Of a stretch of DNA of 60,759 nt, positions 1 through 60,759 are shown in pieces. Each line of letters begins with the position of its first letter. Position 1 is the first letter of the stretch. Below the pieces are notes generated by a model. That model was not told where the DNA came from, did no database searches, and saw nothing but the letters and a program-made list of their open reading frames with translations. This stretch comes from a virus. The DNA is taken from IMG/VR virus record IMGVR_UViG_3300031521_000066. One strand, 5' to 3'. The position numbers were made by a program, and so were the translations under genes.

Positions 1-127
1 ATAGGGTTCATCATGGTCTCCGTAAAGTGTTTTGATTGGTGTTGACAATTCCAAATCCAATAATACAACCGGTTTGGTTAATCTTGCCAATGTTCTAAAA
101 ACATCCGCACAAATGTTCTCAAAAACA
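1..127. repeat. 127-bp terminal direct repeat identical to 60633..60759 (circular-assembly overlap or terminal redundancy)
   Basis: Bases 1-127 (atagggttcatcatggtc...gttctcaaaaaca) recur verbatim at 60633-60759. Confidence 0.9.
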
Positions 128-234
128 GGGTGTATTTCTTTAAGGGTTTTTGGCTTCACAACCGGTCTAGTTGCCTCTGCTATTTGCTCAAATACGTTGT
201 CCGCAACTGATTTAAAATTTTCATTGTGTTTCAT
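1..234 (-). CDS. hypothetical protein, 5-prime part of a gene crossing the window junction (same gene as 60429..60759; 145 aa on the closed circle)
   Basis: ATG at 234 (MKHNENFKSVADNVFEQIAEATRPVVKPKTLKEIHPVFENICADVFRTLARLTKPVV...) reads in frame through the 127-bp overlap into the ORF listed at 60429..60722. Confidence 0.6.
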   Translation of the reverse strand, partial: MKHNENFKSVADNVFEQIAEATRPVVKPKTLKEIHPVFENICADVFRTLARLTKPVVLLDLELSTPIKTLYGDHDEPY

Positions 235-258
235 GATTTAAGTTTTTGTGTTAAAAAT

Positions 259-297
259 AGTTCCCTGTCGGTCTGGTTAACCGAGAACCAGGGAACT
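259..297 (-). terminator. hairpin, putative intrinsic terminator (bidirectional)
   Basis: agttccctg (259-267) pairs perfectly with cagggaact (289-297), with an inner tcgg/ccga stem. T-runs flank it on both strands. The stop codon of ORF 277..555 sits in the loop. Confidence 0.45.
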
Positions 298-555
298 TTG
301 TTTTTCAAAATTAAAATTCGTAAATCGGAGCCGAAAAAAGGAATCGAACCTAAAAAGGTAGCAGATTAAGTCGCCGCTCGAATCGACAATCTCGACTTTG
401 AGTTTGAGCGGTTTTAGAAAAGCATTTAGCCAGGAAAGCTTTGACTCGAAAGTCCTGAGCTTGCTGGCAAAATCCTTGAAAGCATATCCTTGACTTTCAC
501 AGAAAAGCTCCTTTTTCTTAAAAAGAAGCTTAATTTTGGTTTCAATTATTTTCAT
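277..555 (-). CDS. hypothetical small protein, paralog of 54022..54234
   Basis: ATG start. The N-terminal ~60 aa align with ORF 54022..54234 (IETKI..LFK...FC..Q.Y...DF.SK....K..WL..FL.PL.LK..IVD). Confidence 0.6.
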   Translation of the reverse strand: MKIIETKIKLLFKKKELFCESQGYAFKDFASKLRTFESKLSWLNAFLKPLKLKVEIVDSSGDLICYLFRFDSFFRLRFTNFNFEKQSSLVLG

Positions 556-1006
556 CAGGGATAAGACTTGAAATGATACTTTTCATTTTGCCTTTTTTTC
601 GGCCAATTTTGCATTCTAATTTGAATGCTTGATTTTTCAAATCCTCTATTTCATCATACGTTTCAAAGAGATACTTTTGGGCTTCGATGCAAGTATCTGT
701 GTCTTTTTCACATATAAATAGTATTTCGCGTTCTGCTTGAACGGAATTACCTTCTTTTAGGTTTTTCAACATCACAGAAAAAATGTCCGCTTCGTGATGT
801 GTTTTTCTTAGACATTTTCTATCTGTTTTGGATAAATCATACCAACAACCAGCCTTAGCTAAGGCTTTTTCATTTTCATTCTTACATATTTGGATTAAGT
901 CGAAATTCACTTCGACAATAACAATATCGTCAACAGCTTCATAGTCATCAATAGTTGTAACTACAAATCCATTTTCAATAGTTTCAATACTCTTAATATT
1001 TTTCAT
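542..1006 (-). CDS. hypothetical protein
   Basis: 154-aa ORF with ATG start in the minus-strand block; overlaps the downstream ORF by 14 nt; no motif recognised. Confidence 0.55.
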   Translation of the reverse strand: MKNIKSIETIENGFVVTTIDDYEAVDDIVIVEVNFDLIQICKNENEKALAKAGCWYDLSKTDRKCLRKTHHEADIFSVMLKNLKEGNSVQAEREILFICEKDTDTCIEAQKYLFETYDEIEDLKNQAFKLECKIGRKKGKMKSIISSLIPDENN

Positions 1007-1050
1007 GATTTTAAATTTTATTTTAGCTTAATTGCTTCTGTAAATATCGG

Positions 1051-1111
1051 AATTAATTTCGGATAAATCACTATAAAACTGAATTATTTTCGGATAAAAT
1101 GCAATTATTTT
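1051..1111. promoter_or_regulatory. iteron/operator-like direct repeats
   Basis: 17-mers aattaatttcggataaa (1051-1067) and aattattttcggataaa (1082-1098) differ at 1 position and are 31 bp apart. A third partial copy, aattatttt, is at 1103-1111. Confidence 0.35.
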
Positions 1112-1133
1112 CTAAGTGACTGAAAAACAACCC

Positions 1134-1224
1134 ATAACAAGTGCTATAAAAAAGCCGGGTGTTAGTGCTTCGTTGACAGGTCAGTTTTTCAAATCCCGGC
1201 CTTCTCATAGCACCGGACCGTTAT
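1134..1224 (-). repeat. intergenic long-hairpin element (ATAAC...GTTAT family)
   Basis: ataac 1134-1138 and gttat 1220-1224 (overlapping the TAA stop of ORF 1221..). Stems gtgctat/atagcac (1141-47/1207-13) and gccggg/cccggc (1154-59/1195-1200). Shares cgggtgttagtgc and aatcccg with element 51686-51808. Confidence 0.6.
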
Positions 1225-1529
1225 AACCAATTTAATTGGCGACACTCGATATATGAATCAGTTCCTATTTGCTCAAATCCTTTTATCAAAAAAGCTCCTT
1301 GACTTTTTATATTTGAGAAAATTGATTTTAGATATTCGTTTTCTTTGTATTTTCCTGAATTTATGTATTTTATAAATTCGTCTTTATCGCAATCAGCAAC
1401 TTCATGTATTTTATCAAGAAGTTTATTTGCGCTGACAATTTGCATTAAAAACGGATCAAATCCATAATGAGAAACTTCTACTTTGAGAGAGTTTATCATT
1501 TCTTTTAATTTTTCAACATTATTATTCAT
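1221..1529 (-). CDS. hypothetical protein
   Basis: ATG at 1529 (MNNNVEKLKEM...), just after the stop of the upstream XRE gene, is preferred to the track start at 1547. Confidence 0.5.
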   Translation of the reverse strand: MNNNVEKLKEMINSLKVEVSHYGFDPFLMQIVSANKLLDKIHEVADCDKDEFIKYINSGKYKENEYLKSIFSNIKSQGAFLIKGFEQIGTDSYIECRQLNWL

Positions 1530-1537
1530 AATAAATA

Positions 1538-1759
1538 TTAGTTGCAATGTGAATAATGAATAAATTCAATATCAATCCCCACAGCATCGCAAATCTTAGT
1601 CAAGGTATCTAATGTCGGGTTTATCTTCCCGGAAAAGATACGGGAAATGTAATCTTGCTGTAGTCCTGTCTTTTCAGATAGGGCTATTTGTGTTATTCCC
1701 TTTTCTTTCACGATCAACGCTATTCGGTTGAGCTGTTCTTTATAATTTTGATTTGTCAT
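1538..1759 (-). CDS. XRE/Cro-family helix-turn-helix transcriptional regulator
   Basis: 73 aa. GITQIALSEKTGLQQDYISRIFSGKINPTLDTLTKICDAVG matches the classic XRE HTH pattern. Confidence 0.8.
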   Translation of the reverse strand: MTNQNYKEQLNRIALIVKEKGITQIALSEKTGLQQDYISRIFSGKINPTLDTLTKICDAVGIDIEFIHYSHCN

Positions 1760-1766
1760 ATTGTTA

Positions 1767-2093
1767 TTATTTAAATTTCCTTATTTCACTTTCGCTTTTC
1801 CAGACCAAATGAAAGGATGGTTGAACAGGTATCCTTCCATCGGGTGCCGTACAATATAATACACAGAAATCAATAAAATAGGAAACCCCTTTTACAGAAG
1901 AAACAATTTGTTTGATAGTCCCGGCACAACAGAAGGGACCAACCTGTAAATAAACCTGATCCCCAACCTGATAACATGGGATTTTTATTTCTATTTTATG
2001 TTTATCCTTCCCGGTTATAGAAGGTTGAGATTTGGTTACAGTACAATCAAATAGTAAAGCTAAGAAGATCGAAAATACAATATATTTTTTCAT
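1767..2093 (-). CDS. putative lipoprotein
   Basis: The internal ATG at 2093 gives MKKYIVFSIFLALLFDC, a signal peptide with a lipobox-like cysteine. Confidence 0.55.
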   Translation of the reverse strand: MKKYIVFSIFLALLFDCTVTKSQPSITGKDKHKIEIKIPCYQVGDQVYLQVGPFCCAGTIKQIVSSVKGVSYFIDFCVLYCTAPDGRIPVQPSFHLVWKSESEIRKFK

Positions 2094-2261
2094 GATTTCA
2101 AAATTAATATAATGGTTCAAAAGAGTCAAGTATAAAAGTAATGATTAAAATAGTGGTTGCAAGTACCCAGGATACCCTTTCATTATCCTTCTTGCCTTTT
2201 AACCTATCCCGTCCATGTTTTGAACGAAGTTTCCAGAATTGATTTTTTTTGGAGCGGTTAT

Positions 2262-2579
2262 TTAAACAATTTTAAAAGTGTGTAAAATAATAATTGAAAT
2301 TATCACAACAACAAATAATAGCATCGTAAAGCATCCCATTTTTTCATTATCCGCTTGTTGCCTTTCCGATCTTCCTTGAAAATCAACGACGGTTTTATTT
2401 CTGTAGTTTCTAACTGGTCTTAATGTTTTGAAATTATAGAAATACAGGAAGGTTAAGTAGGCCAATGTTCCGGTAGTATATCCAATTGCAAAATTTATTC
2501 TATTAACAATACATAAGACAATTATGCTAATAATAACAACTTGCAAGACGATAGATTTAAAGGCTTCAATTGTTTTCAT
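2262..2579 (-). CDS. hypothetical membrane protein
   Basis: 105-aa ORF with ATG start and about 3 hydrophobic segments (VLQVVIISIIVLCIV, TLAYLTFLYFY, MLLFVVVIISIIIL). Confidence 0.55.
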   Translation of the reverse strand: MKTIEAFKSIVLQVVIISIIVLCIVNRINFAIGYTTGTLAYLTFLYFYNFKTLRPVRNYRNKTVVDFQGRSERQQADNEKMGCFTMLLFVVVIISIIILHTFKIV

Positions 2580-2581
2580 AG

Positions 2582-2722
2582 TTATAGTTGTTTTAAAGTG
2601 AATATACTCAAATAGATTTCAAACCCTGTCATACAAAACAGGAAGGCTGAAATAATTAAAACAGCCGTCCATAATATTTTCAGCTCTCTTTGTATCTGTT
2701 CAATTGTGAGTTCCCTTTTCAT
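2582..2722 (-). CDS. small membrane protein (start uncertain; the track extends to a TTG at 2845)
   Basis: The ATG at 2722 gives MKRELTIEQIQRELKILWTAVLIISAFLFCMTGFEIYLSIF, with one TM segment. Confidence 0.4.
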   Translation of the reverse strand: MKRELTIEQIQRELKILWTAVLIISAFLFCMTGFEIYLSIFTLKQL

Positions 2723-2978
2723 GAATATAAGTTTTAAGATTATTTTTGTTCCGTTACCATTGCTATCCCGCAAGCTAACAGAAAGATTAATAATGCAATT
2801 CCTAAGTAAATCATAGTGGTAAATTTTTAAATTAGTCTCACCCAAAAACCCCGCATCGTGTTAGGATTGCGAGGCTGGTTATTTTCAGAGTGAATTATAT
2901 TCCTCAATTAAGCTTGCATTAAGTGGGCTTAGATTTTTTTGCAAGTTTTACGTGATTGATTAGTTTCAAACACAGGTC

Positions 2979-2986
2979 CAAAGATA
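2979..2986 (-). promoter_or_regulatory. candidate Bacteroidota-type -7 promoter box (TAnnTTTG)
   Basis: Plus-strand caaagata is TATCTTTG on the minus strand, in the 415-bp divergent non-coding region. Confidence 0.3.
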
Positions 2987-3100
2987 TTACATTTAAGTAA
3001 TATAAAATAGCTTTCTTCATGTTTTGCAACATAAAACGTAAAATAATTCCATCGTAAGTAAAATTATTCGAATACCTATTGTTATTTCAAAAACTATTGC

Positions 3101-3108
3101 TACTTTTG
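3101..3108 (+). promoter_or_regulatory. candidate Bacteroidota-type -7 promoter box (TAnnTTTG)
   Basis: TACTTTTG at 3101-3108, about 110 nt upstream of the intrinsic terminator at 3218-3245. Confidence 0.35.
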
Positions 3109-3113
3109 TGTGT

Positions 3114-3245
3114 CGGATTAATCAACCGGTTCAAGGAATGAGTAGAAAATATAAATATTGCAATTTTAGGCGCAACCTGCGCACACCGATAAATACTTTC
3201 ATTCCTTGTAAGATTTTGCCCGCCCGTGATAGGTGGGCTTTTTTT
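3114..3245 (+). ncRNA. candidate ~130-nt structured small RNA or terminated leader
   Basis: Lies between the TACTTTTG box and a strong terminator. Has a 9-bp perfect stem aaggaatga/tcattcctt (3133-41/3199-3207) and an inner gcgca/tgcgc stem. No ORF. Confidence 0.4.
3218..3245 (+). terminator. rho-independent terminator
   Basis: gcccgcc (3218-24) pairs with ggtgggc (3032 offset corrected: 3232-38) including one G-T pair; 7-nt loop; then T7 (3239-45). Confidence 0.6.
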
Positions 3246-3265
3246 AGGCAATCACCTGAAATAAG

Positions 3266-3568
3266 ATGATAGTAGTTTCTCTATTCGACGGCATGTCGTG
3301 TCTCCAAATTGCCTTTAAAGAATTGGGGATAAAACCTGAAAAATACTATTCCAGTGAAATAGATAAATTTGCAATTGCACAAACTCAACTTAATTTCCCT
3401 GATACAATACAATTAGGAAGTGTAACAGAATGGCGAACCTGGGATATTGATTGGTCTAAAGTAGATTTAATTGGGGCTGGTTCTGATACTCAGATTTATA
3501 GAATGTGCGGGAATGGATGGACGGTTGAGGTTATAAAACATATTTTGATGCAAGGGTATAAGATTTGA
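3266..3568 (+). CDS. DNA (cytosine-5)-methyltransferase remnant, internally deleted (100 aa)
   Basis: The N-terminus VVSLFDGMSCLQIAFKELGIKPEKYYSSEIDKFA...DLIGAGS matches motifs I-III and the start of motif IV. It then joins directly to YRMCGNGWTVEVIKHIL (motif X). The PCQ and ENV catalytic motifs are absent. Confidence 0.7.
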   Translation: MIVVSLFDGMSCLQIAFKELGIKPEKYYSSEIDKFAIAQTQLNFPDTIQLGSVTEWRTWDIDWSKVDLIGAGSDTQIYRMCGNGWTVEVIKHILMQGYKI

Positions 3569-3572
3569 ATTG

Positions 3573-3809
3573 TTAATATTTTTCCCCACAAAGAGGGCAG
3601 TAAGTAAAAATCAATCTATCATCAAATTTTGTCGTCCGTGTTCCCTTTTTCCATCTTCCCGTAATCGGGGCAAATAACCTAAAATTATTCAGGTTTGAAT
3701 CAAACGATTTATTTGTGAATGATACTTTCTCTATCACTTCTGATCCAGGGTTTAATTCAGTCATCCTAACTGTCAGGGTATCTTCGAAATTTTTAATACA
3801 ATCGCACAT
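3573..3809 (-). CDS. small Cys-containing protein (possible zinc ribbon)
   Basis: 78 aa with ATG start; MCDC... at the N-terminus and ...YCPLCGEKY at the C-terminus; a lone minus-strand gene with a TAAATTTG box at 3839-3832. Confidence 0.5.
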   Translation of the reverse strand: MCDCIKNFEDTLTVRMTELNPGSEVIEKVSFTNKSFDSNLNNFRLFAPITGRWKKGTRTTKFDDRLIFTYCPLCGEKY

Positions 3810-3831
3810 AATTTTACTTTTTTGATTAGCA

Positions 3832-3839
3832 CAAATTTA
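3832..3839 (-). promoter_or_regulatory. candidate -7 promoter box (TAnnTTTG)
   Basis: Plus-strand caaattta is TAAATTTG on the minus strand, 23 nt upstream of the ATG at 3809. Confidence 0.35.
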
Positions 3840-3928
3840 TAAAAAAATACAATATATTAAAAAATAATCTATAAAAAGTATTTATAAGTCGCAAAAATAT
3901 ACTAATATTGTATAACTAAATTAGTAAT

Positions 3929-4240
3929 ATGCCAGTAGCAAAATCATTAAAGCGCACCCAAGCACGGGAAATGGAGGCAAAATTTACTCCGGCAATTAAG
4001 ACACTTAGTAATTACATGCACAATACAGGGATGGTTCCGGTAGATTTTCTTGGATACAAGATTCCTGCCGGGACTTTCGTTGATAAGAATGGTGTTCAAT
4101 GGCAAATCCAAGCTCATGCTGTTTGTTCAAAAAAGCACATGATCAAAAAGAACGAGGTGATTCCAATGATCAGGAAGTGGGCTATTGGGCTTCGGGTACG
4201 AATATTTATCAAGTATATTGTGGATTGGTCTCAAAAATAA
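3929..4240 (+). CDS. hypothetical protein
   Basis: 103-aa ORF with ATG start, first gene of the plus-strand block. Confidence 0.5.
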   Translation: MPVAKSLKRTQAREMEAKFTPAIKTLSNYMHNTGMVPVDFLGYKIPAGTFVDKNGVQWQIQAHAVCSKKHMIKKNEVIPMIRKWAIGLRVRIFIKYIVDWSQK

Positions 4241-4244
4241 GGAC

Positions 4245-4955
4245 ATGAAGGAGAAAAAAGAAAAAATCATTGTGAAGGATAGGCTTAATTTAGCGGATGA
4301 GACCGGGAAAACCACAATGAAACCAAAACAAAAGCTAACTAAAAAGGACATTAAGAAAGCAAAGAAACGCTTTCAAAACCGGAACATAACTAAGGCAAAT
4401 AAGCTTTACTGGTATCTGGTACTATCCGGTATCTTCATGTTCACTTATTCAATCAGCTGCATATTCACCCATTTCCCGTTTTTATATACCTTTTTACCTA
4501 TTGTTTTAATTCTTGGCTATTTTATATTGCTCATGCTAAAGAGAAATTGGAAAGTAATCTGGCTCTATGTCCGGGACACCGAACAGGGCAGATTACTTCT
4601 TTTCCTTAATAACCAGACACATTTTTCAGAGGAACATAAACTGAAACTCATTCAATGGGTTTATTTACGCAGAAAGCATATCAGGAATGAAATAAGTCTT
4701 AAGCTTCGGGATAAGGTAATGAACGGAGAGAAATTAGACCCAACAGAACGGGTATTGATCAAGTTTAAGACAGTTTATTGTCCTCAACAATTACTTGATG
4801 GGTTCAATAAAGCGCACCTTATAAATGCTTTAATTTGGGCTCACGTGAATGTTCACCTTCTGGATCAGGAATTAAGGGACATACTTGAATTAACTGACGA
4901 AAGAATGTCAAGCTTTCGGATTCAGGATGAAGTTGATAAATGTAAGAAGAAATGA
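4245..4955 (+). CDS. hypothetical membrane protein
   Basis: ATG at 4245 (MKEKKEKIIV...) directly after the upstream stop; basic N-terminus followed by hydrophobic segments (LYWYLVLSGIFMFTYSISCIF, FLPIVLILGYFILLML). Confidence 0.55.
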   Translation: MKEKKEKIIVKDRLNLADETGKTTMKPKQKLTKKDIKKAKKRFQNRNITKANKLYWYLVLSGIFMFTYSISCIFTHFPFLYTFLPIVLILGYFILLMLKRNWKVIWLYVRDTEQGRLLLFLNNQTHFSEEHKLKLIQWVYLRRKHIRNEISLKLRDKVMNGEKLDPTERVLIKFKTVYCPQQLLDGFNKAHLINALIWAHVNVHLLDQELRDILELTDERMSSFRIQDEVDKCKKK

Positions 4956-5434
4956 TTAAAATAGCTCTCATACTCTGCATAATACACATTCTCTACTATG
5001 TTTATGTAGGAATAATCTACCAATTTATAAAAATTGGAACCATCTACAATACCCCAAACGAAGAAGTGTTTCGGCTTCGGTCAAAATATAATGTTAACAT
5101 CAAAACATTTCGGAAGGATTCTAACCATTGGGGCTTTCATTGGTTTAATACAGTCTACATCAATGAAAGGTTACTGAATATCAAGAAAGGTGCCAAGCAT
5201 CCATATAAAACCCTGCATTTCTTTTTTGAGCATGAATATTATCATTTAAGGAATCATGCCCGGAAAGTATTTGTGTCAAGGTTATTATTTTGCTTCACTC
5301 CTTTCTTGATTTTAATCCATTGGGCTTTATTTGCCATTGTCTATATCACTTTTGCTTATTTCATGCACATAATTGTAGATAAAATATTTGAACAACAGGC
5401 TAATAATTACGCTGATAAAATGATTGAATTATGA
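4952..5434 (+). CDS. small membrane protein with HExxH...ExxAD motifs (M48/M56-like zinc metalloprotease core)
   Basis: FFFEHEYYHLRNH (HExxH) sits between TM segments and EQQANNYAD lies downstream. ATGA overlap with the upstream gene. Confidence 0.45.
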   Translation: MIKIALILCIIHILYYVYVGIIYQFIKIGTIYNTPNEEVFRLRSKYNVNIKTFRKDSNHWGFHWFNTVYINERLLNIKKGAKHPYKTLHFFFEHEYYHLRNHARKVFVSRLLFCFTPFLILIHWALFAIVYITFAYFMHIIVDKIFEQQANNYADKMIEL

Positions 5435-5745
5435 CCCGTGACACTACAATTGAAAAGAAACAGATCGTTCTGAAAACATTTCATGAACTTCTACGATCAG
5501 GGAATGATTATGAGGTGGCGCACATGTACCGGGAAGCAGGTAAGCCGGTATTCTTGGCAGGGATAAGGGCAGGTGGCATTATCCGTGATTACTATCATAC
5601 TGTTATCACCGAGGAAATGATAGATTTTATCCCTAAATTTAACCGCAATAATAAGTGTGAAATAATTAATACCTTTGCTCAGAAGTTTGGCTTCTGTGAG
5701 CGGGAAGCAAGGTTAATCATCCGGTATATAAGGAGGAAGAAATGA
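5431..5745 (+). CDS. hypothetical protein
   Basis: 104-aa ORF; ATGA overlaps at both ends. Confidence 0.55.
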   Translation: MTRDTTIEKKQIVLKTFHELLRSGNDYEVAHMYREAGKPVFLAGIRAGGIIRDYYHTVITEEMIDFIPKFNRNNKCEIINTFAQKFGFCEREARLIIRYIRRKK

Positions 5746-6053
5746 CGAAGGAAGAAAAGCAAAACATGGATTTGGATATTATCAACCAAATTAAGGCGGT
5801 TACAGCATCACAAAACGTTATGAATGCAGCAATGTACATTCGTGGAGACGCTGAAAATAACAATGCAATGATATGTATCGAGGGTGATGTGAAGCTATTA
5901 GCCAACACCCTTATTCATCATATTGAAAACAACCCAAAGTTCAACCAATTTATTATGGCTGTGGTTGGAAGCTATTTATGTAAGAACCCCGACAAAGAAA
6001 AAGAATTCAATGAAGGGATTATACTAATGAAAAATTCATTCGGGATAAACTAA
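5742..6053 (+). CDS. hypothetical protein
   Basis: 103-aa ORF; ATGA overlap with the upstream gene. Confidence 0.55.
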   Translation: MTKEEKQNMDLDIINQIKAVTASQNVMNAAMYIRGDAENNNAMICIEGDVKLLANTLIHHIENNPKFNQFIMAVVGSYLCKNPDKEKEFNEGIILMKNSFGIN

Positions 6054-6057
6054 AAAA

Positions 6058-6651
6058 ATGAGTGATTCAACACCACAACAGGACAAACAATATACATTCG
6101 AGGAGCTTCAAAAGAAACTAACCGAGAAAGAACGTATATTTTGTCACCAGTACATTATTGACTGGAATGGTGCAAGAGCGGCAAGATCAGCAGGTTATAG
6201 TCAAAAAACAGCTAAAGAGACGGGTTATGAAAACCTTACCAAACCTCACATTAAACAGTATATCAGCATTATAAAGAATAATCTTGAAGAAGAATCAGGA
6301 ATTTCTAAGCTTCGTAACCTTCAGGAATTGGCTAAAATAGCCTATTCAAACATCGCTCATTTGCATGATACCTGGATTGAGTTATCGGATTGGGAACAAA
6401 TCAAAAGAGAGAACCCAAATGCTTTAGATGCCATTGAAAGCATTGATACTAAGACAGAAACTAGGGTATATAAAACTGAAAGGGATGATGAACAGGAAGT
6501 TGAAACCAAGTATGTCAAGATAAAGCTTTATCCCAAACTTATTGCAATCAAAGAGATTAACGAAATGATGGGATATAAGGCTCCGGTTAAGTTAGAGCAT
6601 GATGTAAAGGACTTATCTCACCTTCAGGATATACTGGATAGTATTAAGTAG
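6058..6651 (+). CDS. terS: terminase small subunit
   Basis: ERIFCHQYIIDWNGARAARSAGYSQKTAKETGYENLTKPHIKQYI matches the Terminase_2 (P27-type) small-subunit signature. Confidence 0.85.
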   Translation: MSDSTPQQDKQYTFEELQKKLTEKERIFCHQYIIDWNGARAARSAGYSQKTAKETGYENLTKPHIKQYISIIKNNLEEESGISKLRNLQELAKIAYSNIAHLHDTWIELSDWEQIKRENPNALDAIESIDTKTETRVYKTERDDEQEVETKYVKIKLYPKLIAIKEINEMMGYKAPVKLEHDVKDLSHLQDILDSIK

Positions 6652-6658
6652 CAAAATA

Positions 6659-6679
6659 GAAGCCCGTACACCGGGCTTC
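6659..6679 (+). terminator. GC-rich hairpin downstream of terS (putative terminator, no clear U-tract)
   Basis: gaagcccg / cgggcttc form a perfect 8-bp stem with a 5-nt loop. Confidence 0.4.
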
Positions 6680-6868
6680 AAGGTCAAAAACTAACGAATC
6701 TTAAACTTATCCTCATGAAAGTGAACCAAAGGTAAAAAACTATTCTGAATAAAGCAAATAAAAATAACATTATTCATTAAATTGGCTGCTTTTATTTATT
6801 GTTAAATAATCACGTTATCAATTAAATAGTCTCTAATTTGTGGGGATAATATTAAACATAGAAGATAT

Positions 6869-7090
6869 ATGGAAAACTATGAAATTATAAAAGGAATACC
6901 TGTTCCAGCGAGGTCAAAATATCCATTTGCTGAAATGGAAATTGGTGATAGTTTTGTTAAAAACTGTTGTTCACAACAACATAGAAACTTGCTTTCAATG
7001 ACTGCGAGTATGTGGGGGCGAAGACACGGAAGAAGATTCAGAACAAGAAAAGAAGATGGAGATAATGTTAGGGTTTGGAGAATTCAATAA
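6869..7090 (+). CDS. hypothetical protein
   Basis: 73-aa ORF with ATG start (IPVPARSKYPFAEMEIGDSF...NVRVWRI). Its stop abuts the convergent terL stop with no gap. Confidence 0.5.
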   Translation: MENYEIIKGIPVPARSKYPFAEMEIGDSFVKNCCSQQHRNLLSMTASMWGRRHGRRFRTRKEDGDNVRVWRIQ

Positions 7091-9322
7091 TCACCATTTC
7101 TCATTCTTCTTCACCTGCGGTTGATCGTACATCTCTGCATGAACCTTTAAAGCAATAGAGTAGGCTAGTGCTGAATTTACTTGATGACCTTCACGTGCAT
7201 CTACTTCTCCCGTTTCTTTCTTCCTTTCAAGATTTTTGATTTCCTCAAACACAGGCTGAGGTATTTCTTTGATCTTATTTGTCTCTATTAAGTCTTTGAG
7301 ATTGTGATATACTTCACGCCTTGTAGACTGATTCACTTCAAACCCATACTCACGCTCTCTTTTCTTGTGAATGTTGTCAACTTTGAGCCTAGAGTAGATA
7401 GAATCATACCTTGCCGCTCTGGCTTCACGAATTGCAATATGCCCCAAGTCTGTTTCTTCGTTGGCAGATTGGCCATATTCATCCTCTACGGCCACCACCA
7501 ATTTAGCAGTAGAATAAAGGGAAGCTATTTCGAGGGCTTTTTTAGCCGCTTTAAGGGGCGCAATCTCATTTGACAGGTACATTATAGGAACAGTACCATT
7601 TAACCTATCGTAGGTAAGGATTACTGTATTCCCTCCACGTTCCCCTTCACCCTTTAAAACTAGCACGGTCAAGTAACGGTAATTGTACAAGTGGTTGGGA
7701 TTATCAAATAGCATCACGTCTCCTTTATCGTTTTCTTCGTACTGTACTTTATATTTGTAGTTCTCAAAGGAAGAGGTAAGTAAACAGTTTACCCAGCCGG
7801 TTACATTATTTTCAAGGTTATTCAATGCCCAAGCTTCTATGAATGTATTCTCTGCAAAGTAGTAGTGATTGATTGCGTAGCCGAGATTGTCAACGTGTTC
7901 ATCGTGACTTGCACGGGGAAAACCGCATATTTGGGTAATGAAATTATCGTTCCAGTTGCCTTTGATGAGTTTACATCGGTGTGATTCTGCTTTAGGTTTG
8001 ATGACCTGGTGTCTAGCAGTGTGTCCCCCGGCTACCAATTTGCTTTCCTGTTTACTGTGTTCACCGATCCGGACAAAGTTATAATCTGTATCAAACTCAA
8101 TATAGTCGGCTAAAGAATTACCCGATGCTTTAGGTTCAATAAATATCCTACCTTTGTCTTTATCGAAGGTTCCATTTGCCACCAGTTCTTTTATGAAGTT
8201 GAGTAAGTCGGGAAGCTTTTTGTACACGTCCCAGGATTCTTTTACTATGATATTATTGCCTTTCCTTTTAATCAAATCTATCCCGGTTGGGTCATTGATT
8301 GTCTTTTCAGTGTAGGCAGCATCAATCCAAAGATCAAATACAATGTCATCATCGCAAGAATCGAGTATTTCAAACATACTTGGCTGTATGTCTTGTTCTT
8401 CCAAATTAAAAGGTGCTTGAAGATACTGACAAGTATAGGGGGCTGAGTTCATTTGTGCCTTTGTAATATCCAATACCTCTCTTGGTCTTCTGATTGGGTC
8501 AAGAAATCCGTTTGTGTATAAACATTCAGCATCTTTAGGAACAACAGGTGAAGCATGGGTAATCTCTGCCGGCAATGAAATTAATGTTATGTGAATATCT
8601 TTCTGTAATGTATAACCAGTTAAATCGTTTTCATGTAATCTTTGGGCTATAATAATATCAAGCCAGGAGTTAGGGTTTATATGTCTTGAGGTTAAAGTTT
8701 CAGCATCCCATTCATTCACGTGTTCACGTTCTGTATCCGATCCGGCTTGCTTTGGGTTTTGCATGTCATCCTTTGCTAAGATATGTGCATGCATCCCGGT
8801 AATTGTTCCATCAACAGAAGTATTAAATCGTTCTCCCCTGAAATTATTCTGTATCTCATTCATATTTTGAGACACAATCTCAAGTTTTTTCCCGTATTTC
8901 AATATGAAAAGGTTATCAAATAGTAAATGCCATTTATCGCTATCGGTTATAGCCCGTGCCTTTTTGGCATGACGTTCAGATAACCGGGCAGAGTATGATA
9001 TATTGGTTGAAACAATCATTGGGTTCCATAACCAAACCCACATAGGAAGTGCGATTGTAACTATTGTTGATTTAAGGGATACAGGGGGAACGTTTATGAT
9101 CAATGTCTCCATTGAGAACTCATTCCTTATAACTGGCATTACCTTTTCTTGGATAGCATCACAGATATATTTTATATAAGGAGCATCAACAAATGGTCCG
9201 CCTCCTATTTCTGTCCAAAAAGTCGTTAGAAAAACATATAACGATTTAAAGCATTCGGCCCCCCTTTTTGCCGCTTCCCGCTCTATCTCGTTCGTCCTTG
9301 CTATATCAGTGTGCGATGGCAT
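7091..9322 (-). CDS. terL: terminase large subunit
   Basis: 743 aa. It has a P-loop-like VSLKST segment, an acidic ILAKDD Walker-B-like segment, and a C-terminal DLWIDAAYTEK...DPTGI nuclease-like acidic motif. The start overlaps the upstream stop (TAATG). Confidence 0.75.
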   Translation of the reverse strand: MPSHTDIARTNEIEREAAKRGAECFKSLYVFLTTFWTEIGGGPFVDAPYIKYICDAIQEKVMPVIRNEFSMETLIINVPPVSLKSTIVTIALPMWVWLWNPMIVSTNISYSARLSERHAKKARAITDSDKWHLLFDNLFILKYGKKLEIVSQNMNEIQNNFRGERFNTSVDGTITGMHAHILAKDDMQNPKQAGSDTEREHVNEWDAETLTSRHINPNSWLDIIIAQRLHENDLTGYTLQKDIHITLISLPAEITHASPVVPKDAECLYTNGFLDPIRRPREVLDITKAQMNSAPYTCQYLQAPFNLEEQDIQPSMFEILDSCDDDIVFDLWIDAAYTEKTINDPTGIDLIKRKGNNIIVKESWDVYKKLPDLLNFIKELVANGTFDKDKGRIFIEPKASGNSLADYIEFDTDYNFVRIGEHSKQESKLVAGGHTARHQVIKPKAESHRCKLIKGNWNDNFITQICGFPRASHDEHVDNLGYAINHYYFAENTFIEAWALNNLENNVTGWVNCLLTSSFENYKYKVQYEENDKGDVMLFDNPNHLYNYRYLTVLVLKGEGERGGNTVILTYDRLNGTVPIMYLSNEIAPLKAAKKALEIASLYSTAKLVVAVEDEYGQSANEETDLGHIAIREARAARYDSIYSRLKVDNIHKKREREYGFEVNQSTRREVYHNLKDLIETNKIKEIPQPVFEEIKNLERKKETGEVDAREGHQVNSALAYSIALKVHAEMYDQPQVKKNEKW

Positions 9323-12300
9323 TATTTTATATCCCTCAATATTTGCCTTGCCCGTTCACGTTCCACTTTGGTTGTTGAGGTAGATTTGATTTTGTTCCTC
9401 AACTTCTCCATTAGGATAGGCTTAAGTGTGTTCTTCTCTTTTGAATTGGCTTTCTTATAGATGAAATAGGTCTCTTCATAACTGAAATTCTTAACAGTCC
9501 TTTCAAGACCTGTCAACTTATAGTCTTTTCTTAATTCATGATATTCTTCCTGTGTAATGTTCCCGGCTTTCTTTTCTTCCAAAGCCTTACTATCATCGCC
9601 ACCAGTCTTTCTCATTTCTTTACGAAGGTCTTTCAATAGGTCTGAATGATCTTTCTGTTCAGAGGTACGCCCACCAATAGGAAGCTTTGTTGCCTGAATG
9701 TCATAGGCTGTCTTTTCTGCCTCACTCATATTTAAGTCATAGGGAGCAGGGGTTATACCGAAGAAAGGAAGTATCTTATCCGGCAGGTCTTTATCTGCTG
9801 ATTTTTCAGCGTTACGGATACCAAAAGGAATCAATTGTTTGCCCATGAATTTTAGTTCATCCAATCCTTTTTTGTAGATAGGATCGTCTTCCTCTGTAAT
9901 CTTTGTACCATAAAAATCTTTATTGTTTTCCATTTGGTTCACAATAGAAAAAATTGGAGATAGTTTATTTGTGAGTGTTTTGCCCGGATTCGTGGTATAG
10001 TGATAAATATCTTTCATGTAAGTAGGCATTGATGAACGTGAAGGGTCTCCATTTGGTTCTGTCTCGCCTGTTTTTGGGAAGAAATAATCTTTGCCTTCAC
10101 TCGGAGCTTTACCTGTACGCAAGTATTGATAGATTGCACTAGATAGCATTGTCATACCAACAAGTGAAACAACGTAGGCTATTTTATGTGTATGGTCTGA
10201 TACCTTACCTTGTAAGGCATTTTTAGTTACTCCAAGTAGTTCTTTTGGTGCGCCACCTATTTCTCTAAATGTTCCTAAATTCCAACCTACCGACCGGACA
10301 GAAGCCATCATAATATCTTTTGCTGTTTTATTCCAAAATAAGTTATCATATACCATTTGCCCCATTCGATTATCAACAGACCTCCAAGCGTATTGAAGTG
10401 CCGCCCTTCTTTCAGTAGGTGTAGCATTTGGATGTTCATTCATTTCATAGCGTGCCATATCCATAAATACGCCTAACTTTTGACGTGGTACAACATATTC
10501 CATGATAGGTTTAGATGCTAGCTCGACAAGTTTAAGCGGGAACACAAGTCCGGCTTTAATAAATTTATGATCGGCTAAGGCATTATGAAATTGTTCTTTT
10601 GCTTTTACAGAATAGAACTTATCCATTTGTACACGACCCCCAGCCTGTTCTAAGAATTGTGCTATCTGTTTCATCTCTGGGGTTGCGGCTTCATCTCCAA
10701 ACCAAGCCTTATTTAATTTATTTCCTTGAATAATATTTGTGATAGGGGCTATTGGTGTCATTGCAAAATGTTTAGCGGCTTCTCCTAAATTACCGTTGTA
10801 CATGTATTCTAATCCAAGTCCAAACTTAGAAACTGCAGCATCCATTGAGGTGAATCCTAAGTGAAACGCAGACAATCCAAGTTGTAATTGAGTAATCGTA
10901 TTGCCAAGTCCACGATAAAGATCATAAGCATGATTACCCATTAACCCTTTTGAAAGGAAGTTGTTTAGAACTTGTGCTGCACCTTCCTGAGCATAGTAAT
11001 GACCAACGATCTGCATTCCTTCATCCGTTTTTCTCGATACAGTGCTAACCTTATCATCAATTAAAGTGAATCCTTCAGGTCTATTTGCCCCAAGACGCAC
11101 ATATTTTACCAGTCCTTCAAGTTTAAGTGTGTTGAGGGTTTTATGTGCCATAACATAACGTTCCATATCTCTCACATTTGTAAGGACAGAGGTTATAGGA
11201 TTCCAATCAACAGGTTCTAATCCTTTATCAATGCTTTCTTTATAGGTTTTAACAGTGCGCTGGTTCATCCATTGTTTAGAACCTTCGTAGGGACGTTTAC
11301 TTTTGCCTGAAAATAAAAACTGTTCTGCTTTTTTGGGGTCTTTAAATCTTCTGGGGTAATAATTTTCAATAAACTGATCAAGTTTTCCGGTTCCTAAATC
11401 CCGTACCTCATCTCTTACTTTATCTTGTAATTCCCTTAAAGCATCTGCATATCTTTGAAGGTCTTCATTGCCTTGTGGCCTGCCACCTGGAACAGAAGGG
11501 TCTTCTAATTTATCAATAAAATCAGTAGATTGCTCATGGGTCATCTTGCTAAACTTATCGGTCGCCTCTTTTAGTCGTGCTTCTGATTGATTCATTGTTC
11601 TCTCCATGTGAGACATATTCTCAGTCATATTTTCAGCAGCGATCTTTCCACTTGCCGTAGAAGAAGGGGACAGTGTATTTCTTAATGATTCTGCAAACTT
11701 GTTGTATGATTCTGCTGTCTCGGTTACGCCGGGGACATACGTTGCTGCCCTTTTTAGTTTATCTACTTTACTTGCAGCCTCACCCATCCTGTTTAAATCT
11801 TCGATAGGCTCAATAGGTTTGTTTTTAGGCTCAATAGGTGTCTGACGGAACATCGGCACCCCTTCACTCATTACAGATTGTTTCATTGAAGATGTGACAG
11901 GTAGGGATTGAACGGTTTTGTCTCCTTCTCCTTTTGGTCTTACATATCCTTCATTCTCTTTTAATAACTGATAATATCCTTCAATAGCTTGCTGCCCGGC
12001 TGTTCCCTTATCCTGTTCTATCTTACCAAGTGCTTTCTCTGTGGGTGAATAGAATCCTATGTTGGATACTTTGATTTTATCTTCCTTGTCAGCAATTCTG
12101 AATTTTACTGCCTGATCATTGAATGGCTTCTGTGTATTCCCATTTTCAAACCAGTCTTTCAACCCTTGCTTAGTGGTACGGGTGATCTGGTCTAACCCTT
12201 TCCAGTCAGCAGGGAAAGCCTTTTCATAGGTCTGTCTTGCTTTTGTTACGTTGTCAAAGCCCAACATTACCTTGTGTTCATCGAATAAGCCTGTCTTGGG

Positions 12301-15300
12301 GTTCTTCTGATCGACAACATAGATTTTATCACTTTCGGGTTTATCGCCCATGAAAACGTCTACGTGGTCCTTATCCTTGCCTTTTGTCCCCCGGAAATAA
12401 CCATAGTCGGCAGGTAGTTCACGCTCCCATTCTTTACCGTATGAATCTACACCACGCCTTATTGATCCTTTGGGGTTCTCAATTGAAATATCAAAGCCAT
12501 CAAAGCGGACGTGACCTTTCTTGTAGTTGCCCGCTTTTTTCTGTGCGTCGGTTGGATTGGTGTTTACTTCTTCGGATGCTTTGTTAATGCGGAAACGGAT
12601 GTTATCTACTGAGTAGTTGTCTTTAATGTACTGCTCTATTTCATCAGCAATTTCATCAGAAGAAGAATCTTCATCAAAAGACAAATCGGTTGATGCCCCT
12701 GCGAATTTCCCTGCTGTTGCATTTTTGTTGGCAATAACAATTGTTACATCTGGCCTTCCATTTCTGGGATTATGTGTATGGTCTGCAATGCGGATAGATA
12801 CTTCTCGGTTTTCATTATCGTTTTCATCGTACTGATCTCCGGTAATGTTTCCGTTTTTATCCACATAGACAGAAGAATATTTACCAATTTTAGTATTGAA
12901 CCGATTACCTAAATCTTTTTGAACATCATAAATTAAATCATCAGTATTGGCATTATCGGCTTCACTTTCTGCATAAGTGTAATAATCATCATCTACGGTA
13001 TATTCGTAGGTATCCTTACCTTTCAAAAAGTCGTCAATCTCATATTTAGTAATGTCTTCTGGTTTGAATTCATCGTCACCCGTATTATCAATAATTTCTT
13101 TGATTGGGATTTCTAAATGTTCAGCACTAATTGAAACCGAAGCTCCGGTGTAGTCATAATCATAAGGATTACTTTCAGCATCACTAATAGCTCTATCTAT
13201 GTTTATACTTGTACCCAAAAACTCCCCTGAATTATCCGTGTCAAACCGAGTATTGTAAACAGTAGTGCGCAGTTCGTCGCCTTTTATTTCAAAGTCTTTT
13301 CCATTATAACGCTCATGTTCCTTTTTAAAGTCAGGATTTTTAGCAATCATCCTAAACCTTATATCAGGGTTGCTTTCACTGAAGGTTCCCTGATTGCCGG
13401 TGGAGCTTTTTACTTGATTGGGACTAAATACTGCTGTTGTTGTTTGTCCATGACTTTCAGCGAGTAGTAATCCATCATATTTATACCCTTTTTCATCGAA
13501 AAATTCCTTTAAATCTTCTGCATCTGTCCAGTCGGGTAATCCTAAGTTTTGATCCAATGGAGTACCATTTCCCCATTTATTTATAAATTCACTATCAAAT
13601 ACTTTCTTGTGTTTTGGTATTCTGGTATCAAATGGATTTTCAGCCTTTAAATAAACAGGCATAATGCTTTTACCTGCCAATGTTTTAGCTTCAAGTTCCT
13701 TTTCTGCTTGCCCTACATAATGCGCTCCTTTTGCAGAACTTCCCTCGGCATACATTTCAACATATTCGGGGTTATCAGAAAAGAAAAGTATCCTATCATC
13801 CCTGAATTTATCAAAATCCCTATTTGTGGCATGATACATTACTTTAGGATTACCGTTTTCATCGGTTATCTTAGAGCTTCCAAACCAACTTTTGAATTCA
13901 GGGGTTTCGGGTAGCTTGTCGGAGAGACGGAAACGAATGAATTCACTTTGAACAGGCTTAGTTCCTTCTTGATAATAATCTCTTATGTCATTAAGTATTC
14001 TTGAAGCGGGTGTTTTTACGCCATACTCCATACTGAAAGTAGTTCCATATTGACCGGGTTCAGAATAATCAACAAGCATTCCTTGAAAATCTCTTTGTCC
14101 TTGGCTTGCGTTAATATATGAGCGAAGCGTTTTGTATTGTTCTGGTGTTGGTTCTTTTGTTACTTCGAAGCCATTTGATTCACCTTTCATTCTAATATTG
14201 CCACTTGCCATGAATTTAACCATATCCATATCAGAGTTTTCATCTGCCGAACTAATTTCCCTGTGATCTTCTGCCCTGCCTTGTGGATAAGTATTACCAT
14301 GTTTCCTACCGGAGAAGTCAAGCATAGTGCCATCATTCAATAAATAACCTGCTTCATAGAAATTATTAGTGGTTCCAACGTATCTCTTTGTTTTAGTAAT
14401 GAATTTTTGATCATCAGTTTTTTCGGCTTTTGGTTCTTTTTCTCCAAGTACTTTCTCAAATGCCTGTAAGTGGTTATCATATACCTGTCTGCTTTTAACA
14501 TTATCAGTAAAATATTTGACCCAATCAGAAGTAGGTCTTGGTGCAAATCCTTGCTTGGTTAAGTTTTTATTGATAGCATCCCATTGTTTATCTGAAATGT
14601 AAGCAGGATTATAATATCCCCTGTCTTCTACTTTTACAAATGGTGTTTTCATTAATTCAGGAATAAAATCACCTGCTTTTAATTTATCACCATCCTTTAA
14701 AACACTGTTATGATACCATTCACCATTTACTTTTACTTGATCTCGGTGTACTTCTTCTACTTCGGGCATTTTATCCTGAAGTCTCATTCTCACATTCCCT
14801 TCGCCTTTACCATTAACCTTTTGCCCCTCAGTCATCCTCTCTCTTTGCTCTTTGATGATATTTAACAAATCGTTTTGAGTAAATTGATTTGATGTTAACC
14901 CAAATGTTTTACGAACGAGATGAACCAATCTGTCAACAAAACTTTGCCATTTGGAAGGTATGGTTTCACTCTCTGAAAGATGCGATAGAAATTCATCGGC
15001 AATCATTTGCTTATCGTTATCGGCTAGATTTTCTTTACCTGAATAGTCAGGGACATAATCTTTAGCAACCTTATCAATATCTGCCGGTTCCATGCTATCA
15101 AATACATCTGACATTAAGTCATTAAACTTTGTGTATTGTCTGCCAATAATGCTTTGAGGGTCTCCGTTTGCAAATAACTCCCTTAATCCTTTGTGGTTTG
15201 CTTCATGAAGGAATGTTTTCTTTGCCTCTGATACGGCATGGATTCTATCGGATACAATGTAAATCTTTCCATCTTCAGGGTTATAAAACCCTGTCGTTTC

Positions 15301-18300
15301 TTTTCCTGCTGCAATCCTTTTCCTTTCCTCTTCCTGAACGTTCTTGGGTATCTCTGAAGAGTTGACTATTTCAACGGGTCTGTTTAACTCTGAGCTTATC
15401 TGATTGAGTGCATTGAGTGCGTTACGTTTCTCTTTTAAGTCTTCGGCTGCCTTAGCGGTTATGTTGAGTAGTTTTGGTTCTCCGGTATCCTCTTTCTTTA
15501 CACGGTAAACAAACCCATCTTCTCCTTTTACCTTTACCCTATTACCTAAGTCTTCAATGACAGTTCCATTCTTTTCATCCCCGGAAGGCGTGGTAAAAGA
15601 AACCTGTTTTGGTTTATATTTTGAGTTATCAACATTTGATTCTTGCAAATTATTTTCACCACTTTCAGTACTACCCTCTGTATTTACTGGTGTTTCAGAA
15701 GGCATTTGGTTAACATTTTCGTTATTAACATCTGAATTATTATTTTTTTCGGGAACTTTTTTAATGTTTTTAGTCGGTTCTGCTGCCTGATCAACAGGGG
15801 AAGACTGAATTTTTTTAACTTCTAATACATCGGGGTTATAAACAACTAATTCACCATCTTCATACAACCCATCATATCCCTGTTCTTTTAGCTTATCTAC
15901 TACCTCTGGATTACGTCTTAATATATCTCTTGGTAATAAGTTATCTAATGATAATCCAGCATCAATTCGTTCCTGTGCTTTGCGTTTTCCTGCTTCTGTG
16001 TTTTCGACTGCCCATTCTACGAAAGTATCTCCATATTTACCATTTGGAGTATCTTGAACTTTAAATATTTTAGCTTGTGGGGTTAATGCAACTTCAATTT
16101 TATTTTTACCATAGTTCTCTATTTTAAAAGAACCTTTTTCTTGAAGATAAAAGCCTTTACCTAACCAAGAATCACCTTGACCACTTCCGATTTTAGATAA
16201 ATCAAAACTGTCAAAATTATCTGCATTAGTTTCATGAATAAAAGTCTTATTGTTAATGTTAGGATTAATAGAAGCACCCCCTCCGGTTTGCTCTTCAGGG
16301 GTGCGTTCTGGTGATTCAGGTAATTGAGTGGAACGAGAAACATCTTCTACTGATGTAATTTCTGTTGGCTGTTCAACTTTATTTTCTGTTGCCGTACCAT
16401 TCTCCGCAACTGGTGTATTTTCCACGTTGTCGATACCTGCGTTGTCTTGCTGCTCTCCGGTTGTGTTTTCATCTTCAGTATTTTTAGGGTTCAACACATC
16501 ATCAATCTTTTGAACTTTTTCATTCAAAGTTTTAATTTCACGGGCTATATTGGCTTTTTCATTTAGGGAAGTAGATTTCAACCTCTTTGTAACGAGCTTT
16601 TCAACCTTATCTTTTGCGGCCTGTTGTAGTTCAACCAGGGTATTATTTGTTTCTTCTTCACCAAACTCTTTTGAGTATTCACGTTTAAACATTTCAGGCT
16701 CCATAGCATCATAGTCGGGAAGACCATCTTTGTCTTTTGGTATCTCCGGGTGCTGTTGCCTTAATGTTGCTTTGTCTTGTTCTACCTTAGCGGCTTCTGC
16801 CTGTTGTTGTTCCGCTTTCTGCTGTTGCTGTAATTGGATTTTTTCAGCTTCCTTTTGCTGTTCGGCCTGTAATTTCTCATCGGCTTGCTGCTTATCTACT
16901 GCATCCTTTTCAGCTTGCTTCTGTTGGTCAATAGCTGCCTTTTCAGCTTGTTTTTCAGCATCGGTCTTATATGGTTCAATATCAGCTAAAACATAATTAC
17001 CAATATGTCCTTTCTCATTCATGACAGATACCATTCCATCATCACCAATAGCGACTACTTTGGCTATACCATTGGGTGTATGAACGGATTTATCAGGAAT
17101 AATCCCCTTATCGGCGGCTTCCTGTTGTGCTTGCTGCGCTTGTAGGTATTGGTTGTCCTCCTGGTTATCGGTGGCATTACTTTTATTGTGAATATCTTCA
17201 GGTGCTTGACTTGAATAATCTGTTACCATATCAGAGCCAAATGCTTTTATCTCACCGTCTGCATTCTTGGCAAAGATAGCCCTTCCCGGTTGTCCTAAGT
17301 CTTTGCTATTTCTGATATAATATTGTTGACCGTCAATATTGGCAGTAGTTACGTTGCCGTTATCGTCTTTAAATTCATCAATGCCTTTCTGTACTTCAGC
17401 CGCTTTGGCTTTAAACATTGAATTAAGTTGAACTGAGTTTTTAAGATAATCAAGGGCTTTATAATAATCAGGTGTAGTGATATTCATTTCACCACTTATC
17501 TGATTGAAATTATTTATAATGTCTTGCGGATCGGTGTAGTTTTTAACAATGTTATCAACGGCTTCGGTGTAGTTTGCATTGGGAATATCTTTGAATTGTT
17601 CTACCGATTTGGCGTAATCATTCTTTACTTGTGTCCGTGCCTGTACGTTTCGGAAAGCATCCGCTCCTATTTGTGCTGACTTTGTCACGGCTCCAAACAT
17701 TGCCCCCGTTTCGGCTGCATCTTTAGCCGTATTCCACCAATCCTCTGGTTTAATATCCTCACCGATTAAAAATTGATTTGTTGCCTCTTTAGTTAATTGC
17801 ATTGCCTCCATAGATAACACACCATGCCCGACACCACTAGCCAGTTCCTTTACTAATTGAACAGCCTTTGTAGGTTCTTTTTCGGCAAATGAAGCAATTA
17901 CTTTAGATGCAAAGTTCTTGGCTTCCGGGTTATTTATCATTGAAGATGCAATACCATCTACAATTTTACCACCTTTAGGAAGTAATGAGCCCATATATTT
18001 ACCCATTGGAAGAGTGTATGCCAATGCGTACAAGTACCCTGCCGTATTACGGTCATCTTCATTTTCAGGAAGATTATCTTTTGCTCTCTGCTTATCGTAT
18101 TCTTGCCCTCCTTCGCCCAATCCGGACAATCCAAATAATCCAGTAGATAATCCAGCTACTTCAGCCGAACCCGTCAATGCTGATGCTACTGCCGGAACAA
18201 TAAATACAGCTGCAGACCCTAATTTTGAAGCAAGGTTATTTTTTATTGTAGGATCGGGTGCGTTCCATTGGTCTATTGATTTTCTAAATGCTGATTCAGG

Positions 18301-18834
18301 TGGTTTTTGATAACCTTTCTCACCGGGATACATATACTCACCTTTGTCATTTACTACCGCTCCGCCTGTAAGATTGTTTTGAATGTTCTTGCTTACATCG
18401 TCTAAGGCATAACCAGCATTTGCAACAAAATCTTTTGCCGTTGACTTAGCTCCTTTGACAAAATCTTCAGCAACATCTGACTGTATCGGTGTGGGCGCAA
18501 AATTACCTGAAGGTGTTAACGAAGAAACAGGGTTTACTATTTGACCAATTGGCTTAATGGCAGGAATAGGTGTTACCGGTTGGGTATTTGCCCTATCAAG
18601 GCTATCCTGAAATTGGGTGTATTGTCCCGGAGTGGATTCGGATTGCTGTGTAGGTATAAATGAAACCTTGTTTTTATACTCGGGGTATTTTTCGATGATT
18701 TTTGCAGCAAGAACGCTGTCATCTACATCTTTGTAGTCGGGATATTTTTCTTTTATCTTTTTAGAAAATTCCTGAACACTTATAGGTCTTTGTTCTTCTG
18801 CCTGATAATTTGCAGAATTTTCTTGCTCTGACAT
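9322..18834 (-). CDS. giant modular virion/ejected protein of the polyvalent-protein type (3170 aa)
   Basis: One uninterrupted 9.5-kb ORF. It contains Gly/Ala-rich hydrophobic segments, a Q/E/K coiled coil, two H-Y-E ART-like modules, an HEANH zincin, a pyrophosphatase-fold module and a long hydrophobic C-terminal region. Confidence 0.85.
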   Translation of the reverse strand: MSEQENSANYQAEEQRPISVQEFSKKIKEKYPDYKDVDDSVLAAKIIEKYPEYKNKVSFIPTQQSESTPGQYTQFQDSLDRANTQPVTPIPAIKPIGQIVNPVSSLTPSGNFAPTPIQSDVAEDFVKGAKSTAKDFVANAGYALDDVSKNIQNNLTGGAVVNDKGEYMYPGEKGYQKPPESAFRKSIDQWNAPDPTIKNNLASKLGSAAVFIVPAVASALTGSAEVAGLSTGLFGLSGLGEGGQEYDKQRAKDNLPENEDDRNTAGYLYALAYTLPMGKYMGSLLPKGGKIVDGIASSMINNPEAKNFASKVIASFAEKEPTKAVQLVKELASGVGHGVLSMEAMQLTKEATNQFLIGEDIKPEDWWNTAKDAAETGAMFGAVTKSAQIGADAFRNVQARTQVKNDYAKSVEQFKDIPNANYTEAVDNIVKNYTDPQDIINNFNQISGEMNITTPDYYKALDYLKNSVQLNSMFKAKAAEVQKGIDEFKDDNGNVTTANIDGQQYYIRNSKDLGQPGRAIFAKNADGEIKAFGSDMVTDYSSQAPEDIHNKSNATDNQEDNQYLQAQQAQQEAADKGIIPDKSVHTPNGIAKVVAIGDDGMVSVMNEKGHIGNYVLADIEPYKTDAEKQAEKAAIDQQKQAEKDAVDKQQADEKLQAEQQKEAEKIQLQQQQKAEQQQAEAAKVEQDKATLRQQHPEIPKDKDGLPDYDAMEPEMFKREYSKEFGEEETNNTLVELQQAAKDKVEKLVTKRLKSTSLNEKANIAREIKTLNEKVQKIDDVLNPKNTEDENTTGEQQDNAGIDNVENTPVAENGTATENKVEQPTEITSVEDVSRSTQLPESPERTPEEQTGGGASINPNINNKTFIHETNADNFDSFDLSKIGSGQGDSWLGKGFYLQEKGSFKIENYGKNKIEVALTPQAKIFKVQDTPNGKYGDTFVEWAVENTEAGKRKAQERIDAGLSLDNLLPRDILRRNPEVVDKLKEQGYDGLYEDGELVVYNPDVLEVKKIQSSPVDQAAEPTKNIKKVPEKNNNSDVNNENVNQMPSETPVNTEGSTESGENNLQESNVDNSKYKPKQVSFTTPSGDEKNGTVIEDLGNRVKVKGEDGFVYRVKKEDTGEPKLLNITAKAAEDLKEKRNALNALNQISSELNRPVEIVNSSEIPKNVQEEERKRIAAGKETTGFYNPEDGKIYIVSDRIHAVSEAKKTFLHEANHKGLRELFANGDPQSIIGRQYTKFNDLMSDVFDSMEPADIDKVAKDYVPDYSGKENLADNDKQMIADEFLSHLSESETIPSKWQSFVDRLVHLVRKTFGLTSNQFTQNDLLNIIKEQRERMTEGQKVNGKGEGNVRMRLQDKMPEVEEVHRDQVKVNGEWYHNSVLKDGDKLKAGDFIPELMKTPFVKVEDRGYYNPAYISDKQWDAINKNLTKQGFAPRPTSDWVKYFTDNVKSRQVYDNHLQAFEKVLGEKEPKAEKTDDQKFITKTKRYVGTTNNFYEAGYLLNDGTMLDFSGRKHGNTYPQGRAEDHREISSADENSDMDMVKFMASGNIRMKGESNGFEVTKEPTPEQYKTLRSYINASQGQRDFQGMLVDYSEPGQYGTTFSMEYGVKTPASRILNDIRDYYQEGTKPVQSEFIRFRLSDKLPETPEFKSWFGSSKITDENGNPKVMYHATNRDFDKFRDDRILFFSDNPEYVEMYAEGSSAKGAHYVGQAEKELEAKTLAGKSIMPVYLKAENPFDTRIPKHKKVFDSEFINKWGNGTPLDQNLGLPDWTDAEDLKEFFDEKGYKYDGLLLAESHGQTTTAVFSPNQVKSSTGNQGTFSESNPDIRFRMIAKNPDFKKEHERYNGKDFEIKGDELRTTVYNTRFDTDNSGEFLGTSINIDRAISDAESNPYDYDYTGASVSISAEHLEIPIKEIIDNTGDDEFKPEDITKYEIDDFLKGKDTYEYTVDDDYYTYAESEADNANTDDLIYDVQKDLGNRFNTKIGKYSSVYVDKNGNITGDQYDENDNENREVSIRIADHTHNPRNGRPDVTIVIANKNATAGKFAGASTDLSFDEDSSSDEIADEIEQYIKDNYSVDNIRFRINKASEEVNTNPTDAQKKAGNYKKGHVRFDGFDISIENPKGSIRRGVDSYGKEWERELPADYGYFRGTKGKDKDHVDVFMGDKPESDKIYVVDQKNPKTGLFDEHKVMLGFDNVTKARQTYEKAFPADWKGLDQITRTTKQGLKDWFENGNTQKPFNDQAVKFRIADKEDKIKVSNIGFYSPTEKALGKIEQDKGTAGQQAIEGYYQLLKENEGYVRPKGEGDKTVQSLPVTSSMKQSVMSEGVPMFRQTPIEPKNKPIEPIEDLNRMGEAASKVDKLKRAATYVPGVTETAESYNKFAESLRNTLSPSSTASGKIAAENMTENMSHMERTMNQSEARLKEATDKFSKMTHEQSTDFIDKLEDPSVPGGRPQGNEDLQRYADALRELQDKVRDEVRDLGTGKLDQFIENYYPRRFKDPKKAEQFLFSGKSKRPYEGSKQWMNQRTVKTYKESIDKGLEPVDWNPITSVLTNVRDMERYVMAHKTLNTLKLEGLVKYVRLGANRPEGFTLIDDKVSTVSRKTDEGMQIVGHYYAQEGAAQVLNNFLSKGLMGNHAYDLYRGLGNTITQLQLGLSAFHLGFTSMDAAVSKFGLGLEYMYNGNLGEAAKHFAMTPIAPITNIIQGNKLNKAWFGDEAATPEMKQIAQFLEQAGGRVQMDKFYSVKAKEQFHNALADHKFIKAGLVFPLKLVELASKPIMEYVVPRQKLGVFMDMARYEMNEHPNATPTERRAALQYAWRSVDNRMGQMVYDNLFWNKTAKDIMMASVRSVGWNLGTFREIGGAPKELLGVTKNALQGKVSDHTHKIAYVVSLVGMTMLSSAIYQYLRTGKAPSEGKDYFFPKTGETEPNGDPSRSSMPTYMKDIYHYTTNPGKTLTNKLSPIFSIVNQMENNKDFYGTKITEEDDPIYKKGLDELKFMGKQLIPFGIRNAEKSADKDLPDKILPFFGITPAPYDLNMSEAEKTAYDIQATKLPIGGRTSEQKDHSDLLKDLRKEMRKTGGDDSKALEEKKAGNITQEEYHELRKDYKLTGLERTVKNFSYEETYFIYKKANSKEKNTLKPILMEKLRNKIKSTSTTKVERERARQILRDIK
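12115..12537 (-). other. inorganic-pyrophosphatase-fold module of the giant protein (aa ~2100-2240)
   Basis: ISIENPKGS...LPADYGYFRGTKGKDKDHVDVFMG...IYVVDQKNPKTGLFDEHKVMLGF parallels the family I PPase pattern E.P.G / YG(Y/F) / DGDP.DVLV / D....D.K. Confidence 0.55.
13330..13857 (-). other. ART-like (H-Y-E) module 2 of the giant protein (aa ~1660-1835)
   Basis: VMYHATN ... ILFFSDN ... DGLLLAES, the arrangement seen in ADP-ribosyltransferase-like domains of polyvalent proteins. Confidence 0.45.
14800..15400 (-). other. zincin metallopeptidase module (HExxH) of the giant protein
   Basis: KKTFLHEANHKGLRELF; the HEANH codons lie at 15193-15207 (aa 1210-1214). Confidence 0.55.
15805..16257 (-). 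other. ART-like (H-Y-E) module 1 of the giant protein (aa ~860-1010)
   Basis: TFIHETN (His 867) ... GKGFYLQEK ... DGLYEDGELVVYNP. Confidence 0.4.
16745..16960 (-). other. Q/E/K/A-rich coiled-coil, low-complexity segment of the giant protein
   Basis: QQKQAEKDAVDKQQADEKLQAEQQKEAEKIQLQQQQKAEQQQAEAAKVEQ. Confidence 0.6.
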
Positions 18835-18846
18835 ATTATTATAGTA

Positions 18847-20133
18847 TTAAAGTCCTAAATTCAATGGATCATTTTTGGATTGTGGTGTTTGTTGTTGTAC
18901 TGGTGTATTTTGATTGTCCGGTTCAATAACCTGACCGGGGCTTTGTACTTCAGGCCAGGTCTTATTTGGTGCGCCTGTGGTTTCCCATCTTAAATATGCC
19001 TGAAGCAAATTCTGGTCTGTTACTTCCTTACCTAATTCATCAACTACAATTGTTTTTGGTTCTCCATCTTCACCTATAACATTTTTATAAGTTTGATGTA
19101 AGGCCGTTTGAATATACTTTTTGAATTCAGGGTTCGTTTTTGCCCGGCTAATAATATCCCTTTGTTCTGGCTTAGGTATCACCCTGTTAATGGTTTGACC
19201 ATTTGCAGCCTGATAGGTGATGTTTGGAGAACCAAACTTATCTTCCTCTTCGGCTTTCTTAAGACTATTCTCCATTGCGGCTATCTTTAATGCAGTATCA
19301 TTATTCATGCCAGTTGTTTTAACATGGGTTGAATTTGCATCATCGGAAATAGTTTTCTGGTTTGCCAATTGGTCACGTAGTTCCTGATACTTCTGCCGTT
19401 CAGATTCTTTTAACTGGTTACTTTTTAGTTGGTCATCTACCCAATCCATCATTTGTTTATGGTAGTTGTTCTCCCAATTATTAGCAGTTTGTTTATTTGC
19501 TTCTGATATGTTTTTGTAGTTCTGGAACTCTTCGTCACGTGCTTTCTGAATACTTGGAGCGGCTAAAGTATCGGGGTTAATTGTTCTTCCTCCAATACCT
19601 GCCCCAAAAATAGCAAGAGCATCCGCCCATTTAGCTGCTCTCTGTAAGCGCGCGGTACGTTTTTCTTTGTCTGCATTTAATGTAGGTGGGGTTACGTAAT
19701 TTGGGTTTGGAATAGAAGCTGCATATTTTGCAAGGCTTTCCCTATTTTCTTGTGGAACTAATGCTGATATTTTATCTGCCATTGCAGTCTTATCGGTATC
19801 CGTAAGAGGGTAAGCATAGGGCTTATTTAAATCAACACCTATTTTATTTGCCGTATTGGCAACGATATTAGTATCCTTTGCATCCCTTACAGACTGTCTA
19901 TTCACCCTGTTTTGAATAGCTAATTGTCCTGACGGAAGGTCTTCATCCTTCATGTTATCAATAGTATTCTGATTCTGACTTTTCAATTTGTCAATATCGG
20001 TGTGCTGAATAGGATTAACAGGTGTTGGTGTTATTGTTAGTGGTGTTGCTACTGCGGGGGGTGCTGTTATCTTTTGAACATCCAACGGATTTAGCTTTTT
20101 GATATTGTTTTCGGGTTCCTGATTGGTATCCAT
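18847..20133 (-). CDS. putative internal virion/ejection protein (428 aa)
   Basis: ATG start; Q/N/T-rich; the middle gene of the 158-, 428- and 3170-aa operon upstream of terL. Confidence 0.5.
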   Translation of the reverse strand: MDTNQEPENNIKKLNPLDVQKITAPPAVATPLTITPTPVNPIQHTDIDKLKSQNQNTIDNMKDEDLPSGQLAIQNRVNRQSVRDAKDTNIVANTANKIGVDLNKPYAYPLTDTDKTAMADKISALVPQENRESLAKYAASIPNPNYVTPPTLNADKEKRTARLQRAAKWADALAIFGAGIGGRTINPDTLAAPSIQKARDEEFQNYKNISEANKQTANNWENNYHKQMMDWVDDQLKSNQLKESERQKYQELRDQLANQKTISDDANSTHVKTTGMNNDTALKIAAMENSLKKAEEEDKFGSPNITYQAANGQTINRVIPKPEQRDIISRAKTNPEFKKYIQTALHQTYKNVIGEDGEPKTIVVDELGKEVTDQNLLQAYLRWETTGAPNKTWPEVQSPGQVIEPDNQNTPVQQQTPQSKNDPLNLGL

Positions 20134-20161
20134 AATTTTAATATTAGATATTTATTTTTTA

Positions 20162-20638
20162 TTAAGCACCTGTTGCTCCTGCCTTCATTATACTACCTAA
20201 CGCAGTTCCGCCACCTTGCATGGTATTGCTGATAGTATCAATCCCTTTAAAGAAGCCGTCCCATTGTTTGTCTATTGCGCCTACCTTTATATCAGCCGAA
20301 GTTCCCATTTCTTTTAATTGTAGGGCTTTCAACTGTTCAAGTTGTGCATTCCTGTTAGCTTCTGCACCTGTGGCTATATTACCTGCTGCCCCTGCCATTG
20401 CATCGCTAGCCTGACCTTGTGCCGCTACCATTGCTTCGGGGCTTGCATTTGCGCCCATTACATTCATAGACCGGTTATAATAATCTTGTGCGCCTTGTGA
20501 TGCTTTAACCATTGCAGATTTAGAGGCTGCCGTTTCAAATGGGTTTCCATTTTTTAGCGCATCAATGTCGTTCTGACTTTGATTTGCCATAGCGGTAAAC
20601 TCGTCCGCTATCTTGTATTTTTGATTTGATCCGAACAT
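20162..20638 (-). CDS. putative internal virion/ejection protein (158 aa, Ala/Gly-rich)
   Basis: ATG start; first gene of the minus-strand operon; AAQGQASDAMAGAAGNIATGAEA low-complexity core. Confidence 0.5.
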   Translation of the reverse strand: MFGSNQKYKIADEFTAMANQSQNDIDALKNGNPFETAASKSAMVKASQGAQDYYNRSMNVMGANASPEAMVAAQGQASDAMAGAAGNIATGAEANRNAQLEQLKALQLKEMGTSADIKVGAIDKQWDGFFKGIDTISNTMQGGGTALGSIMKAGATGA

Positions 20639-20828
20639 AACCTTAGTATTTTAAGCCCAAAAATAAAGATTAATAGTAAGCGATAATTCTATTATAATGA
20701 CTTGTACTATCTATTAGCGACTTGTAAGCATTAAAAGTATATTACAAGTACCATGTTTATAGTAATATAAAATAAATTTTGATTTTATTTTGTGTCTTAT
20801 TAATGTTAAAATCATAATTTCTCACATC

Positions 20829-21689
20829 ATGGAAAAAGATAAAGTTGAAGAAATGGACGAAAGTGGCATCCCTACCAAGCCCACAGAAACGGAAGCACAA
20901 CCAGCCACAGCACAGAATGATGATAAGCCTGTTGATGATAAAGACGATGTTACCGAAGAGGACATTTCTAATGTCATTGCAACACTTAATGAGTTTCAAA
21001 AGATCATAGGGGGCAAAGAGCAAATTGCCAATATCCCTAAAGAACTGGTGAAAATCAATAAGTTCATGATTGAAAAAATGATTGCCCTTCGTGATATGTA
21101 CGAAGACCCTTACTGGAAACAGATGATTGACGACATGGTGGATCAAAAGGAAGATGGTAAAACACCTTCTGTTGTCGTTGCTGCTGCCCGTGTAATCCCA
21201 CAGGATGAATACGAGGAAGCGGTGGACAATGAAAACTACGATGACGTTCAAGCCAAAGTTGGTCAAAAAGTTCAAGGTATCAAAGACGCTCAGGATAATG
21301 AAGCGTCTATGGCATCTAACTTTAAAGCCTCACAGGATGCAGGGAAAGCCTATTGCCAAAAGATGAATTACGATGATTCAGAAATGAAAGATTTGTTTTC
21401 ATTGGCAATGAGTTGGTTTAAGATTCTTGGTGATGGTATGATTTCAGAGGAAGAATGGGCAAAAATCGACAAAATGAGAAATTATGATGGTGACACCAAG
21501 ATGCTCCGGGATCAACTTCCTGCCGCACCAACAAAAGAGGTACTGCCCGATAAATCATCTATGCAAGCCTCAATGAATGCCCCTGCACCGACAAAGCCCG
21601 CAGCTAAACCAACCAATTCTTTAGAGGCATTGGGAATGGCTCAGTCTACACCGAGTTATATTCGTCCACGAGGGGGAGCTAAGGTTTAA
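20829..21689 (+). CDS. putative scaffolding protein
   Basis: ATG at 20829 (MEKDKVEEMDES...). The protein is highly acidic and predicted helical and sits immediately upstream of the capsid gene. The track start at 20790 is a TTG. Confidence 0.5.
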   Translation: MEKDKVEEMDESGIPTKPTETEAQPATAQNDDKPVDDKDDVTEEDISNVIATLNEFQKIIGGKEQIANIPKELVKINKFMIEKMIALRDMYEDPYWKQMIDDMVDQKEDGKTPSVVVAAARVIPQDEYEEAVDNENYDDVQAKVGQKVQGIKDAQDNEASMASNFKASQDAGKAYCQKMNYDDSEMKDLFSLAMSWFKILGDGMISEEEWAKIDKMRNYDGDTKMLRDQLPAAPTKEVLPDKSSMQASMNAPAPTKPAAKPTNSLEALGMAQSTPSYIRPRGGAKV

Positions 21690-21725
21690 AAAATCAAGTC
21701 TAAAAACATTTAATACAGTTATAAA

Positions 21726-23234
21726 ATGAAAACTATTGTAAAATTTATTCTTTGCGTTTTGTTTTCGATTTTCATGGCTACGCCTGAATCGGTTAACGCA
21801 AGCCTATCGCCGTTCGGTATGAACGCTTCTCTCGACCCTAGTAAGGGTACTGCTGCTGCTGCTGACATCTTTCAAGATGTGGCAAGCATTGAAGAATTTG
21901 GATTAAATGCTTCTGAATTCGTATCTCCTGCATGGTTGGAAATCCTTGTTTTGGTTTCTCCTGCCAGCTTTCCTATTAGTACCTTCCTGACACAAAAAAC
22001 ACTGGATGGTATAAGGGGATTAGCAAAAGCACAAAAACCAACCACCGGAACGTATGAGGATTATTTTATTAAAACAGCCGATGGATCAAGCCGTTTTAAT
22101 CCTCAGTATCGTGTTCAGGAAGACAATATGAAAAATGCTTCTGAATTTGGTGAAACTCAAATCAATAATTATAAATTGAATTGGGGTCAAATTGCTGTAA
22201 TTCCTTACCAAGATTCATTAAGTGCAACCTATACCCAACCAGGACCCGCTACTACAACGGCAGTATTACATGTAAACAATGCTCAGATTTGGACTGCACA
22301 CATGGAAGTTAAGGTACAGAACGCTACTTATGCCGATGGTCAACCTTTAACCCTCTTGATAACCGCTGTTGATACCTCAGCTGGGACTATTACCGTAGCC
22401 TCATTAGGTGGAGCAAGTGGTACTACTGTAATCCCTACCATTAACACAGGTACAAGGGTTACACGTATGGGTACAGCATTTGGGTCAATGGACGTTAAAA
22501 ATACTATGGTAGCACAATATCCAACAAGTGACTATAATTATGCACAGAAGTTTATCACTTCCGTAGTTTATAGCAACTGGTCAATGATGACAAGTTTGTT
22601 TACCAACTATTCATTCTCGATGATTACCAATCTTGCATTACAGGATTTTAGATATGGTCAGGAATTCTCATTCATGTTTGGCCCACGTTGCGAAAAAACC
22701 GTTACAATCGGAGGTGAATCTAAAGTTATTCATACAACTGGAGGATTAGAGCACTTCATTGATCAGGTTATAGAATACGGTACAGGTGGCGGAAATACTA
22801 CTATCACTGAAACTGATATAGTCGATTTCACTAAACAAATGCGTATAGGGAACAATGGTTCTGATACCCGCTTCTGGTTTGCAGGGTCTGATAATATCGC
22901 TGCATTGAATAAAGGAGTGATGAGTGACCGTACCCGGTTTGTTCAGAAAGAATATGATACTATCTATGGTTTGAGCTTTACTGTTCTTTACTCCTTCTTT
23001 GGAACTATCAACGTAATGTATGCGCCTTTAATGGATCAAAGTGAATATATCAATAAAGCATTCCTTTTGGATATGCAGTTTGTTGACAAATTCGTTTTTC
23101 AGCCATTCAAAGAAACGAAAGTTAACTTGGTAGCTTTGAGACAGGCAGACGCTCAGTCAGTAGATATGCTCGAAGCTTGCGGCTTAATTATCCGAAATTT
23201 AGACTGCCATTTCATTGTAGATGTAGCAGCCTGA
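21726..23234 (+). CDS. major capsid protein (putative, HK97-like)
   Basis: 502 aa. It follows the scaffold-like gene and is followed by a strong terminator. The C-terminal pattern is ...YAPLMDQSEYINKAFLLDMQFVDKFVFQPF...EACGLIIRN. The start may instead be the internal Met at 21774. Confidence 0.6.
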   Translation: MKTIVKFILCVLFSIFMATPESVNASLSPFGMNASLDPSKGTAAAADIFQDVASIEEFGLNASEFVSPAWLEILVLVSPASFPISTFLTQKTLDGIRGLAKAQKPTTGTYEDYFIKTADGSSRFNPQYRVQEDNMKNASEFGETQINNYKLNWGQIAVIPYQDSLSATYTQPGPATTTAVLHVNNAQIWTAHMEVKVQNATYADGQPLTLLITAVDTSAGTITVASLGGASGTTVIPTINTGTRVTRMGTAFGSMDVKNTMVAQYPTSDYNYAQKFITSVVYSNWSMMTSLFTNYSFSMITNLALQDFRYGQEFSFMFGPRCEKTVTIGGESKVIHTTGGLEHFIDQVIEYGTGGGNTTITETDIVDFTKQMRIGNNGSDTRFWFAGSDNIAALNKGVMSDRTRFVQKEYDTIYGLSFTVLYSFFGTINVMYAPLMDQSEYINKAFLLDMQFVDKFVFQPFKETKVNLVALRQADAQSVDMLEACGLIIRNLDCHFIVDVAA

Positions 23235-23245
23235 TAAAGATATAA

Positions 23246-23280
23246 AGAGAAGGGGTTTTATATCCCTTCTCTTATCTTTT
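23246..23280 (+). terminator. rho-independent terminator after the capsid gene
   Basis: agagaaggg (23246-54) and cccttctct (23264-72) form a perfect 9-bp stem, followed by a T-rich tail. Confidence 0.65.
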
Positions 23281-23305
23281 AATACATTAATCCAAAAAAG
23301 TAATT

Positions 23306-24106
23306 ATGGAACAAGAGAAAATTTTTGTCTTAACAAACAAAAGAACTTTTAAAAGATCAGTGAATATTTTTGTTTTTGATTCAACCGGGAAACTTGAAAA
23401 AAGAAACATTGTATTTACAACGGAACATTTGATTGACAAGAGCCAAAGGAGCGATGTTGCCCAGACAGTAGCGGCTCAATACTTTGTAAAAAACGATGCT
23501 GAAGCTAATGGGCTAATGGCTAATTCGGGCTATGGGAAAACATTTGTGCGGATAGATGACCCTGAAGGTCAATTGAAACTTCCTACACGGTTTGTATCCC
23601 CAGATGATGCTGAAAAAGCAGCATTGAAGATTCTTTTTGACAAAGCAGGATTGGAATTCAACCCGGCTTATGATACTAATGTTCTAAAAAAGGAATATGA
23701 AATCTATGTTTCTGCATTAGCAGGCACAAACAAAGTGGCTGAAAGTAAAGTAAAGGAAATCCCTGCAAACCCGGTTGATTTCGACAAAAGCCGTAGGGAA
23801 GGTATTTTGGCAGCAAAAGCCAAGTTTGAAGAAAAGTACGGTTATCCTGTGCCTGATGTTGTCATCAATGATTTGGCTTTCTATGATGGGCTTTCAAACC
23901 CTGATTTCCCGGCTGAAGAATACATTTCCAATAAGCAAAAAAGCCTTAATGAAAATGTCAATACGGCTATGGATGCAAACGAAAAAACCAAAGAAAAAAC
24001 TATCGGAGAACTGCAAAAAGCATACTTTGATAAGTTTGGGAGAAACGTAGCCAACGCTAAAAAGAACGATGCAACCTGGATTAAAGGCGAACTCGCAAAA
24101 GAGTAA
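23306..24106 (+). CDS. hypothetical virion-module protein
   Basis: 266-aa ORF with ATG start, between two terminators. Confidence 0.55.
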   Translation: MEQEKIFVLTNKRTFKRSVNIFVFDSTGKLEKRNIVFTTEHLIDKSQRSDVAQTVAAQYFVKNDAEANGLMANSGYGKTFVRIDDPEGQLKLPTRFVSPDDAEKAALKILFDKAGLEFNPAYDTNVLKKEYEIYVSALAGTNKVAESKVKEIPANPVDFDKSRREGILAAKAKFEEKYGYPVPDVVINDLAFYDGLSNPDFPAEEYISNKQKSLNENVNTAMDANEKTKEKTIGELQKAYFDKFGRNVANAKKNDATWIKGELAKE

Positions 24107-24128
24107 AAGTAAAAGCTGAAATAACATA

Positions 24129-24155
24129 AAGGCGGCGGCAACCCGTCGCCTTTTT
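24129..24155 (+). terminator. rho-independent terminator
   Basis: aaggcggcgg / ccgtcgcctt stem with loop caac, followed by TTTTT. Confidence 0.65.
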
Positions 24156-24168
24156 AATAACAAAGAAT

Positions 24169-24507
24169 ATGAATACTCAAATATTGACGGTAGGTAACAC
24201 CTATAAAATTAAAAGACAGAATTACGGAGGCAATACCGGAAGCGTAGGAGCCTTAATATTTAAAGGTGATTCTATATCTGTTAATGTATTTGGCAGTCAG
24301 GTTAAGCCGTCATATCAAGACGAGATGGTAAACCTTAAAGACTTACTATATCCAACACGGGGGGCTATCATTGCCGCTGCCGGGATATTTTCATTTTTAA
24401 TTTTACCCGACTATATCAGGATTGCAGGTACAGTAGAATCTATTGAGCTTGTAAACTATGTAGCAGAAACAGATTTAGGGTTATTACCAGCAAGTGATGA
24501 AGCATAA
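24169..24507 (+). CDS. hypothetical virion-module protein
   Basis: 112-aa ORF with ATG start; its stop overlaps the next start (TAATG). Confidence 0.55.
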   Translation: MNTQILTVGNTYKIKRQNYGGNTGSVGALIFKGDSISVNVFGSQVKPSYQDEMVNLKDLLYPTRGAIIAAAGIFSFLILPDYIRIAGTVESIELVNYVAETDLGLLPASDEA

Positions 24508-25202
24508 TGAGTAAAACTGCTACCGATATTGTAACTAAGGCACTGACATTACTTGATGAACAGTTGACGGAGTTTGCGACAGCCGCAACGACTGAAATGT
24601 CATTAAAGGATATTGCTTTGGATATACTACCAGAGGTGTGTAGAAATCTCATGAAGAGTTTACCTTATGAGTTAAAACGATATTTAGCAAAGTCTGATGA
24701 AAGTTTAGCGCAGGAAGCATTAATAGGGGGAGAAGATCAGACGGGATTAGTAAAAAGAAAGGTTGCCTTTACAGCACCGACAGATTTTTGGGAATTGGTG
24801 GCTATTCGGTTATCTGTATGGTCTAACCCACAAACAAGGTATATCTTAATTGATGACCCCATTTATACGGTTCAAAATAATCCATTTACCCGATCAGGGA
24901 AACAAAACCCAACCGTAGCAATTTCAAACACTACAAAGTTGGAACAAGGTCATTCACTGACAACATCACACACTAGGATAGAATGTTTTTCTGTTCATAA
25001 TGAAGATGAGGTTGTGGTTTCATTGTTTCAGTACATCTCATTTGACAATGTACCGGATGATACTAATAGTGTATGGCCTGATGAATTATTTGAAGTCACA
25101 TCAAAGGCTTTAGCGAGTGAATTAATGTTGATAAAAAATAGGTTACAACAAAGTTCACTTATTGGAAATGAAGGAGCAAAAATTATTGAACAACATAAAT
25201 AA
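24507..25202 (+). CDS. hypothetical virion-module protein
   Basis: 231-aa ORF, translationally coupled to the upstream gene. Confidence 0.55.
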   Translation: MSKTATDIVTKALTLLDEQLTEFATAATTEMSLKDIALDILPEVCRNLMKSLPYELKRYLAKSDESLAQEALIGGEDQTGLVKRKVAFTAPTDFWELVAIRLSVWSNPQTRYILIDDPIYTVQNNPFTRSGKQNPTVAISNTTKLEQGHSLTTSHTRIECFSVHNEDEVVVSLFQYISFDNVPDDTNSVWPDELFEVTSKALASELMLIKNRLQQSSLIGNEGAKIIEQHK

Positions 25203-25227
25203 ATATTAATCATTAAAATTCAAAGTT

Positions 25228-25956
25228 ATGGAAATGGCTAAAAAAAGTTGGGTAGAAAGCCGAATAACCGCCTTAATCACAGCGGGGACATTGGTGGACT
25301 TAACAAGTGCCATAACTGCTTGGGCTACTGGCGCAGCAGTTGTAATTGGTGCTGCATTAAAAACAGGTTATAACAAGTTGTGCGGTTATACAAAAATTGA
25401 TTATCGCCCAACGGGTGGAGGTTCTAACAGTTACGCCCTTCAAGTGCGTCACAATGCTGGTCAGACATCTGGTCAGGTAATAAGCCTTGATCATGAAGCC
25501 CATGTTACCGCAAGTGGTACAGCTTCGTTACGAGGCGTTCAGGGATTAGCTGTATTGGATGATACATTTACTGCTACCGGGGCAACCTATAACGGATTGT
25601 ATGGTCAGTTTCGTGCTGATGGTACTTTTGCCGGGGCTGGTTTTGGTGCTGCTATCTATGGTCTTGTTGAGGCAAGTGCAGCGATAACCGCAGACCACAT
25701 TTGTTCTCTTTGGCTCGATACACATCAAGCATTGGCAATTACCGGTAGCTATCAGTTGTTGTATTTGACCGAGAATGGCGCAGAACCATTGGATCAGGTA
25801 TTTTATTTAAGGACACCGGGGGCAAAAGCACTTATGGAACTTGATACTTGTTCAACGTTTGTAAGCGCAACCGCTACCACTGCCGGAACTTCAAAGAAAA
25901 TCAAGATAACTATTGATGGTGTTGCTTATTATATCAACGCATATACTGGAGCCTAA
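25228..25956 (+). CDS. hypothetical Ala/Gly/Thr-rich virion protein
   Basis: 242-aa ORF; composition typical of a structural protein. Confidence 0.5.
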   Translation: MEMAKKSWVESRITALITAGTLVDLTSAITAWATGAAVVIGAALKTGYNKLCGYTKIDYRPTGGGSNSYALQVRHNAGQTSGQVISLDHEAHVTASGTASLRGVQGLAVLDDTFTATGATYNGLYGQFRADGTFAGAGFGAAIYGLVEASAAITADHICSLWLDTHQALAITGSYQLLYLTENGAEPLDQVFYLRTPGAKALMELDTCSTFVSATATTAGTSKKIKITIDGVAYYINAYTGA

Positions 25957-25964
25957 TAATCAAA

Positions 25965-26426
25965 ATGGTTGATGTTACCGTAAATATTGATATTAACGCT
26001 GTCTCTTACAAGACATGGTTAAACACATCCCTTGTAGGAATGGCTAATGTTGTTAATGGTGTCCCCTTGATCGAAACTACCGAAATGGGAACCGATCAGG
26101 AGGACGCTTTTAAGAACTTCATTGATGAAGCTTGCCGGGAAGTGTTAAAAATATTTGCCGGAAGACAAGGAGATGCCTCAGGTGTCCCATTTGAAAAACT
26201 TAGGGACAATGTTATATACAGGTTCAACGAAGAGCAGCCACCATTACCGCAAGCAAATTCTATCAAAGAATCTTTATACGAAGATACTAAAAATGCTATT
26301 TACACATTCATTACAATGATGTGGTTTAAGATTAAAAAAAACGAAGATATGGTTACTTATTTGGAGGCTAGGTATTTTAAACTGACCGACAATATAGACC
26401 ATGCCCTTCATAAATTACACGATTAA
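25965..26426 (+). CDS. head-tail adaptor/connector-like protein, paralog 1
   Basis: FIDEACREVLKIFAGRQGDASG and the C-terminal ...DNIDHALHKLHD are echoed in the next gene (KEAAKEVLQAYLNRQGDVNG ... DNLSGDLYRLHD). Confidence 0.45.
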   Translation: MVDVTVNIDINAVSYKTWLNTSLVGMANVVNGVPLIETTEMGTDQEDAFKNFIDEACREVLKIFAGRQGDASGVPFEKLRDNVIYRFNEEQPPLPQANSIKESLYEDTKNAIYTFITMMWFKIKKNEDMVTYLEARYFKLTDNIDHALHKLHD

Positions 26427-26439
26427 AAAAGTTACAACA

Positions 26440-27249
26440 ATGGGAGATATAACTGTTTCTGTTTCTATTTCGGCAGTTCATAAAGAGGTTGCAAGGCGAT
26501 CTTCGATAGCCACCGAAACCGATCCTTACTATTCCAAAATGTCAACCGAGAAAAAACAATATTCTCAATTGCATGGCGAAGGTGATAGGATTACGGCAGA
26601 CTACACAAAAGAAGCTGCAAAAGAAGTATTACAAGCATACTTAAACCGCCAAGGTGATGTAAACGGGATAGCCTATGAGTATGATAAGGTTATTGCCGTA
26701 AATGGTGCAGTAAACCAAAGAGAGACCATAACTCTAACCGGAACAGATGGCTATGCCTACGTTACGGAAATTGCACCTGTCGATAAAATTGTGACATTCG
26801 ATAGTGACCTTGCCACTTCAGCAGCAAATTTTGTCAGTGACAATATTGCTTATTATAGCAATCAAGGGATTGACTTAACTTCTGATGGGTCAGATATAAT
26901 TTTTGAAGCTCAAATAGGTGGAGTACCTTTTACCGCTCCTGTTATTGCCCTTCAGAATGGTAGTTTGGATGGAACCACGGACCATACAACCGCTAATCAG
27001 GCAGGTGATAAAATCACTACCGGAAACATTGTATATCGGTTTGCCGAAAATACAAATCCGCTTTCAGTAAAGCAATCAAATGCCATTATTACAAGGCTGA
27101 CAAATAATACAAAAGATGCTATTATTTATTACATTCTTGTATCCCTTTATCGTAATGACGGTAATACTATCAAGGAACAAGAAGTGCTATCTAAAGCATT
27201 GACATTGATTGATAATCTTTCCGGTGATCTTTATAGGTTACATGACTAA
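26440..27249 (+). CDS. head-tail adaptor/connector-like protein, paralog 2 (with insertion)
   Basis: The ATG at 26440 (MGDITVSVSISAV...) is preferred. Shares its N- and C-terminal motifs with 25965..26426, and DP(Y/F)(Y/F)...KK....LHGEG.RI..D(Y/F) with 27252..27929. Confidence 0.45.
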   Translation: MGDITVSVSISAVHKEVARRSSIATETDPYYSKMSTEKKQYSQLHGEGDRITADYTKEAAKEVLQAYLNRQGDVNGIAYEYDKVIAVNGAVNQRETITLTGTDGYAYVTEIAPVDKIVTFDSDLATSAANFVSDNIAYYSNQGIDLTSDGSDIIFEAQIGGVPFTAPVIALQNGSLDGTTDHTTANQAGDKITTGNIVYRFAENTNPLSVKQSNAIITRLTNNTKDAIIYYILVSLYRNDGNTIKEQEVLSKALTLIDNLSGDLYRLHD

Positions 27250-27251
27250 TC

Positions 27252-27929
27252 ATGTCAAGCCTGATAATAAAGGATACGGGAGTAGACCATCTTTACAAGG
27301 ATGGTGTGCCTATTGTTGAGGTATTTGTTAAGATAGCGGATATTTTTCAATTGGTAGCCAGAAAAACTGCGCTTATTGCTCAGGCTGACCCATTCTTTGA
27401 CCGACATTCATCGGCTAAAAAGATGCTGATAGAACTTCACGGAGAAGGCAGCCGCATAGCAAACGATTTTATATCGCTTGGAGCAAGTGACATACTACCC
27501 GTTTTTCAGCCTATGCAGCGATGGATGACAGCGTTTAAAGATGTAGATGGAAATTCAATAAGCATGTTTGATTATGATCTGCTTATTCCCGGTGATTCTG
27601 AAGCCGATCCACCAACAGAAGATACCCACACGGGGACTATTGTTTATCGTTGGCAAATAATGGATACAAGGTCTGCTCAATTCAAGCTCAATTATACCAA
27701 TGAAACACGTGGAAACATTATAACCGACCTTAACATTGTCAGGAATGTTCAACGGTATCTTATTGAAGCCTTACAAGACTATATGATGATGGAATTCTAC
27801 AAAGCAATAGGATACGATAATAAATACATCATTTATTTCAAGTCTTACGAAAAGAACCGTCAGAATATTGCTTTCTGGGCTAAAAGTGATTTAAGTTTAC
27901 AAACAGGACACAACTATGTCGAACATTAA
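27252..27929 (+). CDS. head-tail adaptor/connector-like protein, paralog 3
   Basis: ARKTALIAQADPFFDRHSSAKKMLIELHGEGSRIANDF parallels ARRSSIATETDPYYSKMSTEKKQYSQLHGEGDRITADY in the preceding gene. Confidence 0.4.
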   Translation: MSSLIIKDTGVDHLYKDGVPIVEVFVKIADIFQLVARKTALIAQADPFFDRHSSAKKMLIELHGEGSRIANDFISLGASDILPVFQPMQRWMTAFKDVDGNSISMFDYDLLIPGDSEADPPTEDTHTGTIVYRWQIMDTRSAQFKLNYTNETRGNIITDLNIVRNVQRYLIEALQDYMMMEFYKAIGYDNKYIIYFKSYEKNRQNIAFWAKSDLSLQTGHNYVEH

Positions 27930-30021
27930 GAACATACAATCATCCCAACAAATAAGGGAAGTATTAAGGAGGAATGAGCGGACAGGGATAACACGCCCTA
28001 AAAAGCAAACGGAAATCCCGGTTATTGATTCTTCGTTCTTAGAGCAGTATGTTTTTAATAACTTAGGTACGACCCCATCGCACTTTATCGCCAACCTTCA
28101 AACACAATATTTTGCAGAACAAAATTTCAGGGATCGAAGACAACGGAATGTTGAATTTGTCCGGGGTAGGCATTTTAATGAAGTAGTTTGGGATAGTGAG
28201 ATTAAAAAATATGTAACCCAATGGGTTTATAATAAAAGGCGCAATATTCCACCTCTTACCTATAATGTTGTTTCTAAACTTGTAAGAAGTTTGGAAGGTC
28301 AATTCAGGGGTGTCAATACCGGAAATGTCGTTGTCTGTGACAGTAAAGATGAAAGAGGGAGTGAGTTAGCAACCCAACTTACCCGGTGCATAGATAGGGT
28401 TAAAGATAAAAACCGTTCAAAAACTAAAGATGCTGCCAACTTTAACGAGATGCAGATTTCGGGGCAACCTGTATGTAAGGTACTTTGGGAGAATGACAAT
28501 ATCAATGAAAAAACCGATTTAAAATATCGGAATGTAAACCGGGCTTTATTTGGGATAAACCCTGGGATTACAGATTATGATATGGATAACCTTCATGTCA
28601 TATACGAAATTCACAATACTTCATTAAATGACATCGTAGGAAGTTTTGCCAAAGGGGATTATGAACGTGGCATGGCTATTAAAAAGATGTACACCAAATA
28701 TCAGGGAAGTGAGATTATGCAGTCAGCATATTCTAATCAATCCTTTGATGGTAGCCAATTAAGAAATAACACTTTTAATCATCAAGGGGTAAACAACTCT
28801 TCATACAGATATTTTGAAGTATGGATGGAGGTTAGCGACTACGAAGCCATAACAGAAGACCCATTAGACTTTCCCGGATCACGGTTGTGTCATAAATGGA
28901 GAAATGTTGCCGATGTTAAAAAAGAAGTAGATGCTGAAAACGAAAACAGGCTAACAATAGGAGAAGGTGTTAACCCTGAAGATGTATTAATTACAATCAG
29001 TACAGATTTTGTTCCCCGTTGGTATGCAATCTATCTGACCCCTTGGGGGACGGTATTAGATGTAAGGGAAAGCCCGTTTAAAAATGCAAAGCATCCATAC
29101 GTGTTTACACCTCCGGGAATGAATGGTGAAATTTGGGGTATCGTAGAAGAGGTTTGCGATGCACAATTAGGCATGGATCGACAAATAAGAAATGCTGAGG
29201 CAATTGTTGAGAACGCTTCAAAAGGTGTTTGGCTTGTACCTGATACTGCTGTTCCTGACACCCATACAAATAAAGAATACCTTCAAGAATTAAGACGTGC
29301 CGATGGAGCCGTTATCTACAAAGTCAAAGACGGTATGGAAAATTATGTGCCAAAACAAGTTTATGCCAATTCAGCCAATGTAAGCGGGGAAGTTCAAGGA
29401 ATGATTTCACTCTATTCAGGATTGATAGACGAGATTTCCGGTAATTATGGAGCAGTACAAGGGCGTGGCGGTTCACAGGTATCCAAGACAGCTTCAGGTT
29501 ACGCCTTAGAGACACAAAATGCAGGGTTAAATGTATCCGGTATTATGGAGACATTTCTCACAATGCTTGTAGATAGGGATGAAAAAATGTTATCGTTGAT
29601 GTTGGAAGGATATACTGCTGCTGACTATAAACGTATTACCGGTGAAGAGATAGACCCTACAGAATTGAAGAAATATGAATGGTCGATACAACAAAGCAAG
29701 GGTACAAATTCACCTGCCTTTAGGTTACAACTAGAACAGGAATTAGTACATTTTGTTGATGAAAATTTCTTGCCGCTTGAAGTGTTTATGGAAGTTTCCA
29801 ATAACCCTGTTATGATACAGGCTAAACAAAAACTTGACGAATACAATAAAAAGAAAGCATTAGAGCAACAGGCAAATCAAATGAGTGCGCCACAGGGATT
29901 GCCGCAGGGGCAGCCCGGAACACAACCGGCAGCACAACCGGGGCAACCACAACCAGCACAGCCGCAACAATCACCAATGCCAATGTATCCAGGGTTTAAT
30001 CCAAAGGTAGGACAAGCTTAA
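27916..30021 (+). CDS. portal protein (putative)
   Basis: 701 aa, the size and position expected of a podovirus-type portal, directly after the adaptor-like genes. Q/P-rich C-terminal tail. Confidence 0.55.
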   Translation: MSNIKNIQSSQQIREVLRRNERTGITRPKKQTEIPVIDSSFLEQYVFNNLGTTPSHFIANLQTQYFAEQNFRDRRQRNVEFVRGRHFNEVVWDSEIKKYVTQWVYNKRRNIPPLTYNVVSKLVRSLEGQFRGVNTGNVVVCDSKDERGSELATQLTRCIDRVKDKNRSKTKDAANFNEMQISGQPVCKVLWENDNINEKTDLKYRNVNRALFGINPGITDYDMDNLHVIYEIHNTSLNDIVGSFAKGDYERGMAIKKMYTKYQGSEIMQSAYSNQSFDGSQLRNNTFNHQGVNNSSYRYFEVWMEVSDYEAITEDPLDFPGSRLCHKWRNVADVKKEVDAENENRLTIGEGVNPEDVLITISTDFVPRWYAIYLTPWGTVLDVRESPFKNAKHPYVFTPPGMNGEIWGIVEEVCDAQLGMDRQIRNAEAIVENASKGVWLVPDTAVPDTHTNKEYLQELRRADGAVIYKVKDGMENYVPKQVYANSANVSGEVQGMISLYSGLIDEISGNYGAVQGRGGSQVSKTASGYALETQNAGLNVSGIMETFLTMLVDRDEKMLSLMLEGYTAADYKRITGEEIDPTELKKYEWSIQQSKGTNSPAFRLQLEQELVHFVDENFLPLEVFMEVSNNPVMIQAKQKLDEYNKKKALEQQANQMSAPQGLPQGQPGTQPAAQPGQPQPAQPQQSPMPMYPGFNPKVGQA

Positions 30022-30029
30022 ATACAAGT

Positions 30030-32819
30030 ATGTACAGCGCAAAGCCATTAGGCATAAATATTAGGCAGAATGACAGAGAAGTTTTTGATGGGTTCCTTCA
30101 GGAATGTATCAACCTTCAGAAAAGGGACGGTTCAACAAAGCCCCTTCCTAATAGATTATTGTCTGATATAAACACTACCCTTTACGGCAAAATTATACTT
30201 CACAAAGTTTCAGATGAAGGACAAATAAATGTATTTGGGTTTAACCGGGCATCGTATGGCTTTCTTGCGGAAGATTTATCCGCTTATTTGGGTGGGGGTG
30301 AAGATACGTTAAATGGAAACTTGACATGGTTTGGCGCTATCATTGACGGGGTTTATTCAGCAAAGGAAACGCCACAAGTTTTAAGTATTGTAAGGACGGT
30401 TGGAATGTCATTTACCATATTGAATGGGTTAATGTATTTCATGGGTAACGGAACTACTATTGAAGAGAGATTTTATAAACGTATTCAGTACAACCAGACA
30501 ACTCAATTGTATGAAGAGAAAGACATGTACGCTTGGAAGAGCTTAATCCCTTTCTATCCAGAACAAGTAGCCATTCAGTTAACGGCAGCAAAGAAAGCAT
30601 ATCAAGTTATTACCCAATGCGGGTTTATCCTTACCCGGTTCACGCTAGTGTTAAAGACGGGTGAAGAGGTTTTGCATTCACCTATCTATTTTAATTTTTT
30701 ATATGGATTAAATAGGTCTGCATCAACATATTTTAATTACGGGGAAACCGAATTAACAGATAAGATTGTAAAAAATATACACACTGTAATTAATCAGAAC
30801 CTAGAATTTATTGATAGTGATTTGTTTAATAAAGAAATATCTGCTATAAATGTTTATGCCTCAGTGCCATATTATATATCTGATATGCCAAAAATATCAA
30901 TTCCACAATACACAACCGACCCTCATTTCGGTTATTTGTTATTGTTAGGGGATGAAACATTAAAAGCAGAAGTTCAAAAAAAAGCAGAAGAACCCTTTTA
31001 TTTGATAAATACAATAGAAAGCCCTTCTTCAAAACAAGTGATATTATCTGTCGGACAATTAGATTCTGATATTGATTTTAAATATGGTTCTGATTTAACA
31101 AAAATAGAATATACCTCGGTTGATATTATGACTATTGCAGCCGGACAACCGATGCCTGTTGACAATTACAGTTATCATAGAAAATACGGTGAAATAACTT
31201 CGGATAATGGAAGATTGGTTATAGGTAGTCCGGTAACAGTATTATCTGACGGACACATAAGGTCTTTATCCCTTAACAACATTCAAAGTTATTCGTGCTT
31301 CGATATGGACACCGAAGATGGTAAAGTGACAAAACTTTCAAATATATTGGATAAATCAATTGAAATAACACACGAAGAGGGGACAGGGATATGGAAAATA
31401 CTATCAAGGGGAATATTGTCATATCCCGATATGAGAACTAATAGAATAGGGGTAAATACTGCCATTGATGGTGATTCATCAAAAATAACACGTGTCAATT
31501 GCAGAAAAAACAAGCTTCACAATATGTCGTGTGATTTTGATTTTTATCGAATATACTTTATTTCAAGCCAATTCTATTTTGTAGAGGACGGGGATAACTG
31601 TAAATTTATTTCAAAGTATTGTGAGAAAATAGATACTCATGGGTTTAGGTTAATAGAAGATGCCCTTTATCCTTCGGATATTACTAGTAATGATAATTAT
31701 TCATCTGGAAATGCAGTTCAGTTTTCAGCTATTGGGGAATACAGCGTATGGCCAGCTATCAATAGTTATCGGATAGGCAATGGAAAAATCATGAAGGTAG
31801 GGGCTAATAATGTTGATCAGAAAACTGCCAATATGATTTCCATGTTGATAGTGGGTACTACGGATGGTGTTTGGTCAATCAATACAGACCCGACAGGGAA
31901 TAACTTTGTTTCATCGGTAAGCAGGAAATCATTTACCCCTTACATTTCAAAAGAAGTTTTACAGGTTGGCAATGCTTTTTTCTTTATAAGCGACAAGGGA
32001 TTAATGATAATGCAGGGTGGCGAAGAACCACAGAGTTTATCTTATGATTTCTTCCCCGGCCAAGGTGATGGGAATTTACCAGAGAATGAAGATGTGTATC
32101 CAAATTACAATGTTTTGACAGACCCTTATTTTGACGGATCAAACCTTTATGTTTTGAGCGATGTTGTGAACTACCTCAAAAACGCTAAACTAGCTTACGA
32201 TAACCGAAGAAATACTATTTGGTGTAGCAATCCTTACGAAGAATTTTCTTTGATATTTGACCTGACAAATAAATGTTGGGGAATGAGTACCACTGTCTTT
32301 TCAGAAGCCATTGAATTATTCAGTTCATTGACTACTAATGAAGGAAGTATTGAAAGCTGGTATCTGGTAACGGATAATAATTCACTTCAACCGTATCTTT
32401 TAATTTTGAGTGGTGAAGATATGGAGACTGAGGTTTTTGTTCATTTACTTACCAGACCATTAAAATTCAATAAGGGTGAAGCTGAGAATTCTGATAATGC
32501 AGACCACTACAAAAAGATACAAAGGATGTTTGCCAGGTGTGAACTCTATCGTAGTAGTGCAGAAACGGGCTATTTTAGTTTCGGTATGTGGGGAAAACAG
32601 GATATTAACCGTGATAAGTTGAACATGCCTTTAATAGCCTTGTCGGATGGAAGGACAATATCTTTTCCGAGTGATGTAAGACAGGATATACCAGTAGGAG
32701 CCAGAAAGGGAAAATACAAGACTGTTTCTATTTTGTTAGGAGGTCAAATGTTACCTGATAGTTCTATTGATAGCTTTGATTTTGAAACAGCTTTAGTTGA
32801 CGAAACATTAATGAGATAA
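30030..32819 (+). CDS. large tail-associated structural protein (putative)
   Basis: 929-aa ORF immediately after the portal; no enzymatic motif recognised. Confidence 0.45.
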   Translation: MYSAKPLGINIRQNDREVFDGFLQECINLQKRDGSTKPLPNRLLSDINTTLYGKIILHKVSDEGQINVFGFNRASYGFLAEDLSAYLGGGEDTLNGNLTWFGAIIDGVYSAKETPQVLSIVRTVGMSFTILNGLMYFMGNGTTIEERFYKRIQYNQTTQLYEEKDMYAWKSLIPFYPEQVAIQLTAAKKAYQVITQCGFILTRFTLVLKTGEEVLHSPIYFNFLYGLNRSASTYFNYGETELTDKIVKNIHTVINQNLEFIDSDLFNKEISAINVYASVPYYISDMPKISIPQYTTDPHFGYLLLLGDETLKAEVQKKAEEPFYLINTIESPSSKQVILSVGQLDSDIDFKYGSDLTKIEYTSVDIMTIAAGQPMPVDNYSYHRKYGEITSDNGRLVIGSPVTVLSDGHIRSLSLNNIQSYSCFDMDTEDGKVTKLSNILDKSIEITHEEGTGIWKILSRGILSYPDMRTNRIGVNTAIDGDSSKITRVNCRKNKLHNMSCDFDFYRIYFISSQFYFVEDGDNCKFISKYCEKIDTHGFRLIEDALYPSDITSNDNYSSGNAVQFSAIGEYSVWPAINSYRIGNGKIMKVGANNVDQKTANMISMLIVGTTDGVWSINTDPTGNNFVSSVSRKSFTPYISKEVLQVGNAFFFISDKGLMIMQGGEEPQSLSYDFFPGQGDGNLPENEDVYPNYNVLTDPYFDGSNLYVLSDVVNYLKNAKLAYDNRRNTIWCSNPYEEFSLIFDLTNKCWGMSTTVFSEAIELFSSLTTNEGSIESWYLVTDNNSLQPYLLILSGEDMETEVFVHLLTRPLKFNKGEAENSDNADHYKKIQRMFARCELYRSSAETGYFSFGMWGKQDINRDKLNMPLIALSDGRTISFPSDVRQDIPVGARKGKYKTVSILLGGQMLPDSSIDSFDFETALVDETLMR

Positions 32820-32822
32820 GAT

Positions 32823-33200
32823 ATGAAAATAGAACCCGTTGATTATACCACAAAGACAAATTTCAGACCTATCGTAGATAGGACAAAACAAAGCACTGCC
32901 GAAGACTGGAATGAGGTAAAACGTGTTACGGATGCGCTTGTTGGGTTGTTGCATGTTGAATCAGGAGATGTTGCATTAGAAGACGGGTTAACATCATTTG
33001 AGATAGTTTTTAAAGATGCTTTCCCTGATGCTTTATATAGAGTTTTGGGAGGGGTAATAGTTGTTTATCAAATTGATGGGGAAGAAATTACTGAAATAGC
33101 AATTAAAAACATTGTCCGGGCAGTTGATAAAGTAACTTTTGAAACCTACAATGAATCGAGTAATTACAGAGTTGACTATGAAATAAAAGTAAGATCATGA
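32823..33200 (+). CDS. hypothetical tail-module protein
   Basis: 125-aa ORF; ATGA overlap with the next gene. Confidence 0.5.
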   Translation: MKIEPVDYTTKTNFRPIVDRTKQSTAEDWNEVKRVTDALVGLLHVESGDVALEDGLTSFEIVFKDAFPDALYRVLGGVIVVYQIDGEEITEIAIKNIVRAVDKVTFETYNESSNYRVDYEIKVRS

Positions 33201-34573
33201 AAAAATTAATATTCACTATATCGCTTATTTTGTTGGGTTTTATCCTGATGGCTCAAAATAAAGAGTTCAATAATGTCAAAGTTTTGGGTAGTTTTATTCT
33301 GGATAGCGACAGCATGAGGCATACAACAAAAATGGATGTATCTGATGATACTTTGCTAACAAAGAAATGGGCTGAACATAGTTTGGTTGTATCAGGTGAA
33401 GGATTATTTGACACCCTTCAATACTATCCCAAAAAACCTATCATTGTTTACAATACCATTCCGGTAACAACGAGAAATATTTCCGTTAATTACGGGGTTA
33501 CAATGACAAATACGGGGTATAAATTTAATGCCTTTGCATGGTATGATTCACCGACAGGAAGGGTTTATAATGGGATGACAGAACCTGATACTACATTAAC
33601 CGGTTTTACTTGTACTGTGAATGTTCCACAAGGATACTTGTTTTATGAGGCAACGGATAGTTCTGGGTTTTTATCGGAAGAAAGCGGATGGGACGAACAC
33701 GATCCAAATTATGCTTCCGACAGTTCATTCATTAAAACAGGGATAAGGGAATGGAATAGTTCAGTTTCCAAAGGTCTTACTTCGGGGGATACTACGAGGT
33801 GGGCTTTGGCAATCAACAGTAAAGCACCATTGACTTCACCTAACTTTTTAACCGATGTTGATATTCAAGGAAATGGTTCATCTTCACCAATATTAATAGT
33901 AGGGAATGACAAGGATGCTACTAAGGATAGCACCTTTACTATTTTGGCTAACGGGAATGTGGGGGTTGGAGCATCTCCTACCGAAAAGCTAACTGTAAAT
34001 GGCGGTAATTTAAATTTCGCTACCGCAGGTCAATATGGATTAAAATGGCCGGGAGGCTCAAGGTTATACGAGCAGACGGTTGCTCAAGGAGGGGTGGATA
34101 GAATGCTATATTCACCTAATGGAAGTGAATTTGATGTATTAAACGAGGCTGGGAATGCTTACATTGCTTCATTTAGTAGTGGGCGTATTGATTTATTTGC
34201 AGGAGGCAACCAATATTTTACTTTAATATCTGGCGGCAACGTCGGAATTGGAACTACTGCACCCGGTTCTAAACTAACTATAAGTGGACACATAGGCACT
34301 CTTGGTACTATTCCGGTTTTAACAGGTGCTGGAACTGGGGCATCTATTGCCACAGGTTCAACAGATACAGCAGGGGAGATAACCGAAGGAACTTTGGCAG
34401 CAGGTGCAGTAATTACTTTTGCTACTGCTTACACAAATGTACCTTTTGCAATAGTGGTATCGGAATCGGGTTTATTATTTAGCTACACTGTTTCAACGAC
34501 TGCAATTACAATTACCAATATAGGAGCATTGAGTAGTACAAAACTAACATATCAGGTAATTGCAAGAGAATAA
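33197..34573 (+). CDS. tail fibre-like protein with an N-terminal signal-peptide-like segment
   Basis: MKKLIFTISLILLGFILMAQ, then two GNVG(V/I)G..P..KLT(V/I).G fibre-type motifs and a Gly/Thr/Ala-rich C-terminus. Confidence 0.55.
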   Translation: MKKLIFTISLILLGFILMAQNKEFNNVKVLGSFILDSDSMRHTTKMDVSDDTLLTKKWAEHSLVVSGEGLFDTLQYYPKKPIIVYNTIPVTTRNISVNYGVTMTNTGYKFNAFAWYDSPTGRVYNGMTEPDTTLTGFTCTVNVPQGYLFYEATDSSGFLSEESGWDEHDPNYASDSSFIKTGIREWNSSVSKGLTSGDTTRWALAINSKAPLTSPNFLTDVDIQGNGSSSPILIVGNDKDATKDSTFTILANGNVGVGASPTEKLTVNGGNLNFATAGQYGLKWPGGSRLYEQTVAQGGVDRMLYSPNGSEFDVLNEAGNAYIASFSSGRIDLFAGGNQYFTLISGGNVGIGTTAPGSKLTISGHIGTLGTIPVLTGAGTGASIATGSTDTAGEITEGTLAAGAVITFATAYTNVPFAIVVSESGLLFSYTVSTTAITITNIGALSSTKLTYQVIARE

Positions 34574-34590
34574 TTAATGTATTTTAAAAT

Positions 34591-35127
34591 ATGAAATACT
34601 TATTCATCATATTATTATTTCTTTTTTCCTGCTCAATGGAAATAATTCCTGAAAATAAATCCATAGGGATAGATACGATAACCGTAATTTTTGAGCAGGG
34701 ATTTACCGATGCTGAAAAATTAATTATCGACTTGGAAAAATGCAAAGGTAAACGATTGGGTTTAAATTTTAATAAATACTATTCTCACTGCTCTATTATG
34801 ATTGATTCAATGATTTACGATACCCACCCTAAGCATGGAGTTATATGTAATAAATTTGCACCTAATGATAGAAATAGGGAATTCATTGAAATATCGGTCG
34901 ATAATAAGCAAGAAATTAAAAACAAACTTGATTATCTTGATGATACCGAAAATGTTTACTATTATGAAGGTGTTGTTTTTCAGGGTATTTATATGCAAAT
35001 AGGGATATGGCTTGGCAATAAAGAGCCACATAAATTCTATTGTTCAAAATTAGTTTCTTATGTTTTGGGTTATCCAAATTACTATAAAATGGATATTCTT
35101 GATGTTTATGTAAAAGTTAAAAAATAA
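34591..35127 (+). CDS. permuted papain-fold (YiiX/C92, NlpC/P60-superfamily-like) peptidase/amidase, putative lipoprotein
   Basis: LLFLFSC lipobox. His precedes Cys in the motif order: YSHCSIMIDSMIYDTHPKHGV ... KFYCSKLVSYVLG. Confidence 0.4.
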   Translation: MKYLFIILLFLFSCSMEIIPENKSIGIDTITVIFEQGFTDAEKLIIDLEKCKGKRLGLNFNKYYSHCSIMIDSMIYDTHPKHGVICNKFAPNDRNREFIEISVDNKQEIKNKLDYLDDTENVYYYEGVVFQGIYMQIGIWLGNKEPHKFYCSKLVSYVLGYPNYYKMDILDVYVKVKK

Positions 35128-35130
35128 GAT

Positions 35131-38100
35131 ATGAAAAAAATACTTATAATATTAATTGTTTTCCTGATGTCGGGAATATGGTCGTTCGGACAATTCAATG
35201 GGGGTAACGTAAACGATGTAACATCCAAAATATTCAGGTATGATTCTACCCGTACCGTAACAGATCCTAAAGACTGTCTTCCTTTATGGATGGCACAGGA
35301 GATGATTGTAGGCTATGTTTCTAAGGGAACTGTTACAGCGGCTACAACAATAGCCCTTACATATCCTATAACCGGATCAGGAACTATTACTACCGATGGT
35401 CACTTGGCAGTTACAGGCGATACAATCCTTGTTAAAGATCAAGTTCTCCCTAAATATAATGGTGTTTACCTTGTTGGTGTACCATGGACAAGAATAGGAT
35501 ACATGGATACTTGGGCTGAAATTTATAAATCTTCTGTAATAGTTCGAACGGGTTCGGCAAATGCAAATTCAACGTTTTCAAGCTACATGAAATCAACTGG
35601 AACACTTGATTCTGATACAATACTTTGGAACTTAACAGCAAGATTCCCGGATATGACCAATTATAGGATTTCAGACATAAGTTATGAACGTGGAAGGGTT
35701 AATATCACGCAGGGAGCAATAAAAGATTCAACTCCTGTTCTATTCACTGAAGGAGATTTCTATGAAACTATCCCAGGGTTTGAGATTTCAGGCACAGGAA
35801 ACCCTATCAACGGAAACTTGACATTTGATTTAACAACCGGATATCAAATACCGACAACAGCACAACTGAATAAACTTGATTCATTGCCTTATTCAATTGG
35901 GGATTGGCATGGTACTTTTGATGGGCATGAAGGGAGTTATTACCTTGCATACGATAATTTAACCGGAAAACCGACTATTCCTATTATTTCAAATACCGCT
36001 TATGGGTTAAGTTGGTCAACAAGCCTAGATGGTGCAAGTAAAGCAGCCCTATACGCAAAGATAGAAACATTGGGTGCCGGTGCGCACTCTCTTTCAACCG
36101 GGCATACAGACGTATTAACAAGTAGTGTCGCCAATAATAACATTTTACAATGGAATGGTACTAAGTGGGTAAATAGGAGCTTATCTGCTGCAGGGATACA
36201 ACCGGCAGGAAGATACGTTAACTATATCAATTACGATAGCCATTATTCTCAGGCATACATACGTTATCATCTTACATCTACAAAAGACTCCATTAGTTAT
36301 GTGGAGGCAAGTATTGCAATAGATACGGTAAAGATAGATAAAGTGGGATTTATGTCACCAAATATGTTAAATAAACTAAACGGCATTGAATCCGGCGCAC
36401 AAAAGAATGTAAAAGCAGACTGGACGGCAACAACAGGCGATGCGTTGATACTTCACAAACCATTACTCTACACACGGGCGCAATGTGATTCTATTTATAA
36501 AATTGATTCAATGCGTACCATGAGAAACCAAACGTTTGTTTATTATCACGGAGGACGTGTTGATTCAACGGCAACAATTAAGGTAAACATTGGTGATTAT
36601 TACCAAGGGGGATATGTGTTTTATATTGACCCCTCCCGTTCATGGGGGTTATGTGCCGCTTCATCAGAGTTAGCAACTTCTTATCAATGGAGTTCAACCA
36701 ATGTAAATATTACAACCAGGGGAACGGCAATAGGAACTGGTCAAGCGAATACAGACGCAATCATAGCTACACACGGGGCTAATTGTGCCGCTTATAATTG
36801 TAAACAATATTTAGGTGCGGGTTATACTGACTGGTATTTACCAGCACGGGACGAATTAGACTCAATCTATAAAGTATTGGTTGTAAAAAAAGGACTTCCC
36901 TATGGAACAGGACATCAGAAATGGAGTTCTACACAAAACGTGACGGACGCTACAACCGCATGGTTTCATAACTGGTCAACAACACATGGAACTTCCGGGA
37001 AAGATATTACTCTTTATGTAATCCCTGTGCGTACTTGGTCATTAACAAATGCAAACACTTTGCCCCCTGGTGTAAATGGTGCAACTGTTTATTTTAATAA
37101 TGGCAGTTGGCAGATACTACAAAAGGGTACAGATGGGCAGGTTTTGAAGTTAGCAAGCGGATTACCTGCGTGGGCTTCTGTTTCGGCAGGATCAGGAACG
37201 GTAACGTCGTTTTCAGCCGGAACATTGAGCGGTGTCTTTACTACTTCGGTTGCTACATCAACTACTACGCCTGTATTAAGTTTTACCCCGGTAGCGCAAA
37301 GCCCATACACAGTTTATTCAAGGGGATCAGGAACAGGAACGGCAAGTTTTCAAGCTTTAACCGATGCTTTTATTCCTAACGATATTACGATAACGAGTGC
37401 TGGTGCTTTAACGGTAACGGCAGGAACTTCTTCAACTTCAGTTATCCATTCAAATACCTCAGGTTCAACAGATGTAACTTTGACTGCTGGAAGTGGGATG
37501 ACAATAACGGAAACAGGCAATAATATCACATTATCGTCAACAGGTGGTGGTGTATGGCCTGGTTATCCTGAAAGTGGAATAGTTGTATCAGATGGTAGTG
37601 CATGGACTACTTCAATTACCAATAATTCTACTAATTGGAACACAGCCTATACCGACCGTTTAAAGTGGGATGGTGGTTCAAGTGGATTAACGGCTGCAAC
37701 CGGACGATCAAGTTTAGGATTAACTTCGTGGGCTACATCGACAACAACCGATAATAGCACTAACTGGAATACTGCCTATACAAATAGGATTACTTCAGCC
37801 ACATTGCCACTTTCTATAACATCAAATGTAATTTCAGTGGCTCAATTTGGTACTTCTGCATCTGGTATAGTTCCGGCTTCAGGAGGGGGTACAACGAATT
37901 TTATGAGGGCAGATGGTACTTGGGCTGCTCCTCCGGGAGGTGGTTCAACTGTTTCAACCTTTGCAACTATTACCACAAATACATCTCCTGTATGGAATGC
38001 AACTACCAGTAGAAATGCAAAGTTTACAATGCCATCAACTGCCGCTACGTTTACTTCAGGTAATTTAACCGCTCCGACAAATGGTGATATTCCCGCTTGC

Positions 38101-38283
38101 TTGGTTGTTATTCCTTATTCATCGACTGTAACGCTAACTTTCCCAACAGGATATTACTTTACAAATGGACACACGAGAAGTTTTAATATCGAATACGAGG
38201 TTGGGTTAAGATATAAATTTACCTTTACAAATACAGGCTCAGGGGTGTTAATAGATTATGCCACATTTAAGATCGCTAACTAA
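35131..38283 (+). CDS. tail fibre protein with a DUF1566 (Lcl C-terminal)-like domain
   Basis: 1050 aa. GDYYQGGYVFYIDPSRSWGLCAAS...GYTDWYLPARDELDSIY...WSSTQ...PVR matches the DUF1566 pattern. Thr/Ser/Gly-rich repeats. N-terminal MKKILIILIVFLMSGIWSFGQ. Confidence 0.65.
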   Translation: MKKILIILIVFLMSGIWSFGQFNGGNVNDVTSKIFRYDSTRTVTDPKDCLPLWMAQEMIVGYVSKGTVTAATTIALTYPITGSGTITTDGHLAVTGDTILVKDQVLPKYNGVYLVGVPWTRIGYMDTWAEIYKSSVIVRTGSANANSTFSSYMKSTGTLDSDTILWNLTARFPDMTNYRISDISYERGRVNITQGAIKDSTPVLFTEGDFYETIPGFEISGTGNPINGNLTFDLTTGYQIPTTAQLNKLDSLPYSIGDWHGTFDGHEGSYYLAYDNLTGKPTIPIISNTAYGLSWSTSLDGASKAALYAKIETLGAGAHSLSTGHTDVLTSSVANNNILQWNGTKWVNRSLSAAGIQPAGRYVNYINYDSHYSQAYIRYHLTSTKDSISYVEASIAIDTVKIDKVGFMSPNMLNKLNGIESGAQKNVKADWTATTGDALILHKPLLYTRAQCDSIYKIDSMRTMRNQTFVYYHGGRVDSTATIKVNIGDYYQGGYVFYIDPSRSWGLCAASSELATSYQWSSTNVNITTRGTAIGTGQANTDAIIATHGANCAAYNCKQYLGAGYTDWYLPARDELDSIYKVLVVKKGLPYGTGHQKWSSTQNVTDATTAWFHNWSTTHGTSGKDITLYVIPVRTWSLTNANTLPPGVNGATVYFNNGSWQILQKGTDGQVLKLASGLPAWASVSAGSGTVTSFSAGTLSGVFTTSVATSTTTPVLSFTPVAQSPYTVYSRGSGTGTASFQALTDAFIPNDITITSAGALTVTAGTSSTSVIHSNTSGSTDVTLTAGSGMTITETGNNITLSSTGGGVWPGYPESGIVVSDGSAWTTSITNNSTNWNTAYTDRLKWDGGSSGLTAATGRSSLGLTSWATSTTTDNSTNWNTAYTNRITSATLPLSITSNVISVAQFGTSASGIVPASGGGTTNFMRADGTWAAPPGGGSTVSTFATITTNTSPVWNATTSRNAKFTMPSTAATFTSGNLTAPTNGDIPACLVVIPYSSTVTLTFPTGYYFTNGHTRSFNIEYEVGLRYKFTFTNTGSGVLIDYATFKIAN

Positions 38284-38290
38284 AGATATT

Positions 38291-39715
38291 ATGAGAGACT
38301 ATATTTTTTCATTCATATTTGCATGGTGTTTCATACTTCCAATTTCGGGGACGGGACAGATACAGACATATCACAATGGCTTTGTGGCTGCAACAAATAA
38401 CGGTGTTTATTATTTGATGGACGGGGATAATCAGTGGGTGAGTTTTGGTCAAATGTTGAAACCGTCTGGATATAAAAGAAATTATGATACAATAACATCA
38501 GTGTCATTTAATAATGTCTTAGGTGTACATACTTTTAGTCAGAATAATTCATCCACCAATGAGACAAGTGATTATTATAATCTTCATGGAAATAGACTAT
38601 CAGAAATAAGCCTACATGGAAATACCAACCAGCCAACACAGGTAATGATTAAAAAGAACTCAACAAATAAATTTAAAGACGATTATTGGGTTCATGTTAT
38701 TAATATTGGAGCGGCAAAAACTATTGGAGTTAAATCTATTATTAATTCAAAAGATTTTAGCATTAGTGAGGCTAATCTGCAATACTTCACGAGCCTTGCG
38801 ACAGACAATGATAGTATTTTAGTTTGGGCTGGGTCAAATAATATGCTGTATAAATTAATAATTAACACATCAACAGGAATCCCAATACAAGAATCTATTT
38901 CCGGCCTTACCTCCCATACTGCGTCTGGTCATCAAATCTGTTATGACAGCAATAATGACCTGTTTTGGATAGTCAGTGATGAAGGGAAAATTTATAGCTA
39001 TAATAAATCAACGGTAACAGAGATCGAAACTCCAATATCCCCCATGTATTCAGATACGGTTTATGATATTTCTTTTGACAATACCAATAATGCCTTATGT
39101 GTTGGGTACAGATCAGCAAATTTTTATCATTGGTGGCAAAGAGAAAATTGGAACGTGTCCGATTGGACCGTAATTGGAGGCGGAGCTTATGGTACAGAAG
39201 CGGGAGAAGTTCATGTATGTAACGATAATAAGGGAAATGTATTTTACATAACACCTACTGGATGTTTTAAGCATGGAACAGCTGAATATGGTAATGCTGG
39301 TCAGGTTGCCGACCTTCCCCTCGGCACAGTAGTCTATGACCTTGATTACATAGACTACCTTCCGTATATTGCACCTTATTGGGATTATGAAGGAACTTTA
39401 ACAGTTGGATTTTATGATAATACAGGACAATACTTGTATGGATATGATTCAGAGGGTGAGCCATATAATTTTGGAAGTATTTCTCCCATGAATTCAGATA
39501 TAGTATCTTTAAGTTGGAATTCAGACCAACCGCCATCAGAACCATATACTATATTGGTTGGTTCTTTGGCTATTGACAGACAAATATCAGAAGTCTATAT
39601 AGATGGAACTATTTATAATTTATCTGAAAGTGGTACTTTGATTGGTATTTCAAACCCATTTCCGGCTGTTGGTGAATCATGTACAATAAAATTAAAATAC
39701 ACATTAATACCTTAA
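38291..39715 (+). CDS. putative receptor-binding/tail protein with a signal-peptide-like N-terminus
   Basis: ATG at 38291 (MRDYIFSFIFAWCFILPISGTGQ...) directly after the upstream stop; 474 aa. Confidence 0.45.
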   Translation: MRDYIFSFIFAWCFILPISGTGQIQTYHNGFVAATNNGVYYLMDGDNQWVSFGQMLKPSGYKRNYDTITSVSFNNVLGVHTFSQNNSSTNETSDYYNLHGNRLSEISLHGNTNQPTQVMIKKNSTNKFKDDYWVHVINIGAAKTIGVKSIINSKDFSISEANLQYFTSLATDNDSILVWAGSNNMLYKLIINTSTGIPIQESISGLTSHTASGHQICYDSNNDLFWIVSDEGKIYSYNKSTVTEIETPISPMYSDTVYDISFDNTNNALCVGYRSANFYHWWQRENWNVSDWTVIGGGAYGTEAGEVHVCNDNKGNVFYITPTGCFKHGTAEYGNAGQVADLPLGTVVYDLDYIDYLPYIAPYWDYEGTLTVGFYDNTGQYLYGYDSEGEPYNFGSISPMNSDIVSLSWNSDQPPSEPYTILVGSLAIDRQISEVYIDGTIYNLSESGTLIGISNPFPAVGESCTIKLKYTLIP

Positions 39716-39720
39716 AAAAG

Positions 39721-39728
39721 TATATTTG
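39721..39728 (+). promoter_or_regulatory. candidate -7 promoter box (TAnnTTTG) ahead of the lysis cassette
   Basis: TATATTTG at 39721-28; a second box, TAAATTTG, at 39749-56. Confidence 0.35.
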
Positions 39729-39781
39729 ATTATTCGATATATATATCATAAATTTGTTAAACAATTTAAAAAAAAGAAATC

Positions 39782-39841
39782 ATGGCAAAGAAAAAAGTTA
39801 ATACAAAGGACATTCAGCCACCACCACCGCCAAAGAAATGA
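39782..39841 (+). CDS. 19-aa upstream ORF with a penta-proline run (MAKKKVNTKDIQPPPPPKK)
   Basis: ATG at 39782. Its TGA stop overlaps the ATG of the holin-like gene (ATGA at 39838-41). Confidence 0.3.
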   Translation: MAKKKVNTKDIQPPPPPKK

Positions 39842-40197
39842 GAAAGCGAATGTTCATAATACTTTCAATCTACATTGTCATCGAAACGGCTTATTTAATA
39901 TTGGGTAAAAGTTCGATTTGGTGGTGGAATTGCTTGTATTTTATGAACAATGCTTTTTTGACAATCGGGGTATTATCGACAATTAGGGGTAATTTCGATG
40001 CTATTCTGATTGATATAAGTATGTTTTTGGCTGGTGTAAATGGAGCTTACAATATCATCACTGCGATAGATGAAAAGTTTGCAAACTGGGTTAATACCTC
40101 TTTTTGGGTATGCTTGATAATAGTAGGTGTTATTTTTATTCTACTAATCAATAAATGTTTAAAATTATGTCTCCACAGCAAAAAAAAGAATGGATGA
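39838..40197 (+). CDS. holin-like membrane protein
   Basis: 119 aa with about 4 TM segments and a basic C-terminal tail (KLCLHSKKKNG), upstream of the lysozyme. Confidence 0.45.
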   Translation: MRKRMFIILSIYIVIETAYLILGKSSIWWWNCLYFMNNAFLTIGVLSTIRGNFDAILIDISMFLAGVNGAYNIITAIDEKFANWVNTSFWVCLIIVGVIFILLINKCLKLCLHSKKKNG

Positions 40198-40592
40198 AAC
40201 AGATATTAATGGCTGTCATCACGATAATTAGTACTTTGATAATTTTTGCCTTTACTTTCGGTAAGGAAACAAGGTATTCTGAAACAAAAGAGTTAAAGGA
40301 TAAGGTTACTTTACTAGATTTAAACAAGGCAGATAAAACAGAGTTAAATACTAAATGTGCCGAAACAATGACATATATCGACAGGCAGGACAATATAATG
40401 AGAAATGAACGATTATTGCAGTTCGAAGGTATTAAAACTCAAATTGATGATCTAAAGAAAGGTCAGGATAAAATTATGGAAAAACTAGACCGAGCGTTGG
40501 GATTAACATATATCAACAAAAACAAAAGCACAACTAAAAAAGATACAACTGCTTTCAATTCAATTGATATTTACGAAATAACTAATAATTAA
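40194..40592 (+). CDS. membrane-anchored coiled-coil protein (spanin/lysis-accessory candidate)
   Basis: The ATGA-overlap start at 40194 gives MKQILMAVITIISTLIIFAF, a TM segment followed by a charged helical region. The track start at 40155 is also possible. Confidence 0.4.
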   Translation: MKQILMAVITIISTLIIFAFTFGKETRYSETKELKDKVTLLDLNKADKTELNTKCAETMTYIDRQDNIMRNERLLQFEGIKTQIDDLKKGQDKIMEKLDRALGLTYINKNKSTTKKDTTAFNSIDIYEITNN

Positions 40593-40660
40593 ACGATGAT
40601 ATATTTAGGGATTGCTTTTTGTGCTTTTGTTGGATTAGGGTTACTTTTTCACTTTTTGAA

Positions 40661-40867
40661 ATGAATCAACTTCTTTATGATAGGATCCATGGTCACCCGG
40701 ATTATTCGACCTGCAAGAATTCAAACCTGACAAATTTGATTGCTGGTGATCCGGTTTCACCAATCGTCCCGAAAATGTGGGGAACATTGAAAATACAATT
40801 TGACTGGATTAAAAAATTATTCAAAAATGATAACAAAAAAACTCGAATATCACGAAATAACTTTTGA
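40661..40867 (+). CDS. questionable small ORF between lysis genes
   Basis: The ATG at 40661 gives 68 aa and overlaps the lysozyme start by 41 nt; no support beyond being an open frame. Confidence 0.2.
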   Translation: MNQLLYDRIHGHPDYSTCKNSNLTNLIAGDPVSPIVPKMWGTLKIQFDWIKKLFKNDNKKTRISRNNF

Positions 40868-41360
40868 AAGCCTACACGATGGAGACCTAACAATCTTAGG
40901 ACTTCAACCAAAAATGGACTGTTCCGGTATTTGGACGGAGGGATATGGAGAAGCAATGATTTATAACCATGAATTTTTGAAGGGAATAGAGAATAAAGCT
41001 TTAGCGAACCAATTAGCCACCATACACACGGAGCAGGAAGCAATAGAGAACCTAAATAGCAGATTAGAACTAAACTCATTAAATGTTAATAGGTGGCTTA
41101 AAGTGACCTTAAACCAGGATCAACTTGATTCTTTAAACTCACATTTCGATAATTGCGGATATTCCGAAACACTTTATGGGTTGATAAATTCAGGGGACCT
41201 AAAAAGTGATGACCTTAGAGTATTTTGGACTCAGCATTATATTACTTCTTATGGAGTACAATTACCGGGGTTAATCAAAAGGCGTTGTACAGAATATCAT
41301 TGGTTTTTAACCGGTGTTTGGGATTATGATGCATGGAGACTTTATTGGGATAATATTTAA
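40827..41360 (+). CDS. GH24 (T4/lambda/P22-type) lysozyme, endolysin
   Basis: FES...DCSGIWTEGYG matches the E-D-T catalytic pattern. LNQDQLDSLNSHFDNCG and GLIKRRCTEYHWF parallel P22 lysozyme LNQNQYDALCSLIFNIG and LPRRRRERALF. Confidence 0.8.
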   Translation: MITKKLEYHEITFESLHDGDLTILGLQPKMDCSGIWTEGYGEAMIYNHEFLKGIENKALANQLATIHTEQEAIENLNSRLELNSLNVNRWLKVTLNQDQLDSLNSHFDNCGYSETLYGLINSGDLKSDDLRVFWTQHYITSYGVQLPGLIKRRCTEYHWFLTGVWDYDAWRLYWDNI

Positions 41361-41370
41361 AACTGAAATC

Positions 41371-41712
41371 ATGAAAAACATTTTAATTTTATTGCTGCTT
41401 ATTTCTTCTTTTTCGTTTGGTCAAATATTGACAAACAAAGATTCTATTTGTGCCCAACGTGGACACATTTGGATTGTTGTATCTGAAAAACCAGTACCAT
41501 ATCAATATGAAATAATCGACTATCCCGATTCGACGATCAAAAGCATGTCAAATGGAGACATAGTTTTAAAGGTTTGTGAAAGATGTTCACAAATTAAGGA
41601 ATTTACCACGCCAAACGAAAAAGTCACTATTTGGAGGAGTTCTAAATATATGAGATATTTGGATTCAATTCAAAAACAGATACATTTTCCATCTTTTACA
41701 TGGACGGAATAA
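41371..41712 (+). CDS. secreted small protein (lysis-accessory candidate)
   Basis: The ATG at 41371 gives the signal peptide MKNILILLLLISSFSFGQ. Confidence 0.45.
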   Translation: MKNILILLLLISSFSFGQILTNKDSICAQRGHIWIVVSEKPVPYQYEIIDYPDSTIKSMSNGDIVLKVCERCSQIKEFTTPNEKVTIWRSSKYMRYLDSIQKQIHFPSFTWTE

Positions 41713-41743
41713 TTATTAATTAATCATTTAAAAATTATAAATT

Positions 41744-42205
41744 ATGAAAAAGTTTTTACAAAACATTTGGAATTTCATTAAGAATGTATTTCAAAAAGCA
41801 ACGGATGAGACAAAGGTTATTGTACCTATTGCGGTTGAGATTGTTAATGACATTAAGGCTGTTACCGATTCTGGAGCGGACGACGTAATTATTTCGTTAT
41901 TGGAAATCCCGTTACCTGGAGCAACAAAAGTTATCATTGACAAAGTTCATGCTTGGATAGAAGCAAAACTACCTATTGCTATACTATCACTTAATTCAAT
42001 CAATTTAATTGCTAATATAACTGACCCTAATACTCGATTGGTAGCAATAATAAATTACTATAAAGCGCTTTCAGGTGATCCTAAGGCACAATTCTTTTCA
42101 GGGTTGGCAGCAGAATTAACAGTTGATCTATCAGATGGTAAACTTTCAATACCTGAAGCTTATAAATTAGCGAAAGAATATTATGATTTTAACTTCAAAA
42201 AATAA
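41744..42205 (+). CDS. hypothetical protein
   Basis: 153-aa ORF with ATG start. Confidence 0.5.
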   Translation: MKKFLQNIWNFIKNVFQKATDETKVIVPIAVEIVNDIKAVTDSGADDVIISLLEIPLPGATKVIIDKVHAWIEAKLPIAILSLNSINLIANITDPNTRLVAIINYYKALSGDPKAQFFSGLAAELTVDLSDGKLSIPEAYKLAKEYYDFNFKK

Positions 42206-42210
42206 ATAAG

Positions 42211-42570
42211 ATGAAAAAAATTAAAATGTTAAGTATCCTATTATTTTGCCTGTTGGCAGTAACAGTAGTTTATAGTCAAGATGTTGTCCTACCCGTAAAA
42301 AAATCAATCTTTTCTGGTATTTTTGACTGGAACACTATTTTTAATATAGTGATGGGTTTAATTGGTATCCTTGGTGGTACTACCCTTGCATTTTGGAAAA
42401 AAGCAAAGATTAAGATTCGTCAAGCGGGGGAATTACTTATCAAGTTTGCCGATGCCGTTGATGATGACAATGTAGATGCCAATGAGAAAACTGACCTTTC
42501 AGCAGCTGCCAGGGATTTAGTATCAAACAATAACCCTACTATTTTACCTGCAACAAAAGATTTGGTTTAA
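42211..42570 (+). CDS. membrane protein (signal peptide plus one TM segment)
   Basis: MKKIKMLSILLFCLLAVTVVYSQ followed by IFNIVMGLIGILGGTTLAFW. Confidence 0.5.
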   Translation: MKKIKMLSILLFCLLAVTVVYSQDVVLPVKKSIFSGIFDWNTIFNIVMGLIGILGGTTLAFWKKAKIKIRQAGELLIKFADAVDDDNVDANEKTDLSAAARDLVSNNNPTILPATKDLV

Positions 42571-42619
42571 AAATAAGACTTTTTCATAGTTTATTAAGTA
42601 TTTAGGTTTAGTAATCAGT

Positions 42620-42657
42620 AAGCCGGGTTCAATTACGTTCCCGGCTTTTCTTTTTCC
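42620..42657 (+). terminator. rho-independent terminator at the convergent block boundary
   Basis: aagccggg (42620-27) and cccggctt (42640-47) form a perfect 8-bp stem, followed by ttctttttcc. Confidence 0.65.
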
Positions 42658-42768
42658 TAACTATTACCCCAAACCACCCATTTCTGGGTACAAATTTTAA
42701 ACGATCTATTAAAAGTAATGTACTTTATTAGCTTTTAAAGAAAGTGGCTTTAAATGCCTTAAAATAGG

Positions 42769-43578
42769 CTAAATTGATTTAAATAAATCAAAATCCCGGT
42801 TAACACAATTTACAGGTAAATCTTTACGATCTATTCCGGCTGCTTTTAAGAGAGAATCTTTGAAATATACAGGGATATTTGCTGCCTTTTTATGACACAA
42901 TCCATTTACACCTTCAATAAAATAAATCAATTCCTGTTTACTGTATTTTTCACCTGATTTCAGTCCAATTTTATATAAATCACAGAATAAATAAGAGTCA
43001 CATATCATCCTGAATGAACTATCAAAATCAATAATTGGCTCAATTGAAGCAAAAGTTTTAAAACCCAACTCATTGCTTCTTTTTAGCAGCCTTATTCTTT
43101 GATGTGTCTGGCTTGCTCCTGGTTCAAGTTCATCATGCCCCGTTAGTGTTACTCCAATAGCAATCAAATTCCTTTTAAGTAAAAATCCAAAACCATATTT
43201 AACATCATCAGATAAATTTTCCATTTTGGTGAGTATCTTGATGGGAACGTCATACTGTTGACAAATTCTAACAGCCTTAAATGTCAATCCTATTGATTGT
43301 GGCAAACAAGGATCAGTCGTGAAACTAAAGAATAATCCATGTTTCTGAAGTTCAGAAAGGTTTGCTTTTAATTCCTTTTCAAATACTTCAATAGCGTGTT
43401 CTTCGTTCTTGAAACACTTTTTTAACATTGGGATCTGCCCACCCAATACTTTTGCCCCAATACCTTTTTTCAAGTAGCAATAAGTACAATCGTTTGAACA
43501 TCCTACATAGAAATTACAAGCCCATTGAGCGTACTCTTGTGCGGAACCTTTCGGTTTATAAATTGCATTATTACTCAT
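42769..43578 (-). CDS. radical SAM enzyme (SplB/COG1533-like)
   Basis: NFYVGCSNDCTYCYLKKG contains the CX3CX2C cluster motif in the context typical of the N.Y.GC...C.YCY family. Confidence 0.65.
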   Translation of the reverse strand: MSNNAIYKPKGSAQEYAQWACNFYVGCSNDCTYCYLKKGIGAKVLGGQIPMLKKCFKNEEHAIEVFEKELKANLSELQKHGLFFSFTTDPCLPQSIGLTFKAVRICQQYDVPIKILTKMENLSDDVKYGFGFLLKRNLIAIGVTLTGHDELEPGASQTHQRIRLLKRSNELGFKTFASIEPIIDFDSSFRMICDSYLFCDLYKIGLKSGEKYSKQELIYFIEGVNGLCHKKAANIPVYFKDSLLKAAGIDRKDLPVNCVNRDFDLFKSI

Positions 43579-43665
43579 AATTTTTATTTAAAGTTACTAA
43601 ATTTCAATGATTTATTAAAAATTAATCAAATGTTTTTCAAACTCTTCCATTAAAATATGATGTTT

Positions 43666-44175
43666 CTATTTAAAGTTTTTCCAATTCTTTTTTGGATCAG
43701 GAATTTGATCGTTTTCATCCTCTGATGAAAAATCCATAGCATAGCCATTTTGCATAGCCTCATAGTAGTTATTGGAATCTTTTTTGCTCATTTTGGTGGT
43801 GGTTAACCTAAAAGGTGTCTTATAAATTTCACCTGTCCTTAAATTAACCATACCCTCTTTTAGTTTCCATTTTTCAAAAATACGTTCTCTGTAATCATTT
43901 GGAAGGTAATTCAACATGCACCATTCGTGAACATCTAATTTAGATGAGGTTTGTGGTAAATTTCCAGTATCTTTTAAAGCTTTTTCAAAAAACAAGTACG
44001 GAATAGCCCAACGTGCATTGTTTTGCTCCCTACTTTGTTGATCATCCTCTTTTTCGTAAGTCACAATATACCTACCGTCTTTCTTTTTTATTTCTTCTCG
44101 TTGACTTTTGAATCCGGGAAGATTGTGCCAAAATTCGACACCATTTTCAACATCAAACCATGTTTGTAGTTTCAT
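43666..44175 (-). CDS. NinB/Orf-like recombination mediator (tentative)
   Basis: QSREQNNARWAIPYLFFEKA resembles lambda Orf RSLDQNRKLWACLGDVS. A later TTTKMSKKDSNNYYEAM segment resembles TSRMRVGEFAELLE. Confidence 0.3.
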   Translation of the reverse strand: MKLQTWFDVENGVEFWHNLPGFKSQREEIKKKDGRYIVTYEKEDDQQSREQNNARWAIPYLFFEKALKDTGNLPQTSSKLDVHEWCMLNYLPNDYRERIFEKWKLKEGMVNLRTGEIYKTPFRLTTTKMSKKDSNNYYEAMQNGYAMDFSSEDENDQIPDPKKNWKNFK

Positions 44176-44410
44176 TTAAATATTTTAATATTAACTTAGA
44201 TTTTCTTTTTCCGCTCATTATTGAGCTTAGATTTGAATAATTAATATTCAACAAATACGAGGCTTCTCTTAAGCTTGAAAAATGATTAATAATTATCATA
44301 TTGTCATTAAATTGGACTACTCCCTTAAGGTTTTTTATTAAACTATTACCCTTTTGTTTGCTACCTTTTTTTAAAACATTATATCTATGTAGATTATTTT
44401 CACAAATCAT
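44153..44410 (-). CDS. stand-alone NUMOD1/IENR1-like DNA-binding protein (homing-endonuclease C-terminal-domain-like)
   Basis: VVQFNDNMIIINHFSSLREASYLLNINYSNLSSIMSGKRK matches the NUMOD1 pattern; no nuclease domain is present. Confidence 0.45.
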   Translation of the reverse strand: MICENNLHRYNVLKKGSKQKGNSLIKNLKGVVQFNDNMIIINHFSSLREASYLLNINYSNLSSIMSGKRKSKLILKYLNETTNMV

Positions 44411-44411
44411 A

Positions 44412-46466
44412 TTAAAAAGGTGTATTAGTATCTGTTGGTTCTTCCCAAAACTCTAAATCTGGTTTCATTTCACTTGGAGCATAGCCGTTAAAATCAATGG
44501 CTCTTTCTTCAACAATATCCTGCCAACCATAAACAATGTTTTCATGATCATAATTCAAAATTCGTTTACTTTCAACTTCAAAATGAAATCCAAATAATAA
44601 ATCCATTGCGCCCAAATCCCTATTTTTGCATATTTCAATAACATTTGAATAATTGAAATATTGAGTAACCACGCTTAAATCAAAAAACTCTTTAGCGCTT
44701 CGCATAAAATCATTGTTTACCCGGTGACAAATAAATACATTATCAACAATGTTTGAGAGGTCAGCCGTCCCACTAATATCATCCTTTCTTAAAAAAGTAA
44801 CAGCTTTCCGGGGATGCGCTACGATATGGATATGAATATTTAATCTTTCGGCAAGTTTATGAATTTCTAAAATTGCCTTGGTTTGAGCCAAATATTTATC
44901 ATTTGATGCTGTACTAAAATCTAAAGCCATAATATTATCAAGCAAAACAATATCAACTTTATTTTCTAAAACCTTTGCTTCAACATCAATCAAAAGTTGT
45001 GAATATTCATTTCCGTATTTATTGTTATAAATGAAATATTTATCATTTAGCCAAGTATCTATTTTTTCACCGATATTAAACGGAACAAAATACAAATTTT
45101 CATACTCAGTTGGTTTTGTATATTGCCTGCCGGCAGCCTGTAAATGTGTCCAGTTTTTCAGTCTCAATGGTGTAAGTTCACCACTAAAAACTATTGCTTT
45201 GAAATTACGGTTTATCGCATTTAGGCAAATTTGATTTAAAATTGTTGATTTTGCAGAGGCATTTTTACCGCTCCAAATTGATACCTCACCTTTGTTAAAT
45301 CCAATTATCTTACGATCTAATTCGGTTAATCCTGAAGGTATTGAAACTATCGTACTTCGATCAACGTTTTTTACCTCACTTAATTGGATAAATTTATTTC
45401 CCTTTTCTTCAATTTTTTGTTGAGGTTGAATGGTTGGCTTTACCGTTTCCCTAGTTTGTTTGTAATTTACTTTTTGATCGTATGCCTGTGGTTCAAATAA
45501 CCTACGAACATCCTGCCATTTGTAATTAGAACAACTATTGTGAAGGCATTTATAACCGATTGCACCATTTTGAAGCTGGAACAAACAAGCGTCTTTTCCT
45601 TTATGTGAACTATCAAATAAGCAGCATTCAAGGTTATAGCGTATTCCCCCGCCGTAACTATCTTTTGATTTAATTAAAATTCCATGATCAGAAATGAAGT
45701 TATCTAAACTAAATTCCTGTTTTCCGTAATTGTTATTGAAAGTAGGTTGTTCTTTTACGGGGAGCATGTCAGCTACTTTCTTAAGAAGCTCAACCGGGGT
45801 TATTTTAATTTGATCTGGTACGCCTTTAATCAAGCTTTCCCGGTGAGGCCTTTCCGGTGTATCTTTTCCTTTTCGGGCTATTGAGCCATAAAGCTTGGTA
45901 ATCCGGGAAGCATTGAAAACAGCCTTATCTATTTCAGCTTTATCATTGGTAAAATACAAATCCAATACCTGTAAAACCTTTTGAAGTAGTTCTTTACTTT
46001 CATTATTGTTTGGAAGGTTTATTTTATAAAGAAGGTGAAAACCGTTACCAGAATCGCAACTAATAGGTTTTGAAAAACCTAAGTCACGAAGAAAAGAAAA
46101 AACTTTGTTTGCTGTATCTTTTGAGTTTAACTTTTCTTCATCTGTCGAACTAACTCCGGTTGCCCGCTTTGTATCGATGTCAATTAAAAGCCAATCCCGG
46201 TTATCAATATCATTATCTGAAGTGGTGTTTTTAGGCTTATCAATGATTTTATTGCTTTGTTCCCTTGAAAAACAAGCTTCATTTATGTGATTTAAAACAA
46301 AATAGATATTAAAATTATTGAACCTTGAAACTTCTTTTACCAGAATATCAATATCCTTAAAATAGCCGCTATATGTTTTCCCCGTTGATTCAATGATTCT
46401 AATTTCAACCACTTCATTAGGTTGCTTCATTAACTCAAAAGTGTATTTTATTTGACGTTCGTTCAT
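44412..46466 (-). CDS. AEP-type primase-polymerase fused to a P-loop (DnaB/RepA-like) helicase
   Basis: LLIDID (DxD), SGNGFHLLY (sxH) and AEIDKAV are the AEP motifs. There is a Cys/His zinc finger (CCLFDSSHKGKDAC...CLHNSC), a Walker A motif (WSGKNASAKST) and a Walker B motif (VLLDNIMAL). Confidence 0.8.
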   Translation of the reverse strand: MNERQIKYTFELMKQPNEVVEIRIIESTGKTYSGYFKDIDILVKEVSRFNNFNIYFVLNHINEACFSREQSNKIIDKPKNTTSDNDIDNRDWLLIDIDTKRATGVSSTDEEKLNSKDTANKVFSFLRDLGFSKPISCDSGNGFHLLYKINLPNNNESKELLQKVLQVLDLYFTNDKAEIDKAVFNASRITKLYGSIARKGKDTPERPHRESLIKGVPDQIKITPVELLKKVADMLPVKEQPTFNNNYGKQEFSLDNFISDHGILIKSKDSYGGGIRYNLECCLFDSSHKGKDACLFQLQNGAIGYKCLHNSCSNYKWQDVRRLFEPQAYDQKVNYKQTRETVKPTIQPQQKIEEKGNKFIQLSEVKNVDRSTIVSIPSGLTELDRKIIGFNKGEVSIWSGKNASAKSTILNQICLNAINRNFKAIVFSGELTPLRLKNWTHLQAAGRQYTKPTEYENLYFVPFNIGEKIDTWLNDKYFIYNNKYGNEYSQLLIDVEAKVLENKVDIVLLDNIMALDFSTASNDKYLAQTKAILEIHKLAERLNIHIHIVAHPRKAVTFLRKDDISGTADLSNIVDNVFICHRVNNDFMRSAKEFFDLSVVTQYFNYSNVIEICKNRDLGAMDLLFGFHFEVESKRILNYDHENIVYGWQDIVEERAIDFNGYAPSEMKPDLEFWEEPTDTNTPF

Positions 46467-47236
46467 TTATTATACTTTGCTTTTAGAACTTTAAACTCAG
46501 CTTGAAATTTTTCTATTTGATAATTTTTATTAATAAGTGATTCAACTTCTCTTAAATATTCGGCTTCGCAATCACCTGTTATATTTTTTTGTGGTTGAAA
46601 AGCTTCATCATTCCAACATTGATTATTAAGAAATGTTTGTGGGTGTTTTTGATATTGCTTGTCTTTAATTGTTAAAAGATATAAAGGAAGGGAATCTTTT
46701 ATTTTTTGCCTGTCAGATTCAGATAATTTTGAATATTTATTTTTACAAGCTTTTATGTCAATCTTTTTATTATAAAGGTTCCAAAATTCTTCAAAAGAAA
46801 AAATAGATTTTATCTCTTCTTCTGGGTCTTGTTCTTCTTCTGGGTCTTGTTCTTGTTGTGATTGTGTATCTATACTGTTTATATACTCTATTAATACAAT
46901 ATCTTTAACCTTTTCAAGTTCCTTATTTATACATGATTGAACCTTTGGGGAATTGCTACCATTGTATTTTAACCAATTTTTAATAGCAATCTCTTTTGTG
47001 ACTTCATTATATCTTATTTTGCCTATTTTAATGAAGTATTCAAATAGTTTGGATATTGTATCAATAGTGTATCCCAAATCAAAAGAAATTTGTTTTTTAG
47101 TGATTTCATAGATTCCACATTGAGACGTTCTTTCATTTGTGAGAAGATAAAGGTAAAAAAGTTTTTTATCCCGATCTAAATCAGAAATAAAACTATCACT
47201 CCAGAAGGTTGTATGAATTTTACGGAATATTGCCAT
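46463..47236 (-). CDS. replisome organiser / DUF4373-like replication initiation protein
   Basis: MAIFRKIHTTFWSDSFISDLDRDKKLFYLYLLTNERTSQCGIYEI matches the DUF4373 N-terminal pattern. Confidence 0.65.
   Translation of the reverse strand: MAIFRKIHTTFWSDSFISDLDRDKKLFYLYLLTNERTSQCGIYEITKKQISFDLGYTIDTISKLFEYFIKIGKIRYNEVTKEIAIKNWLKYNGSNSPKVQSCINKELEKVKDIVLIEYINSIDTQSQQEQDPEEEQDPEEEIKSIFSFEEFWNLYNKKIDIKACKNKYSKLSESDRQKIKDSLPLYLLTIKDKQYQKHPQTFLNNQCWNDEAFQPQKNITGDCEAEYLREVESLINKNYQIEKFQAEFKVLKAKYNK
46816..46851. repeat. perfect 18-bp tandem duplication inside the replisome-organiser gene
   Basis: cttcttctgggtcttgtt occurs twice in tandem and encodes EQDPEE-EQDPEE. Confidence 0.85.
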
Positions 47237-47270
47237 AATTTACAATTTTGTATTTTTAACTCGAAAAAAA

Positions 47271-47441
47271 TTAAAGCAATGATCCATATTTATTAAGGAT
47301 TAATACTTTTTCTTCTTCTGAAAATGAATTGTCTTTCATCTTCTTTGCGAACGTTACCCGGTTACTTTTTATAACTTCGATCAAAGCCTCCTGTTTGATG
47401 TGAAATTCATTAAGTAATCTTTCAATTTTAAACTTAAACAT
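47271..47441 (-). CDS. small HTH-like protein (56 aa, below the track cutoff)
   Basis: MFKFKIERLLNEFHIKQEALIEVIKSNRVTFAKKMKDNSFSEEEKVLILNKYGSLL. It fills an otherwise empty 263-bp gap. Confidence 0.45.
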   Translation of the reverse strand: MFKFKIERLLNEFHIKQEALIEVIKSNRVTFAKKMKDNSFSEEEKVLILNKYGSLL

Positions 47442-47499
47442 TTTTGTTAAATTTTAGTCCTTAAAAAACCGGAATTAACCGGACTACAAATATAGTATA

Positions 47500-47811
47500 T
47501 TATTTTGGATTGGTAATAAAACTTTTGTTTTTAAGTGTAATTTTTTTGTCGGTTGATTCATAAACATTGTTTGAAAACCGACATCTTCCATTTTTACCAT
47601 TTCGGGGGATATATTTTTTACATATTTTTCCGCAAGATTCGCCAACTTCTCCCATTTCAAGAAATTCGGTACACCAGAAATAACCGGAATTATTCATTTG
47701 TTTCTCTTCGGTTAATTCGATCTCGGAAAGATTATTTTCAATCATGTATTCAATGAAGTGTTGTTTTTGGTAGCATTCATCTTCATATTTTGAACTATAA
47801 AATTTAGCCAT
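47500..47811 (-). CDS. hypothetical Cys-containing protein
   Basis: 103-aa ORF with ATG start (..YFWCTEF...CGKICKKYIPRNGKNGRCRF). Confidence 0.55.
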   Translation of the reverse strand: MAKFYSSKYEDECYQKQHFIEYMIENNLSEIELTEEKQMNNSGYFWCTEFLEMGEVGESCGKICKKYIPRNGKNGRCRFSNNVYESTDKKITLKNKSFITNPK

Positions 47812-47816
47812 AATTT

Positions 47817-47978
47817 TTATAGTTTAAAGTCCTCACATTTACTCCGATAGTAACCGTTTAATTTTGGTCTAAAAATAACCCGGTGATTCTTATCACAATG
47901 AATTATTTGATTTGAAAACTCATTAGTTTTTTCAGGGTCAAAGTTAGCGCACCTGGTGCAGTCGATTTTGTTTTCCAT
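47817..47978 (-). CDS. small Cys/His protein (53 aa, below the track cutoff)
   Basis: MENKIDCTRCANFDPEKTNEFSNQIIHCDKNHRVIFRPKLNGYYRSKCEDFKL. Its stop is 5 nt before the next start. Confidence 0.45.
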   Translation of the reverse strand: MENKIDCTRCANFDPEKTNEFSNQIIHCDKNHRVIFRPKLNGYYRSKCEDFKL

Positions 47979-47980
47979 AT

Positions 47981-48199
47981 CTATTTTTGATTAAACTTAT
48001 TAAAATTGAAAAACCTTCTTATCACATATCCCCTTAAAATGCTTGCAATTGTGAAAATAAATGTGATAATTATGTTTTGCTTAAAGGTAACGGGAATATT
48101 TAATAACGGATAAATAAATAGCTGAATTCCTAATGAAACTAGGAACCCAACTATTGTATTTATTATGCTTTCAATAAAGCTAAATTTCTTCGTTTGCAT
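47981..48199 (-). CDS. small membrane protein (2 TM segments)
   Basis: 72 aa; IINTIVGFLVSLGIQLFIYPLL and IIITFIFTIASILRGYVI. Confidence 0.55.
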   Translation of the reverse strand: MQTKKFSFIESIINTIVGFLVSLGIQLFIYPLLNIPVTFKQNIIITFIFTIASILRGYVIRRFFNFNKFNQK

Positions 48200-48209
48200 C
48201 AGAATAAAT

Positions 48210-48404
48210 TTAACTGTTTTTTGTGATTTTTAAATCGTTCAATCCCTGCATTAAAATAATATTCATCGAGTTCGATTCCAACAAATGTAAGGTTTTTCTT
48301 GTCGAGTTGATTGGCTTTGTCAATTGCAATGCCGATCGAAAAATTTCCATGTTGTCAGCATTGAAAAACTGGAAATTTTCTATTTCGTAATTTGGTAGAA
48401 TCAT
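48210..48404 (-). CDS. hypothetical protein
   Basis: 64-aa ORF with ATG start, tightly packed in the block. Confidence 0.45.
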   Translation of the reverse strand: MILPNYEIENFQFFNADNMEIFRSALQLTKPINSTRKTLHLLESNSMNIILMQGLNDLKITKNS

Positions 48405-48415
48405 TTTATCTTAGT

Positions 48416-48640
48416 TTAATCAATCACCACTACTCTTTTACCTTGTATCCTATCGCTCCCAAAATGGAAGTTTTGCACAAAAATAAGCTTATCGCCTCTT
48501 TTGCTTTGTCCGAAATCGTTATTCACACGTTCAAAGAGATACTTTTTGGGCGATTTCCCGGCATATCGGACGTGAATAGGTCTATCACCCATCGAAACGA
48601 GAAATAAGTGTTCTAAATCGGTAAAAATAGGTTGTTCCAT
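48416..48640 (-). CDS. hypothetical protein
   Basis: 74-aa ORF with ATG start. Confidence 0.45.
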   Translation of the reverse strand: MEQPIFTDLEHLFLVSMGDRPIHVRYAGKSPKKYLFERVNNDFGQSKRGDKLIFVQNFHFGSDRIQGKRVVVID

Positions 48641-48746
48641 AATTTCCAGTTTATTTATAAATCCAGAACAAAAAGAAGTGGAAGGGAGTTCTGGTATCCC
48701 TTATCAATCGGACATGACCCCGATCTATCCATCTCAAAGATACAAA

Positions 48747-49322
48747 TTATTTTGATTTTTTGCTTTTATAATCACAAATAATTGTATTTAATTCATCCAA
48801 TATAAGTTTCTTTTCAAATTCTGTGTGTTTCCCGGTCTGGTTTGATTTCCATTGAAGATCATCCATGAATTTTTGACCCTTATATTTTATCAACCACATC
48901 GTAAAGGGGATACTTGTTTTATGTGCGCTAAATTCATTGCCAATATGATGATTTACGCATAAGCAAATCCCGTTATTCACATCCCAACGGACAGTTCTTT
49001 TTGCCCTTGAATTTAAATGATGACTATTTAACGATTTCATACTTCCACAATATTCACATTTCATCCCTGCCTTTAGTTTGACAAATAATGACCAGGCATT
49101 GTCCAATTGTTTATCTATGCCGCCTTTTTTTGGCTTATCAACCGTTGGTTTCCCGGTGAAGAAACTATCCTTTGATTTGCCCGCTTTCTTTTTGTCGTAA
49201 CTCATTCGATATTGACAGGATTGGTGAATCTTAGTCTTAATTGAGGACTTTGGGTTTTGATAAACCATCTTACCGCAGTTAAAACCACATTCACAGGGAA
49301 TATATAGATGTGAATCAGTCAT
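48747..49322 (-). CDS. NinG/Rap-like (HNH-related) recombination endonuclease
   Basis: CEYCGSMKSLNSHHLNSRAKRTVRWDVNNGICLCVNHH fits the NinG C..C...HH....R......N...C..CH pattern. The ATG at 49322 is preferred to the TTG at 49328. Confidence 0.5.
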   Translation of the reverse strand: MTDSHLYIPCECGFNCGKMVYQNPKSSIKTKIHQSCQYRMSYDKKKAGKSKDSFFTGKPTVDKPKKGGIDKQLDNAWSLFVKLKAGMKCEYCGSMKSLNSHHLNSRAKRTVRWDVNNGICLCVNHHIGNEFSAHKTSIPFTMWLIKYKGQKFMDDLQWKSNQTGKHTEFEKKLILDELNTIICDYKSKKSK

Positions 49323-49551
49323 TATCAATTATAAATTTTTTGCTAAACAAAACAACCTGTGTTCGGCATTTTTTGACTCCATTAAAACTCATATTGTATT
49401 CTTTGGCGTATTGAGGGATAGTTTTTGCATTTAAATAAGGTTCAATTATTTGAACCAATTTAATTAAACCTTCATTCGACCATTTCCCATTAAATATACT
49501 TTTGTCAAGTTTATTTAATGCAAGTGTTTCATATTGAGTTAGATTTGACAT
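49315..49551 (-). CDS. hypothetical small protein (possible HTH)
   Basis: 78-aa ORF with ATG start. Confidence 0.5.
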   Translation of the reverse strand: MSNLTQYETLALNKLDKSIFNGKWSNEGLIKLVQIIEPYLNAKTIPQYAKEYNMSFNGVKKCRTQVVLFSKKFIIDND

Positions 49552-49594
49552 GGTTCAATTTTGTGAACTAATGATATACATCGTTATACCACAT

Positions 49595-49768
49595 TTAAGA
49601 AGCCTTGCACGAGCGTTCTACGTATGCAATAAGTTTCTCTTTAAAAGCATCTAAACCACCGAGTTTTTCGATTTTAGATTGCTCAATGTAAAAAGAAACC
49701 TGTACCTTTTTATCGGTAACAGGTTTTCTTCCACTTGCTTTTCTTTTACCTCCGTGTGTTAGTCCCAT
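49595..49768 (-). CDS. small basic protein (57 aa, below the track cutoff; RHH-like DNA binder?)
   Basis: MGLTHGGKRKASGRKPVTDKKVQVSFYIEQSKIEKLGGLDAFKEKLIAYVERSCKAS. Its start overlaps the upstream stop by 10 nt. Confidence 0.45.
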   Translation of the reverse strand: MGLTHGGKRKASGRKPVTDKKVQVSFYIEQSKIEKLGGLDAFKEKLIAYVERSCKAS

Positions 49769-50031
49769 AATGGTTTTTCTCCTCTTGTTACTAATTTAAA
49801 ACCTGCATTTTCCATTGATTTTGCAGAATAATAAAATTTTCTGTAATCAGATTTGCCTTGATTGGTTTTCATATTTTTACCATATTTTTCATAAAACCAA
49901 TCACCTAAAATATATTGAGCATTATACCCAAAACTATTTCTATTTGCTGGATACATTTCTTTTGTTTTTGCATTTGCCCAAACTGTTGTTGCTACGTTTC
50001 CGTTTTTTAAAAGATTAAATTTTGCTTTCAT
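49759..50031 (-). CDS. hypothetical protein
   Basis: 90-aa ORF with ATG start, preceded by a TATATTTG box. Confidence 0.55.
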   Translation of the reverse strand: MKAKFNLLKNGNVATTVWANAKTKEMYPANRNSFGYNAQYILGDWFYEKYGKNMKTNQGKSDYRKFYYSAKSMENAGFKLVTRGEKPLWD

Positions 50032-50084
50032 TTTATTTACTTATTAAGTCTTGGCTTTATTGCTTTTGACTCTACAAATATACA

Positions 50085-50092
50085 ACTCTTTT
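50085..50092 (-). promoter_or_regulatory. candidate -7 promoter box (TAnnTTTG)
   Basis: Plus-strand caaatata is TATATTTG on the minus strand, ~55 nt upstream of the ATG at 50031 in an AT-rich spacer. Confidence 0.35.
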
Positions 50093-50181
50093 TTGAAATA
50101 CAATACATTTTATCGTTTTTTTTTCAAGATTATTTAAAATAAAATGTAAGTAGTTGAAAATAAGACAAATAAAAACGTGGT

Positions 50182-50273
50182 ATAACACGTGCTATACGTC
50201 AGTTTTGCATTAACTTTTTCGGTAACTTGATAATTTCTACAAGCAAAACCGAACGCATAGCACCATCCGTTAT
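50182..50273 (-). repeat. intergenic long-hairpin element (ATAAC...GTTAT family), homolog of 52680..52778
   Basis: The arms gctatacgtcagttttgc (50191-208) and gcaaaaccgaacgcatagc (50243-61) pair over ~18 bp. The two mismatches are A-C on plus, which are G-U on minus. Confidence 0.65.
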
Positions 50274-50281
50274 CGTCAAGG

Positions 50282-50533
50282 CTAATTGGCGGTATCGCTA
50301 TCGGACTCGCTGAATACATCTTTGACAAGTTCAAGTGTTTCATCGCATCCCTTTTTGAATCCGGTTTTCTCGCCTTGAATTGTAAAACAAGCGACAGATA
50401 CAATGAGAAGAAACCAACCGACAGCCATATAAGGCTTTTGAATTTCAATCTTAAAAGGATTGAATTTGATACTTGTATCGCCAATGTATAAGAGTATCGC
50501 GATAAAAAGAATAATTAAAAATGTTGTTTTCAT
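50282..50533 (-). CDS. small membrane protein
   Basis: 83 aa with ATG start; TM segments FLIILFIAILLYI and AVGWFLLIVSVACF. Preferred over the overlapping ORF 50134..50484. Confidence 0.55.
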   Translation of the reverse strand: MKTTFLIILFIAILLYIGDTSIKFNPFKIEIQKPYMAVGWFLLIVSVACFTIQGEKTGFKKGCDETLELVKDVFSESDSDTAN

Positions 50534-50535
50534 GG

Positions 50536-50865
50536 CTAATTGTCTTTTGATTCAGTAACTGAGTTTAAATGTCCTGGGCATCCATGCCCGAAATAATCAA
50601 ATCCTTCGCATGGTTCTCCAAATGGAATTACCTTCCATCCTTTCGCTTGGCATTCGGCTAAATATGCCCTTGCTTCCTTATCTGATGTTTGGCTTCCATC
50701 TTCGTTGTTAAAGATTTTAATTTTTCGGCCTCTATGATTTCTCAAACAGCCTTCAATACTCATGCACATGTGATGCGTTGTGTTGTAAGTTTTACCGGGT
50801 TCCATTTCTTCTGACTTCATAGTATTTGAGTTAATTATTAAGTTTTTAGTTTCAATTGTGTACAT
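50536..50865 (-). CDS. hypothetical Cys/His-rich protein
   Basis: 109-aa ORF (..HHMCMSIEGC...GEPCEGFDYFGHGCPGH). Confidence 0.55.
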   Translation of the reverse strand: MYTIETKNLIINSNTMKSEEMEPGKTYNTTHHMCMSIEGCLRNHRGRKIKIFNNEDGSQTSDKEARAYLAECQAKGWKVIPFGEPCEGFDYFGHGCPGHLNSVTESKDN

Positions 50866-50879
50866 CGAAGCCCTGAACG

Positions 50880-51008
50880 ATAACAGCTAAATAGCGGTCA
50901 AGTCAGGCAGTATTAGTTTGCAATCGGTATCTTTTCGCCCGTAAATAGTGGCTGATATTAACGGAAACCGCCCGTAATCCTGCCCTGCCGCTATTTGCAG
51001 ACCGTTAT
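50880..51008 (-). repeat. intergenic long-hairpin element (ATAAC...GTTAT family)
   Basis: ataac 50880-84 and gttat 51004-08 (containing the TAA stop of the upstream ORF). Stems aaatagcgg/ccgctattt (50889-97/50988-96) and caggcag/ctgccctg. Confidence 0.6.
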
Positions 51009-51301
51009 GCCCCATTTAAAACAGACATAACCGTTTTTAAAGTTTTAATCTTTATTGAAAACCTTTGCTCAAATAAGTAATAGTCTTTGAATTGCTTTAT
51101 TATTTTACTATTACCACCATATAATTGTAGATTTTCAGAAAGTACAAGTTTTCTAATTATTAATGCTTCTGAATGATTCTCTGATTTTGCAACCATAAAA
51201 TATTGTTTTGCTCTTTCTTTATCGTTTGTAAAAGAACGGATAAAAAAACGGGGCATAACAAGTTGTATAGCCGATTGCCGAGTTTCTATGTTATTGTTCA
51301 T
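51005..51301 (-). CDS. hypothetical protein (start uncertain: 51301 or 51256)
   Basis: 98-aa ORF. The first 15 codons overlap a cataacaagttgtata motif shared with the hairpin-element family, so the Met at 51256 is plausible. Confidence 0.5.
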   Translation of the reverse strand: MNNNIETRQSAIQLVMPRFFIRSFTNDKERAKQYFMVAKSENHSEALIIRKLVLSENLQLYGGNSKIIKQFKDYYLFEQRFSIKIKTLKTVMSVLNGA

Positions 51302-51379
51302 TTGTGCTATTTATTAAGTTACTACTAATTCGACAGGTCTGTGCTTTTAATCCGGCACGTATCATACACATACCGTTAA
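51255..51379 (-). repeat. possible degenerate member of the hairpin-element family
   Basis: It starts ataacaagttgtata (compare ataacaagtgctata at 1134) and ends ccgttaa at 51373-79. The internal pairing is less clear. Confidence 0.3.
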
Positions 51380-51417
51380 GTGCAAGCGTAAGAAATCCCT
51401 ACGCTCACACATTGTAC

Positions 51418-51660
51418 TTATGGCAAATCAGGTCTTTTACTTTTAATAGACTTTTGCCATTCAATCATTTTTTGGGCATGTTCTTCTACCATTTGCGCCA
51501 TTTTAGGGTCTCCGTTTTGTAAGCGGAGTTTTGAAGCCCATCGCAATAATAGTTCTGGAGCCATGTTGTCCTGCCCTCTTAAAAGAAATACAGGTTCATC
51601 CTGTGGAATTTTGTTCTCAGGGTCTTGAATCCTGTTGTAATCTGGTCTTGCGTGTAGCAT
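51418..51660 (-). CDS. hypothetical protein
   Basis: The ATG at 51660 (MLHARPDYNRIQDPENKIPQDEPVFLLRGQD...) is preferred to the GTG at 51684. Confidence 0.55.
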   Translation of the reverse strand: MLHARPDYNRIQDPENKIPQDEPVFLLRGQDNMAPELLLRWASKLRLQNGDPKMAQMVEEHAQKMIEWQKSIKSKRPDLP

Positions 51661-51685
51661 AAATTTAAATTTAAACGCCAGCACT

Positions 51686-51808
51686 TAACACTAAATATAA
51701 AATATACGGGTGTTAGTGCATATTTTAACGGTATTACCTTTAATTTACTTTAGTGTATCGGGATAGGATACCGCTTTTAATCCCGTACATTTCATATTTT
51801 TAACGTTA
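51686..51808 (-). repeat. intergenic long-hairpin element, homolog of 1134..1224
   Basis: 18-bp helix between 51693-51710 and 51782-51799 with two A-C mismatches on plus (G-U on minus). Bounded by taac and gtta. Confidence 0.65.
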
Positions 51809-51817
51809 GCAAACAGC

Positions 51818-52114
51818 TTAAAATGGCATTCCATCATTTTTTATGGGATTGAAAAACAATTTTAATCTGTAAGGATATTGGTGATATATTTTGCGCCAAA
51901 GATTCATTTTAAGGTAGTACCAAATTCTTACAAAGAATATTTTAAATTTAGCATACCAATCAAAAGTAAATTGTTCGTACTTACAGGCAAAACATGAACC
52001 ACTATAACAACCCTCGATAACAGTAAATTGTAGCCCTGTTTCTTTAGGAAAGAATCTTGGTTTTATAATACATGGTTTATTGTCCCATGCTGTATGAATA
52101 GCTTTAATTTTCAT
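51818..52114 (-). CDS. hypothetical protein
   Basis: 98-aa ORF with ATG start. Confidence 0.5.
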   Translation of the reverse strand: MKIKAIHTAWDNKPCIIKPRFFPKETGLQFTVIEGCYSGSCFACKYEQFTFDWYAKFKIFFVRIWYYLKMNLWRKIYHQYPYRLKLFFNPIKNDGMPF

Positions 52115-52141
52115 AATATAATTGAATTAATAAAACCGTTT

Positions 52142-52268
52142 GCTAACAAAGTATATAGTGCAGGCGGGCTGTTGTCCCCGTAGGACATACGGTTAATAAT
52201 TTGAGTTTGCAACCTCGCATCAAAAGCTTAGCCAAATTCCCTCCCGACACCATATACAAATCGTTAGC
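52142..52268 (-). repeat. intergenic long-hairpin element (GCTAAC...GTTAGC)
   Basis: An interrupted helix of ~20 bp: gctaac/gttagc, gtatat/atatac, gtg/cac, gg/cc, ggg/ccc. Confidence 0.6.
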
Positions 52269-52270
52269 TG

Positions 52271-52645
52271 CTATATTGCGGAACTTGCAAGCGCATCAGT
52301 ATATTCATCTTTCGTTATTTTGATATACTCTTTATCCTCGCAAATATCACACACTTCAATTCTTATATACTCCCACTCCAATTCAGGTAATTTATCCCAA
52401 TCTTTAGTTTTTGTATTGTATTTTTGTTTATGAATGTGATAATCTTCAACTTTATAGTTGTGTTCACCTTCTTCACATTCAATTCGGCTTGTAGAATAAG
52501 TAACTTCAATTTCTCTGGTTACATTAAATTCTTTTTCACAGCTTCCACATGTTGCAGTTCCTTCATCTTCGCCAAATTCCCAACTATCTTCATCTTCCCA
52601 ACCGCAATAAGGGCAGGTAATATTTCTTTCGTTATTATGTTCCAT
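52271..52645 (-). CDS. zinc-ribbon protein
   Basis: The ATG at 52645 gives MEHNNERNITCPYCGWED...CGSCEKEF...CDICEDKE. The track extension to 52780 runs through a hairpin element. Confidence 0.55.
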   Translation of the reverse strand: MEHNNERNITCPYCGWEDEDSWEFGEDEGTATCGSCEKEFNVTREIEVTYSTSRIECEEGEHNYKVEDYHIHKQKYNTKTKDWDKLPELEWEYIRIEVCDICEDKEYIKITKDEYTDALASSAI

Positions 52646-52679
52646 TTTATTGTTATTTAGTTGTTTAATAAATACAGCA

Positions 52680-52778
52680 GCTAACACGTTGTATACGTCA
52701 GTTTTGCTGGGTAATTTCGTTCTTAATCGATAGTTGAGTGCAAGCAAAACCGAACGCATACAACCACCGTTATGTAGC
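52680..52778 (-). repeat. intergenic long-hairpin element, homolog of 50182..50273
   Basis: It has the same arms as 50182..50273 (tatacgtcagttttgc / gcaaaaccgaacgcata), an unrelated loop, and a compensatory tg..ca in place of gc..gc. Confidence 0.65.
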
Positions 52779-52781
52779 ATA

Positions 52782-53114
52782 TTAAGACTGCACAGCTTCG
52801 GGCTTAAATGCGTGTGGATGCTGTTTCTTTGCTAAAGCGAAAATCCTTTTAAATTCTTCTTTTTGCTCTTTATCCATCATCATTATTTGCATTGTAAATG
52901 ACATTTCCAACCAACCATCGCCAATAAGCCATGATAGGTAATTGTCTTTTTGTTCTTCTGGTAAATGAACTTCCTGTCGATAACCTTTAATAGCATTATA
53001 GGCATTTACAAGTTTCACATCAGGAAAAGTTTTTACGATTGACTCCTTAAATTCTTTTTCAAACTTGGCTGATTCATTTTCGTGGTCGTAACCAAAATAC
53101 ATTAAATCCATCAT
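52782..53114 (-). CDS. hypothetical protein
   Basis: 110-aa ORF with ATG start. Confidence 0.55.
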   Translation of the reverse strand: MMDLMYFGYDHENESAKFEKEFKESIVKTFPDVKLVNAYNAIKGYRQEVHLPEEQKDNYLSWLIGDGWLEMSFTMQIMMMDKEQKEEFKRIFALAKKQHPHAFKPEAVQS

Positions 53115-53145
53115 ATTGTTAAAGTTTTAATTATTAATAAAATAC

Positions 53146-53275
53146 GCTACATAACACGCAATAAAAAACAAAAGGGTATTATCTGTAATTTAAGCGTTGT
53201 AGCTGTTTGCAAGGGTTGTGTCGGTGGATAAGAAAGCGGTTTCTAATCCCTTTCGTTTCTTATTGCCACCGTTAT
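53146..53275 (-). repeat. intergenic structured element (ATAAC...GTTAT family)
   Basis: ataac 53151-55 and gttat 53271-75. Internal helices gctacataac/gttgtagc and ggtggataagaaagcg/cgtttcttattgccacc. Confidence 0.5.
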
Positions 53276-53291
53276 AAGCAAGCATAAGACG

Positions 53292-53666
53292 CTACCGCTT
53301 GCCTAGTTTTTCTTCTATCGCCCTGCAAGTCATGAGTAAGTCTCCAAATCTTTTATCGTTATTTCCACGCATTTTATCAAGTTCAAAACCTAAATAGAAG
53401 TGTTGTAATCTCAACTGTCCATAGCCGAAAATATCATCATCCAGAGCCTCTGGGTTTTCATCGCTTTCAATATATTTAAACCAATCATTTTCGTAATTGG
53501 CTCTATTTAACTCTTTTATTTCGTAATCATCCCCAGTACAATAACTCTTAAGAAAAATGGTATCTTTTGTTAGTTTTACCAATTTGTATTTGTAACCAAC
53601 ATAGCTTTGTTCGTTTCTTTGTATTTGCGTAACAAAATCACCTATTTTAAATTTATTTATTTTCAT
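53292..53666 (-). CDS. hypothetical protein
   Basis: 124-aa ORF; ATGA overlap with the upstream gene. Confidence 0.55.
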   Translation of the reverse strand: MKINKFKIGDFVTQIQRNEQSYVGYKYKLVKLTKDTIFLKSYCTGDDYEIKELNRANYENDWFKYIESDENPEALDDDIFGYGQLRLQHFYLGFELDKMRGNNDKRFGDLLMTCRAIEEKLGKR

Positions 53667-53914
53667 TGCTTTTGTTCTAAGTGGTTAATAAATAACTCTA
53701 TTTCGTTTTTTAATAGCTTCATTTTTTCCGTAAAATCTTCAATATTTTCGGAGTTCTTAATTAGTTTAACTGTTTTGCTGCAATCAGATATTGCTAAAAA
53801 AATAGTTCTTTCGGCTCCATCGCTGTATTTCACTTCTCCATCAAATGCGACAACACTTCCAAGTGAAGGAGAATCATCTTTATTCAACCAAGTTCTTTTA
53901 TTATATCGTTCCAT
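53663..53914 (-). CDS. hypothetical protein
   Basis: 83-aa ORF with ATG start. Confidence 0.55.
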   Translation of the reverse strand: MERYNKRTWLNKDDSPSLGSVVAFDGEVKYSDGAERTIFLAISDCSKTVKLIKNSENIEDFTEKMKLLKNEIELFINHLEQKQ

Positions 53915-53925
53915 AATGCCTGCTT

Positions 53926-54018
53926 ATAACAAAAACTATATGTCAAGTTTGCGGAGAAAATTTTACTACCATGAAACATTCTGCAAGCCGCAAACCTGCA
54001 TATAGTTTCGGCCGTTAT
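53926..54018 (-). repeat. intergenic long-hairpin element (ATAAC...GTTAT family)
   Basis: Perfect stems aactatatg/catatagtt (53934-42/53999-54007) and gtttgcgg/ccgcaaac (53947-54/53988-95), closed by ataac/gttat. Confidence 0.65.
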
Positions 54019-54021
54019 GGG

Positions 54022-54234
54022 TTATTTTAACCCGCTTTCATCATCGACATCGTTAATATCGACAATCTTAGTTTTTAGGTTGAGCGGCCTGAGAAAATTA
54101 TCAAGCCACTCAATTTTTTTGATTACCGTCTTTTTCTTTGACGGAAAATCAGTTCTCTCATAGTTCTGAGCATTACAAAAAGCAGCATCCGTTTTGAATA
54201 GCTGCCTTATTTTAGTTTCAATTAAGTTTTTCAT
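54022..54234 (-). CDS. hypothetical small protein, paralog of 277..555
   Basis: MKNLIETKIRQLFKTDAAFCNAQNYERTDFPSKKKTVIKKIEWLDNFLRPLNLKTKIVD aligns with ORF 277..555. Confidence 0.6.
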   Translation of the reverse strand: MKNLIETKIRQLFKTDAAFCNAQNYERTDFPSKKKTVIKKIEWLDNFLRPLNLKTKIVDINDVDDESGLK

Positions 54235-54770
54235 CCTGGAAACTTAAAATCAAACCCATGTTGTTTTGTTCCTGGTGGGTTTTGCTTTCGGTAAATGTGC
54301 TTATCAACGCATTCTTGACAGATATTTCCACAGGACTGACAATCATTATCCCTTTTGTTTTCATCCAGTTTGTTGACAAATTCATAAGCTCCTTCAATCA
54401 TACTATCGAATCCAAAAAAATCGTTCTGGTAAAATGGATGGCTTAGTATTTTATAGAAACCAACCTTTTCACCTGTTTCTTGGGCTCCTGTTTGGTTTAT
54501 CACAAAATAATTTTCGCTTATATCATCGTTCATTACCGTGTTTTCGCAATAAGGACATGAGGTTTCATATTCTTCACTAAAACATCGTTCACATAAAAAC
54601 TCATCTTCTTCCATATCAATATTTGGAGCATCCCACATTTCAAACATAGATTCTCCACACTGATCGCAATTGCATTTTTTTTCGATAATAAATTCAATTT
54701 CTTCGTCCGTAATTTTCAAAGGGGAACTGCTGTATTTTTCAGCGTACCATAATTTGATTTTTTCTTTCAT
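54231..54770 (-). CDS. multi-CxxC zinc-finger protein
   Basis: 179 aa; CNCDQCG, CERC...CPYC and CQSCGNICQEC. Confidence 0.55.
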   Translation of the reverse strand: MKEKIKLWYAEKYSSSPLKITDEEIEFIIEKKCNCDQCGESMFEMWDAPNIDMEEDEFLCERCFSEEYETSCPYCENTVMNDDISENYFVINQTGAQETGEKVGFYKILSHPFYQNDFFGFDSMIEGAYEFVNKLDENKRDNDCQSCGNICQECVDKHIYRKQNPPGTKQHGFDFKFPG

Positions 54771-54800
54771 ATATTTTCATTTAAGTAATTAAAATACAGG

Positions 54801-54843
54801 CGTTACATCAACTATATGTCAAGTCGGTTTTTGTTGGTGTACG
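54801..54843 (-). repeat. short hairpin carrying the 15-mer shared with element 53926..54018
   Basis: Stem cgttacatcaac/gttggtgtacg. The loop contains aactatatgtcaagt (54810-24), identical to 53934-48. Confidence 0.45.
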
Positions 54844-54852
54844 TTGGCTCAT

Positions 54853-55431
54853 TTATGACTTATATATTTTATTAATTAACTCATTCATTTTTTGAATCTT
54901 TGGGGGAAAAGCATAGTTTATCCTTGTTTCAATGAATTCTTTTTCGCAATAGGTATATTTAGCTATTTCTGAAATTTTAAACCCTTGTATTTTTGCGACA
55001 GCACAGCAAACATCAAAATGATAGGTAGTACCGGTATGTTCTGAATATTGTCTTCCAATAATAACCCCATAACCCAACATGAATATCCTTTTCAATGTGA
55101 CTACATTACCTTGTTTTTTAATATTCTCCGCTATCTTGATTTCTATTTTATCCACATCTATTTTAAACTGCTTATCTGTGTCAATCAAATTGTTAACGGT
55201 TTTGCAAGAATAGAGTACAGAAGTGTGATCCTTGCGGCCCAATGCTGCACCGATAGTGCTTAGGGATGATTTTGTTAGTTTTTTAGAAAAGAACATAGCG
55301 ATTTGCCTTGCCTGAACTATTTCTCTTTTCCGGGCTTTGATCTGGATGCTACCAGAAGGAAGATCGTAGTAATCTTCTACAGTAGTAGCGATAAGAGAAA
55401 TGGGATCATATTCAGAAAGTAGGTTACTCAT
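54853..55431 (-). CDS. DnaA domain IV (Bac_DnaA_C)-like DNA-binding protein
   Basis: KREIVQARQIAMFFSKKLTKSSLSTIGAALGRKDHTSVLYSCKTVNNLIDTDKQF matches the DnaA C-terminal HTH signature. Here it is N-terminal and followed by an unknown ~90-aa domain. Confidence 0.65.
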   Translation of the reverse strand: MSNLLSEYDPISLIATTVEDYYDLPSGSIQIKARKREIVQARQIAMFFSKKLTKSSLSTIGAALGRKDHTSVLYSCKTVNNLIDTDKQFKIDVDKIEIKIAENIKKQGNVVTLKRIFMLGYGVIIGRQYSEHTGTTYHFDVCCAVAKIQGFKISEIAKYTYCEKEFIETRINYAFPPKIQKMNELINKIYKS

Positions 55432-55459
55432 AATTTGATTGTTATATAGTTGTTCCTGT

Positions 55460-55478
55460 GGGGAGAATCGGACTCCCC
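55460..55478 (-). terminator. GC-rich hairpin between genes (terminator/processing candidate)
   Basis: ggggag / ctcccc form a 6-bp stem with a 7-nt loop; no clear U-tract. Confidence 0.3.
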
Positions 55479-55493
55479 GGAAACCATTCAGGA

Positions 55494-56252
55494 TTATTGT
55501 TCGATAATTGGAACCATTGGAAACAATTCTTCGAACTTTTTAATTTCGGTGTCAATGATAGTATCACGTACCTCTTCGTAGGTTGCTTGCGCTCCCGGAG
55601 AGATCAAAGTAAAAGCCACTTCCTTGCCGTTAATTTGAGCAAAGGTTTCTACTTCGATGATTTCAGCCTGAAACCCCTTCATAATTGGTATTTTCAGATT
55701 GAAAGATTTCGGAAGGTTGGAATTTACAACCTGTTCAAAATTGTCGGTTTTGTCTCCCGATTCTTTTACTGAACGCTGAATGCTGTTATTTACAGTTGCG
55801 GTAAAGTTCAGCAGGTCATTGACAAGTTTCATATTGTCTTCCTTGCTCGTAAAGAAATACCGGTTCATCTTGAAAAATAAACCAAGCTGAGTAGGTGTCC
55901 ATACTTTGCCGGTATTTATTCCAAACTCTTCAAATTTTGGTTCTGTTTCAAGTTTACCAACAACTTGACCCCGGATATAGTCATCATTCTCATTCACAAC
56001 AAGGGTGATAGATACTTTTTCCCGGTTAACAAGGATGTGACATCGGGTAAGGTTCAGTTGTGGCACAATACCATCTGGCTCAGTAAATTGATACCTTTTT
56101 GAGAGGAAGATGAACGGAGCTTGAATAACGCCTCTCAAATCGACTTTAATAGGTGCTTTAGGATCGAGAACCTTTATTGCTGCACCTTCCCGAACTACAA
56201 TTTCTGTTACACCTTCGTGTAGTGTAAAATTGAATTTCTTTTCTTCTGACAT
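55494..56252 (-). CDS. hypothetical protein (252 aa)
   Basis: ATG start, in the recombination/replication neighbourhood; no motif recognised. Confidence 0.55.
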   Translation of the reverse strand: MSEEKKFNFTLHEGVTEIVVREGAAIKVLDPKAPIKVDLRGVIQAPFIFLSKRYQFTEPDGIVPQLNLTRCHILVNREKVSITLVVNENDDYIRGQVVGKLETEPKFEEFGINTGKVWTPTQLGLFFKMNRYFFTSKEDNMKLVNDLLNFTATVNNSIQRSVKESGDKTDNFEQVVNSNLPKSFNLKIPIMKGFQAEIIEVETFAQINGKEVAFTLISPGAQATYEEVRDTIIDTEIKKFEELFPMVPIIEQ

Positions 56253-56254
56253 AA

Positions 56255-56683
56255 TTAATCGTTTGTGCCTGTTTTTGGCAGTTTAAACATTTTTGTTTGA
56301 CGTTCTTCAGGTTTAATTCTCCTGGTAGAAACAAGTAACCCTTCGCTGTTATAGTATCCGACCGTGTTTGTTTCATGGTCTACGAATTTAAAGCAATCCT
56401 CATTTACGTACTCGGACCTTTTGCGGATGCTTTCCAAAAGATTTTTTCTGCATTGATCCTTTGGTTTCATTTTTAAGTTAATCTCTTTTACAAGTTCTTT
56501 CTTCTCAATTTGAAGATCGTTTAGCTCAATAGAAACATCAGCCAGATTGTCTTTCATGGCTTCCATTTCCTCTTGTGTAAATTCACGTGTAAAACCAATG
56601 TTTTCCACTTCTGTACAGTTGGCATCAAGGAATTGAACCCTTGATACTCCTTCCGGGTATTCTAACCCTAATTGTTTTTCCAT
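56255..56683 (-). CDS. hypothetical coiled-coil protein
   Basis: 142-aa ORF with ATG start. Its start lies within the last 59 nt of the LRR gene. Confidence 0.55.
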   Translation of the reverse strand: MEKQLGLEYPEGVSRVQFLDANCTEVENIGFTREFTQEEMEAMKDNLADVSIELNDLQIEKKELVKEINLKMKPKDQCRKNLLESIRKRSEYVNEDCFKFVDHETNTVGYYNSEGLLVSTRRIKPEERQTKMFKLPKTGTND

Positions 56684-58322
56684 AATTATTTAAAAATTTG
56701 AAAATTTTATCACCAACGGTTAGGCCTTCTGGTAAGACGGTAATTCCGGTTCCTCGTAGGTAAAGAGAGCCACCAACGGTTAGGCCTTCTGGCAAAACGG
56801 TAATTCCGGTTCCTTGTATGTCAAGAGAGCCACCAACGGTTAAGTTTTCTGGCAAAACGGTAATTCCGGTTCCTCGTAGGTCAAGAGAGCCACCAACGGT
56901 TAGGCCTTCTGGCAAAACGGTAATTCCGGTTCCTTGTAGGTCAAGATTACCACCAACGGTTAAGTTTTCTGGCAAAACGGTAATTCCGGTTCCTTGTAGG
57001 TTAAGAGAGCCACCAACGGTTAGGCCTTCTGGTAAGACGGTAATTCCGGTTCCTCGTAGGTAAAGATAGCCACCAACGGTTAGGCCTTCTGGTAAGACGG
57101 TAATTCCGGTTCCTTGTAGGTAAAGAGAGCCACCAACGGTTAGGCCTTCTGGTAAGACGGTAATTCCGGTTCCTTGTAGGTCAAGATTACCACCAACGGT
57201 TAAGTTTTCTGGCAAAACGGTAATTCCGGTTCCTCGTAGGTAAAGAGAGCCACCAACGGTTAGGCCTTCTGGTAAAACGGTAATTCCGGTTCCTTGTATG
57301 TCAAGAGAGCCACCAACGGTTAGGCCTTCTGGCAAAACGGTAATTCCGGTTCCTTGTATGTCAAGATAGCCACCAACGGTTAAGTTTTCTGGCAAAACGG
57401 TAATTCCGGTTCCTTGTATGTCAAGATAGCCACCAACGGTTAGGCCTTCTGGCAAGACGGTAATTCCGGTTCCTCGTAGGTCAAGATAGCCACCAACGGT
57501 TAAGTTTTCTGGCAAAACGGTAATTCCGGTTCCTCGTAGGTAAAGAGAGCCACCAACGGTTAGGCCTTCTGGCAAAACGGTAATTCCGGTTCCTTGTATG
57601 TCAAGAGAGCCACCAACGGTTAGGCCTTCTGGCAAAACGGTAATTCCGGTTCCTTGTAGGTCAAGATAGCCACCAACGGTTAAGCCTTCTGGCAAGACGG
57701 TAATTCCGGTTCCTCGTAGGTCAAGATAGCCACCAACGGTTAAGTTTTCTGGTAAGACGGTAATTCCGGTTCCTTGTAGGTCAAGATTACCACCAACGGT
57801 TAGGCCTTCTGGCAAAACGGTAATTCCGGTTCCTTGTATGTCAAGAGAGCCACCAACGGTTAAGTTTTCTGGCAAAACAGTAATTCCGGTTCCTCGTAGG
57901 TCAAGAGAGCCACCAACGGTTAGGCCTTCTGGCAAAACGGTAATTCCGGTTCCTTGTATGTCAAGATTACCACCAACGGTTAAGTTTTCTGGTAAGACGG
58001 TAATTCCGGTTCCTCTAAGGTTTATTTTAAAATTAGAAGTCTTAAGAATTTCAGAGAAATCGAATTTTTCAGCCCAAGCCTTAGCTAATTCACTGTCATC
58101 GGTTTTATTGTTGATCTGATCGACCTTGAAAATGTTGAAGATTGGAAGAAACTCATACTTGTTTGCAACATCTTCTTTGAGACTGTGAAATAATGCAATG
58201 CTTGAGTGAGAATCAACAGTCCAATTATCGGGATTGTCTATTGCAAGCTGATTACGAGTTTCGGCATTGAAATACCGTGGTTTCCCGTCACCCATGCTTA
58301 TAAAGGAGAAAAATTCACACAT
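56625..58322 (-). CDS. leucine-rich-repeat-like protein built from ~22 tandem 20-aa repeats
   Basis: A ~105-aa unique N-terminal domain (MCEFFSFISMGDGKPRYF...), then GTGITVLPE(G/N)LTVGG(S/Y/N)L(D/Y/N)(L/I)(Q/R) repeated 21-22 times. Confidence 0.75.
   Translation of the reverse strand: MCEFFSFISMGDGKPRYFNAETRNQLAIDNPDNWTVDSHSSIALFHSLKEDVANKYEFLPIFNIFKVDQINNKTDDSELAKAWAEKFDFSEILKTSNFKINLRGTGITVLPENLTVGGNLDIQGTGITVLPEGLTVGGSLDLRGTGITVLPENLTVGGSLDIQGTGITVLPEGLTVGGNLDLQGTGITVLPENLTVGGYLDLRGTGITVLPEGLTVGGYLDLQGTGITVLPEGLTVGGSLDIQGTGITVLPEGLTVGGSLYLRGTGITVLPENLTVGGYLDLRGTGITVLPEGLTVGGYLDIQGTGITVLPENLTVGGYLDIQGTGITVLPEGLTVGGSLDIQGTGITVLPEGLTVGGSLYLRGTGITVLPENLTVGGNLDLQGTGITVLPEGLTVGGSLYLQGTGITVLPEGLTVGGYLYLRGTGITVLPEGLTVGGSLNLQGTGITVLPENLTVGGNLDLQGTGITVLPEGLTVGGSLDLRGTGITVLPENLTVGGSLDIQGTGITVLPEGLTVGGSLYLRGTGITVLPEGLTVGDKIFKFLNNYGKTIRVRIPGRSIKGSIP
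56711..58020. repeat. 60-bp tandem repeat array, ~22 near-identical copies (coding)
   Basis: Every 60-nt line from 56701 to 57961 carries caccaacggtta(g/a)g(c/t)(c/t)ttctgg(t/c)aa(g/a)acggtaattccggttcct(c/t)gta(g/t)g with few variable sites. Confidence 0.95.
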
Positions 58323-58324
58323 AA

Positions 58325-58921
58325 TTATTGTTTTATCCTGTTAATTAATATTTTCACATCTTCAATACTGATTTCAAGCTGTTCTCTTAATTGAGATAAG
58401 ATCGGTTCATCCCTTTCAACCCTTATTAATATTTGTTTCAATTTTGGGCTTGAAAATGGCATGTAGTCGATAAAATCCCATCCAGTGCAAAGTAATTGAC
58501 CATGTATTTGCCAAAAGTAAGCCTTTGGAAGTTTTTTCGTGGCAAGGTATTCGTTATAAACTTGAAATGAGGGGTTCTTAATTTCTAAGCCTCCATTTTC
58601 GCCAACTATTTTACGGTCTGGGCTAGCTCCGACAAACTCATTATATTCAAAAAAACCTACAATTTCGGTTTGATTAAATGTTAAAATCTCATAATTTTCA
58701 ACTGCAATAGGTTCTTTTTCGTGTCCCCTTTGCATCCATTTGTTAGTATAAGATTCTTCACTTTCGCCAGTCACTTGCTCATAAGCTACTTTTATAATAG
58801 CTTTTTGATAACCAACAGAATCCTTTTTCATAAACAAATCTGAAAATGTAGATGCTGTAAACTTGCCTCGCCTGACTTCATCCCATTCCTCAGAGTTTTG
58901 ATCTATGTCGTAATATTTCAT
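58325..58921 (-). CDS. YqaJ-like (lambda Exo-type, PD-(D/E)XK) recombination exonuclease
   Basis: QNSEEWDEVRRGKFTASTFSDL ... GHEKEPIAVENYE ... SPDRKI...GGLEIKNP matches the YqaJ pattern. Confidence 0.7.
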   Translation of the reverse strand: MKYYDIDQNSEEWDEVRRGKFTASTFSDLFMKKDSVGYQKAIIKVAYEQVTGESEESYTNKWMQRGHEKEPIAVENYEILTFNQTEIVGFFEYNEFVGASPDRKIVGENGGLEIKNPSFQVYNEYLATKKLPKAYFWQIHGQLLCTGWDFIDYMPFSSPKLKQILIRVERDEPILSQLREQLEISIEDVKILINRIKQ

Positions 58922-59412
58922 ACTGCTTCTCTTAAAAGATCGTCCTTAACTCCGGTTAAATCATACACCTTTTCAATGTCTGCAATAGTTTTTGATTTAG
59001 ACTTAATAGCCTCGACTGCTTTTATCCATGCTGGCATGTCTCGATTGAGTTTTGGCTTACTCATGCTTGGTTGAGATTCACGGATTCTCAACCCTTCCGT
59101 AACGTCTCCAAATGCCTGAACATCTCCTTTAATGTAGATTTGAACGGCAACATTATTCCAGTCGTTAATATAGGCACTTTTAGTGAATGATTTTATCACC
59201 TTGCAATTAGTTGCGTTCAGAATCATTGGCTTAATCGTAGCGTCTGTAAATAGAGCTACGTTGCAGTCTTTTTGCTTTCCGTCTGTTCCTTTTACTTTCT
59301 GAATTGAAACGGACTTAATCACACATTTTAAATCCTTTCCGTCTTCGAGGTCGCATGAACCGAGATAGTCACTATTGAAAACAGATTTCCAGTGAATTTT
59401 TTTATCTAACAT
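58918..59412 (-). CDS. hypothetical protein
   Basis: 164-aa ORF; ATGA overlap with the exonuclease gene. Confidence 0.55.
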   Translation of the reverse strand: MLDKKIHWKSVFNSDYLGSCDLEDGKDLKCVIKSVSIQKVKGTDGKQKDCNVALFTDATIKPMILNATNCKVIKSFTKSAYINDWNNVAVQIYIKGDVQAFGDVTEGLRIRESQPSMSKPKLNRDMPAWIKAVEAIKSKSKTIADIEKVYDLTGVKDDLLREAV

Positions 59413-59414
59413 AA

Positions 59415-60089
59415 TTAATTTGTTTTTAATAATTGTAAATATTTTGGTTTGATATATTTTTCTATTAATTGTAAGTATTCAATAGAAACAGGGTGAGCGA
59501 AGCAATTATGCTTTTGAACGTTTTCGGACGCACTTAATAAATGAAGATTTTCAAGGCTATTTATTAATTTAATGTCCACATCTGGCATAAACCAACTGAC
59601 GGGTATTTTATGGTCTATATGTTTTCCTTCCATATTTTCACCAATCACTTCAATTAAGTCAGAATATGAATAACCCAAAACATCAGACGTTCTTGATGAT
59701 TTGTCTTTAATTACCTTATAAATTAAATTTCTCATATTCCTTTTTGTTTTAAATACGGGATCAGATTTGCATTTGTCCTTAATGTAGGAATTCATCTTCT
59801 CCCTAATTTTCATTCTATTTTTCTCTCTCCATTTACGTTTGGTTACCCTTATTTCCTCTGGGGTTTTCTTTTTATAATTCATCGAACGCTTTTTTATGGC
59901 TTCTGAATTTTCGGAATAGTATAATTTATTATGTATTGATTTATTGTGCTTAAACTTTGGATAATCTTTATTGTATTGCTCGTTTGTACACTTTTTACAA
60001 CGAGGTTTATATCCATTTTTTGCGCGTGATTCAATTCCAAACTCAGATACTGGCTTAATTTCTTTGCATTTATTACATTTCTTTTCCAT
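59415..60089 (-). CDS. HNH endonuclease
   Basis: An N-terminal CNKC...CKKC zinc motif, then HIDHKIPVSWF ... NLHLLSASENVQKHN (H-N-H). Confidence 0.65.
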   Translation of the reverse strand: MEKKCNKCKEIKPVSEFGIESRAKNGYKPRCKKCTNEQYNKDYPKFKHNKSIHNKLYYSENSEAIKKRSMNYKKKTPEEIRVTKRKWREKNRMKIREKMNSYIKDKCKSDPVFKTKRNMRNLIYKVIKDKSSRTSDVLGYSYSDLIEVIGENMEGKHIDHKIPVSWFMPDVDIKLINSLENLHLLSASENVQKHNCFAHPVSIEYLQLIEKYIKPKYLQLLKTN

Positions 60090-60161
60090 GCAATAAAGAT
60101 ACAGTTAATTATTTAAATAATACTTTTTTCCAGTGAGTTTTTGTTTCCATGATTTTAAGTT

Positions 60162-60308
60162 TTATTTATTTTCAAGTTGATTGATCATCTCTAGCACATT
60201 CAGATATGCAATAATTTGCAATTTATTTTGATTAATCGCTTTTCTTGCCTTGATACTATTTTCACAGATAATAATCTGTGATTGTATTTTTTTAATTAAA
60301 GTTTCCAT
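60162..60308 (-). CDS. questionable small coiled-coil ORF (48 aa)
   Basis: METLIKKIQSQIIICENSIKARKAINQNKLQIIAYLNVLEMINQLENK; the only ATG ORF in a 339-bp gap. Confidence 0.25.
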   Translation of the reverse strand: METLIKKIQSQIIICENSIKARKAINQNKLQIIAYLNVLEMINQLENK

Positions 60309-60428
60309 AATATTTTCAGTTTAAATAGGTTGTAAAATCTTTGATTCCAAATTCAGGGAATAATATTGTCAGGTATTCCCGGCAATTGTACCCCGTTAAT
60401 TGTTCCTTGACAAAAAAGAGCATCGTTT

Positions 60429-60759
60429 TCATATCTTGTTGATTAATGCAATTGAAATAGCTTTCTCAACTTCTTTTTTATCGAACCCTGTTATTCCGTC
60501 TTGGTTTTCATCAAAACATTGAATATCGATAATGTATGGACTATCGAAATCCAACCCCGTATAAATAGTACATTTTACGTCAGATATAGGATACTGTTTA
60601 TTACGGTTGACAAATTCAATATCTTGAAATAGATAGGGTTCATCATGGTCTCCGTAAAGTGTTTTGATTGGTGTTGACAATTCCAAATCCAATAATACAA
60701 CCGGTTTGGTTAATCTTGCCAATGTTCTAAAAACATCCGCACAAATGTTCTCAAAAACA
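60429..60759 (-). CDS. hypothetical protein, 3-prime part of the junction-spanning gene (continues upstream at 128..234)
   Basis: The ORF is open to the window end. The track's M at 60722 is an internal TTG (Leu), and the true ATG is at position 234 of the circle. Confidence 0.6.
   Translation of the reverse strand, partial: VFENICADVFRTLARLTKPVVLLDLELSTPIKTLYGDHDEPYLFQDIEFVNRNKQYPISDVKCTIYTGLDFDSPYIIDIQCFDENQDGITGFDKKEVEKAISIALINKI
60633..60759. repeat. 127-bp terminal direct repeat (copy of 1..127)
   Basis: Verbatim identity with bases 1-127. Confidence 0.9.

Follow-up and report, generated by a model that had tools for sequence, protein, structure and literature searches.

What does a single gene that takes up 15.7% of a phage genome encode, and where would its product act? 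The window analyzed here (the whole stretch of 60,759 nucleotides from IMG/VR virus record IMGVR_UViG_3300031521_000066) contains such a gene, a single 3,170-aa open reading frame (ORF) with an ATG start and zero internal stops. The contig ends share an exact 127-bp overlap, which indicates a closed circular assembly, and the percentage refers to this complete circular genome of ~60.6 kb, close to the ~16% that an earlier note on this DNA had given for one 9.5-kb ORF. The source of the gene is an uncultured Bacteroidota phage. The product is a polyvalent protein, a single chain that joins several enzymes to a conserved carrier module; the type is already known, and several of the modules of this protein are undescribed.

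Gene neighborhood

The giant gene lies in a group of four co-oriented genes, separated by 28, 12, and -1 nt:

20162..20638 (-), 158-aa partner gene, the small member of the triplet; product Ala/Gly-rich (19% Ala, 11% Gly), 0 Cys
18847..20133 (-), 428-aa partner gene, the medium member of the triplet; Cys free, with a single hydrophobic segment (aa 166-185)
9322..18834 (-), 3,170-aa polyvalent protein, a putative ejection protein
7091..9322 (-), large terminase subunit (TerL), the last gene of the operon; PHROG 38, E 8e-55

The stop codon of the giant gene overlaps the ATG of the terminase in a TAATG junction, a sequence arrangement indicating that the gene is translationally coupled to TerL in a late-type operon. 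As noted earlier, it is the last of three consecutive genes of rising size on the same strand. A SU10-type capsid protein and a portal are encoded nearby, as found by family searches of the genome, so that the complete genome, the TerL operon, and the head genes together place the giant among the late or virion genes of a phage. Here its neighbor is the terminase gene, and it diverges from the head genes; in the closest relatives (L008 to L010 and L090), by contrast, the portal gene is directly downstream of it. The small-medium-giant triplet recurs in ~80 related loci, including L001 to L005 and IMG/VR loci; the ORF directly upstream of the giant in related loci has a median length of 416 aa, and the second upstream ORF has one of 252 aa. 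A position like that of T7 genes 14 to 16, as had been suggested, agrees with the recurrence of the triplet, the TerL coupling, and the portal adjacency, although homology to the T7 proteins was not found.

Family searches say little about the neighbors. Neither partner matched a family in PHROGs or Pfam, NCBIfam had no match for any of the three triplet proteins, and the 158-aa and 428-aa proteins have no BLAST-level homologues, related loci included. Their hydrophobic stretches are weak (maximum KD17 of 0.97 for the 428-aa protein and 0.61 for the 158-aa protein). PHROGs and Pfam are silent on most structural genes of the genome, and the genome family searches found no tail-tube, sheath, or chaperone context. 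The tail is probably podovirus-like, because the capsid protein here is of the SU10 type and one relative has a P22-type portal. A megablast search of GenBank phages with the giant gene gave no match; matches in cultured phages are limited to the ART, InPase, and HEANH regions and a 46-aa N-terminal motif.

Modules of the 3,170-aa protein

Homologues were sought region by region of the protein, which can be divided as follows:

17155..18834 (-), aa 1-560, N-region
within the N-region, aa 14-59, tandem KYP(D/E)YK motif
18109-18231, aa 202-242, Gly/Ala-rich hydrophobic segment (Kyte-Doolittle peak at aa 205-223)
16255..16962 (-), aa ~625-860, E/K/Q-rich charged spacer, a possible single helix or coiled coil
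15799..16254 (-), aa 861-1012, M1, mobile module with H867, GFYL, and GELVVYN
14794..15492 (-), aa 1115-1347, M2, predicted zincin metallopeptidase of the polyvalent MPTase type, with HEANH at aa 1210-1214
13939..14781 (-), aa 1352-1632 (core aa 1485-1632), M3, widespread domain
13363..13926 (-), aa 1637-1824, M4, ART-PolyVal ADP-ribosyltransferase domain
12601..13350 (-), aa 1829-2078, M5, acidic orphan module
12109..12588 (-), aa 2083-2242, M6, InPase (polyvalent-type inorganic pyrophosphatase fold)
9325..12096 (-), aa 2247-3170, C-terminal region consisting of a linker and then the carrier module C1 (aa ~2390-3170)
within C1, aa 2885-2903, TM-like helix

The tandem motif at aa 14-59 is 59% identical to part of a hypothetical protein of Maribacter phage Panino, and 14 giant metagenomic proteins, along with the giants of L008 and L010, have N-regions colinear with aa ~190-830. 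The Gly/Ala-rich hydrophobic segment and the Q/E/K-rich stretch of the earlier note are both real, with 35 to 40% charged residues over aa ~600-800 in the latter; the charged spacer matched no Pfam or PHROGs family. The hydrophobic C terminus of ~900 aa that had also been described was not recovered, since the mean hydropathy over aa 2601-2900 is -0.08 to -0.26 with one TM-like helix. In the part modeled from aa 2300 onward, the linker is predicted to be disordered at aa 2300-2361.

Two of the modules pass the curated thresholds of PolyVal-specific families. M6 matches InPase (PF18823) at E 7e-55 and 185 bits (cutoff, 26.8) over profile positions 1 to 134 of 135. Its match to the classical Pyrophosphatase family (PF00719) is below threshold (E 0.016; 15.5 bits against a cutoff of 23.5), and on this sequence evidence M6 is assigned to the distinct PolyVal InPase clade rather than to family I and is a predicted enzyme. 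Its only sequence relative in the PDB is the unresolved C-terminal part of the Pa193 portal protein gp19 (E 1e-27). M4 matches ART-PolyVal (PF18760) at E 2e-19 and 71 bits (cutoff, 31.2) over the full profile (1 to 140 of 140), and its tblastn matches are large proteins of Caulobacter, Pseudomonas, Helicobacter, and other phages. The H-Y-E triad proposed earlier for the ART domains differs from the published one: PolyVal ARTs are described as H-Y-D (PMC5512222), and a manual comparison of M4 with four other ART-PolyVal sequences shows Phe in strand 2 of M4 where Tyr is usual.

M1 is probably a divergent relative of ART-PolyVal, as judged from sequence comparisons across its family. Copies with 57 to 78% identity are found in other multidomain proteins, and H, Y, and E are conserved across the family. 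Four of five homologues give colinear subthreshold ART-PolyVal matches (E 8e-5 to 0.28), whereas the window's own copy has no Pfam match at E ≤ 10; hhalign against ART-PolyVal domains gives a probability of 91% and E 1e-6 over the last 35 columns only.

M2 is, on the evidence of sequence and predicted structure, a zincin of the polyvalent MPTase type and a predicted peptidase. Its family alignment retains YI.SD, HE..H.GL, and AEE.lA, with HE..H and AEE invariant, and its AlphaFold2 (AF2) model (pLDDT 82) has anthrax lethal factor as all of the top Foldseek matches in the PDB (probability 0.75 to 0.97), along with Zmp1. The M2 profile also matches the MPTase region of the N4 virion RNA polymerase (gp50 aa 2157-2349; E 8e-7 in a six-sequence test). 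The HExxH helix, the downstream Glu helix, the zincin fold, and homology to the N4 polymerase are thus all present in M2; in Pfam scans, the region matched no metallopeptidase family.

The neighboring M3 is widespread: a query with M2 and M3 retrieved 1,438 cluster representatives at E ≤ 1e-3, and BLASTP matched M3 in 122 of 149 retrieved representatives. Its conserved elements are FGtT, LDFSG, R..DHR, GNIR, and PT..Q. It is also found as solo proteins, and these homologues have no Pfam match. The core of M3 is modeled with a pLDDT above 90 (AF2), and the M2-M3 model gave no PDB fold match by Foldseek beyond the zincin ones. For M5, no homologue was found in a search of 5.8 billion proteins, in GenBank phages, in IMG/VR loci, or in Pfam and PHROGs. 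The possibility that M5 is a degenerate or cryptic M3 was rejected.

With InPase, ART-PolyVal, and an MPTase-type zincin in one 3,170-aa ORF, the protein holds at least two distinct effector-type domains, and its polyvalent architecture is supported as had been proposed. Two ARTs, an HEANH zincin, and a pyrophosphatase fold had been read from the sequence; the M4 ART, the zincin, and the InPase stand, while M1 on its own gives no Pfam match. Likewise, of the families that profile searches were expected to recover, ART-PolyVal and InPase were found, whereas LPD and MPTase families in Pfam and an above-threshold Pyrophosphatase match were not; structure prediction recovered the zincin fold of M2 and gave no PDB fold match for M3 or C1. 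A complete lack of enzymatic domains in profile searches, which would have spoken against the claim, was not seen, given that two PolyVal families pass. The combination of domains, called worth characterizing earlier, is not exceptional, as relatives mix these and other modules in different sets. Pfam scans did not detect Phage_Mu_F or portal domains in the giant protein.

A conserved C-terminal carrier module

C1 has 164 homologues, the best at E 1e-258 and 51% identity, and their alignment contains 53 invariant columns, with identity of 35 to 59% across phyla. It terminates proteins of 800 to >4,200 aa in many phages and prophages, and the cargo N-terminal to it is hypervariable. C1-bearing loci number 80 in IMG/VR and 35 in genomes, and the lineages with C1 are almost all diderm. 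The single isolate genome among the C1 carriers recovered is that of Megasphaera paucivorans DSM 16981, with C1 in a prophage (L094, matching IMG/VR L013). Relatives that bear C1 also carry SLT transglycosylase, DdrB-ParB, and MuF-C, which are classic virion-associated modules.

The AF2 model of C1 (pLDDT 80; pTM 0.78) is mostly helical. C1 has no Pfam model, no sequence match in the PDB, and no tblastn match in GenBank phages, and in the Foldseek comparison with the PDB, whose library may or may not include the structures of T7 gp15 and gp16, all E values were above 0.4. Among predicted viral structures, the model has 55 matches, mostly annotated as large polyvalent proteins, and the C-terminal half of PTXU04 gp25 matches the C1 fold. 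No link between C1 and a named LPD was found.

In the protein-database search, C1 homologues reached at most 1,518 aa, which was the source of the idea that the window protein is a uniquely long hybrid. This idea was rejected: the C1-bearing ORFs of IMG/VR have a median length of 1,748 aa, many of 3,000 to >4,286 aa end in C1, and L008 and L010 share the N-region with the window giant besides C1. The giants that combine the N-region with M2 end in another conserved C terminus of 950 aa, C2. Homology between C1 and C2 is unsupported (HMM scores near zero; hhalign probability below 4%). A fold-level analogy between them is possible, on the basis of models, because PTXU04 gp25 matches the C1 model.

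Short motifs in the linkers

A short motif of the form [IVLM][RK][FM]R lies at the module boundaries:

14782..14793 (-), VRMR, aa 1348-1351, M2/M3 boundary, at the end of a low-confidence AF2 linker (model residues 216-253)
13927..13938 (-), IRFR, aa 1633-1636, M3/M4 boundary
13351..13362 (-), IRFR, aa 1825-1828, M4/M5 boundary, in the context GNQGTFSESNPDIRFR
12589..12600 (-), IRFR, aa 2079-2082, M5/InPase boundary
12097..12108 (-), VKFR, aa 2243-2246, boundary between the InPase and the C-terminal region

These five occurrences compare with 0.18 expected, and 0 of 2,000 shuffles reach five. One linker peptide of this kind is SESNPDIRFRMIAKN. The GNQGTFSESNPDIRFR context recurs after ART domains elsewhere, both in other giants and in P0002, and the InPase of a relative, P0170, is flanked by VKFR/VKFK-type motifs. 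In giants of the M2/M3 type, a related pattern, [DN][IV]R[FY][SRAQ], is 16-fold enriched (68 observed, 4.1 expected). The idea of a universal punctuation motif was rejected, as the C1 family, the other C1 giants examined, and N4 gp50 all essentially lack it, indicating that processing at IRFR or DIRF is no general requirement. Nothing relevant to it was found in the literature. In the window protein, IRFR/DIRF stands at cargo boundaries and may be a processing site.

Absence of cysteine

The three triplet proteins contain no Cys in 3,756 aa, compared with 1.29% Cys in the other ORFs of the phage; for the giant alone (0 in 3,170 aa), P is about 1e-18. Within the C1 family, 113 of 120 proteins are Cys free. 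Proven ejection proteins include T7 gp15 and gp16 and N4 gp50, gp51, and gp52, and all five lack Cys (0/747, 0/1,318, 0/3,500, 0/644, and 0/150 residues, respectively), whereas the nonejection proteins of T7 and N4, including tail, fiber, and portal proteins, together have 0.8 to 1.2% Cys. The window triplet therefore shares this property with ejected proteins; as a mark of ejection, it is an empirical signature computed here, with no published definition.

Comparison with known systems

The nearest class is that of the phage-type polyvalent proteins of Iyer, Burroughs, Anand, de Souza, and Aravind (2017; PMC5512222), such as P1 DarB/DdrB, phi24B gp47, and PTXU04 gp25. Like these, the window protein is a giant chain with PolyVal InPase, ART, and an MPTase zincin alongside uncharacterized LPD-like modules, and its gene lies among late or virion genes; delivery with the DNA is predicted, and the zincin is proposed to be a self-processing protease. 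Unlike them, it shows no detectable LPD family of Pfam and ends in C1; M3, M5, and C1 have no Pfam model and no match to structures or GenBank phages; and its linkers carry repeated IRFR, discussion of which was not found in PMC5512222. Within the class, the 2,811-aa protein of phi24B is abundant in virions by mass spectrometry and has been proposed to be an ejection protein, and PTXU04 gp25 is essential.

In gene layout, N4 gp52/gp51/gp50 is a closer analogue than T7. Both phages have three consecutive co-oriented genes of ~150, 430 to 640, and 3,200 to 3,500 aa whose products are all Cys free, and the N4 proteins (150, 644, and 3,500 aa) come in the same order as the window triplet. Like gp50, which has been described as beads-on-a-string (PMC13434306), the window giant consists of multiple, loosely connected modules, one of them a homologous MPTase zincin. 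Its cargo, however, is ART, InPase, and unassigned modules with no RNA polymerase, and the constant module of the C1 family is C-terminal. Profile and phmmer comparisons of C1 and the N-region with gp50 outside the zincin, and of the partners with gp51 and gp52, gave scores near zero and no homology. Whereas ejection is proven for N4, it is predicted for the window protein.

The T7 cassette resembles the window triplet in the similarly rising sizes of its genes, in its location among late genes, upstream of the terminase, and in the Cys-free gp15 and gp16, and some C1-bearing relatives have an N-terminal SLT transglycosylase, as gp16 does. Unlike gp16, the window protein has no transglycosylase, is 2.4 times longer, and is loaded with enzymes directed at the cytoplasm. 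No similarity of C1 or of the 428-aa and 158-aa proteins to the sequences of T7 gp14 to gp16 was found with profiles or phmmer. The MPTase module is thus the only part of the triplet with homology to a T7 or N4 ejection protein, through N4 gp50. A head protein that carries an effector is also seen in the Pa193 and E217 portals with a C-terminal InPase and in MuF-toxin fusions. In Pa193 and E217, a domain of this InPase family is attached to a protein inside the capsid; the carrier in the window differs from portal and MuF fusions in being a separate giant protein.

Proposed role and alternative explanations

The gene is likely to encode a cargo-loaded internal virion (ejection) protein of a Bacteroidota tailed phage, the giant third member of its cassette. 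This conclusion is based on the layout of the cassette and operon, the Cys-free triplet, and the same layout in N4. The protein most likely sits in the phage head and enters the host along with the DNA. C1, possibly with the conserved N-region, would be the constant part and would bring the protein into the particle near the portal, carry it through the tail, and contribute to a conduit across the envelope. The middle would be a beads-on-a-string series of effectors (ART-like M1, MPTase zincin, M3, ART-PolyVal, M5, and InPase) joined by flexible linkers. After ejection, the modules would act on host targets, likely by ADP-ribosylating host proteins and hydrolyzing pyrophosphate or a nucleotide-like signal, and the zincin could possibly cut the chain at the recurrent IRFR/DIRF linkers, freeing the modules.

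A broader version of this reading, which we consider doubtful, combines three proposals. C1 would define a large and structurally undescribed ejection class in phages of diderms, a general chassis for N-terminal cargo ranging from no cargo to >3,400 aa of effectors; the zincin would cut at DIRF/IRFR and release modules after injection in the subset with MPTase, M3, ART, and InPase modules; and M3 would be a new enzyme family with an invariant D-H-R that acts in early host takeover.

That every identifiable module is an effector-type enzyme with no structural fold could also be expected of an antidefense or host takeover polyprotein that is never packaged and acts in the producing cell, with a zincin that possibly cleaves its own chain. 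The PHROGs labels of related proteins ("DarB-like antirestriction" and "moron/host takeover") are in keeping with this, as is the failure to find homologues among known ejection proteins. We nevertheless consider it unlikely, given the translational coupling to the terminase and the portal adjacency in relatives. Moreover, a total lack of Cys is unexpected for a cytoplasmic protein and matches proven ejected proteins, and a nonenzymatic C-terminal module of ~780 aa is conserved at 35 to 59% identity across phyla. P1 packages DarB and related proteins (PMC5512222).

A protein that stays in the virion (a tail, needle, tape-measure-like, or decoration component) and whose enzymes act outside the cell, for example, on envelope or capsule, would fit the largest gene of a structural region, a C1 that is long and helical with one TM-like helix, the SLT or DPBB transglycosylase domains with which some relatives act on the cell wall, and BFVD matches that include proteins annotated "Structural protein." This is quite improbable, however, since the substrates of ART and InPase (NAD+ and PPi or nucleotides) are cytoplasmic, no tail-tube, sheath, or chaperone context was found, and hypervariable cargo on a constant module suits effectors better than a length-determining or fiber protein; the Cys-free signature is again that of ejected proteins and not of the nonejection proteins of T7 and N4. 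Finally, the sharp marking of module boundaries by a repeated motif, together with the occurrence of each module elsewhere or alone, might suggest that sequencing errors joined several genes or that the contig is chimeric. We consider such an artifact very improbable: the 9.5-kb frame stays open at 38% GC in a contig that closes on itself, dozens of independent loci have equally long or longer single ORFs ending in C1, giants colinear for the N-region, M2, and InPase exist, and the protein is Cys free over its whole length.

Implications

Host defenses are thought to encounter polyvalent proteins before any other phage protein, and to our knowledge almost none of these proteins has been studied. 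The locus is a compact and well-delimited example with concrete handles. C1 spans many phyla yet has no match in Pfam, the PDB, or GenBank phages (tblastn), and M3, abundant and lacking both a Pfam model and a PDB relative, is a new domain. The short linker motif near a built-in zincin is a candidate processing site, and the total absence of Cys could serve to find injected proteins in uncultured phages. If the logic of carrier plus cargo is true, C1 could be a scaffold for delivering engineered proteins into bacteria.

Operon and genome setting

The giant protein is encoded by one ATG-started ORF of 3170 codons, as the earlier note had claimed, and lies in one minus-strand unit with the large terminase (TerL) gene and the genes of 158 and 428 aa that the note had placed before it, which are indeed co-oriented and just upstream. 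Gaps of 28 nt and 12 nt separate the 158-aa, 428-aa, and giant genes, and the stop codon of the giant gene overlaps the TerL start (TAATG). A plus-strand module with an SU10-type major capsid protein and portal diverges from this unit. The window begins and ends with the same 127 bp (1-127 and 60633-60759), as is typical of metagenomic assemblies that have closed into a circle, and the record is therefore a closed, complete phage genome of ~60.6 kb, of which the giant gene makes up 15.7%. No tRNA genes were found in the window with ARAGORN.

Features of the window
7094-7855 (-), C-terminal extension of TerL (aa ~490-743)
9322-18834 (-), giant protein
18658-18795 (-), aa 14-59 of the giant protein
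20639-20789, AT-rich divergent intergenic region between the putative ejection/terminase operon and the head module
20658-20665 (-), Bacteroidetes-type -7 promoter box (TAttTTTG) in that region, ~20 nt upstream of the ATG of the 158-aa gene
34591-35127 (+), 178-aa ORF between two large structural genes
35131-38283 (+), 1050-aa protein
56001-58000, local GC peak (0.44 versus ~0.33-0.36 in adjacent 2-kb windows)
56625-58322 (-), 565-aa ORF covered by the GC peak, with 1 Cys

TerL (743 aa; PHROG 38, E 8e-55) is nearest to terminases of Riemerella, Croceibacter, and Cellulophaga phages (~31-37% identity), with Chryseobacterium at 30%. Together with a genome GC of ~36% and nearest relatives of the C-terminal module in Bacteroidota MAGs, this points to a host that is probably a member of the Bacteroidota. 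Terminase profiles span only aa ~10-490 of TerL, and its last ~250 residues form an unexplained extension.

The giant gene has no nucleotide relative among 50,697 GenBank phage records. Most structural genes have no family match in Pfam or PHROGs, and we can therefore only infer the tail type. The 1050-aa protein, which has weak virion-structural PHROG matches and a near-threshold match to the Lcl C-terminal domain (aa 517-634; 33.8 bits versus a cut-off of 34.9), may be a tail fibre or receptor-binding protein. The 178-aa ORF weakly matches an enoyl-CoA hydratase/crotonase-like PHROG (E 8e-5); a crotonase/ClpP fold could indicate a prohead protease, or the match may be due to chance. The region of high GC could have been acquired recently.

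Module map and cargo

Modules of the giant protein (residue i starts at nt 18834-3(i-1))
aa 1-560, N-region, a conserved chassis common to other giants
aa ~625-860, charged E/K/Q-rich spacer without a family match
aa 861-1012, M1, probable divergent ART-PolyVal relative
aa 1115-1347, M2, MPTase-type zincin
aa 1352-1632, M3, uncharacterised and widespread
aa 1637-1824, M4, ART-PolyVal
aa 1829-2078, M5, acidic orphan
aa 2083-2242, M6, InPase
aa 2247-3170, linker, then carrier module C1 (aa ~2390-3170)

Two of the compositional features described earlier were found, namely, a Gly/Ala-rich hydrophobic stretch (aa 202-242; hydropathy peak at aa 205-223) and a strongly charged E/K/Q-rich stretch (aa ~600-800). 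The hydrophobic C terminus of ~900 aa was overstated: this part is mildly hydrophobic, with one TM-like helix at aa 2885-2903. Residues 14-59 carry a tandem KYP(D/E)YK motif (KIKEKYPDYKDVDD...KIIEKYPEYKNK) and share 59% identity with the N-terminal end of a hypothetical Maribacter phage Panino protein; they are the sole part of the N-region that matches cultured phages.

In the whole-protein Pfam check for enzymatic domains, two matches were above threshold: InPase (PF18823; aa 2096-2229, E 7e-55), which bears out the pyrophosphatase fold proposed for what is now M6, and ART-PolyVal (PF18760; aa 1658-1818, E 2e-19) in M4. No further credible domains were obtained from 500-aa segments scanned at E<=10. 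The claim of two ART domains thus holds for M4, while M1 is probably a divergent ART-like domain as judged from its relatives. The window copy of M1 has no Pfam match, but colinear ART-PolyVal matches below the threshold (E 8e-5 to 0.28) were obtained with four of five homologues, and profile-profile comparison with genuine ART-PolyVal domains gives a probability of 91% over the last 35 columns. M1 is also mobile, with copies of 57-78% identity within other multidomain proteins.

The proposed HEANH zincin (aa 1210) is supported by three features of M2. The family alignment shows a YI.SD strand, a helix with invariant HE..H.GL, and, downstream, another helix with AEE; the AlphaFold model (pLDDT 82) has no PDB fold matches other than anthrax lethal factor and Zmp1 (probability up to 0.97); and, in a six-sequence test, the family profile matches aa 2157-2349 of the N4 virion RNA polymerase (E 8e-7), which fall within the MPTase region defined by Iyer et al. 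(PMC5512222). M3 has a core predicted with pLDDT above 90 and conserved LDFSG, R..DHR, GNIR, and PT..Q motifs, it has no Pfam model, and no match to it was seen among PDB folds. At E<=1e-3, an exhaustive search with M2 plus M3 yielded 1438 cluster representatives, the largest protein having 6133 aa; M3 was matched by 122 of the 149 representatives retrieved, and solo M3 proteins also occur. No homologues of M5 were found in a 5.8-billion-protein search, GenBank phages, or IMG/VR loci.

A motif between modules

The motif [IVLM][RK][FM]R occurs five times in the giant protein (aa 1348, 1633, 1825, 2079, and 2243; 0.18 expected), a number reached in 0 of 2000 shuffles. Every copy falls exactly between two modules, and, in the AlphaFold model, the first copy is found where a low-confidence linker ends. 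Among 100 other giants with M2 or M3, [DN][IV]R[FY][SRAQ] was observed 68 times against 4.1 expected, usually in the form ...NxGxF..NPDIRF(S/R/A)... flanking ART and M3 modules. C1-family proteins show no enrichment of the motif, the other C1 giants examined having one copy at most, and N4 gp50 has none. The motif therefore accompanies certain cargo modules. We found no discussion of it in the 2017 polyvalent paper (PMC5512222) or the searchable literature. Our hypothesis is that the motif is a candidate site at which the built-in zincin would free the modules; a prohead-protease site and a docking motif are other possibilities.

The putative C-terminal carrier module

For C1, the last ~780 residues, 164 homologues were found, the best at 51% identity (E 1e-258), and 53 columns of the alignment are invariant. 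Its AlphaFold model is confident (pLDDT 80, pTM 0.78), with mostly helices. C1 has no relatives among PDB sequences or folds, no Pfam, PHROG, or NCBIfam match, and no tblastn match in GenBank phages. Matches to the model do occur among predicted viral structures, 55 of them at TM 0.4-0.49, including Cellulophaga phage proteins and Escherichia coli phage PTXU04 gp25; most of these are annotated as large polyvalent proteins with different cargo (helicase, Zeta toxin, RelA/SpoT, methylase, or nuclease).

At least 80 IMG/VR loci contain C1, in every case as the end of the carrying ORF. The median length of these ORFs is 1748 aa, and lengths above 3000-4200 aa are frequent; the window protein is therefore typical of the family. 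The relatives' cargo includes ART-PolyVal, Zeta toxin, GGDEF, GNAT, DnaJ, sigma-70, LPD1/3/5/23, DdrB-ParB, MuF-C, RadC, and SLT. The N-region is common to two of the related loci (L008 and L010), and L008 also has InPase and ART. Contigs and integrated prophages with C1 come from Bacteroidota, Acidobacteriota, Nitrospirota, Verrucomicrobiota, Planctomycetota, Armatimonadota, Gemmatimonadota, and the diderm firmicute Megasphaera. A prophage of the cultured isolate Megasphaera paucivorans DSM 16981 (L094; NZ_FNHQ01000001.1, 158771-173239; corresponding to IMG/VR locus L013) encodes a 4052-aa protein with SLT, DdrB-ParB, LPD5, LPD1, MuF-C, and C1.

Giants with the window-type N-region and M2 usually end in another conserved module of ~950 aa (P0134, P0135, P0171, and others), with 41-73% identity among its bearers. 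Proteins P0132, P0133, and P0137 end in a third module. No detectable relationship links any pair among C1 and these two modules. Different ends on a shared N-region and M2 suggest that carrier modules are exchangeable, and several nonhomologous "carrier" ends seem to serve the same architecture.

Evidence for the proposed ejection

The earlier note had read the giant as a polyvalent protein, probably virion delivered. This reading is supported, the testable features of a phage-type polyvalent protein being present, and the protein is best described as a putative ejected virion protein of a type already known. The enzyme combination, which had been singled out as special, is not remarkable, since the family is defined by domain shuffling.

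The small-medium-large layout repeats at related loci (260, 491, and 844 aa at L001; 199, 526, and 1185 aa at L002; 159, 474, and 1168 aa at L004), and, in IMG/VR, the median lengths of the ORFs upstream of the C1 gene are 252 and 416 aa. The giant gene of the closest relatives lies directly before the portal gene. N4 has the same gene order as the window triplet, with gp52 (150 aa), gp51 (644 aa), and gp50 (3500 aa); gp52 and gp51 build an envelope-spanning conduit, and gp50, a beads-on-a-string giant, enters the cell after them (PMC13434306). Other precedents are the polyvalent phi24B gp47 (2811 aa), which mass spectrometry showed to be abundant in virions and which is a proposed ejection protein, PTXU04 gp25, which is essential, and the P1 Dar proteins, which are packaged (PMC5512222). 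The unresolved C-terminal part of the Pa193 portal is an InPase homologue (E 1e-27). The giant would work like the large member of a podophage ejection cassette, but it is not a homologue of T7 gp16 and, beyond the zincin, has no homology to N4 gp50. It is therefore classed as an analogue of T7 gp16 and N4 gp50 and not as a family member.

Cysteine content
Window giant, 428-aa, and 158-aa proteins: 0/3756 residues
Other window ORFs: 179/13856 (1.29%)
T7 gp14: 1/196
T7 gp15: 0/747
T7 gp16: 0/1318
N4 gp50: 0/3500
N4 gp51: 0/644
N4 gp52: 0/150
Other large T7 and N4 proteins: 1.2% and 0.8%

By chance, the giant alone would lack Cys with a probability of ~1e-18. Cysteine is likewise absent from 113 of 120 C1 proteins, and further C1 giants hold 0-3 Cys per ~4000 aa. 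Its complete absence also sets proven ejection proteins, T7 gp15 and gp16 and N4 gp50, gp51, and gp52, apart from the rest of their proteomes (0.8-1.2% Cys). We infer that cysteine was selected against because disulfides could trap the proteins on their way through the tail and the oxidising periplasm. The signature is not mentioned in the N4 paper (PMC13434306), where the word "cysteine" does not occur.

Overall, the linker motif as a candidate processing site, the abundant M3 domain, and the uncharacterised C1 carrier family, for which the M. paucivorans prophage is an accessible experimental system, are worth following up. The same applies to the Cys-free signature, with which injected proteins might be predicted cheaply from sequence alone.

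Follow-up and report, generated by a model that had tools for sequence, protein, structure and literature searches.

A putative early-operon phage gene pairing an undescribed N-terminal head with a predicted LRR solenoid of about 22 turns

FlrP is an LRR protein on the rod of the Vibrio polar flagellar motor and has been described as a β-solenoid (bioRxiv 10.64898/2025.12.04.692373). It has 199 residues, is periplasmic with a Sec signal peptide, and presents a positively charged surface; its repeats have diverged from one another. The effectors SlrP, SspH1/2, and IpaH, which combine an LRR with an NEL E3 ligase, belong to the bacterial short-LRR class. New anti-defense and host-takeover proteins come mainly from the early regions of phages, and most have been found singly.

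Here we analyzed a gene in the virus record IMGVR_UViG_3300031521_000066, a stretch of 60,759 nt (the window). Its product is of the same short-LRR class as the effectors, and it shares with FlrP (PDB 8Z5U/8Z5W/8Z60) the 20-residue unit type LPxGLxVGGxLxLxxTxI. Its lack of a signal peptide, strong acidity, 22 near-identical units, and head domain set it apart from FlrP. Our leading reading is of an intact early-operon gene for a two-part cytoplasmic protein, in which an undescribed head would precede an acidic LRR solenoid of about 22 turns whose units recombine. We regard this reading as evenly balanced between right and wrong.

Gene architecture and predicted fold

The gene is open for 565 codons across the repeat array, where the other five frames contain 11 to 43 stops. 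The features of the gene and its surroundings are as follows.

58325..58921, minus strand: YqaJ-type recombination exonuclease gene, the upstream neighbor (Pfam PF09588, E 1e-23; PHROG exonuclease)
56625..58322, minus strand: whole ORF of 565 aa, with head domain, LRR array, and short tail; the sole open frame through the array
58035..58322, minus strand: N-terminal head domain, aa 1 to 96, starting MCEFFS (protein-family alignment and AF2)
58014..58034, minus strand: N-terminal solenoid cap strand, aa 97 to 103 (NFKINLR), a degenerate xLxLx (AF2 strand at aa 100 to 105)
56754..58013, minus strand: 21 full 60-bp LRR units (TRF and unit alignment)
56712..56753, minus strand: partial unit 22 of 14 aa (GTGITVLPEGLTVG), leading into the C-terminal cap GDKIFKF
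56625..56711, minus strand: C-terminal tail, aa 538 to 565 (net charge +6), and stop codon; the last 59 nt overlap the next gene
56255..56683, minus strand: downstream neighbor, a conserved phage protein of 142 aa, phrog_12688 (start confirmed by a full-length PHROG match and by the 80%-identical relative in phage L004)
55494-56252: protein next after the 142-aa gene; its relatives carry the annotation DUF2303 in deposited phage records
54853-55431: DnaA_C-type HTH gene

TRF identified a single array at 56711-58014, with a period of 60, 21.7 copies, 90% matches, and 0% indels. It consists of 21 full units and one partial unit, and the 20-aa period is exact 21 times. The full units span aa 104 to 523 and have the consensus GTGITVLPE(G/N)LTVGG(S/Y/N)L(D/Y/N)(L/I)(Q/R). 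Their mean pairwise DNA identity is 91.5%, and they occur in 17 distinct DNA versions. The first-pass annotation had described about 22 near-identical 60-bp tandem repeats in one gene, encoding a short bacterial LRR unit of 20 residues. The copy number, the open frame, and the HMM matches given below all support this description, and its unit consensus is exact.

Judged by sequence, the repeats are 20-residue LRRs of the bacterial type. HMM searches matched them to FlrP (E 5.5e-31; the alignment to PDB 8Z5U spans 161 residues) and to the effectors SlrP (E 3.2e-9), SspH2, and IpaH, with E values from 3e-9 to 2e-3 for the effectors. FlrP is the nearest relative of solved structure. The alignment to SlrP pairs sLdLrgtgItvLPenL with tLiLdnneLksLPenL. 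The conserved segment ..VGGxLxLxGTGIxxLP.. fits the LxxLxLxx(N/T)xL-type definition of an LRR, which has a 20- to 29-residue unit. Pfam LRR_14 matched the window protein at E 1.5e-7 and 31 bits, against a curated cut-off of 40. Only the LRR part aligned to the effectors, and neither Pfam nor NCBIfam gave an NEL match in the window protein.

The array is predicted to fold as a rod-like solenoid with one coil per unit. A single-sequence AF2 model was a regular β-solenoid with a pLDDT of 85 to 94 over aa 140 to 520. The same three strands recur in every unit, and the long strand is formed by positions 17 to 20 plus positions 1 and 2 of the next unit. Foldseek matched the solenoid model to FlrP with a probability of 1.0, a TM score of 0.58, and 32% identity, and this was the sole confident fold match. 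The solenoid expected at first pass is thus what AlphaFold predicts. The array has a net charge of -29 and a pI of 4.05; all turns contain Glu9, and 15 of the 21 contain Asp18.

Both ends of the array resemble those of relatives. The site of the cap strand reads G.Y.LDL in related proteins. We considered whether an insertion had truncated the C terminus, given that the array stops mid-unit and the gene overlaps the next one. We rejected this idea, since other head-plus-LRR proteins finish likewise with a short ..KI(Y/F)K cap (..KIYK, ..EIYR, or ..KIIR soon after the array).

The head domain family and its genomic setting

The unique N-terminal part was at first taken to be about 105 residues long and unrecognized. 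It is 103 residues long, and most of it is a conserved phage domain, although the head sequence does lack matches in Pfam and PHROG, and a profile search of PDB sequences was empty. We rejected an orphan origin: none of 120 repeat homologues has this N terminus and a word-indexed search gave one relative, but an exhaustive HMMER protein search then gave 281 representative clusters at E≤1e-3, 70 of them at ≤1e-10. The head is always at the extreme N terminus and always begins MCxFFS. The alignment of the family has eight invariant residues (M1, Cys2, Ser6, Ser38, His39, Asp51, Asn54, and Glu57), all present in the window protein. The window protein starts with the conserved MCxFFS strand and shows nothing like a signal peptide there.

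A motif scan found the head in 52 IMG/VR viral contigs and in just 7 MAG contigs from 185,579 genomes. As far as sequence searches reach, the head is a previously undescribed, phage-restricted family, nearly confined to uncultured phages. An AF2 model built on the family alignment predicted an α/β fold (pLDDT 95.2, pTM 0.86), and a fold search with it against PDB and BFVD returned nothing above a probability of 0.12. Cys2, His39, and Asp51 are presumed, from the secondary-structure pattern, to lie close together. Other family members join the head to SVxx tetrapeptides, to different LRRs, to ankyrin, or to DUF4116. At least the LRR and ankyrin partners are classic protein-binding scaffolds. 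At one locus (L013), a pentapeptide-repeat ORF adjoins the head-domain gene.

The LRR gene lies in an early/replication block with the YqaJ exonuclease gene, the DnaA_C HTH gene, and a primase-helicase, and its reported place between the exonuclease and other early genes is borne out by the Pfam match and the nearby HTH gene. It is codirectional with its neighbors and tightly packed, 2 nt from the stop of the YqaJ gene and overlapping the next gene by 59 nt. No terminator was found close to it. We found 30 sigma-70-like promoter matches where about 20 are expected by chance; they are not concentrated at the gene, and the scan modeled sigma-70-like promoters rather than those of Bacteroidota, the most likely hosts of this phage. 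One match just upstream of the start (58377-58350, 9/12) is within chance. Because it lacks its own terminator and the upstream promoter match is within chance, the gene appears to sit inside an early operon, and we rejected the idea of a moron with its own promoter and terminator.

The GC content rises from 35% to 48% at the array. However, GC3 is 0.34 in the array and 0.28 to 0.37 in the neighboring genes. A foreign origin was therefore rejected, and the bump reflects amino-acid composition. The pair formed by the 142-aa gene and the DUF2303-type gene is kept in related phages without the LRR gene at this position. Directly upstream of the 142-aa gene, phages L004 and L005 carry an ORF with a metallo-β-lactamase fold, and L006 carries an SSB gene. 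These different occupants fit an accessory gene. PADLOC gave no match.

The charge and location of the protein could also be read as those of a DNA mimic. An acidic solenoid might imitate the phosphate backbone, as in Gam, Ocr, ArdA, and pentapeptide-repeat proteins, and block a host DNA-end nuclease or restriction enzyme so that recombination and replication intermediates are protected. The strongly acidic composition is shared by 93% of homologous arrays, and the gene directly follows that of the YqaJ exonuclease. In Edwardsiella phage Edno5, a relative is found just upstream of exoVIII/RecT, and in EBPR podovirus 1 another is found just upstream of RecT/exo; this is the position of lambda gam. 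The pentapeptide-repeat ORF at L013 points the same way. However, the other C-terminal modules of the head family are not acidic (median charge, +0.14 per 20 aa), and just 1 of the 52 head-domain loci had an exonuclease/annealase match. The same count led us to reject a general tie of the head family to recombination genes; an SSB gene is nearby at 14 of the 52 loci. Both the mimicry and the proposed block of a nuclease or restriction enzyme are, in our judgment, improbable.

Copy number and variation of the array

In contigs from other samples, the gene is present with 0, 4, or 5 full units, compared with 21 in the window. These contigs are 98.7 to 100% identical to the window in the aligned pieces, array overlap included, and the head and tail DNA of the 0-, 4-, and 5-unit alleles is 100% identical to that of the window. 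Each short allele can be built exactly, as a mosaic, from the window array by taking out one or two in-frame stretches in multiples of 60 nt. Every unit in them is identical to a window unit, so no new variants were seen. The first-pass annotation had proposed that copy number is prone to change. This is supported, because near-identical contigs differ by in-frame whole-unit deletions. The zero-unit allele is present on three long contigs, which indicates that the array can be dispensed with in at least some settings; the head and tail may be the functional core. The exact DNA of the gene was not found in IMG/VR, and a megablast of the region against deposited phages gave no match.

All of these sequences are short-read assemblies, and MEGAHIT produced the short alleles as k141 contigs. 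Assemblers classically fail at tandem repeats and could have created the copy number of the window, or of the shorter contigs, while walking the repeat. In short-read viromes, arrays of this sort are collapsed or interrupt contigs, and the deposited record of EBPR podovirus 1 begins within one that is unannotated there. The ends of the window bear a direct repeat of 127 nt, as is usual when a circular genome is assembled by de Bruijn graph at k=127. In addition, if column 15 of unit 3 were C rather than the singleton T, the identity between units 2-3 and 19-20 would extend over about 169 bases, giving a shortcut of the kind in contig L007. However, the longest exact repeat within the window array is 106 nt, shorter than 127. 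Every 127-mer is therefore unique, the path is unambiguous, and the long array is internally consistent. In the zero-unit allele, only 42 nt of repeat separates unique flanks, so the spanning k-mers must exist in the reads, and this allele was assembled three times. All short alleles also keep the unit order of the window. We consider an assembly artifact distinctly unlikely.

Across the units, variation is limited to 12 of the 60 nucleotide columns. Of these, seven are nonsynonymous and fall in codons 10 (G/N), 16 (S/Y/N), 18 (D/Y/N), 19 (L/I), and 20 (Q/R); the other five are synonymous and fall in codons 5, 6, 7, 11, and 15. All four gametes are present at 47 of 66 site pairs, which makes evident the shuffling between units and the concerted evolution suggested at first pass. 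In LRR complexes, ligand contacts are made by the x residues of xLxLx. Residues 16, 18, and 20 are predicted to lie surface-exposed on the main β-strand, on the face that LRR proteins use for ligands; this placement rests on the secondary-structure pattern and LRR precedent. Positions 16, 20, and 18 also have the highest within-protein entropy across 113 homologous proteins.

The earlier claim was that nearly all variation falls at the x positions of xLxLx and in the G/N after LPE. It stands for the xLxLx positions as the most variable sites, both here and in the homologues. It does not stand as a count, because position 19 belongs to the buried core and position 10 is off the main strand, leaving three of the five variable residues. 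Silent variation is present too. Variation from turn to turn in one protein is not equal to diversifying selection between alleles.

Targeted mutagenesis by a diversity-generating retroelement (DGR) would be another source of variable codons. A is among the alleles at all seven nonsynonymous columns, and the codons seen at positions 10, 16, and 18 include AAC/AAT. However, no second copy of the unit was found elsewhere in the window, and none of the 10 mid-size ORFs tested, a subset of the ORFs, had a reverse transcriptase match. Each site has two or three alleles that recur and are shuffled between units, and AA always switches jointly to GG in codon 10. A DGR origin is close to refuted.

A neutral or decaying accessory gene, with an expanded repeat of no selected function that is being lost by deletion, would agree with the zero-unit allele being the one most often assembled (three contigs) and with the other genes that related phages hold at this position. 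However, the frame is intact over 1.3 kb, and 15 of the 20 codons have no amino-acid change, four of them despite silent changes. Variation at the same positions and between the same types of residue recurs in over 100 independent homologues, and the head domain is strongly conserved. Neutral decay is thus a doubtful explanation, to which we assign a small probability.

Proposed role and comparison with known systems

The array looks like a fast-changing protein-binding module, because near-identical genomes carry 0, 4, 5, or 21 repeats. Plausibly, the protein binds a host protein in the cytoplasm, for takeover or anti-defense, with the conserved head as the effector. In this scenario, the near-identical 60-bp units would recombine with one another and shuffle their variants. 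Recombination would also delete, and presumably add, whole units in frame, with the result that natural populations would hold alleles of 0 to 21 units. The solenoid would bind a host protein or a host defense protein early in infection, while the head would contribute an unchanging function, perhaps Cys-His catalysis or else recruitment. The binding surface would then be retuned or lost through unequal recombination.

The gene points to a whole family in which a constant, structurally unmatched head is joined to a swappable repeat module. A broader and rather unlikely proposal casts the MCxFFS head as a new small enzyme or recruitment domain whose active site would combine the N-terminal Cys with His39/Asp51. 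Combined with interchangeable LRR, ankyrin, DUF4116, and SVxx scaffolds, it would form programmable host-targeting or anti-defense effectors whose specificity is reset by unequal recombination in the array. If so, the series from 0 to 21 units would be that process caught in nature. The alleles offer a case from nature of a phage gene gaining and losing repeats in frame, and they make the role of the head, the target of the solenoid, and the relation of array length to host range directly testable.

The family shares its design logic with the bacterial LRR-NEL effectors, in which a variable LRR module for binding is coupled to a constant domain that has a catalytic Cys; for the window head, the role of the Cys is putative. 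One homologue of the window array (P0034) carries an NEL domain (Pfam E 8e-44). Unlike that of the NEL effectors, the constant domain of the window protein is N-terminal, has 96 aa, and is unrelated in sequence and fold, and the protein is a phage product synthesized within the cell rather than injected.

The uncharacterized Edno5 gp47-like family (Edwardsiella phage Edno5, Flavobacterium sp. SUN046, and Methylocystis parvus) has a short N terminus, 8 to 12 GTGIT-type units, and a C-terminal domain of about 170 aa. Its units are 60 to 79% identical to those of the window, its arrays are near-perfect and acidic, and positions 16, 18, and 20 vary with S/Y, D/Y, and R/E/Q. However, the C-terminal domain has about 150 to 180 aa in most members and about 90 aa in Edno5 gp47, whereas the window protein ends 28 aa past its array. 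The head was found in none of the best 120 homologues, and the Edno5 gp47-like family also occurs in bacterial genomes.

Lamprey variable lymphocyte receptors are LRR solenoids with diversity concentrated at concave strand positions, and they are assembled from shuffled LRR cassettes in which Tyr, Ser, Asn, and Asp abound. Their likeness to the window protein is an analogy, with homology limited to the LRR fold; the phage protein has no dedicated assembly machinery, and its variation lies between turns of one protein. Size-variable repeat genes (group B streptococcal alpha C/Rib, Mycoplasma Vlp, and yeast FLO) likewise have in-frame, near-identical repeats whose number shifts among close relatives by recombination between the repeats. 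Unlike these contingency-type loci, the window gene encodes an intracellular protein rather than a surface antigen, and its length differences are known here as sequence alleles. Among phages, a copy-number "accordion" is reported for T4 tifA (bioRxiv 10.1101/2022.04.14.488369). There, the whole gene is amplified, whereas in the window gene the repeated units lie within the gene.

The repeat array and its predicted fold

Tandem Repeats Finder returned a single array at 56711-58014, with a period of 60, 21.7 copies, 90% matches, and zero indels. The minus-strand ORF at 56625-58322 is open for 565 codons, and the five other frames of the array contain 11 to 43 stop codons. The LRR gene is intact, and we consider it quite unlikely to be a neutral gene in decay. 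The parts of its product are as follows.

N-terminal part: 103 unique residues
Array: 21 full units plus one 14-residue partial unit, GTGITVLPE(G/N)LTVGG(S/Y/N)L(D/Y/N)(L/I)(Q/R)
Tail: 28 residues, basic

Twelve of the 60 nucleotide columns of the unit vary. Seven are non-synonymous, located in codons 10, 16, 18, 19, and 20, and five are synonymous, in codons 5, 6, 7, 11, and 15. The first-pass annotation described the array correctly, apart from two small points: some of the variation is silent, and neither position 10 nor position 19 belongs to the xLxLx surface. The units have a mean pairwise identity of 91.5%. Because all four gametes are present in 47 of 66 pairs of variable columns, shuffling of the variants between units is evident. 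The GC content of the array is 48% versus 35%, with a GC3 (0.34) similar to that of its neighbours; the GC bump arises from the Gly/Thr/Pro content. Mutagenesis by a diversity-generating retroelement was rejected, as the template copy is absent from the window and no reverse transcriptase was found among 10 ORFs tested.

The sole Pfam match to the array was LRR_14, below threshold (31 bits versus a cut-off of 40). Against solved structures, the sequence matched the Vibrio LRR protein in 8Z5U (E 5.5e-31) and also the LRR domains of SlrP (E 3e-9), SspH2, SspH1, and IpaH. The 8Z5U protein, FlrP, is attached to the polar flagellar motor at its rod and is a beta-solenoid built of LRRs (bioRxiv 10.64898/2025.12.04.692373). 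AlphaFold2, run on the single sequence, predicted the regular solenoid that had been expected, with three strands per unit and a pLDDT of 85-94. The only confident PDB match of this model in Foldseek was FlrP (probability 1.0, 32% identity, TM 0.58 normalised to FlrP). By homology and prediction, the array is a putative LRR solenoid. Its long strand comprises unit positions 17-20 and positions 1-2 of the following unit. Positions 16, 18, and 20 are predicted to flank the buried L17 and L19 on this strand, and LRR precedent suggests that they face the ligand. Within-protein entropy, taken across 113 homologues, is highest at positions 16 (1.76 bits), 20 (1.62), 18 (1.38), and 1 (1.29), and the preferred residues at 16, 18, and 20 agree (S/Y/N/D, D/Y/N, and R/S/E/Q). 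In terms of the model, variation appears to concentrate on the face of the long strand.

Searching 5.8 billion proteins yielded 366 relatives of the array, every one matched through the repeats; none of the top 120 of the 366 shares the N-terminus of the window protein. They have several architectures. The dominant one combines a short N-terminal part and 8-12 units with a C-terminal domain of ~170 aa that carries no annotation; it is seen in Flavobacterium sp. SUN046 and Methylocystis parvus proteins and, in a shorter form, in Edwardsiella phage Edno5 gp47. Some of the other relatives have a PcfJ-like N-terminus, and one (P0034) has a genuine NEL E3-ligase domain (Pfam E 8e-44).

Edno5 is a temperate phage, and its gp47 (4983-5726 on L001), annotated as a hypothetical protein, has 7-8 GTGITALPDGLSVGG units whose variable positions correspond to those of the window array (S/Y, D/Y, E/R). 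The gene is followed, 0.6 kb downstream, by exoVIII and RecT. The record of EBPR podovirus 1 (JF412294) opens inside an unannotated LRR-type ORF (1-735 on L002) whose repeats are 20-aa GCDLTGITLPTSIGGSLDLS units, with RecT and exo located downstream; its assembly probably broke within the array. The ~170-aa domain C-terminal to the LRR array in most homologues (P0012, P0029, P0090, P0014) is conserved, with motifs including YIKVDGIF, HAHGDTLxEA, and ITGACxxGT, and had no match in local Pfam and PHROG libraries. PF27023 appears somewhere in the precomputed annotations of four homologues (P0011, P0014, P0020, P0075). In P0010, the same LRR unit is fused to ToxN toxin and SpoVG domains, possibly by a gene-call fusion.

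Copy-number alleles in a near-identical phage

Four proteins that cluster together, three of 145, 225, and 245 aa plus a fragment of 71 aa, have exactly the N-terminus of the window protein. The allele contigs are MEGAHIT k141 assemblies from three ENA analyses and represent the same phage: alignment to the window gives pieces of 98.7-100% identity, and mismatches fall mostly within pieces overlapping the array. In every allele, the head and tail match the window DNA at 100% identity, and the array is an exact mosaic of the window array.

Array alleles, in window gene coordinates
L007: 225 aa; 4 full units; [0-443]+[1463-1698]
L060: 145 aa; 0 full units; [0-336]+[1596-1698]; on three contigs
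L061: 245 aa; 5 full units; [0-353]+[593-723]+[1443-1698]; two deletions

L007 lacks 17 units; the deletion runs between units 2 and 19, which are identical, and has an exact overlap of 79 nt. This junction could be an assembly shortcut if unit 3 in that sample is without the singleton T at column 15. The window has an exact 127-nt direct repeat at its ends (1-127 and 60633-60759). It thus represents a complete phage genome, either circular or circularly permuted, that was assembled at k=127 and has a true length of ~60,632 bp. Since the longest exact repeat within the array is 106 nt, the long array is an unambiguous assembly path. The 0-unit allele has just 42 nt of repeat separating its unique flanks; the reads must therefore contain the k-mers that span it. 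We regard an assembly artefact as unlikely. Judging from these sequences, the polymorphism in length is most probably real, and the predicted copy-number instability is supported by contigs of this phage carrying 0, 4, or 5 full units versus 21 in the window.

The head domain and its repeat partners

The N-terminus, at first called unrecognised, is instead a conserved domain. In an exhaustive HMMER search, residues 1-103 matched 281 representative clusters at E<=1e-3 (70 at E<=1e-10), always at the extreme N-terminus. M1, C2, S6, S38, H39, D51, N54, and E57 are invariant, and F4, F5, F18, R23, D37, I42, K55, D68, N71, and D76 are at least 90% conserved. AlphaFold2 with the family alignment gave a confident model (pLDDT 95.2, pTM 0.86) ordered as a strand, two helices, a beta-hairpin, and two helices. 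The best fold match in PDB and BFVD had a probability of only 0.12. The sequence had zero matches in PDB, Pfam, PHROGs, NCBIfam, and PADLOC, and newer precomputed Pfam annotations and source names were likewise empty. Together with His39 and Asp51/Glu57, the invariant Cys at the N-terminus would suit a candidate catalytic triad or metal site.

A degenerate DNA motif for NKYE(Y/F)xPx4Fx2DQIN was found in 52 IMG/VR viral contigs, versus just seven contigs of 185,579 species genomes. All seven are MAG contigs, three of them equal in length to IMG/VR viral contigs. Therefore, the head domain appears to be phage-specific and essentially confined to uncultured phages.

Nearly every fusion partner of the head is a tandem repeat. 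About 45 of the 52 viral loci have (W/R/G)(D/A)SV four-residue arrays that lead into either a small ..VPSFDGxxWRLH domain or DUF6745. Other heads are fused to LRR-like arrays (19-24-residue units around (V/I)GGxLxL), DUF4116, ankyrin, or NSGNW repeats, and others. LRR and ankyrin repeats are classic binding scaffolds, and the head is thus modularly fused to repeats that include them. The head-domain relatives nearest to the window protein (P0122, P0123, P0125, P0126) are all LRR fusions, and P0215 shares its 20-residue GTGIT unit. Head-LRR relatives end soon after the array in a short ..KI(Y/F)K strand, as does the window protein (GDKIFKF), so its C-terminus is native.

The (W/R/G)(D/A)SV arrays are long, differ widely in length from contig to contig, and are followed by a conserved ..AYxSSFF...LWxxGLVPSFDGxxWRLH domain (L008-L059, e.g. 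L024, L018); we know of no description of this four-residue repeat. On one contig (L013), a 205-aa pentapeptide-repeat ORF (ADLQYADLEGADLRSADL..) lies immediately upstream of the head-domain gene, with an 8-nt start overlap. The pentapeptide-repeat fold is known for DNA mimicry.

Genomic setting and proposed role

The window encodes terminase, portal, major head protein, and primase-helicase, and is a phage genome. The cultured phages most closely related to it infect Riemerella, Croceibacter, Chryseobacterium, Cellulophaga, and Bacteroides, which makes a Bacteroidota host probable. Two other ORFs are listed here.

9322-18834, minus strand: 3170-aa ORF, probably an injected or virion-associated giant protein; residues ~2035-2440 match PHROGs for endolysin, virion structural protein, minor head protein, and DarB-like antirestriction
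42769-43578, minus strand: 269-aa ORF; radical SAM match below threshold (E 5e-6, 27.2 bits versus a cut-off of 29.5)

The LRR gene is part of an early block of co-directional genes, and its start is 2 nt past the stop of the YqaJ exonuclease gene. Its end overlaps the start of a downstream 142-aa gene by 59 nt (56625-56683) in a different frame, unchanged in all four alleles. No terminator was found near the LRR gene, and sigma-70-like promoter matches are not concentrated there. Related phages keep the downstream pair of 142-aa and DUF2303 genes, and upstream of it a metallo-beta-lactamase-fold gene or SSB replaces the LRR gene.

The window array is acidic (net charge -29, pI 4.05), as are 93% of homologous arrays, whereas FlrP is basic. 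This charge, and a gam-like position beside recombination genes in three phages, would suit a DNA mimic that blocks a nuclease. However, proximity to recombination genes is not general across the head family, and we find such a mimic distinctly improbable. We suggest instead that the window protein works at an early stage of infection, in the cytoplasm. In this scenario, the solenoid would bind a host or defence protein, the head domain would supply a constant activity, and recombination between units would reset the binding surface.

The repeat type and fold were already known. What is new is an LRR array combined with an undescribed, structurally unmatched head domain, the pairing of that head with many interchangeable repeat arrays almost exclusively in phages, and a natural allele series of 0 to 21 units. 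A constant effector domain joined to a variable LRR binding module is a known design, and the window protein would be a new version of it.
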